Part shown: one piece after another, positions 1 through 64,000 of the stretch
How the letters are laid out: each line of letters begins with the position of its first letter
How positions within the stretch are numbered: position 1 is the first letter of the stretch
DNA from: Amoebidium appalachense
Lineage: Eukaryota > Protista > Ichthyosporea
Assembly: GCA_963693365.1 (NCBI GenBank)
Contig: CAVNZM010000004.1
Span: 13,191,088-13,255,087 of the forward strand
Length of the DNA: 64,000 bases
Direction: 5' to 3'
The notes under the pieces: model-generated
The model's input: only the letters and a program-made list of their open reading frames with translations
Database searches by the model: none
Told to the model about the DNA's origin: nothing
Translations under genes and position numbers: made by a program

Positions 1-361
1 AGGAAAAAGTGGAATTTAGATAAGGGGGGTTGAAGGAGGGCAGCTAGAACTCAAAATGGGATTATGCATGTACAGCAAAGACATCGGGTAAAAAGGTGAA
101 CGTTAGTTTTCATTAAGCGAAAAGAAGATGCAACCAAAACAAGGTAAGTGATATCACATCACAGATGTAGGATACTCTTCGTGGACATCATGGACGTCAG
201 CGAAGTCCTTCTTGTAATATGCACATATCAGCACGAAGTTTCCTTGAGTTACACTACGACGGGAAGACGGAAATTAAGAAGGATGATAAAGTGGGGGGAG
301 GGTGTTGACCCATCAAGAAAGCACATTTATAGCGCTGGTGTATGGTTCCCAAATACAGTAC

Positions 362-2298
362 CTTGCCGTTTGCGTAGACAATGAGGTTGAATGACTTGTC
401 AAACCAACGGTCGAAGCCCTTGCCGTGCAGCGACAGCTTGCCGTGCTCCGTCAATGTGTCGGGGGCCTCCGAGTCCAGCACCAGTACAAACATGGCCTTC
501 TCGATCAGCTGCAAAGGATTGGAGGATACGTGTCAGCGCACAGTCCAGCTCCTGGCGCCCGCAATATGATCATAAAAATGTTTTCTCCACACATTCCTTA
601 ACAGGCTAACTTTACTGTTTTAGCCTTGCCTCAAAGAGCTTCAAATCGATACAGTATCCACACCCAGCATCTCAGTTGCTTAACAAGTGTTGCAACAGAC
701 ACAATCTACATAATAAGTTCAAAGCCCTCCGAGGCCGGGACCATCCTTCGAAACGACCGGCAGACTGACGAAACGGTGATCGATCAAAAACTACGGACAT
801 CTGCAAACAGTGCGATCGAATGTGAAAGGAACGTTGGTGATTTAGGGGCTTGCAGGAGACCACAGACAGGCGGAAGTCCGAACAACAGACGTGAACAGAA
901 GACCGAACAAAAGACACGAACAAGGGAGAAAAAAAGAAAAGAACGACGAAAAGTTTCTACAGACACCTACAACAGTGTGATCGAAAGGTGAAGGAAACCT
1001 TAATGAGAGGGGAGCTTTGCAGGAAACTACAGACAGGAAGAAGTACGAACTATAGACGCAAACAAGAAAGAAAGTGGGTTCGAACCCCACTTTCATCATT
1101 TTTTTCTTTTCTTTTCATAACGACCGACGGACCGAGCAAAACGGTGATCGATCAATAACTACAGACACCTGCAAACAGTGTGATTGAAGTGCGATGGAAG
1201 CCTTTAGCCTATCAGGTGCTTGAAGGAAATAGGAAGAAGTAAAAACAAACGGCGCAAACAAAAAAAAAAAAAAAAAAAGAAGAAATGATGAGAGTGGGGT
1301 TCGAACCCACGCCCCCGAAGAGACTGGTGCCTAAAACCAGCGCCTTAGACCACTCGGCCATCTCACCGTTGTGATAGGTCGAGCCCCGCGTGCTAATCAT
1401 GGAAACCCACGCTTCCTAAAAGGCAGGTGCCTAAAACCAGCACCTTCATGAGAGCACTGAAGTACCTGCACTCGGATGACCAAGCCACTGGGGGACTGGG
1501 GTTACGGCAAAAAAGTGCAGCGGGCCGTACAAGTTCATTTCGCGATCAGTGCCATATTGTCACCAATCATGACTCCCATGTCATCCGACCGCAATCATGA
1601 CAGCTTCCCATCATGGGGCCTGGGGCCCGCCTTGCCTCCCGGCGTCCGGCAATGCGTGCACACACCAGCAAGAAATGCCCGCCGGCTTAGTCCGTAAGGC
1701 ATCAAATGATCATGAAAAGGGAGATGAGGGGAGGAGGGAGGAAGGGTTTGGGGAAAGTCAAAGACACGCACCTCGAGGGACTGGCGGTTGACGCCGTGGC
1801 TGAAGAAGACCTCCCGTGCCTCGGCCCACTTGTCTCGGTCCAAGCCCGTCAGTGCCGCCACCTGCTGCTCCGTGGCCGACGGCTCCTTGGTGCTGGCCTC
1901 CTCCGCGATCCGCTCAAGCTGCCTGCACACGTCGACTGAATGTCAGGAATATTGGCACTTGGTAAGGAGGGCTCAGAGGTTCGGATCCAATCAATATTTT
2001 TGTTTTGTCAGCCAAATGGAAGGGAACAAGACACCCTGAAAGACAAAATCTAGACAGAGCTTCTCGACCACTAATCGATAATGTCCATTAGAATGTGTCA
2101 GTAACCACCTGTGGTAGTTGCTGCTCGCGGCAGCCTGAGACGCCAAGGAAAAACGGAAATCATGGTTGTAATTGATATCCAACAGGACATAAATACACTT
2201 GCGGAAATGCAACAGGTTGAAGCTTACATCGTAAGCCTGCACAAGTTTCGGCTTGCCGTGGGTGGGTGTGATGGTGAATGGCTTTTTTTTTTTTTTTT

Positions 2299-2361
<63 letters not shown>

Positions 2362-2786
2362 GATTTTTGCATGTATTTGTGCTGTGACGTGGTCACCGTG
2401 AGTCGAGGTGGTGGGGGGCACCGGCGGGGCGGGACGGGGCGGGAGGGGGGTGGGGGTAGAATCTGTGTGTAACAACGGGCGCAGGGGGCAGGGAGGAAGG
2501 GGGAGGGGAGGGGGGGTTATACCCTTCGATCTCGAAAGCATGGAGCGGCTTGCCGAGGTCGCTGTAGAGTTCGAGCACAAAGTAGCTGCCCTTGACGAAG
2601 ACCACAATGTGCCGTGACTCGTTACGGTCCAGGTGCACTGGGTGGGTATGTGCGGTGAGTGCGTGCGTGTGATTGCATGTACGTGTTTTAGTGCCGGCAG
2701 GCTGCTTGTGTGTGCGCGTAGGCGCATGCAAATGTATGTGTGCTGGGGTGTTCATACACCGTTTTTTGTGTTGTGCATGCCTTTTG

Positions 2787-2820
<34 letters not shown>

Positions 2821-2921
2821 CTGTGCGTGGATTCGCTGAAAGACTGCTCGTGTAGATAACGGGCTGGCCAAGCATTTAAAGGGGCTTTTTGTTTGTGGAG
2901 AGAGTTGAAGGCAACCGGGGG

Positions 2922-2962
<41 letters not shown>

Positions 2963-3516
2963 GGAGTGCACAGTACGGAGCACGAATTTACAACGGATGA
3001 CGCTACACACACCTATCATCCACAGTATTCACATTTCAACCCACCCCCTTCTTGCCCGATTTTCAACATGGCGGGAAGAGGGGAGGCAAGTAAGGAGTGT
3101 TCTTTTTACTGTGGCGGGGGAATGGTCCAAGGTGCATAACGTATGGGGTAACGGTAGCAACGTTTTCATATGCGTGCCATGACAAGCTATACCTCAAGAT
3201 CTCAAATGAATTTTCATTGGTGGTATTCCATTTTCTCTTTTTCTCTATCGTTGTCTCATACCCCTAATTTTCTGGAGATATAAGGGAGGGGTAGGGAGTG
3301 GGGGTTGAGTACAGATTTGGTCACCGCCCTTCTTTGGTATGCGTGTGGTGGAGAACATGCGGCGGTACTGCTCCATGCACAGGGGCACCGTGTCACGGAT
3401 CACCTGCACAGCACATCATAAGCACACAGGACACACCAAGGCAGGCAGGGCAAACCCTGGTGAGTGTGCAACAAAAAAGGTAAGGAGGGCAGGGTGGACA
3501 TCGGCGGGAGGGGGAG

Positions 3517-3556
<40 letters not shown>

Positions 3557-3668
3557 TGAATGCGCCATAAAGCACAAATTAACAACGAAGAACACAACAC
3601 AGATCGCAAACTTGGCAAAGATTATGCATATTAAGTTGAAGGAGGAGGGGTAGGGGTAGGGGTGGGGT

Positions 3669-3707
<39 letters not shown>

Positions 3708-3982
3708 GAGGGGCAGGACTGGAACAGTGACAGTCTGGGGACAAGACACAAATATACGACGAACCAGTAAAAGCCATCGTGAATGGATGACTTGAGGTGG
3801 TGTGCATTGTGCATGTTCTCTAAAAGAATGCAACCCCTCCCACGTCCTACAACCTGCCCCCTCCCCCCCCCCCCCCCCCCCCCCCCTCCCCCCCCTTCCG
3901 AGTAAAAGCTGGGTACATGTCTTTGACAGAGGGTTCCCACTCCAACCCCCCCCCCCTCCCCCTCCCCCCCAAAAAAAAACAT

Positions 3983-4016
<34 letters not shown>

Positions 4017-4956
4017 AAACTGGCACGCTTGCATAAGCCTATAACCTCTGCCACTACCCCACGTTAGTACTGTTTAAGCACCGAGATCCCAGGGGCCGGA
4101 GCCAAGGCAAGAGCACGAAGAATGGGAGGCACTCACCAATGGCTCGAGGGTCTCACGGTCCACCGACTGCTTGAACCGGAGAATGGCTGAGATCAGGCCG
4201 GCAGCCCGGGAGCACGGGTGGTGGGTGGGGATGATGTTGACCACGTCACTCACATAGTAGTTGCTGTGTGTGTGTGTGTATGTGTGTGTGTGTGTGTGTG
4301 ATCACAGTGTAACATATCAGCATGGGTAGGTCTTTTAGCAACAGAGAAGCCATTGGGAGGGATGGGGAAGGGGGGTGGGGGGGGGGGGGGGAGCACAAAA
4401 AATCAAGGGATTTCAAACCATCAACTGGTCTAAGCTTGCATTACTCTGATGACCATGATAGGGCAGAAACGCACAACCATAGCACACACCCAAGTCACCC
4501 TCTTATCTTCGTTCCCCAGTCACACCTGCATGCGTGACACACACACGCCCGAAACGCGCGCGAGCACACTCACACACTCTCATACACACACACTACATAC
4601 CTGTTGATCAGGATTGGGGCCCGGGGGAAGAGGTAGACATAGCGCTCCCACCAGTCTGTCACCTGCTCGGCGTATGGTCAGAATGGGCTGCAGGCACAGG
4701 CACAGACACATGTTCAACCCCCCCGGTCGGGGAGGGGGGGGGGGGGGGGGGGGGGAGGGGGTTCCGGGCCCCTAATATTTCGCGGCACAAGTCGGGGTGG
4801 GATGCTCGAAAGGGGGGTGAAGGAGAAGGGTGGGGCGCGGGGTACACACTATTTTGTAACGGTTAGGAGGAGATTTGCAATGGATTGGGGGGGATGCACT
4901 TCAAAGCGTCAACAGGGAATCGGGAATCGGGGGGGGGGGGGGGGGGGGGGGGGGAG

Positions 4957-4987
<31 letters not shown>

Positions 4988-6174
4988 GGGGGGGGAGGGG
5001 GGTTTGCCATTTTTTTTCGACGGGGGTAAGAGCCAGGGGGGTGGGGGATACACGCTGTTTCGACTAGGAAAGGGGGGGGGGGGGGAGGGGGAGAAGGATA
5101 GGAGCAAAATGAAAAAAGAAAGGTTACATGCAAATATTTTTAGGAACATGCCACTCACATAGTTGTCAGCCAGCCAGGACTTGAGGACCAGATAGCGCTG
5201 CAGGCGAGGCCCCTCTGTCCTGAGGAAGGCTGCGGCAAGGCTCTTGTTCTTGGCCACCTGTGCACGTGCATTGTGACCATGAGCATCCTGCATGTGCATT
5301 CAAACAGAGTAACGGCATGTCCATGCAACTTGGTGGCTCCCTCAGATTTCGCATGTCTATCAGGGATGTGCTTGTGCTCATGCCGTGCCTATCTCTTATC
5401 GGCCTCCCCTCAACCCGTCCCAGACCAATCCCCCCCCCCCCCCCCCCCCCCCCACATACACACCCTGCCCTTCACCACGACACTGGACAAACCTCCCACC
5501 CTATTGGTCGGCACACAAAGAAAACTAATGCTACTGGTGTAAAAGCTAGTAAGTCTAGTAAGTCAGCAAGGCCAGCTACAGACAAGAACGACTCCGGGGT
5601 GGAGGGGCAAGGTTGAGTGAATACAGATGGTCCATCCTGAAATGTTTCGATCTGACTGATGCATGCATGCAGGTCCCTGATTCGCAAATTGATTTGTGAT
5701 TTGTTCGCACGCGTACGGAAACTTGTAAAACCAAGGCTTCTAGGATGGAGATTAGGGGTGGTGGGTGGATAATGGGTGGGTGGCATGGTGGCAGTGCGTG
5801 GGCTTTGAGGCTGTTGGGGGGGAGGGGGGCAGGCGGGGGGATTAGGATCATTAGGGGAAGTGAGTGCGTAATGGGTGGGTGGTATGATGTCGGTGGGTGG
5901 GTTGGGGACATTTTTTGGGAAGGGGGAAGAAGAAGGTTTTGAGCGGATAGAGGGGGCAAAGGGCAGGCACCTCAGCCGGAGGGAGCACAGACTCGATGGA
6001 TGTGAGGTAGCGGTCGACAGTATCCTTCAGGCCAGGGACTGAGGCAGGCCAAACAAGAGGGGGGGAGGGGGGAGGGTTGGGGGTTGAGGGGCAGTGTAAT
6101 GTAATATGGAATGTTAGGTGCCGGTTCACATTGATAAAAAAACACAAACTTAATGCTCTGCCGTGTTGGTTACC

Positions 6175-6211
<37 letters not shown>

Positions 6212-6646
6212 CCCTGCCCCCCACCCCTCTCCCCCACCACCACCACCACCACCACCACACACACCCCCGGTCCTAAGCCCCTTATTCCCTTTTGCAAAAA
6301 CAAACACAAATTTAATGCTCTGCCGTGTCAGTTACCAGCATTCCCTCCCCCCCCCCCCCCCCCCCCCCCCCCCTTTCCTCTCCCCCCTCTCCCACACCAC
6401 CACCACCACCACCACCACCGCACCACCGTCACCCACACCCTCGGCCCCAATCCCCTTTATTCCCTTTTTGCAAACGTTAAACTTCCCCACCCTCTCACAT
6501 ACTGTACCCCTCCCAGATACTTCTGTTTAGCCCCTCTCTCTTGGTCTGCACCACCGTACCCTCACCCTCACTCTAACAATTACAACGGCATGGACTCTTA
6601 CCCCCCCCCCCCCCCCCCTTCCCCCCCCTTTCCTTCCCCCACGCCA

Positions 6647-6692
<46 letters not shown>

Positions 6693-7270
6693 GGCCAGTC
6701 CCTTCCTCTAAACATGAAATCCGTACCTTTCCATTAACACTCTCCCTCCTTCCCCCCCGTTTCCCACTTCTTCAAACTCCTCTCGCACCATGCAGATGTG
6801 TTGCTAGCGGCCATGCTCTGCAACCTCCCCCTCCCTTCCCCCCCTCACAACTCCCCCCCCCCCCCCCCCCAACCCCCCGTTAAGCGGGGCGAAAATCAAA
6901 CACACATACCGGGGAGCTGAGGCAGAGAGCGGCTGAAGCTGAACAGCAGAGGGTGACGGCCAGTAAGAGCTTGCACCAGGGCCTGCAAATGATTGGTCAG
7001 CGCACCGTGTGCAAGACGGGGAGTGTGTGTGCATATTCCCCCCCTCCTCCCCCCTCCCCTTCCCCTCGTGGAGGGGGGGGGGGGGGGGGGGGGTACTGGG
7101 AGAAGGAAGGGGGAGGGGGTTGGGGGTTTGAGGCGAAGGGAGATTGGCCTCTTGCATGTTTCAATGCACCCTAGCCGAGCAATACTCAACCCGACTTAGG
7201 GCATCGAACACAGAGGCTTGAAAGGCATGATGTGGTTTGTAGGATGTGGACGACATGTTATTGTGACGTG

Positions 7271-7309
<39 letters not shown>

Positions 7310-7570
7310 TCGAGGCTCAGTTTAGCACATCCAACCCTTGTATTCAGAAATCCTGTCATCACCCTGCCTTACCCTCCAATCCCCCCACCCTCTTCCTTAC
7401 ACCAATATATGAGAAACCCAAACCTTAACATCACTTGATCATCCTGATTAACGAAGATCTTTCCGTGCTGGAAATCCTCCCCCCTCCGCCCCCCTTTTTA
7501 CCTCCATCTCCCTTCACCAACCCTCCCCCATTCCTCCTTTCTTGCTCTCTCCCCCCTTCCCCCCCTTCCG

Positions 7571-7606
<36 letters not shown>

Positions 7607-8902
7607 CCGCCCCTCCCCCCAATCACCACACCCCCACAAGTCCCACCGACAAAACTTTACACCAAGCCCGTTCAATCAATACACCATGCATTCCATCCAA
7701 CCAAGAACAAAAATAATCCGTCCAAATTCGACACCACAAGACCCAAGAACAGCATACAAGCACACACAGCACACTCATGGCACGTACCCCCCAGAGCAGC
7801 ACCCGCTTGCTCTGTGTGCGTGGCTGCTGGTAGAGCCATCCACGGTAGGACAGGAGGGTGCGCAGGGCCATGCGGCGCAGCACCAGCAGAGAGAAGAACA
7901 CCCCCGTGCCAGCAACAGCAGACGTGATGGCCACACGCCCAATGCGCTGCCCGGCCCTATAGTGCAGGTTGCAGATCAGCTTGGTGCATGTTAGGACAGG
8001 TATAGCAGTGATGACCACTAGCCACTACGGCAGCCATTTCTCTTGCTTCGTTATTATGTACGCGCAATGCTGGGTTAAACACGATTACCTTTTCTTCGGT
8101 GGTATTAAACTGTTGGCTAGAGACAAACAGAATTTAGATTTGGCTAGGCAAGGGGAACAAAGGACAGATATGTGACAACTACAAGCTTGAGCTTCGTGGG
8201 CCGTGGAGGAAGGCCTTCCGGAAACTTGCGGAGGAGGAGGCGCCGGGGGGGGGGGGGGGGGGGGAGAGAGGGGGGGGGGGGGGGGAAGAACCAGGGGGGA
8301 GAGGCGTGTGGGGAGGGGGGAGGGAGGAAAGGGGGGACAGGGGAGGGGGGTAACTTACCAAGACGGGAGCTGGTTGGCAAAGCCCCAAAGGCCCTGCCTG
8401 ATAGCCCGAATCCCGGGCAGGTTTCCAGCACGGGCAGACATCATCACGGCAGGAGGGGCACAGACTGAGAAGAAGTAGCTGAACCAAGAATGGGGGAAGA
8501 TGGCGTTCTTGAGCTCATTGCGGAAGTCATAGACACGCCGTTTCATCATGCGCAGGAACTGAGAGAACGTGAAACATGAGTGGGGAGCCGGTGCTTGAGA
8601 AATAAAGCAGAGGGAGAATATGCCTTAAGATCCTACAAGCACCCCTGCCGCCAACCAAATCAATTCCAATGCACTCGGGAATCATGTATCTTCGTGCACC
8701 CCATACACAATTCTACCACACCGAAAACTTAGTACGAGGGATCCAGAACCACAGCCAAGGAACGAACACCTACACGGATGAATGACTTGCGGAACGAAAT
8801 GCTGAAGATGTCGTCGTCATCTTGCTGCAGCACAATCTTGGTCGGCTTCTGTCCTGGAATCTCCGAGGACAGAAGGTGGACGGCGGCATGGGCCTCAGCC
8901 AT
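362..8902 (-). CDS. CPT1: Carnitine O-palmitoyltransferase 1, 5' part (12 exons; gene continues past the window start)
   Basis: Phase-consistent GT-AG exons: 8902-8774, 8558-8359, 7956-7788, 6982-6910, 6038-5971, 5257-5159, 4662-4601, 4263-4137, 3403-3313, 2637-2523, 1922-1772, 508-362. Translation shows CPT1 hallmarks: N-terminal MAEAHAAV, hydrophobic segments, [70 protein letters not shown] and HGKGFDRWFDKSF. The catalytic His exon lies outside the window. Confidence 0.95.
752..1260. repeat. Three degenerate tandem units (~115-200 bp) next to the 3' side of the tRNA-Leu
   Basis: The core CTACRGACAYCTRCAA(A)CAGTGYGATYGAA recurs near 791, 957 and 1159; AAACGGTGATCGATCAA occurs near 771 and 1139. 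Confidence 0.75.
1074..1098 (+). pseudogene. Inverted 3' fragment of tRNA-Leu (T-arm plus acceptor strand)
   Basis: GTGGGTTCGAACCCCACTTTCATCA is a 24/25 match to the 3' end of the tRNA at 1286-1367, in the opposite orientation, and is followed by a T-run. Confidence 0.8.
1286..1367 (-). tRNA. tRNA-Leu(UAG) in a CPT1 intron, same strand as the host
   Basis: GGTGAGATGGCCGAGTGGTCTAAGGCGCTGGTTTTAGGCACCAGTCTCTTCGGGGGCGTGGGTTCGAACCCCACTCTCATCA: 82 nt, long variable arm, anticodon stem CTGGT/ACCAG, A and B boxes, downstream poly-T terminator. Confidence 0.97.
1402..1475 (-). pseudogene. Degenerate partial copy of the tRNA-Leu
   Basis: AACCCACGC...GGTGCCTAAAACCAGCACCTT...CACTCGG aligns to the T-arm, anticodon arm and D-arm of the adjacent tRNA, with substitutions and an insertion. 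Confidence 0.6.
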
Positions 8903-9530
8903 GGCGCCCTACCACCCCCAGAGGGAGGCCTTCTCCTTGCTGCTTGAGCGTCCTATACGATCAACCTGGTATCTGAGGTTGGCGTCAACATCTTATGTCT
9001 AGGCACGTGCATGGCACAACTATGGGCTGCTGACCGAGACTTCTACACCTTTCACTACAGATTTTGTACAGCGTCCTCCACGTACTTTCCTCTTCTCACA
9101 TACAAAAGCTGGGCATACGTCGAACTGCCAGAGAATTTCTCGGGCAAATGTGTGGCCGTAAAAGGCCCTGCACTACAAAGGCGCTATGTCCAGCCCCCCC
9201 TCCCTCCCTCCCCCCCCCCCCCCCCCCCCATACCCCCCTCCCCCACACCCCCTACCCTCCCCCCACACCCCCTACCCTCCCCCTTCCTTCCCCTCCTTCC
9301 GCTCCCCCTACACTCCCTTCCACCTTCCCCCCTTCCCCCTCCCCGAACCCTCTTCCTCCCCCCCACTAATTTGCCCTGGCACTCTCCTCCTTCCCCTTCC
9401 TCTCTGGCTCCCGTGCCCCCTCAAAAGCCCCTTTTCCACCTCGTAACCTCTTGTTAAGCTTCCCTCTTCTCCTCTCTTTATCCCATGCTCTGGAATATCT
9501 TCCAGGTGTACACCCGCTACTCTTAAAACA

Positions 9531-9603
9531 CCACTTAATAAGGAGATTCAAAGGGAAGTAAGTACACCATTCAATGAGGAGATTCAAAGGGAAGTAAGTA
9601 CAC
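9531..9603. repeat. Two-copy ~37-bp tandem repeat
   Basis: AGGAGATTCAAAGGGAAGTAAGTACAC occurs twice in tandem. Confidence 0.85.
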
Positions 9604-10269
9604 AAGAAACTAAACACAGACCTTTTCAGCACGTTGCAGGCCCCAAACAGACCAAACCGTTTGTCCCACAAAGCAAACTGCAATTGAACTGTTGAACTGG
9701 GGTTTGCGCTTTTTGTTGTTAGTCCCCAGTAGAGCGAGGTAAAAAAAGCATCAATGCACCGCAATGGGCACGCGTACTATGTACTCCCGAGTAATGAGTA
9801 ATGCATGGTATGGACTCATGGACTGAAAATTCTGACCGGTCATACCACCTTAGACAAAGCTCTGTGCTTCCTCTAAAAGTAAGCAATATATTACCGAGGG
9901 GTTATTCACCATTTTATACAGACTCACATGTATGGACTTTGTGCACCACTCCTGCCGGAAGGCTATCGTGCACTGAGAGGACTGAGATTGAGCCACCGCT
10001 GCTTTTTTTACCGCGCTCTATGAAAACATGAAACCAATGAGATGCAGCCAATTTGTCTGTATTTGGCAACGTTTTGAGCGCTTTGATTAGCAACGAACTG
10101 AGGTATTCATTTGGCACTGGCTACGGTAACACAATACCGTGATCATATACCAACAAAAATAGAACTAACTGGCCATTTGCATTCTTTTTGCCAATGAATA
10201 TATGTTTACCAGCACCGGCCCTCGAAGCTTCTAACCGTTGAAACGGTCCAATCAATAGAGCTTTCACGT

Positions 10270-10729
10270 GGAGCGCTGAGAAACACCCTATATTGCGCAA
10301 TAAGGTCAGTATTATTACCGTTTTCATTCATACCGTAATATTACCAAGTTTTACCTTAGGATTAGGACACAAAGCGGCCGACCATTCAATACTATCACGG
10401 TAATAATACGCCGCCCGCCAAATTTTCGGGTGTGAGGTTTTGGTAATAATTTCGGTGGTAGTACCATCCGGATCCTATTACCCGTAATAGAGATGATTAT
10501 TAACCATTTAGCACTGTAACTTAGATGATATAAATCTAAGACTTTTTACAAAAAAAAAAAAAAAACCAAAAAAAAAAAAAACCACTGTCACAGTATATTT
10601 TAGTGACATTCATATATATGGAGCTTGGAACTGCATGCATAGAACATGCATATGTATAGGTACGTACGTTTTCATAGTACACATGTACACATGTTTAAAT
10701 GCATATATATGCAATAATGTGTACACGTA

Positions 10730-10775
<46 letters not shown>

Positions 10776-11615
10776 TATATATATATATATGTGTGTGTGT
10801 ATATGTATATGTGAGATACATATTTAAATATACATTATGTGTGTCGACGTCCGTCAAACTAGGCCACCTTATCAGAGTTTCAGTTATCTATCTACACCGT
10901 TGGGATTGTTTTTTAGCTCAGATTTGGTCTGCATTGCTCTTTTAGAGGCTGACTTGCTTGCTGTACCTCGGTAGGTTTTGAGGGGGGCCTGTTGGGAAGG
11001 AGCAGTAATGATGTCTTCTTGCGGAGTGTGGTCTGGTCAACATCGATGCACATGACTATTTAGAGCAAACTAGTTTCACGCATAAACGTACACTTACGGT
11101 TTTGCCCGCTGTTGTCCTTTGTCACTTGTCGCTTTTATTTCGTAAGCTTTAACTTTTTCAGTTCTATTGGTGGTTATGTAGCCTGTGGCTGCACGTTGCC
11201 TTCATAAACGGATCAATAAACCCGGGTCAAAAGAAAATATACATAAATGCATGCATGTACTATGACACATCATTTTACAACAAACCAAAACAAAATAACA
11301 GAAATAACAGAACCGCATCCAGCCTATTTATGTGTACTATATTTGAGTTTGCAATCGCACACCTAGGCCTGAAGCGTCAGCCGATCTTTGTAGACATGAT
11401 GTTAATCGAATCAAATTGTTTATAACTATTATTTAACGTTGTTAACGAATCACTATACACTTTTATGTCCGTAATAACACCAAAGTTTTGCCGACTTGAA
11501 GGGGCGTCCCTTGTAGTAATACGATATTATTACGAGAGGGTAAAAGCCCATTTTCGCTTATTATTGGTAATTATTGGTGATATTACGGTAATGCCCGATT
11601 TCTGGGAGCGCTCAG
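10270..11615. mobile_element. Probable non-autonomous DNA transposon with degenerate inverted ends
   Basis: The left end GAGCGCT...TACCGTAATATTACCAAGTTTTACC resembles the reverse complement of the right end, GAGCGCT...TACCGTAATATCACCAATAATTACC. Both ends carry many TATTAC/GTAATA motifs; the interior is AT-rich with (TA)n. No TSD could be resolved. Confidence 0.5.
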
Positions 11616-13578
11616 TCACGCAGTGACGTAGCACAAGGGCTATAGCTAAGTCAACAAAACAAAACAAGTAGTACTGTAGGCCACAATAGTTAGCAACGGT
11701 TGGCAAGTTGCAACCTGCAGTACTATAGTAGGTACAGTAAAGCCTCTAGGCTAAAATAATCTCTATTGAAGATCTAGAAACCATTTTGGGTTTGTCCGAA
11801 GTTTCCCACACCAGAAGCTATTCTGATGTCACAGTGCCTGGATTTTTGTAGAAAAGGGCTTGGTACATGTACTTCCGAACAATTTTATCAATACTGTACC
11901 GATTTTCCGCGAGATCGAGCGGGTATACGTAGAATAGCTCCGGGTGTTAACCACATTTCTGTGTTCCCTGGGACTTGTGTGGCAGAGCCGACATTGTCTG
12001 CAGTTGTGCGTCAAGTGAGTCACTAGTACTTGTTACATGTTTCCAAGATTACTTCCCCTGGTGTTGTCATCCGGAGGGCAGCATGTTAACTCACATGTAC
12101 ACTTGTGCAGTTGCTAGGATCACGGGGCTGTTTGGTGATGGTCTTTATTGGTCCGGTGGGCCGGGCTTGTGCCGAAATGGCGACAACTAGACGGGGTACA
12201 CAACCCTCAACCTGCATAATCCAATATAATTACGAGAGCGGTTGGGAGGGTCAATTATGGATTTCCGTGTTCTTGATTGGGTACATCTATAAAGCAGCAC
12301 CAAATAAGGTGGTTGAGACAGTGGGCTCGCTTGCTCCACAATATAACCTAGCACTGGTACCAGTGTGAGGCTGTAGGGGAAGCGAGGAAGGGGGGGAGGG
12401 GAGGGAGGGGTCAAAAGCTAGCATTGAATAAAGTGCGCTATTGTAAGAAATAGCCACTGCACAACTTAGTACTATGTACCGACCGTGCGTACACGTATGG
12501 GCAAAGCACACACGATAGAAGGCTGCTGCTGGGCTCTACGAGATGTGTTTGCCATATGCTGAGGGCACGTTTGTTGAACCTCATTTAGCTTGATTTGCAC
12601 CATCAAAAGCACGTGCGTTCTGGCCACTTGTAGTAGTGATGAGGGACGGAGGGATTCCGAGGGGGAGGAGGGGGAGGGAGGGAGGGGGGATGGCTGGGGG
12701 GGGGGAGAGAGAGAGAGATAAAGAGAGAACTGGCTACGCGTACGCGGTGGTGGTTTTGGGAACGAAGGTGGTGGTGGAGCGAAGGTTCGTGTCCGGTGGA
12801 TCCTTTGCCAACTGTTATATCCGAGTGCTTTCCAGTTATGCAAGTGGGTGGCGTATGCGTATTCGACTACGGAGTGACAAGGACCTCCACTGTGATCACC
12901 GCGGTCGCCAACAGCGGCAAGTTGGAAAGCAACTCCGCCCTCGGACAGCACTTGTAGGCCTCAGCAGCTGCACAGTGGCTGGCTGCAGCCTAGCCTGCAG
13001 CAGCTGCTTGCTGCAGCTATTGCAAATATATGCAGCTGAAGCCGGCCCCAGCCGCCGGCGGGTGCCGGGGCCCGGGGCGGTGACCGTCGGGTGACGCCGC
13101 TTGCTATTCGCTACATTTTGCGCAACTAAAAAGTAAAACAATGGATTGGTTGATACACTTACGCAAAGCATCTAACAGACCACGTTTACTCGCTGAATTC
13201 TCACTGAAGTCTTCAAGCGAGCCTGGGACTGATTTGTACATGTACCGTACCAGGCGAAAGCGCCGGGCGTAGTTCCTAGGCCAGGGTGCATGACCGTGGT
13301 GGCCATCGCTCTGTGGAATAGTGCCTAGGTGGATGAGCAGCGAAAATTATTATATGTGGTCCTAGCGGTGTCGAAATTGACCCCCTTCATATCAGGTCAT
13401 AGTAAGATGCCTCGCTGACTGATAGGGTGGCTCGATAGTTTCGAACGCTGAGGCGTCGCACACGGTCTTGGGCTAATAACGAGGCCTTCGTTAGGGTGCA
13501 TCGGGAGTTCTAGGTGCCGTGCATTTAACATCCACACAACACGAGTCGGTGCCGCTTTAGTTCTGGAGCAGCGCGATT

Positions 13579-30771
<17,193 letters not shown>

Positions 30772-31982
30772 GATTGCAGAGCCGTGAGATCGGATTCCGG
30801 GTGCCTGTGAGGAATATTAATCTGCGTAATGATGCATGAATGCACTGGTATTGGTGATTGTTTTTTTTTGGCAGGAAACTTCAAAAATGAGCAAGTCGAA
30901 TGACCTGGTGTAATGGTTGGGGTGCTGATGGTGTTTGGAATCGTACCGTGGAAAAGGTGTTGTGTGTAGTCTGTGGTGGGTTGGTGGAACCCGAGACCGT
31001 ACGAACGGAATGCATATACAAGACTTCCAGTTATAGTGTAAATGATGTTGTGTAGTCACACATGGTATAATATTCGTTTCAATCTAGAAAGGGTATTGTC
31101 AATTTGAAATTTGAAGAGTGACACGGGCGGGTGGTGTGTATGTGTAGACTTAAGTTCTGTGCGAGAACTGTGTTCCTGGGCCCTAACAGTTGCATATTTT
31201 CTCGTATTCTTGCATATTTTCGTATATTCTTGTATAGTCTTGCAGTACAACGGCAAAATACGTGATAGTGGGTAGAAAGGCTGGCTGGCCAGGCCAGTAA
31301 ATAAAAATCTGTGGCAATTGCAAGGCCGTATGCAAAACATTGGTTTGAGAACGCAGTGCATGGTAAAATCATCGAGGACGTACCGGGAAACCCTCCCGAC
31401 CATTAGGCATGACACAGCAATGCACCTATACCCACAATCTTATGCATAATATGTACCCCCACCCATCTCTCAGGGCACCGCTTATCATCCTGCAGACATG
31501 ACCGGTAGCGAAGTCTAATTAATCTAATTATAGCATGTCATGCACACAAGTGGTACCGGTCCCAACCCGGTTGCGTCTGGACAATGTACACGTGCTTCAG
31601 ACCCCCCCACCCCCCCCACCCCCAACCTCCCCCACCGACCCCCCCCCCCCCCCCCCAAAACAAAATTATCAGATCATAATATGGCCATGCAGGGGTCGGT
31701 CTGTGCATGATTGGTGCATGCATCATGAAATGTATTTTACGGATTCGGAAGTGCCTGCACTTTGTTTTTGTATGCCACCAGATTGGTGAAATACTTAAAT
31801 ATGTAGTTACGCATGTTATAAGTTCTGTTCTGAAAACGTGAAAGTTCATGAATGTGCATCATAAAGTCCCCCCCCCTCCCCCCTCCCCCCCTGCTGCCGC
31901 CGCCCTCCCCCCCCCCTCTCCCCCCTTCCCCTCCCACGGTTTGGAGCCCCCCGAGGCCTCCCTCGGCCCGCCGCCCCCCTCC

Positions 31983-32028
<46 letters not shown>

Positions 32029-32246
32029 ACACACAACATGTACACATACACTGTACACTGTACACACACACACACACATAAGTATACCCACACGCACACG
32101 GTCCCAAGTTGAACCCCCCTGCCCCCAACCCCGGAACCCCCTTCACTTGTGCACACACTGCCACACACACATGCGCGCGCGCACGCACACACACACACCG
32201 CACACACACACCGTGCACAGTGTCGACGTCACGCGCGCACGCACTG

Positions 32247-32287
<41 letters not shown>

Positions 32288-32789
32288 GTCACCAATGATC
32301 ACACACATTGACATATATGTCGACACACACACACCGTCACACAGTGTCACACACACACACACATACACACACAAGCACACGTACAAGAACACACACGTAC
32401 AAGCACCCTACACAAGGACACAAACACAAGAGCACACACGCACACACACACACACGCACAACTTGAACAAAGCAACACACACATTAAACACATCCATACG
32501 CACACACAGACACACACACATCGATATCATGCTGTAATAATAGCGAAAGCTGGTCCTGCAGTAGAAGGTCTTGGCCGGCAAGGTGCCAATAGTCAACAGG
32601 TTTCAACACTGTGAACACAGAAAGTACCTGTGACGTCGACCATGCAGCAGTGTCCCCCCCTCCCCCCCCTCCCCCACACACACACACACACCTTCCGCTC
32701 CCCCCCCCCCCCCCCCCCCCCCTGGACGGATCTAAAATATCGCAGGACCTCAGTAGTACATAAACTAACCAATGTGTTGGATATGCCCA

Positions 32790-32820
<31 letters not shown>

Positions 32821-33496
32821 CTTGAACGCACGTGTGTGTGTCCGTGTGTCCGTCTGTGTATGTGTGTGTATGTTGGGGGGAGGATGAGGGGGGGGGGGGG
32901 GGGGGGGGATGAATCGATGATCGGAGACCACGTGATGGACTTGGGTGCTATCTATATCATCTTATTTATAACTGTCGTGGCAGCAGGCTTTCACCTGGCC
33001 TGTGGTATTGACGAATTCATCAACATGCCATAGTATAACACGCCCACAATAACGTTAACTTCAAGTGTTTCATAGCAACAATTCATCCACACTTCATACT
33101 TGTGGCAGTTGCGCGTCACTATAGATAATAAACAACAGCCTACAAAACGTTTATTCAACGTATTGTTGATCTGGGAGGGAAAACACAACGAAGGCCTTAC
33201 AAGTTGCCTTGCTCTACAATATCACCAGAGTTCACAGGTCAAATCGCTCTCACAGCTGCGGGCCCAAAATCTCACTAAATTTGAAACAGTTTACCTACGA
33301 GCATCTTAAGTATGACACTTATCACAAATGGTTTGGTCAGTGACGCAGTAGAAACATGCCTTCAGTGGAAAGTTGACCAATGAGCATTAAACCCAATTTC
33401 GGTTTTCATAGACATGCGAGTTGCTAGGATCATAAAACAAATATCATCGTCGGAATAATTATGATCAATACAGGTAACAGTGTGCTAGTCCCGCAC

Positions 33497-35604
33497 CTAC
33501 AGGTGCAGCACCTTCCTGTAGGGCTGCATGTCCACCCCGGCAGCCTTGAGCAGATCACGTGCCAGTGCATTGAGGTGCATGCTGCGCACCATGGTGCTGT
33601 GCTCGTACATCTCCAGCAGACAGAACAGTGCCTCGGCTGGCTGCAGGCCATTATCGCAGTCCCGCAGCTGCTCGGCCACGTCCTGCTGCCGCTCCAGAGG
33701 ATACACCCCACTGTCCCAGCGGCCCTCGGCCAGCCCCACAACAATCACCGGCACAGGCATGCCCTCGGCCGTGGTGGCTGCAAACGTGAGCTGCCTCTCG
33801 TCGTACTCGACCATCAGAAACCGCAGTGGCTTGCTGGGAGGGGCCAGGTGCGTGGCGTAGCGGCCCACCTGCACCTCAAAGCCCGAGCGCACCCTGGCCT
33901 CTCTGGTGCAGATGTCCTTGCCCCGCTTGAGCTCGGCAGCCCCAAAAACGTCCACCCCGTCTGGCCGCATGGTCACATCGCCAACCTTGAATATGGCACC
34001 GCTGGCCCCACCATGTCTGCAGAAGTCAGAAGGCAGCACGAGTCAGACTGAGTGACTGGTGGTCGTACTCTGTGTCTTATCCAGGCACCGAGGACATTAT
34101 GTATCACCGCTCACATGGTGCAGCATTCTGAAAACGGTGACAAGACCTATTAGCCTGAAATTAATCACTAACTAAAAATTAAAAATATTGGGACCCGCAA
34201 GCCACCTGGGCATGGCATTTCCTTTTCAGCAAAGCTTCCTAGGTGTAAATAGTTTCTGCATGTTCTTTTCCGCCATTGAAGTGCAATCAGTGCAAGATGT
34301 GTTCAAAGTCTTTGCATGTAACAGTGACGGAACATGCTACATCCCCACTTTTGGGAAAACAAAACCTTAAATGTACTAACCGAGCTCATTCAACACTACT
34401 AGCACATGCATACACTGATGGGCCTGGCAGTATGTTGTAAACGTTCTTATAAATATTAGTCTCATAAGAATCTAATTTGAAAAGTGCTGCAACGCATGAG
34501 AGCGAGAACACCCACCAGCAAGCAAGAAGGACAACAAGTTTTTAAAATTTTATGAAGGGAAAATGACGAGGTAGACCAGAATCTTACCGAAGAAGAAATT
34601 CCCCGATGGTAGCTTCGTGTGGACCCAGTGCGCTCTGTCGTGCGGCACACCGGAGGTGCTCGAAAAATGCGTCTGTTGTGCTGTTGCTGCGCATGTCTGG
34701 GTTTGCACAGCACGTGTTGCCCACTTGCACATGTGCCGAGCACACTGCCATCCCGCAGGAGAAACAGACTCTCGGGTCGAGGGATAGCTTACCACCGCAC
34801 AGACGGCAGCCTGCCGCATGAATCAACTGGACAAGCGCATTGTGTCTCTCCTGCCGCATGCTGGCCTTTGCAAGTCGTTTCAGCGGTTTGCGTGCTTTTG
34901 CCAGCACCTTCACCGTGACGTACTTTCTACCACAGGAGTAGCTACAGGCCTCGGCATGGCAGGCATTGCTGCAGACAGGGCGGCCGGTCGTTGGGCACAC
35001 TCTTGCCGTCACCTTGTTGCACTTGTGGCAGGCAACGTCAGCAGTCAGCAGCTGCACCAGGTCCTGTGGGTGTGGAGTGGGGTCAGCACAAAGGCTGAGT
35101 GGAATGGGCGACCGGCAACCACTGGGCGCGTACCGGTGCCTCCTCCATGGGCATACCAGGGGCCAGACCACGCTACTAGCACAACGAACAGGATGTCCCA
35201 CTGCAGCGACCTCCCGCCAAAGGTCCTGCTGGCAGTGCCCCAGCCACAGGGTCCCCTGCCATATAATACGGCTAGCTCCCAATCGCAGCTCACTTACGCG
35301 CAAAACAAGTGTGCCCGTGGGAACATCAGTGTAGGTCGCACCAAGAGCATGGCTGGGTTGGAGGGCTAAGTTGGGGATGGCAAGGTACGGGTTTCATGGA
35401 GGCTAGTCCCCTACCCACCTTCTGTTCGTTGCGCATGGACGGCGTCATGTTGTGGACAAACTGGCGCAGAAGATGGCCCCGCTGTGCGTCCCATTTGCTG
35501 ACAGTTCTTGGTTTGCGCTGAAGCTTGAGGCGTAAAGGTGATGCTTTGGCTGCGGCTGAGCTGTGCCCCGAAGCTGCCGTTGAAGAAGAAGCTTTGATGA
35601 ACAT
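33497..35604 (-). CDS. Uncharacterised ~426-aa protein: two zinc-finger-like modules plus a C-terminal PD-(D/E)xK nuclease-like domain
   Basis: Phase-consistent exons 35604-35419, 35255-35157, 35063-34588 and 34016-33497; the last intron has a GTAAGA donor and a CTGAC...TGCAG acceptor. Motifs: CHKC-x7-CPTTGRPVCSNACH, CRLC-x10-CFSC-x4-CSAH, and HEATIGEFLLRHG...RPDG...AELK...QVGRY. The exon 1 and 2 boundaries are less certain. Confidence 0.65.
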
Positions 35605-36510
35605 TTTCAAGTTAGTTCCGAAGGACACTGTGGGTCAAGCAGCCTTTTTTTTTACCCTGGCTGTAACATCGGCGTCGCCCGCAATTAAGATACCAGCTAC
35701 TGAGAAAGACCCCATGAAAACAGAGAAACGCGGTTAAATGTATTGTTGTATGCGAAGATGGAAAATGGATTTTTTTTCTTAAAAAAAAAAAATTAATCTC
35801 CAAGAAGGATGATCAATAAAAGAGTATGTATGCTATAGAGAAAGATTTTCCCTTCTGGCCGATCGATGCGACTCAGGCATGAATTTGAAGCTTCTTAATC
35901 TATAGGGTCATTTGGGCATGTTAGCCAATCACAACGCTTCGCCGTAAACTCCGATAGCACTGAGGAGATAACGGATCTAAGTTATCAGAAAACCTCGACT
36001 CGGTGCTGCTTCCGGCGACGGTCACAAAGACAAAGTTTTCTCTTCAGCGCTATACTATACACATAACATATAATGAAAGGCATAGTTATCTACTGAGGTG
36101 GAAAAAGGTGGTGGTAGTAACGGTGGTGATGGTGGAGAAGCAAAGATGAAGCCCTGTGGTATATTATACCGGATATCTAGTATGGATGTACATAGGTTGA
36201 GATATTCGCGCGTGTGTGCATGTATATATACCACTGTGTTTGATCTTAGGTAGGCCAGTATGCATCTCCCCCCCAGTCTTGTGCACATGAGCATGGAGCT
36301 AGACATATGTGCACGTGCAGCTTGCATGTTTATTCATGGGAAAACGGATATGATAGTCGCATGCGACCGACACGTAGCAGAGGGAGCGTTTATATCGTAG
36401 TTTTTCATGGGAAAATATGCAAGTAGCCGTGAGGTATGACTGTGGGAATGCATCGCTAGTCAAGTTCTGTCACCCGATAGGCTCACTTAGTTTATTGAAA
36501 CCGTGACGCC

Positions 36511-37089
36511 CAGGGTTCGACATTTGGGTTTCAAGTCGGGTATTTTCCGAAGTTTTGTGACGTCATCCATTTTGGCCTCGCGAAAGGTGGGGTATTTCCA
36601 GGATATACGTACTTTGGATAGATCAGATAAACCTTTGTATACCTATCCGCTAATATGTAAATATATCCTATGGGGGGCAGCCCCTCTGAAGCCAAAACAC
36701 ACTTGATACAGGTGCTTTTGAAACTCAGGGTTTTGTTTTCACTGAGCACGCATGTCACACTCGCCTACCCGCACCATTATAACCTAAGACAGCCAGTCTA
36801 ACTTTCGTTTAGGTGTTATAATCGCCTGTTCATCTCAGGATAGAGACATTGTGTTGATGACTAACTTTTAATGAATAGCCAGAGGCGCGCGCAGCGCGCC
36901 GCCCGCTGAAAAGCTTTGCTTAGTGTCGCACCTGTTCCTGTGTGCTAAGTTCTCTCCGTGTCTCTAAATGGTCGTTTATTAGATATGTCTTTCTCCTTAG
37001 GATTTCTCTTACGGTCACTTCCTCTCTTGGGGCGCCCGCGCACCCCCTTCTAGAGATCTGAAGTCTCTCTCTCTTCTCTCTCTCTGTCC

Positions 37090-37170
<81 letters not shown>

Positions 37171-37312
37171 CCTCCCTCCCTCACTCCCTCCCTCCCTCTC
37201 CCTCTCTGCCTCTCTCCCTCCCCCCCAGTCTCTCTCTTTCTTTCGGTCTCTCTCTCTATCTATCTCTCTCTCTCCCCCCCCCCCCAGTCTCTCTCTTTCT
37301 TTCGCTTGCTCG

Positions 37313-37344
<32 letters not shown>

Positions 37345-38688
37345 TTATCTCTCTCTCTCTCTCTCTCTCGCCCCCTCTTCCCCCAGGCTTTCCGGACAGT
37401 CTCTCTCTCTTCACGTTCTTCCTCCTCTCCCTCTCTCTGTCTCTCTGTCTCTCGCTCTCACCGCCTCCCCCCCCCTTCCCCCCCCCCCCCCCCCCCCTCC
37501 CCCCCGCCCGAGTCTCTCTCTCAGGCAGTTTTCAATCCCTCGCTCTTTATATAGATATGTCTCTCTCTCTCTTTCTCTCCCTCTTCTCCTCTCTACTTTC
37601 TCTCTCTCCCTCTCTCCCCGAGAGTCTCTTTGTCTCTCTCCCCCTCTCTCACGGTGCTCTGAGACTCCCGGTCTCTCTTTCTCTCCGAAGCCTCCCCCTC
37701 TCCCCCCCACCCCCACCCCCTCCCTCACTACCCTCCCAGCTCTCTCTCTGCCTGTCTCCTCCGCCTACAGGCAACTGGGCTTTCTTTCCAGTTCCAACGT
37801 AATATCCCTCTCGTTGTCCCCCCCCCCCCCCCCCCCCCCTCCCCCGGGCCGGGGGGTTAGAAACGGCTGCATTTTCCTCCTCCACCTCAGCCACCTGCTT
37901 GGCAACCGAAATATTAGCACCCGATTCCTGGCCCACAGACTTTTCAGTGGCGACCGTACCAGACTGCTTGGCCTTCTTTGCCTTGACCACCGCAGCGTGT
38001 TTAAGAAAATCGCCCAACTTGAGTGTTTTAGGGCCAGGCTTCGACTGCTCCTTCCCATCTGAAAAGCGATGGTCAGGCTGCCGAGTGCTGGCAGCCACAG
38101 GGGCTACCCTTTTTTAGGAAGCGCGTGTTTGACCATGGAGAGAGTGACCTACAGCGAAAGGGCCCAAAAACAACACGGGTGAAAGCGTGACACGTGAGAA
38201 CTTAAAAAAAAAACCGGCTCTGATTCACCTGACAACTGACTTGAAGGCTGTGTTTTGACTGAAGGGAGGGAGTTTCGCGCCAAAAAAAAAAAAACCGAAA
38301 ATAACCATCAGACTCCCTCTCTGCCTCTCTCCCTCTCCCCCTCCCCCCCAGTCTCTCTCTTTCTTTCGGTCTCTCTCTCTATCTCTCTATCTCTCTCCCC
38401 CCCCCCCCCCCCCAGTCTCTCTCTTTCTTTCGCTCGCTCGTTCTCTCTCTCTTTCTCTCTCTCACTCTTTATATATATATATATATCTCTCTCTCTCTCT
38501 CTCTCTCGCCCCCTCTTCCCCCAGGCTTTCCGGACAGTCTCTCTCTCTTCACGTTCTTCCTCCTTTCCCTCTCTCTGTCTCTCGGTCTCTCTCTCTCACC
38601 GTCTCCCCCCCTTCCCCGCCCCCCCTCTCCCCCCGCCCGAGTCTCTCTCTCAGACAGTTTTCAATCCCTCGCTCTTTATATATATATA

Positions 38689-38736
<48 letters not shown>

Positions 38737-38976
38737 TCTCTACTTTCTCTCTCTCCCTCTCTCCCCGAGAGTCTGTTTGTCTCTCTCTCTCCCCCTCTCT
38801 CACGGTGCTCTGAGACTCCCGGTCTCTCTTTCTCTCCGAAGCCTCCCCCTCTCCCCCCCACCCCCACCCCCTCCCTCACTACCCTCCCAGCTCTCTCTCT
38901 GCCTGTCTCCTCCGCCTACAGGCAACTGGGCTTTCTTTCCAACGTAATATCCCTCTCGTTGTCCCCCCCCCCCCCC

Positions 38977-39015
<39 letters not shown>

Positions 39016-39771
39016 TTCCCCCGGGCCGGGGGGTTAGAAACGGCTGCATTTTCCTCCACCACCTCCGCCACCTGCTTGGCAACCGAAATATTAGCACCCG
39101 ATTCCTGGCCCACAGACTTTTCAGTGGCGACCGTACCAGACTGCTTGGCCTTCTTTGCCTTGACCACCGCAGCGTGTTTAAGAAAATCGCCCAACTTGAG
39201 TGTTTTAGGGCCAGGCTTCGACTGCTCCTTCCCATCTGAAAAGCGATGGTCAGGCTGCCGAGTGCTGGCAGCCACAGGGGCTACCCTATTTTAGGAAGCG
39301 CGTGTGCCCATGGAGAGAGTGACCTACAGCGAAAGGGCCCAAAAACAACACGGGTGAAAGCGTGACACGTGAGAACTCAAAAAAAACCGGCTCTGATTCA
39401 CCTGACAACTGACTTGAAGGCTGTGTTTTGACTGAAGGGAGGGAGTTTCGCGCCAAATAAAAAAACCGAAAATAACCATCAGACTGGTGTAAGGCCCATG
39501 ACATTTTTTTTTCTTTTCTTTTGACATGACATTTGTAACTTAATGTCAACAAAAAGCCCCCAAAACCTTAAGATTATGTCAAAAGGTTCCCCAATTTTAC
39601 CATTACGGTGGCCAAAATTCATTTTACTTGACTTCTGAGTGCGGGATAACCGAGCGAACTATCTCATGCATGAAAATAATAGCCTATCACCGAGTTCCCA
39701 CCTTCGGGGGGATCAATAAACCCGAGTCAAAAGAAAAGAGAAAAAAAAAAAGAAAAAAAAAAAAAAAGGGG

Positions 39772-39825
<54 letters not shown>

Positions 39826-39960
39826 CTATATGTACACTCCACTATCCGGCCACGTACCCTACGCAGGAAGGGTAGTGTACCCCAGCCTCTTCCAGGCGGG
39901 GTATTTTTTTCTGGCAGTGGGGTATTTTTTAGGGTATTTTTGGGGTATTGTCTAACCCTG
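36511..39960. mobile_element. Non-autonomous hAT-type DNA transposon nested in the solo LTR
   Basis: TIRs CAGGGTTCGACA / TGTCTAACCCTG match at 11 of 12 positions. A perfect 8-bp TSD GTGACGCC lies at 36503-36510 and 39961-39968, with subterminal GGGTATT repeats. No transposase was recognised. Confidence 0.9.
37200..39484. repeat. ~1.15 kb tandem duplication inside the hAT element (37200-38314 / 38315-39484)
   Basis: Both units end in AATAACCATCAGACT and carry the same CT-rich tract and short Lys/Ala-rich minus-strand frame. Confidence 0.9.
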
Positions 39961-41064
39961 GTGACGCCATGGGACAGATTCCGACAGAACCGTGAACCGT
40001 ATGTGATTGGCTCTCGTAGCCAAAAGGACATACCGATGCGCAAGCCTGAGCCGCTGTGCGAGCTCCGACCGATATACTGCTTGTCGGGGGCTTCAGAGCT
40101 CACTCTGTGTGCTCGTCTTACTAGGTGTAAGTAGGGCTAGCACGTCACTTAGCAAAGCGTGGTCTAGTCAACCCTGTTCATTCAGAATATATTTGTTTAG
40201 TCACGGACACACGTTCTAAATTATACAACAAGCCCTTGAGGGATCATCGTCGTGCATGCACCGCCCAGGATCAGGATAAAATAAGCATGGATGGTATGCA
40301 GCATGGCATGTTGGTAAAAGGCATCATGATCTGGCGGTCTTGATTGGTGCCGTGGTGATGGTCTGGGAACTTGATGATAAACCACTTTAACTCCACCCAA
40401 TAGGCGCTTGGAATGAAAGTGTTCCGAGAGTTTGACCAATCGAAATCGGCCACTCTTATCGGCAATTCCGCGGATAAAAACAGGATAAGCCGCGTCGGGT
40501 AGTTCACGTGACCGACAACATGTCCTGAGTTGTTTGTGTTAGCGACGCGCTAGAGGCGCTAGCAGGCTTACTAAGTTAACGACTAAATGTTCAAAACTAA
40601 ATTTCCTCATATACCATATATGGTATATGAGACTATTGGTCCGTTATATCTCCACCAATCAAATTGAGTGCGGCCATGAACCATGCAGGTGCATAACGGC
40701 AGATCGTAATCCCCCATACTCCCTAACTCCCGATACTCAGTGGGGGCCGATAATCCTACATATGAAATGTGATCAATTATATAGTGAAATTTCAAAATGA
40801 ACCCTTTCTCCTTAAGATACTGGCAGGCGAATGCGGGGCCCCCGCCTGCTAGATGGGGCCGGTGGCTCATGCCCCTCGCGCAGGTACAATCCAAAACTGT
40901 TATGAGAAAACGAATGTTGAAGAGTGTGTGTGTTTGTGATCCACGTCATGTGTGTACACGTGTGCATGTGCTTATGTGTACATGTGTACACGTGTGTGCG
41001 TGTGTGTGTTTCTATGTGTATCACCGTGTGCACATGTGTGTGCGTGTGCGTGTGTGTGTGTGAC

Positions 41065-41111
<47 letters not shown>

Positions 41112-41229
41112 TGTGTGTGTATGTGTCACGGTTCCTAGGTCGCGAGAAACTAGGAGGTACGTGTCATGCGGGGAAAGTCTTTGGGCGTTTGGGACAGGAA
41201 GAGAGGGGTGGGACAGCCCAGTGGGTGGG

Positions 41230-41268
<39 letters not shown>

Positions 41269-41894
41269 TATACACACCTGTGCACCCAGGGTGACAGCAA
41301 ACAGGAGCAGAACGACCTGCCAGGTCCTCATTCCACCACCAGAACCAACCTTGCGGGAACCCATATTGTGTGGGCAAATGAATCAACAACGCCGTTACGT
41401 GGCTACGCGAAGTACTTTTGAAAAGAAGTGTGCTTGGTTTGTTTCAGTACGTTTACTGAGTGCCCCCGTTACGTTTTATGGTAACGTGCCATAGCTGCCC
41501 AAAACGCATTGCCGCGCTCGCTGCAAACAGCGCAACGCTCTAGACAATTGGTACCGAGATAGACGAAAAATCTCCAAGCACATTTAGAGACCCCAAAACT
41601 AGGCAAATTTTGAACCCCAAAATTTTTAAATTACAGTATTTGTCCCCGGTATCCGTTCTCCATTCTTTATCGGGGCTATAAACACCCACTTATTTGCTCT
41701 TCAAAATCCGTGTCAGCGATTGGGCGAAAGCGTTTTTATCGTTTACCCTCCTCCCATTAGCCAATCAAATCGCATATATTCGCAGCTACCCCGGGGCTCC
41801 CCTCACCTCCCCCCCTCCCCGTCCGGATCTTTCGAACCCTACTCCTATTTAATCTCGTGGAGTAGAAAGGAGCCTACCGGCCCCAAGGGAGGAA

Positions 41895-41945
<51 letters not shown>

Positions 41946-42126
41946 GGATATGTACATTGTCATGCAGGGGCTCTGTGGCTGTGTGGCGCACAGTGATGGC
42001 TGCAAAGTCCTGCAGTAGAACCTCGGCTGCCTTGGCTGCCTGCTTGCGATGCACTAGGCCCCGTACATATTCTGCAATTTTTTTCGTTTGTTTGTTGTTT
42101 TTGGGTTGGATGGTTGGTTGGGGCAG

Positions 42127-42160
<34 letters not shown>

Positions 42161-42311
42161 AAAGGTTAGTTCAGGTGAAATGAGGTTCCAAGTCAAGGAT
42201 TCTAGTGGTTGGGAAACCTGAAAAACACGGAGAGAAAACGAGATAATGGTAAATTCCAGTAAAATGGGCATGGCACATTTGCATCATTGCCTATTTCAGG
42301 GGGACCGGGCG
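41946..42311 (-). pseudogene. Inverted copy of a PPR gene exon and its upstream intron (source ~20053-20430)
   Basis: Encodes EYVRGLVHRKQAAKAAEVLLQDFAAITVRHTATEPLHDN, one residue different from the source exon; bounded by poly-G on both sides. Confidence 0.9.
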
Positions 42312-42586
42312 GGGGGGGGGGGGGGGGGGGGGGGGATACGACAGCTCTAATATATATTTTTTTTATAAAATTGTCTAGAAATCAAGGGTTGCACCGGAAG
42401 CAGACCGCTTGCCTTCATACATTGTGGGTGGATAGAGGCAGGCAGTAAGAGGATATGAAGAACAATAACAGGATGGTGTTGGGGTAGTGAGTGTTGGGCC
42501 GTGGGTGCTCATGAGGGAGGGAGAGGGGGGGGGGGGGAGGGGGGGGGGGCTCTATGAACTGAGCTGACTTTGTGTCTGGCATGCAG

Positions 42587-45736
<3,150 letters not shown>

Positions 45737-47215
45737 GATTGCAGAGCCGTGAGATCGGATTCCGGGTGCCTGTGAGGAATATTAATCTGCGTAATGATGC
45801 ATGAATGCACTGGTATTGGTGATTGTTTTTTTTTGGCAGGAAACTTCAAAAATGAGCAAGTCGAATGACCTGGTGTAATGGTTGGGGTGCTGATGGTGTT
45901 TGGAATCGTACCGTGGAAAAGGACCTGGTGTTGTGTGTAGTCTGTGGTGGGTTGGTGGAACCCGAGACCGTACGAACGGAATGCATATACAAGACTTCCA
46001 GTTATAGTGTAAATGATGTTGTGTAGTCACACATGGTATAATATTCGTTTCAATCTAGAAAGGGTATTGTCAATTTGAAATTTGAAGAGTGACATGGGCG
46101 GGTGGTGTGTATGTGTAGACTTAAGTTCTGTTCGAGAACTGTGTTCCTGGGCCCTAACAGTTGCATATTTTCTCGTATTCTTGCATATTTTCGTATATTC
46201 TTGTATAGTCTTGCAGTACAACGGCAAAATACGTGATAGTGGGTAGAAAGGCTGGCTGGCCAGGCCAGTAAATAAAAATCTGTGGCAATTGCAAGGCCGT
46301 ATGCAAAACATTGGTTTGAGAACGCAGTGCATGGTAAAATCATCGAGGACGTACCGGGAAACTCTCCCGACCATTAGGTCATGACACAGCAATGCACCTA
46401 TACCCTGGCCACAATCTTATGCATAATATGTACCCCCACCCACCTCTCAGGGCACCGCTTATCATCCTGCAGACATGACCGGTAGCGAAGTCTAATTAAT
46501 CTAATTATAGCATGTCATGCACACAAGTGGTACCGGTCCCAACCCGGTTACGTCTGGACAATGTACACGTGCTTCAGACCCCCCCCCCCCCCCCCCCCCC
46601 CCCCCACCTCGCCCCACCGACCCCCCCCCCCTCCCCCCCCAAAAAAATTATCAGATCATAATATGGCCATGCAGGGGTGCATGATTGGTGCATGCATCAT
46701 GAAATGTATTTTACGGATTCGGAAGTGCCTGCACTTTGTTTTTGTATGCCACCAGATTGGTGAAATACTTAAATATGTAGTTACACATGTTATAAGTTCT
46801 GTTCTGAAAACGTGAAAGTTCATGAATGTGCATCATAAAGTCCCCCCCCCCCCCCCCCCCTCCCCCCCCTGCTGCCGCCGCCCTCCCCCCCCCCTCCCCC
46901 CTTCCCCTCCCACGGTTTGGAGCCCCCCGAGGCCTCCCTCGGCCCGCCGCCCCCCTCCTCCCCCCCCCCCCCCCCCCCCCCCCCCCAAACACACAACATG
47001 TACACATACACTGTACACTGTACACACACACACCGACATACGTATACACACACGCACACGGTCCCAAGTTGAACCCCCCTGCCCCCAACCCCGGAACCCC
47101 CTTCACTTGTGCACACACTGCCACACACACATGCGCGCGCGCACACACACACACACACCGCACACACACACCGTGCACAGTGTCGACGTCACACGCGCAC
47201 GCACTGGCACACACA

Positions 47216-47263
<48 letters not shown>

Positions 47264-48594
47264 GTCACCAATGATCACGCACATTGACATATATGTCCAC
47301 ACACACACACCGTCACACAGTGTCACACACACACACACATACACACACAAGCACACACCCAAGAACACACACGTACAAGCACCCTACACAAGGACACAAA
47401 CACAAGAGCACACACGCACACACACACACACGCACAAAAACACACAAAGCAACGCACACATTAAACACATCCATACGCACACACAGACACACACATACAC
47501 ACACACATCGATATCATGCTGTAATAATAGCGAAAGCTGGTCCTGCAGTAGAAGGTCTTGGCCGGCAAGGTGCCAATAGTCAACAGGTTTCAACACTGTG
47601 AACACAGAAAGTACCTGTGACGTCGACCATGCAGCAGTGTCCCCCCCCCCCCCCCCCCCCCACCCACCCACACACACACCGCTCCCCCCCCCCCCCCCCC
47701 CCCCCCTGGACGGACCTAAAATATCGCAGGACCTCAGTAGTACATAAACTAACCAATGTGTTGGATATGGCCCAGTGTGTGTGCGCGTGTGTGTGTGTGT
47801 GTGTGCTTGAACGCACGTGTGTGTGTCCGTGTGTCCGTCTGTGTGTGTGTGTGTATGTTGGGGGGAGGGGGAGGGGGGTGGGGGGGGGGGGAGTAAGGAA
47901 GTGACTCCGCCGCGCTTTATTCTTTTTATTTTATATTTTTTCCCCACTTTGGGGAGCTTTGGGGGGAGGGGCGGAAGGGGGGGGGGGGGGGGGGGGGGGG
48001 ATGAATCGATGATCGGAGACCACGTGACGGACTTGGGTGCTATCTATATCATCTTATTTATAACTGTCGTGGCAGCAGGCGTTCACCTAGCCTGTGGTAT
48101 TGACGAATTCATCAACATGCCATAGTATAACACGCCCACAATAACGTTAACTTCAAGTGTTTCATTACAACAATTCATCCACACTTCATACTTGTGGCAG
48201 TTGCACGTCTCTATAGATAATAAAATACAGCCTACAAAACGTTTATTCAACGGATTGTGGATTTGGGAGGGAAAACACAACGAAAGAGACCTTACAAGTT
48301 GCCTTGCTCTACAATATCACCAGAGTTCACAGGTCAAATTGAGAGACCCGCTCTCACAGCTGCTGGCCCAAAATCTCACTAAATTTGAAACAGTTTACCT
48401 ACGAGCATCTTAAGTATGACACTTATCACAAATGGTTGTGATGCAGTAGAAATATGCCTTCAGTGGAAAGTTGACCAATGAGCATTAAACCCAATTTCGG
48501 TTTTCATACACATGCGAGTTGCTAGGATCATAAAACAAATATCATCGTCGGATTAATCATGATCAATACAGGTAACAGTGTGCTAGTCCCGCAC

Positions 48595-50730
48595 CTACAG
48601 GTGCAGCACCTTCCTGTAGGGCTGCATGTCCACCCCGGCAGCCTTGAGCAGATCACGTGCCAGTGCATTGAGGTACATGCTGCGCACCATGGTGCTGTGC
48701 TCTCATCTCCAGCAGACAGTACAGTGCCTCGGCTGGCTGCAGGCCATTATCGCAGTCCCGCAGCTGCTCGGCCACGTCCTGCTGCCGTTCCAAAGGATAC
48801 ACCCCACTGTCCCAACGGCCCTCGGCCAGCCCCACAACAATCACCGGCACAGGCATGCCCTCGACCGTGGTGGCTGCAAACGTGAGCTGCCTCTCGTCGT
48901 ACTCGACAAGCAGAAACCGCAGTGGCTTGCTGGGGGGGGCCAGGTGTGTGGCATAGCGGCCCACCTGCACCTCAAAGCCCGAGCGCACCCTGGCCTCTCT
49001 GGTGCAGATGTCCTTGCCCCGCTTGAGCTCGGCAGCCCCAAAAACGTCCACCCCGTCTGGCCGCATGGTCACGTCGCCAACCTTGAATATGGCACCGCTG
49101 GCCCCACCATGTCTGCAGTTGTCAGAAGGCAGCACGAGTCTGACTCAGACTGAGTGACTGGTGGTCGTACTCTGTGTCTTATTCAGGCACCGAGGACATT
49201 ATATATCACCGCTAACATGGTGCAGTATTCTGAAAACGGTGACAAGACCTATTAGCCTGAAATTAATCACTAAAGGACTAAAAATTAAAAATATTGGGTG
49301 CAAGCCACCTGGGCATGGCATTTCCTTTTCAGCAAAGCTTCCTAGGTGTAAATAGTTTCTGCATGTTTTTTTCTGCGATTGAAGTGCAATCAGTGCAAGA
49401 TGTGTTTGAAGTCGTTGACATGTAACAGTGACGGCACATGCTACATCCCCACTTTTGGGAAAAACAAAACGTTAAATGTACCAACCGAGTTCATTCAACA
49501 CTACTAGCACATGCATACACTAGCAGCGCCGGACCTGGCAGTATGTTGTAAACGTTATCATAAATATTAGTCTCATAATAATTTAATTTGAAAAGTACTG
49601 CAACGCATGAGAGCGAGAACACCCACCAGCAAGCAAGAAGGACAACAAGTTTTTAAAATTTTGTTGAATTGACAGTGTTAAGGGAGGATGACGAGGTAGA
49701 CCAGAATCTTACCGAAGAAGAAATTCCCCGATGGTAGCTTCGTGTGGACTCAGTGCGCTCTGTCGTGCGGCACACCGGAGGTGCTCGAAAAATGCGTCTG
49801 TTGTGCTGTTGCTGCGCATGTCTGGGTTTGCACAGCACGTGTTTCCCACTTGCACATGTGCCGAGCACACTGCCATCCCACAGGAGAAACAGACTCTCGG
49901 GTCGAGGGATAGCTTACCACCACACAGACGGCAGCCTGCCGCATGAATCAACTGGACAAGCGCATTGTTTCTCTCCTGCCGCATGCTGGCCTTTGCAAGT
50001 CGTTTCAGCGGTTTGCGTGCTTTTGCCAGCAGCTTCACCGTGACGTACTTTCTACCACAGGAGTAGCTGCAGGTCTCGGCATGGCAGGCATTGCTGCAGA
50101 CAGGGCGGCCGGTCGTAGGGCACACTCTTGCCGTGACCTTGTTGCACTTGTGGCAGGCAACGTCAGCAGTCAGCAGCTGCACCAGGTCCTGTGGGGGTGG
50201 AGTGGGGTCAGCACAAAGGCTGAGTGGAATGGGCGACCGGCAACCACTGGGCGCGTACCGGTGCCTCCTCCATGGGCATACCAGGGGCCAGACCACGCTA
50301 CTAGCACAACGAACAGGATGTCCCACTGCAGCGACCTCCCGCCAAAGGTCCTGCTGGCAGTGCCCCAGCCACGGGGTCCCCTGCCTTATAATAAGGCTAG
50401 CTCCCAATCGCAACTCACTTACGCGCAAAACAAGTGTGCCCGTGGGAACATCCATGTAGGTCGCACCAAGAGCATGGCTGGGTTGGAGGGCTAAGTTGGG
50501 GATGGCAAGGTACGGGTTTCATGGAGGCTAGTCCCCTACCCACCTTCTGTTCGTTGCGCATGGACGGCGTCATGTTGTGGACAAACTGCACGCAGAAGAT
50601 GGCCCCGCTGTGCGTCCCATTTGCTGACAGTTCTTGGTTTGCGCTGAAGCTTGAGGCGTAAAGGTGATGCTTTGGCTGCGGCTAAGCGGTGCCCCGAAGC
50701 TGCCGTTGAAGAAGAAGTTTTGATGTACAT
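48595..50730 (-). pseudogene. Frameshifted paralog (copy B) of the zinc finger / nuclease-like gene
   Basis: Same exon layout as 33497-35604, with a +1 indel near 50588 (exon 1) and a 2-bp deletion near 48703 (exon 4). The PD, ELK and QxxxY motifs are retained. Confidence 0.75.
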
Positions 50731-52189
50731 CTTCAAGTTAGTTCCGAAGGACACTGTGGGTCAAGCAGCCTTTTTTTTACCCTGGCGGCGTCGCCCGCAA
50801 CTAAGATACCAGCTACTGAGAAAGACCCTATGAAAACAGAGAAACGCGGTTAAATGTTATTGTTGTATGCGAAGATGGAAAATGGATTTTTTTTCCTTAA
50901 AAAAAATATATTAATCTCCAAGAAGGATGATCAATAAAAGAGTATGTATGCTATAGAGAAAGATATTCCCTTCTGGCCGATCGATGCGACTCGGGCATGA
51001 ATTCGAAGCTTCTTAATCTAGGGTCAATTTGGCATGTTAGCCAATCACAACGCTTCGCCGTAAACTCCGATAGCACTGAGCAGATGACGGATCTAAGTTA
51101 TTAGAAAACCTCGACTCGGTGCTGCTTCCGGCGACGGTCACAAAGACAAAGTTTTCTCTTCAGCGCTATACTATACACATAACCTATAATGAAAGACATA
51201 GTTGTCTCTGAGGATGAAAAAGGTGGTGGTAGTAGCGGTGGTGATGGTGGAGAAGCAAGGATGAAGCCCTTGAGGGATCATCGTCGTGCGTGCACCGTCC
51301 AGGATCAGGATAAAATAAGCATGGATGGTATGCAGCATGGCATGTTGGTAAAAGGCATCTGGCGGTCTTGATTGGTGCCGTAGTCTGGGAACTTGATGAT
51401 CATTGGTTAAATTGATTTTATTGTAACCAATGAGGGCGGATGCGAATCTGACAAATATTGATCGATAGTTGTTGATGCTGTCAGCCTGTCAGGCAGGGTG
51501 AGGTCTTGTTTCAAACAGTACCGTAGGCTATTTCCGGCACACCATACTAAGCGCAATAGTGTGGTGCAGTCAACCAAAGCTCCAATTTTTGCGTTAACAA
51601 CTCCTAAACTCTGCCTAACATCTAACATGTACTGACGTGTTGCCGCACGTGCGACGTTATACATCTACTCAGGCGGCAAAAAAAAAAAAGAAAGGAGACA
51701 CCCCCTCAGTATTTGGTAGGCCTATGGCATAGTCCTATCGTTGTTCCGAGAATCTGGGAAGTGGGGAAAAGCCCTGAAACGGCTCGAATGGAATCATTGG
51801 TTACCAACATGTGGGCCAATCGGCGGCTATCAGCCCGGCTTCCCATGACTATTCACTCTCGCAGGAGTATACACTGTACTGTTACCTCCCTTACCAGTTA
51901 ACACCCACCCATCATTCTTTCCCTCTCTCCTTCCATGGACAAAAATCCTCCCCCACCCCATCTCGAGCGGCTGAAGCCAACATCGTCCCAGGCTAAGATT
52001 ACGATGCGGAGGCGCCTGCTCACTGTGCTCAGCCCTGCTGGAGAGTGCAGACTGCATACAAGTTGGAGAAGTAGCACAGGCAGCAGCAAGACACGAGTTA
52101 GACAATGTGCAGCACGAACCTTTCTACTGGCACCGGCAGCACACGGCGTTGCCTGCCCGTGTGGCCGCGGTGATTCCCGCCGCTGGCAC

Positions 52190-53095
52190 CCTTCTAGGCA
52201 AACCAATAACTGTGGCAAGGGCATAGGATGCACAGCGGGTCCACCTTCTCAGCCAGTTTGTCCACAACATGACGCCGTCCATGCGCAACGAACAGAAGGT
52301 GGGTAGGGGATTAGCCTCCATGAAACCCGTACGTTGCCATCCCCAACTTAGCCCTCCAACCCAGCCATGCTCTTGGTGCGACCTACATGGATGTTCCCAC
52401 GGGCACACTTGTTTTGCGCGTGAGTGAGTTGCGATTGGGAGCTAGCCTTATTATAAGGCAGGGGACCCCGTGGCTGGGGCACTGCCAGCAGGACCTTTGG
52501 CGGGAGGTCGCTGCAGTGGGACATCCTGTTCGTTGTGCTAGTAGCGTGGTCTGGCCCCTGGTATGCCCATGGAGGAGGCACCGGTACGCGCCCAGTGGTT
52601 GCCGGTCGCCCATTCCACTCAGCCTTTGTGCTGACCCCACTCCACCCCCACAGGACCTGGTGCAGCTGCTGACTGCTGACGTTGCCTGCCACAAATGCAA
52701 CAAGGTGACGGCAAGAGTGTGCCCTACGACCGGCCGCCCTGTCTACAGCAATGCCTGCCATGCAGAGACCTGCAGCTACTCCTGTGGTAGAAAGTACGTC
52801 ACGGTGAAGCTGCTGGCAAAAGCACGCAAACCGCTGAAACGACTTGCAAAGGCCAGCACACGCCAGGAGATGAACAACACGCTTGTCCAGTTGATCCATG
52901 TGGCAGCTGCCGATTGTGTTGTGCGCGGCTGTCCCTCGATGTATAGGCCTGCCTGCTTTTCCCTGCAGGTGGTGCACGCGAATACTACGTGCCCTGCAAG
53001 GCTAGACGCATCTTATGCAGCATCAAGTTCACCCATATGCTGGGTCTTCACGAAGCTACTAGACTAGCTCTGGGGAATTTTTTCCCAGCAAGAAA
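52190..53095 (+). pseudogene. Inverted third paralog (copy C) of the zinc finger gene
   Basis: ~52255-52900 is near-identical to the reverse complement of copy B, while the flanks are diverged. Exon 1 has TAG where copy A has Trp (near 52224), and no clear nuclease exon follows. Confidence 0.7.
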
Positions 53096-53644
53096 AAAAT
53101 AAGCCATTTGAGCATATGAGTCAGGCTCTCGTTTGTTTGCCTGTATACTTGCTGGGGAGTGGTCCGTCTTTTGCTCCTTGCAGTGTCGTCAGGTTACAGC
53201 TTCATGTTTCGATTTCTGGGTGATGGATCTCGTCAGAGGCTGGTGTTGTTTGCCTTCTGCTTGAAAGAAGAAACGTAACTGTTTGGCTTTTCTATCTTGC
53301 AGATTTTAGTAAGCATGATCTGTTACACGGGCTAGATGTGCTATTGCTATGATGCTGGTGCGTCACCAGCCTGCTATGCGTGTGCGAACTGACCCAAGGC
53401 CGCCATTGAATAAGTTAGGGCCGGCTTATACTCATGGCTGACGCGTGCGGCTGAGTCATATATGTATATGCTCCGGTAAATCAGACAGTGTCCATCTAGG
53501 AGACTCTTGAAATATGGCCAGCCTAGCATATGAAAATGATTCAAAAATAAAGTTCAAGATATCCATACGTGTGCAACATATGTGAGTGTTCTATGCGGGC
53601 GCCCTGACCCCCTTCTCCCCCCCCCCCCCTCCCCCCCCCCCCCC

Positions 53645-53679
<35 letters not shown>

Positions 53680-53773
53680 GCACATGCACACAGGCAGCGC
53701 GAGCCCTGCTCGCTCAGAATGATCATGTGAGACTTTCTGAATTGAAACGGTGCACGGGGGTAATAGTAGAGTT

Positions 53774-53876
53774 GTACATGTGCATGTACATGTGCATATA
53801 CATGTGCATATACATGTGCATGTACATGTGCATGTACATGTGCATATACATGTGCATGTACATGTGCATGTACATG
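53774..53876. repeat. 12-bp minisatellite (TACATGTGCATR)n
   Basis: About 8.5 tandem copies are directly visible. Confidence 0.9.
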
Positions 53877-55448
53877 AAATGAGAAGGCTGGTACCCACCA
53901 CTCAACAAAGCAGGTAGGTCCCCCCTCAAACTTTAACATTCATTAGGTATTCGTGGTGCTCGTCCTATATGAAGGGGCTAGGGTGGGGGGATCGAAGGGA
54001 CCCACCTGCTTTGGACTGGTATGTACCCACCATTCAACAAAGCTGGTGGGGAGATCTTCCCCCCCCCCCCCCCCCCCCCCCCCTTTTATTTAGGAGGAGA
54101 CCCACCAATAACTAATGTTAGTATGTTATGAATGATTTCGAATTCAACTTGCAATCGATGTAGGCGAACACATGACCATAGTATATAGGCGCCTGCCTAT
54201 CCACTACTTAGTATCAGACTACCCTCCCCCCCCCCCCCCCCCCCCTTCCCCTCCCCCCCCCCCAAAACTACCACCACACCACCACCACGTGCACCACAAA
54301 AAAAAAAAGCCTGCCAGGGTCTCCCCCGAGGCCTCCCATATACCAATGAGGCCTTGGTCTCCCCTCCCTTCGGGGCCCCCTTCCCCCACCACTGCAACAC
54401 TACCCGTTTCCTTTTTATGCGGCCTTGGGATCCCTTACCGAGAGCGCGATTTCTGGTTGCTCACGTGTTTTACCACATACCAGGGTTGCCCCGCAGTCCC
54501 CTCCCCCCTCCCCCCACCCCACCCCACCCCACCCGGGCTTGCTATTCCCCGCGCAACCTCCTTAGATGATAAGTCAAATCCTATTTCAGACTGCAGGTGT
54601 AAGTGTACATTCGTTAGAGGCAGCCACCCAAGCGATCATAGCATACTGGCACCACCACTGCACGCCGTTGAAAGCCGACAAGTGTCACACTCGCATACAT
54701 ACGCACGTACACACAAAAACACCCGACACCCAGTGGCACACGCATGCACGGCGAGCATACACACACAAACACACGCCACCCAATGAATATTATAAAAGCT
54801 TTTATTTATAAAAATGATTATCAGCACCAATCATGCAATATACCCAGCGGCCAGCGCCCATACCAACACCTCTTCTCAACTATTAGAGCATATATGTCGG
54901 TCCTCTCAATACAGCCCAAAAATGCCTCCATGACTGCTGCTACTGTGCTATGTACAGTAATATCTGGGTGGTGATAAAAACGTGAAAATCAGTGCTTAGG
55001 GTTTTATCGGTGTTTGTGCGTGGGGGTTGTTTGATTTGCTTTGCATATCAATGCATGTTTTTAAGGTGTGTAGTAATACTTAGGGGGGCAATGAGTGTGT
55101 ACACACACAGTCCTCTTATATGGGCAATCCCACTTCCAAAATGGTTACGTGGTATGTGAAATATCTATAGGGTTATAACAACCACAGAAACGCCGCAGCA
55201 AGGGCAGCCTCTAGAAAGCCCTAAACCTAAACTACTAAGAAAAATTCTCATCGGGTACGAGGGTAAACTGCATGCGCACAACACAATCGATGTTTTTAGC
55301 TGGACGACATGGTTGAAAGGGCTCAACCAAACGAGCAGAACACTGCTTTTGCATTCAATCACAACCGCTAGTGAGGGAAATGCTGTGAAAAATTTCTACG
55401 AAAGTATGCGAGATCAAAAAGATCATAATCTTACACACACTGTTATAT

Positions 55449-56004
55449 TTATGCCTCAAAGTAAACCTTCTCCCCGTCCCAATCCGCCTGATCCAAATAG
55501 TCGTTGTCATTGGTTCGGCCACGGACCAATCGGATCAGGCGATCAGTCCTGTTAGACTCATTTGAGTCAAATACGGTGCTGCCCAAAACCGTGAAATTTG
55601 CCTCTCCGTGAAACCCGACCGATCCAAGGGTATCCCAAACAACACCCCCCTTTCCGGCGTAATTTCCGGTGTACGTTCCCCCGAGAGTGATGGATGCATT
55701 GTTTCTCAGCATGTTGTTTGCAAAGCATGCGGCCCTGTCGGATTAAACATCCACGTCAGTCACTCGCAGAAAATGATAGCATGCCCCCCCCCCCCCCCCC
55801 CCCCACCACCACCACCACCAAATCTCCCCCGGCTCCAAAGCAGACATTGTCGTTATTTCAGTCAACCCCTCTCCCGACTCGACTCTATGGCTCTAAGACA
55901 AGGGGGGCGGTGCTCAACTATCCCCCCTCCCCCCCCTTTCAACTGGCTTTAGCATATGCACATGGTGCCTGTATATACCCAGTACCCTTTCTTCTAATTC
56001 CTCC

Positions 56005-56035
<31 letters not shown>

Positions 56036-56844
56036 AAACACACACCCGGTGCCCCCCTTCCTTCCCCTATACACACATCCCAGGGCCACCCCTTCCTCCT
56101 CCGCATCCTTCAATTCTAGCACAAGCCAAATAATGCTTGCTCATACCTATCTGACCCTTTCCCCTTCCCCTCCCCCGATGCACAAGCCACCCACCGCCTA
56201 CCTGTCCATGACAGCCGTGTTGTTAAAGAATGTGCCGTCAATAGTCACCGTGCCGTTAACGTTCTGCAGCCACGCCACACCGCCCCTGGAGCCCCATCCA
56301 TACTCGACGGCCGAGTTGTACTCGAAGGTTGTGGTTGCAATGTGCACCTGCGCATAGTCCTCGATGCTGCCCATGGCCAATGCACCCCCACCAGACGCAC
56401 GGTTGCCGCGGAATAGACTGTCGTGCAGCTCAAAATAGCCCTGGGGGGGAGGGGGTTGGGTTAGAATTGATTAGTACAGAGTGCAAAGTACACATATAGG
56501 ACGGACAATGCTATGCAGAATGCAAAAAGCCCAAGCCCAGGGGGGGGGGGGGGGAGAGAGAGAGAGAGAGAGAGAGAGGTGTAAAAATGTGTTGCATAAG
56601 AGTAAATAGCACACAGTTATGATGGACAACACCATGCAGATTGCAAATAACAAACACAGAGGATGCATCATAAACAGCGCCCATCCTCCGAGGGGAGAGG
56701 GGGGGGGAGGGGGGGGGGGGGGGGGGGGGGATTTAGGGCTTAGATAAAATCAAGAACTGGAGCCAGATCGAGCACTTGGTGGGTTGCGATGCAACATTTT
56801 TCTATTAATTTTGTTTTTGACAAGGTGGGGGTGGGGGTGGGGAT

Positions 56845-56882
<38 letters not shown>

Positions 56883-57089
56883 GAGGGGAAGGGGAGGGGG
56901 GAGGAGACATAAAAGAATAGATTGCAATCGTGACTATGGGGCATTGTTTACGTTCCCTGCATCGAAAGTCTATTGTGACGTGCAAGAGTACTTGTGTGTA
57001 CGTTGTGTGTACGTTTGCATGTGTGCTCGTATGCTTATGGTTCCATGTGTATGAATGTGCTTTCGTGTGCGTGTTGAAGAAAAGTGTTC

Positions 57090-57130
<41 letters not shown>

Positions 57131-57838
57131 TCCGTTTATGTGTGTCTCTGTGCCTTTGTGTCCTCCACTTCTGTATTTGTGCCGGTGTGTGTGTGCTCCC
57201 CTTTTGCGTATCTGTGTGTGTCAGTGTGTGCCTCAGTGTGCACACATACTATCTCTTCCGGTTTGTATGCTCCCGTTTGTGTCTCTTGTGTATGTCTCAC
57301 TCTTGTGTGTGCGTGTGCTTCCTCCTCGTGTGCCTCTGTGCGAGTGTTCCCTTCGGGTGTCCCTATGTGTGTTCTCTAATACAGCACCGGCATGCCTGTG
57401 TTCTGTGCAGCCGCGTGCATGCAGTGGGTGCATGCAAGCTTGGTACCTACAAATAGATGCCCATTTGTGGGCCTGTGTGCATGTATGTCAGTACATAGTG
57501 TGTGTGCTGTGCTGATGCGTGCTGGACGTATCACCCACCTGCGACAAGTAGTTGACCATGATTGCGCCACCCGTTCCGTGGGGGAACTCGTGGCTGTTGT
57601 TAAAGAATCGCGTGTTGTTAAAGGTGTACATCCAGCCCTGTGCGCTGCGGATCCAAATGGCACCACCTCCATCATACCTAAATTTAGATATAGTCAGCCG
57701 ACTGGTTTCATTTGCAACACAGAAGTATGCATGCAAATGATAGATGTTTAGGGTGTGTCTATGGCACCTTTGCAAACAAACACCCAGAGCAACCACGGTG
57801 CACACAACCGCTTACTCGGCTACAGCAACCTTCCCACC

Positions 57839-57873
<35 letters not shown>

Positions 57874-58517
57874 ACAAAACACCCTGTCCTCCACCCGCCA
57901 CATGCCTGCTGTTCTCTTAATGCACACATCTGCATGCATTGCCGTGACGGACTGAATATTTCTTCGCACTCGTGACCCCACATTACCTCTTTACGGTGCC
58001 TCCCCCCCCCCCCTCTCCGCCTCACACTCGCATATCATATGCCCCTTAATCCCCTCCGCGCCTCTTGCCTCTTAACACACACATCTCCATTTCACGAGCC
58101 CCCCCCCCCCCCCCCCCAACTTCCCCCTCAAGAGCGGAACATAAATGCAAAGGAGGAACCAATGACGGGGAAGGCTGCAGAAAGGGGGGGGGGGGGGGGG
58201 AGAACGTCATGTAGACACCAGAACTACCTACCTCTCGCCATTCTCATGCACGACGTTGAACGAAAACTCGGAATCCACGACGGTAAACCACTGCGTCCCA
58301 CCCACGAAAATCACGGATCCCCCTCTTGCTCTTGTTTGGAAACCCGTAAAAGTGCAACCCTGAATGTACACATCGACCGTTTTGTATCCTTCGGGGGGGG
58401 TCTGCGGGTGCAGTCCCTGTTCCGTTGGTGTCTGGTAGAACAACCCCGGGCAGCTCCATGGTGCGAAGAACAGACGCAGTACTGATGGTGGTGGTGGAAG
58501 GGGGATTGTGTGCGTGT

Positions 58518-58548
<31 letters not shown>

Positions 58549-60376
58549 GATTTGAAAAGCCAGTCAGAGCGGGTGGTGGAGGTGATGGCGGATGTTGTCA
58601 ACATGGAAACACGAGCCGGGGAGGCAGGAGGGGGGAGAGAGGGGGGAGGGGAGGAGGTGGGGGCGGGGGCTCCAACCAGTACCCGTACCAGTGGCATAGA
58701 TGCATCCTTCTCCCTCTTCCTCTTGCTCTCTCTTCCCTTGCCCCATCCCCCGACCCACGCACATTCCTGGCCTTCTTCCCCCCATCCACCACCACCACCA
58801 TACACCCACATGTTCTCTCTTGACCGTAGCTATCTTCATTTACAAACCCAATCTGCCTACACCGAACCCTGGGGCTAGGCAAGTATATGGTACCGACGAT
58901 ATGTGGTGCCTATGCATATATCTGATCGATGGGCTTGAAGAGAAAAAGTGTTGTGGTGTGCAGGGAGAGGGGGAGGTGGGGGGATGGGGAGAGAGGGGGG
59001 AGGGAGGGGACAGGGGTCTATGGCTATGCCATTCCATGACGGGGTTTGACAGCACGTTAAAAAGCAACTTGGACACATAGAGAACCCTGCAGTCATGCCC
59101 CCACTCTTTTGCTCCCTTAAAAACCAAGGTTTCTTAACTGCCAACCGTGTACAGGTATTACCTCCCCCCTTCCCCCCCCCCCCCCCCCCCACCCCCCTCC
59201 CCACTTCTCCGTGGATGGTCCTCCCATGCTGCCACACCCCATCCCCTCCTTCCGTGCTCTTTCCTACACTCTTTCTTTCTCGTCCCCTCACACACATTCC
59301 TTCCTCCCCCTCCTCGTCCCCCCCCCCCCCCCCCCCCCCTTCCCCCCCAAAAGAAAAAAAAAAAAAAAAAAAAAAAAGGAAAGAAAAAAAAAAAAAAAAA
59401 GGAAAGAAGAAAAGGGGAACAAAAAATCGCTGACCAAGGTGCTTAGAGCCGTAACTCAAGTCAGCCGTTGATGAGGGGGGTTGAGGGCACGAGGACAGGA
59501 AACATCGAATGACTGAGTGTCCGCAATTAACAGATTGTGGGTAACTAGGGCTCAAATGAGCGACAACAAATCACCATTTAATTTAAATGCACATGCGGTA
59601 CTGCCTTTGGAGTAAAGGAATGGGGTGTGTGCGTATGAGTTGGATTGGTGGGTGGTTTAACGTGGGCACACACAGACTCACCGGTTGGGCTTCATCTGAA
59701 AGTGCAAATTTGTGAAACACACATTGACAAAATCGCCCAACTGCCGGAGCATGGCACCCTCAGTCACATTCATATCCACCGTAATTGTGTGCTTGGTGTT
59801 GCCGCAGCTGCGCAGTTCGACGCTCTTTGAGAGCGTCATTTCAGCTGTCACCGTGATATCCCCACCAATTTCCACAACACCACCGTTAGGCACCCAGTAA
59901 ATCGCGTCTGCCAGCGAGTTTGCACATTTTTTAAAGCCTACTACTGCCACCGAGCAATTTCTTACGCTGCAAGGCTTGATTTGGGTGCTTGGCATGGCAG
60001 GGTGGGGTGGGGGTGGGGGGGGAATCCAGACAGGAACAACCAGTGTGGGTGTGGGAACGATACTGCCCGTGGTGCCCTCTTGCGCGGTTAGCTTTACCCC
60101 TGTGCTCGTTGGTTTTATATTCTGTGTTTTTGTGCTTGGTGTCTCCACCACTTCCTCTACTGGTGTATCTTCTGGTGTAGGGGTGGGAGTATCTTTGTTT
60201 TTAAGTGTCCGTGTGGTCCTCGTTGCCCGTGTGGTTTTCGTGGTTGTGGGTTCCACGGCGTCGACTGGGGTGTCCTCACCATCCTGATTTGCTGTTGGGG
60301 TGGTGGCTTTTGCGTTCACGCAAATGAAAAAAAAGGCAAGGAGCCCAAGTAGGGCTAGGCGAAATTTCAACGCCAT
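55449..60376 (-). CDS. Secreted protein: signal peptide, Thr/Pro-rich linker and Pmp-like right-handed beta-helix repeats
   Basis: Exons 60376-59682, ~58481-58232, 57677-57539, 56440-56202 and 55734-55449. Signal peptide MALKFRLALLGLLAFFFICVNA; repeated GGA(I/L)/GGV and FxxN motifs (FSFN, GGAIW, FFNN, GGAIM, FRGN, GGAL, FEYN, GGVAW, FFNN). Exon 2 has an apparent +1 frameshift in the G8 run at 58393-58400. Confidence 0.8.
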
Positions 60377-63000
60377 GTTGCTGTGAATTGTGCTGCTACC
60401 CCACAGCTGTAAAATTACAAGGGGCTGGTTGACCCTACTATGTGGCTGTGGATACAATGATACGATAGCAATAAATATCACGTCTACAAAAAAAAAAGAT
60501 TGCGAATATGAAGCGGTGAAAATAGGACCTTTGCCTGTGTTTACAATTTTATGTCACCTATAAACTCGGCAACTGAACTTGGGATGAATCCTGAACCACA
60601 CGAGGGCTTGATGAAACTGAAGACCATGTGGGTAACGATGCCAGATTTTTGGGGGGATTACGCCAGAATTATGTTTTCAGCCAACCGGTTGGCTGGAGGT
60701 GGGTAAAAAAAGCCCTCATTGTGGTCGCTGTGTTGATCAGTCACATGAGACAGGAGCTGTGGAGCTGGGTGAGTACCAAAAAAAATAAAATTTAGATTAA
60801 ATAAAAATACATTATGCATTCTGCTACAATGTCACTGCTTTATATAATAGCGTATCGCGTATCGCAATTGTCAGCAATCCCATGCCGGGACGTCGAATTT
60901 TTAAGCAATAGCGAACGGGCCAATCATGTGTGACCACAGCAAGGAAGAGGCCAATGAAAAAACACCCTGGAACCAGCTGTGCGCACAGCCTGTGCGTGGA
61001 TGATACCTGATTTGTATTCACACTGTGTATCTATGCATTTATAATATGGTTCTGCTTTTCAGCTTCTCAGTTAAACTCCGAATAGAAAAGATGCTACGGT
61101 TATAGGGCCTGGCCAAGGGGAACGCGGCAGCCATGGGGGATGGGGAGTCTTACATATACTGACTCACAAGTACCGTACCAGATTGCAAATTTGCAGCGCT
61201 CTGCTGATAATCTTACAGCCAATAGAATCTCTGTGAAGGAAGCCAAAAGTAGAGACATCCTTGTGTGAAAGTATGATCTGATTGGATCTCACGAATTTGC
61301 AAGATCTCGGTATGATAGCGCATCGTGCGTGACACTTATGATCATTCACATGATGAATGAATCTCCCGCTTCTCAATGCAGTATTCCTACTTTTATTATT
61401 GTTTTATTATAGCATCAAGCTTATACAATATTCAACATCTGGCCTAAACTCAATGGGTTCGCCTGGTAGACAAAAACACTTAGCAAAAGTCACACTTATC
61501 ATTACGGACGTGGAGGCTATTATTAGCTCATTGTAATCTGCTGTTGCTATTTTTATCGCAATGATTTCACCAGAGGTTTGAAATGGCTCAGTGTTTGCGC
61601 AAACGTGACGTGATTGGTTCACATTTCCCTCCCTATGTTTTTTTTGGCGCCCAGGCCCCTTACGTCAGGGACGGCGGCCACAGAAAATTACAACAAGGCC
61701 ATGAAGGCTCCGCGGCCGAGCTGCCCATGGCCACGGGCCATAATCGTTGGGGGCCCCCACTAGCGAAGTCACTGGGATATACAAAGCTCCAGCTACATAA
61801 ATTTAGGCTCATATATGTATACATACATACAGCGCCATCGTTGAGGCGGAGCTTGTGCCAGTCAGGTATGTCGATGGCTAAAGGAAACCGTGCAGCTGTG
61901 GACGCGGCTGTAGGTAGACCTGTGTGTGGCATGCGCTTGTTGAACCGTGAGTGCACCGTGTGCGTGTGTGTGTGTGTGTGTGGGGGGGGGGAAGTAGATG
62001 TTTTTCGTGTGGGTTTGTGTGTGCGTTTGTGTGTGTGTGCGCGCGCATGTGTCTTGTGTGTAACTGCGCCTTGGTTGTTGGCCTGTGTCCGTGTATACGT
62101 GTGTGTGTGTGTGTGTGCAAGTGTGAATTTGTGCGTGTTTGTCACGATGTGTGCGTGTGCGTGCGTGTGCATGTCACGGTGTGTGCGTGTTGTGTGTGCG
62201 CGTGTGTGTGGTGTGTGTGGTGTGTGTGTGTGTGTAAACTGGGTGGTGGTGGGAGTTGTGTTGATTGATCGAGTATGTGTGGGTACGAAGGGTAGAGAAA
62301 GGGAGTGGTGAGTGGCATGTGGCGGTTAGTTGTGTGTGGGATGTAAAGCAGTTGTCGCCTCTAGCATTGGTAGCATGGGTTTGTGCAAAGCGTACATGTG
62401 ATCCCAAGGTTTAGCGGGAAAGTGTGAATAGTATGGTATATGCGAAACAGGCAGCAATTTTGCTTGTACTGCAAGTATGTGCTGGCACATGTTAGCACAG
62501 TCTTAGAGGTGTCAACACACAACTAAAGTGACTATGGCTTTGCACGGTCGCCATTACACTTTCTATTTGCCTATTCTCTTAGGCGCTATCAGGCAAGCGT
62601 TGGGCATATGCAAGGAGTGCCACATAAAACAGCCATGTTTCGAATATACTTGAAATAAATCCACGTAATTGTTTTGATTGCATGCAAAAGAACCAAAAGA
62701 AAGGTTGTCCAATCAAATACCGTTTTCCCTCTGGCAAGGCCTTCAGCCCCCCCTCCCCTCCCCCTCCTTCCCGCCCGCCTTCCCGCCCGCCTAGAGGATG
62801 GGCCTACCTTTTGTGCCCAGGATAAAGGCAGCCAATCAAATCACCCTGTTCCCAAGGCACCACTATGAATGGGAAGATCCCCCCCCCCCCCATCCCCACC
62901 CCCCCCCCCCCCCCCCCCCCCCCCCCGCCCCTCTTTCGCCTTTTTCACGTGTCCCTCTCTCACCACCTGTATATACCTAATTCCAACTTATCCATACCAG

Positions 63001-63376
63001 ATTGCAATGCTGCTGCAGCGCAACACGACCATCCTTGCCCGTGCCCTCATCACCGCCTGTGTGTCTACACCCACGAGGTAGGGTGCGATAATGACTGAGA
63101 TGAAGATTTACAGAAGATGAGATTACACTCTTCTGTCGATATTATGTCTATCAGAATGTACCGTCCAATGTCTTTATGGGGAAACAGGAACAGGAAAGGA
63201 GAGACCTCTCCTTTTTTTCCTCATCGTTATTTGGTTGCCAATCCTTTATCGATCTATTTATTGTTTATTATCATGTGTATTTGTGTGTGTGGGCACCAGG
63301 GTAGGCGGTCAGCAGGCGGCACATTTCGTGAGATATCAACCCCTCTTCCTCCCTCCCCCCCGCCCCCCTCTCTCGT

Positions 63377-63450
<74 letters not shown>

Positions 63451-63930
63451 CCTCTCTCTCCCTCTCTCTCTCTCTCTTGCTCCCCCACCCCCCCTCCCCC
63501 CTCTCTCCCCTTCTCACACTCTTCCCCCCCCCCCCCCCCCCCCCCCCCTTTTTTTTTTCTATGCCTGCAGATCTGTACTTAACTGTGCGCAAGAATGGGC
63601 AATCAAGTTACTACGAAGAATTACATGTGTCACATCACCCAGCCGTCTTTTTGCATTCTTGCATTCTGTTGCTCGCTGCATGGGCCTTCACGACTGGGAT
63701 TCTCTTGTTGACCTGGACCATGTTTGCTTCGAATGTCCACTCTGCCTCCTGGGGTTTTTCTTTTTTTTTTTTTTGGGGGGGGGGGGGGGGGGGGAGAACA
63801 TCATAACATCATTCCGGCCACACCAGTAACACTTCTTTTTGTCCTGCCAGAAAATCTGCTTCCTTCCTGTCATTGTTTTCTCGGCGCACCATGGTCTACG
63901 TATCTGCTTCAGAGAATGGCTCGGCTACTG
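63001..63930 (+). other. Possible exons of an unidentified gene running off the window end
   Basis: CAG/GT-bounded, compositionally complex segments at 63001-63077 and 63851-63930 (GTAAGT donor), and an acceptor near 63570. No domain was recognised and the frame is unresolved. Confidence 0.3.
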
Positions 63931-64000
63931 GTAAGTGAAGGGTGTTCGAAACTTACCTGGGAAGTGGCATGTCTAATGGTGGCCAGGGGTTGGGGGGTTG

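Follow-up and report, generated by a model that had tools for sequence, protein, structure and literature searches.

The gene that we call copy A, located in a 64,000-nucleotide window of the Amoebidium appalachense genome (the window is the whole stretch of DNA analysed here, and all positions refer to it), is a real protein-coding gene of three exons, and its spliced product probably adopts, judging from an ordered sequence motif, the fold of a PD-(D/E)xK nuclease behind two zinc fingers. Directly observed are the layout of the exons, the splicing of intron 1, purifying selection in exons 2 as well as 3 and the structure of the local duplication. We tentatively interpret the gene as a lineage-restricted, dispensable defence or conflict nuclease, in which two zinc fingers are combined with a predicted PD-(D/E)xK DNase and of which extra copies arose by local events. 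Two related copies, B and C, lie in the same window (Table 1).

Table 1. Positions of copy A, its parts, the related copies and the duplicated units in the window.
Feature	Positions	Strand	Remarks
Copy A gene	33497-35604	minus	three exons, two introns
Copy A exon 1	35419-35604	minus	donor used in RNA-like contigs
Intron 1	35064-35418	minus	355 nt, GT-AG, branch A at -20; joint in X1 and X2
Copy A exon 2	34588-35063	minus	two zinc fingers, basic linker, predicted first nuclease helix (E212)
HIT-like zinc finger, C74-C102	34944-35030	minus	Pfam zf-HIT E=0.021
Basic linker	34830-34928	minus	by composition: 11 K/R and 1 acidic residue in 33 aa
Second Cys/His cluster, C148-C181	34707-34808	minus	pattern test
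Intron 2	34017-34587	minus	571 nt, GT-AG, in phase; read-through gives in-frame stop at donor
Copy A exon 3	33497-34016	minus	predicted PD-(D/E)xK core and helical tail
Left duplication unit	27485-40378		PPR-like gene 3' exons, copy A, upstream region, 4-kb insertion
TG...CA insertion	36155-40230		4.1 kb, located 550 bp upstream of copy A; target duplication of 5 bp
Right duplication unit	42314-51400		promoterless PPR-like 3' exons and copy B
Copy B	48595-50730	minus	all motif residues kept; intron 2 retained in transcript
Copy C	51886-53565	plus	head-to-head with B; transcribed, spliced at intron 1

The 5' part of the gene model was derived from contigs of two runs, X1 and X2, which we take to be RNA, an assignment that fits with the spliced joint and an uncovered spacer. 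In X1 the intron-1 joint 35419/35063 reached a depth of 824 compared with 38 for the unspliced contig, and the same joint was recovered in X2. The length of 426 aa given in the preliminary description was not reproduced: the sole joint in the RNA-like contigs removes 35418-35064 and leaves 393 aa from the ATG at 35604 or 341 aa from the in-frame ATG at 35448-35446 (M53; residue numbers count from the first ATG at 35604 throughout). An extra exon inside intron 1, which would be a route to 426 aa, was not seen in the contigs; within intron 1 the frame of exon 2 stays open over 110 codons, a number that 59 of 2,000 shuffles reach. We regard M53 as the likelier start, with codons 1-52 possibly being 5' UTR, because these codons appear unconstrained (exon 1 of copies A and B differs by one synonymous and four non-synonymous substitutions, and the four all sit in codons 1-52), copy B carries a frameshifting 1-nt insertion there, the cover by RNA-like contigs, which by nature are unable to fix a translation start, stops at 35574, 30 nt inside this segment, and the M53 ATG is present in all three copies. 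A long N-terminus serving as targeting peptide was set aside, as codons 1-52 are without constraint.

Intron 2 decides whether the zinc fingers and the predicted nuclease core end up in one protein. The preliminary description had joined two open reading frames in phase by a canonical intron, and both the GT donor at 34587 and the AG acceptor at 34017 were found in the DNA. Its claim that this intron is spliced holds as far as the canonical borders, the phase and an intron-like composition and divergence are concerned, but no spliced contig was seen: among the contigs listed for X1 and X2, in which intron 1 was spliced, none had a joint across intron 2, and X3 was empty. Furthermore, a contig of 1,839 nt with a depth of 413 crosses the whole of intron 2 unspliced, and retention of the intron would yield a product with zinc fingers only, ending at the stop at the donor. 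It is conceivable that intron 2 is not used at all, so that a short zinc-finger protein is the product and exon 3 a separate or dying frame in the 3' UTR. The bridging contig and the missing joint next to a spliced intron 1 speak for this reading, as do copy C, which never shows a third exon, and the presence of an own ATG in exon 3 just ahead of the PD motif. However, the bridging contig represents copy B, whose letters it carries at 39 of the 40 variants shown (40 of 89 listed), and copy B has lost a branch point that is kept in copy A. Branch motifs are located at -27 and -10 in copy A and at -10 alone in copy B, where an insertion of 6 nt deletes the -27 motif, and we assume that intron 2 is retained in copy B because the -27 branch point was lost. 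For comparison, the motif was found in three of the six introns of the carnitine palmitoyltransferase-like (CPT) gene of the window at -16 to -25, and at -20 in intron 1 of copy A. In addition, contigs tend to drop rare transcript forms. A contig specific for copy A was not found among the contigs listed in the runs, and stretches upstream of the genes were without contig cover, neither of which is proof of silence.

A comparison of copies A and B also argues against an unused intron. The GC content of intron 2 is 0.42 versus 0.59 and 0.64 in the flanking exons, and substitutions between the copies amount to 30/571 (5.25%) in intron 2 compared with 10/476 in exon 2 and 13/520 in exon 3 (intron 2 versus exon 3, p=0.02). 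Within the exons, pN is 0.011 and pS 0.053 for exon 2 (p=0.016), and 0.010 and 0.055 for exon 3 (p=0.007); both exons pooled have 13 synonymous and 8 non-synonymous substitutions (p=2.8e-4). Exons 2 and 3 are under purifying selection, and their pS equals the divergence rate of intron 2, i.e., intron 2 evolves at the neutral rate. Intron 2 is in our view very likely real in copy A, with its removal predicted from these features, and disuse of the intron appears quite unlikely.

The assignment to the PD-(D/E)xK enzymes starts from a motif whose order was confirmed as E212, P239-D240, E249-x-K251 and Q270-xxx-Y274, including the short PD-to-E spacing of 8 residues, counted between D240 and E249; Q270-Y274 sits 18 residues past K251. 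E212 is encoded in exon 2 and the other residues in exon 3 (D240 at 33961, E249 at 33934, K251 at 33928, Q270 at 33871 and Y274 at 33859), and the full set requires splicing of intron 2. Given a spliced intron 2, the sequence contains an acidic motif I, (P)D and (D/E)xK in the order of the PD-(D/E)xK enzymes, and the QxxxY that follows motif III, from whose Y274 a helix is predicted in both low-confidence models described below, corresponds to the RecB family. The minimal pattern PD-x(7-30)-[DE]xK alone is frequent and occurred in 1,507 of 20,000 shuffles of the protein. The extended pattern PD-x(7-30)-[DE]xK-x(8-30)-QxxxY, picked post hoc after the sequence was seen, turned up in 31 of 20,000 shuffles; among 236 bacterial ORFs, a null set that flanks nuclease genes and may itself contain nucleases, 2 had it. 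A relaxed pattern matched this protein, 33 of 73 true PD-(D/E)xK domains as against 7 of the 236 other bacterial ORFs (a ratio of about 15), and 23 of 20,000 shuffles. Five patterns were tested in total, and a strict one with hydrophobic context was dropped, matching neither this protein nor any of the family members (0/73).

The restriction-endonuclease-like domain proposed in the preliminary description is backed by this motif, which is rarer than expected by chance, but not by profiles or models. Home-built profiles of seven bacterial families gave no significant match to the spliced domain: for those built from 19, 25, 7, 22, 25, 16 and 2 sequences, 168, 326, 254, 478, 759, 79 and 1,409 of 2,000 shuffles, respectively, scored as high. 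The families, listed here without regard to that order, were NucS, YhcG, PDDEXK_3, Mrr_cat, UPF0102, PDDEXK_1 and PDDEXK_7, the last being the one with 2 sequences. Four of the profiles were each applied to the members of the three other families in this comparison and detected 16/54, 14/48, 51/66 and 25/51 of them; the 51/66 belongs to the NucS-like profile. Because the profiles detect one another's families, their failure weighs moderately against the fold. With hhalign, three of the seven best local alignments were in register on the motif (NucS-like, YhcG and PDDEXK_1) and not significant, their scores being reached by 7 to 34 of 40 shuffles. Comparison of exon 3 with Pfam, PHROG, NCBIfam and PADLOC gave no match, filtered Pfam scans returned none to Tox-REase-5, -7 or -9, and no members of these three were found in 3, 400, 300 and 251 sampled genomes. 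AlphaFold models of exon 3, calculated from the single sequence and lacking the first helix, had pLDDT values of 36.7 and 44.5. At this low confidence both have a helix at exon-3 residues 53-57 starting at Y274, which counts for the fold, and a strand at residues 75-82 where the fold needs a crossover helix, which counts against it; a three-stranded meander follows the QxxxY helix. Fold searches with these low-confidence models gave no match.

The strongest objection to a nuclease is that the gene could be an orphan with two zinc fingers and some other alpha/beta domain, the motif being an after-the-fact coincidence. No profile, homolog or structure backs the PD-(D/E)xK fold, the models contain the meander beyond the QxxxY helix, and the full pattern in 2 of 236 other bacterial ORFs means that chance encounters have to be expected when many windows are scanned. 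On the other hand, five motif elements are ordered in a fitting context, the intron joins the first helix and the core in phase, three of seven hhalign alignments fall on the motif and the ORFs of the null set adjoin nuclease genes. We consider such an orphan somewhat unlikely and prefer the nuclease.

The zinc fingers of exon 2 were only partly as described before. The first Cys motif resembles zf-HIT (PF04438; E value in Table 1), but with 15 bits it scores weakly and stays under the Pfam gathering cut-off of 24.7. The AN1 finger follows the pattern C-x2-C-x(9-12)-C-x(1-2)-C-x4-C-x2-H-x5-H-x-C. The second cluster has the first six of these ligands, but the last pair differs, so the full pattern is absent, and there was no Pfam match to zf-AN1; Pfam returned just DZR (E=0.096) and Zn_ribbon_3 (E=0.35). 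Between both clusters, the basic linker could possibly act as a nuclear localisation signal or as a DNA-binding helix.

The idea of a lineage-specific family is supported by searches that were empty in all collections used. Exon 3 had no homolog among 1.84 billion representative proteins, two matches being repeat proteins, and none was found among proteins of at least 302 aa for exon 3 and at least 278 aa for exon 2, the lengths to which that search extended. The same was true for viral, metagenome and prokaryote genome contigs, for plasmids and phages (best E=2; one match examined runs antisense to another gene) and for PDB sequences, and an exact-match search of five ORFs returned nothing. 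The coverage of this lineage in the protein collections must be thin, because the window's own protein was not returned either. Copy B keeps all motif residues, but the two copies are 97-98% identical. In the mostly open-access literature searched, by main text, for endonucleases of Amoebidium and ichthyosporea and for restriction endonucleases (REases) with Crinkler, zinc-finger or treble-clef domains (including PMC3417536), neither the protein nor its domain pairing is described, and no report of HIT- or AN1-like fingers fused to an REase was found. Eukaryotic REases in conflict roles are already known; an architecture of HIT-like finger, AN1-like finger and REase would be new.

Among the known systems, RecB, type I HsdR, NucS, YhcG and PDDEXK_3 have the same order of motif I (helix E), motif II (PD), motif III (ExK) and QxxxY, and the accessible text on the RecB family places QxxxY just after motif III (PMC2475608). 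In contrast to the RecB family, copy A has no significant profile match to the seven sampled families, a very short D-to-E spacing (8 residues) and no helicase partner; its predicted nuclease is joined to zinc fingers of eukaryotic type and interrupted by an intron. The Tox-REase clades 1, 6, 7 and 9 are likewise small stand-alone REases with E, D, ExK and Q(Y), and the compact RPDG-like loop of copy A presumably resembles that of clades 7 and 9. According to the available sections of PMC3482391, the signature E, D, ExK, Q, Y belongs to Tox-REase-6 and E, D, ExK, Q to Tox-REase-1, and some Tox-REase clades include eukaryotic members. Copy A differs from them in lacking a secretion module, a repeat region, an immunity gene and a Pfam match to those models. 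What defines polymorphic toxins, a secretion or trafficking module and an adjacent immunity gene, was not found: the N-terminus consists of zinc fingers, and the neighbours are a PPR-like gene and copy C.

The suggestion of a Crinkler-like effector, secreted and aimed at a host or competitor, did not hold up. Crinkler C-termini often bear REase domains, also in free-living eukaryotes, and share with copy A the C-terminal position of the REase and a quick turnover, as far as the accessible parts of PMC5289972 go (for Crinkler background see also the available text of PMC12957317). However, copy A has neither the LxLFLAK nor the HVLV (HVLVxxP) motif and no hydrophobic signal, with a 19-residue hydropathy of at most 0.37 and 0.61 from the two starts. 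Its N-terminus is a zinc-finger pair instead of a ubiquitin-like header, exon 1 is without Pfam match, and an NTPase or kinase module is missing. An effector of this kind is extremely unlikely.

Regarding the copies, the preliminary description counted three within 20 kb, one intact and two disabled, and took this as rapid turnover. Three related copies are indeed present, and the count of intact and disabled ones is right for the nuclease product, as is turnover on a local scale, but B rides in a tandem duplication and C shares one block of 745 bp without a nuclease exon, which makes two local events and no burst. In copy B, exon 1 carries an insertion of 1 nt, exon 3 lacks 2 nt in its late part and intron 2 has lost the branch point; the transcript of copy B with intron 2 encodes an ORF of 169 aa with zinc fingers only. 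In copy C, the 3' part is diverged and frameshifted and a nuclease exon is absent; the best protein match of this part to copy A is a short stretch round E212 (24 of 500 shuffles as high). By its sequence, copy C is an older, decayed inverted paralog. Both B and C are transcribed, and both yield zinc-finger-only ORFs. The shared block (52198-52939 in C, 49902-50642 in B and 34777-35516 in A) is 93-95% identical with far more diverged flanks, a picture that gene conversion between inverted neighbours would produce. Intron 1 lies within this block and differs by about 2% between A and B compared with 5% in intron 2.

Copy B arose by ordinary tandem segmental duplication, the units being 91-98% identical segment by segment, although two haplotypes set in tandem may be an alternative. 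The duplicated unit starts in a poly-G tract inside the neighbouring PPR-like host gene and carries the last exons of that gene; terminal repeats were not observed at the ends of the unit. This PPR-like gene has multiple exons on the plus strand (about 15700-30770; weak Pfam PPR, E 0.03-0.13), and its last exons are recopied in 42314-45800. The earlier suggestion that the gene might be part of a selfish element finds no support in shared boundaries, as the duplicated unit begins inside a host gene and copy C is an adjacent inverted partial copy; termini shared between copies at unrelated sites, as transposable elements have, were not found for A, B and C. The TG...CA insertion upstream of copy A is absent at copy B, where the empty site is at 51270; it has imperfect short terminal inverted repeats and an internal tandem repeat of 1.17 kb and resembles either a long solo LTR or some non-autonomous element. 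It might conceivably silence copy A, which is conjecture. In the spacer between B and C, a short A-tailed repeat at 51572-51719 is covered very deeply in both X1 and X2, where the summed depth reaches 12,806 and loose ends are numerous; it probably represents the 3' end of an abundant element of the SINE or LINE type.

A different view of the truncating intron is that it acts as a switch. The gene would then be either a selfish poison or a nuclease domesticated from a mobile element, making a toxic nuclease when intron 2 is spliced and otherwise a zinc-finger protein that is harmless or protective. Intron retention in the P element provides an analogy for a splice-switched poison. In copy A, a retained intron 2 leads to a stop exactly at the donor, and both transcribed copies, B and C, give zinc-finger-only ORFs. 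Furthermore, the accessible part of PMC6660238 describes the Podospora Spok drivers, likewise eukaryotic and intracellular with variable copy number, as killing by PD-(D/E)xK plus QxxxY and as needing a Cys cluster (Cys/His) for resistance. In contrast to Spok, copy A has no coiled coil and no kinase domain, which in Spok follows the Cys cluster and for which Pfam gave no match in any exon; its Cys clusters precede the nuclease, sequence similarity was not found and evidence of drive is missing. The retention in copy B, which is also frameshifted in exon 3, is explained by plain decay of the branch point, and chance alone often places a stop at a GTAAG donor. Moreover, the unit starts within the host PPR-like gene without terminal repeats, and neither a transposase nor a reverse transcriptase was noticed in the partial annotation nearby. 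A selfish poison is rather unlikely. A related and similarly speculative model, to which we give little weight, would be a splice switch at one locus, with a zinc-finger-guided DNase as spliced and a zinc-finger-only inhibitor as retained form, the neighbours being fixed as inhibitor, in a poison-antidote arrangement against viral DNA or a driver.

Returning to the tentatively preferred defence or conflict nuclease, splicing of intron 2 in copy A would produce a protein of about 341 aa with the order HIT-like finger, basic linker, second finger, nuclease core and helical tail, the protein ending about 70 residues past the predicted core. E212, D240, E249 and K251 would bind Mg2+ and cut DNA, and the Q270/Y274 helix may steady the substrate as in RecB-family enzymes, while fingers and linker could direct the enzyme into the nucleus and onto its target, whether protein or DNA. 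A secretion signal is absent, as there is no hydrophobic N-terminus from either start. The target would most likely be the DNA of an invading virus or mobile element or, upon infection, that of the cell itself, and surplus copies may decay or revert to a zinc-finger-only transcript if extra nuclease is unneeded or harmful. We favour a defence or conflict role over housekeeping because the gene is an orphan, locally duplicated and quickly decaying. In Amoebidium, which is an ichthyosporean, methylated insertions linked to giant viruses, adintoviruses and Plavaka are abundant and mostly intron-poor, those of giant viruses numbering in the hundreds, according to the accessible text of PMC11244446. 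A fresh viral insertion is ruled out for copy A by its introns, its host neighbours and the lack of a viral match. DNA methylation is the defence that we found described for this lineage. If the fold is confirmed, the gene would represent a new family of eukaryotic nucleases resembling restriction enzymes, and a nuclease arm of antiviral defence would become directly testable in a lineage that is close to animals and heavily loaded with giant-virus insertions; if it fails, what is left is a further orphan gene with zinc fingers, duplicated in tandem in an ordinary way. The truncating retained intron is a simple, testable on/off design.

The remaining part of the window contains further features. 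The CPT-like gene is located at 250-8902 on the minus strand, and EukProt transcriptome proteins match its CPT1 exon at 94-98% identity, while the next named match has a CFRG identifier, which we take to be Creolimax; these matches point to an ichthyosporean as the likely host. EukProt P0003 and P0005 are near-identical to this gene from about residue 245 and 38-59% identical before, a pattern that points either to chimeric transcript assembly or to two paralogs with a homogenised 3' half. Rfam identified two tRNA genes in introns of protein-coding genes (1286-1367, minus; 25479-25560, plus) and nothing else in the window. At about 55400-60550 on the minus strand, a multi-exon gene has GGA-type repeats like those of Chlamydia polymorphic membrane proteins (PF02415, E=1e-5); its N-terminal frame is hydrophobic and then Thr-rich, and the product is probably a surface protein. 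Over the whole window the observed/expected ratio of CpG is 0.54, a depletion in keeping with a methylated genome, and the introns are rich in poly-G/C and CA tracts.
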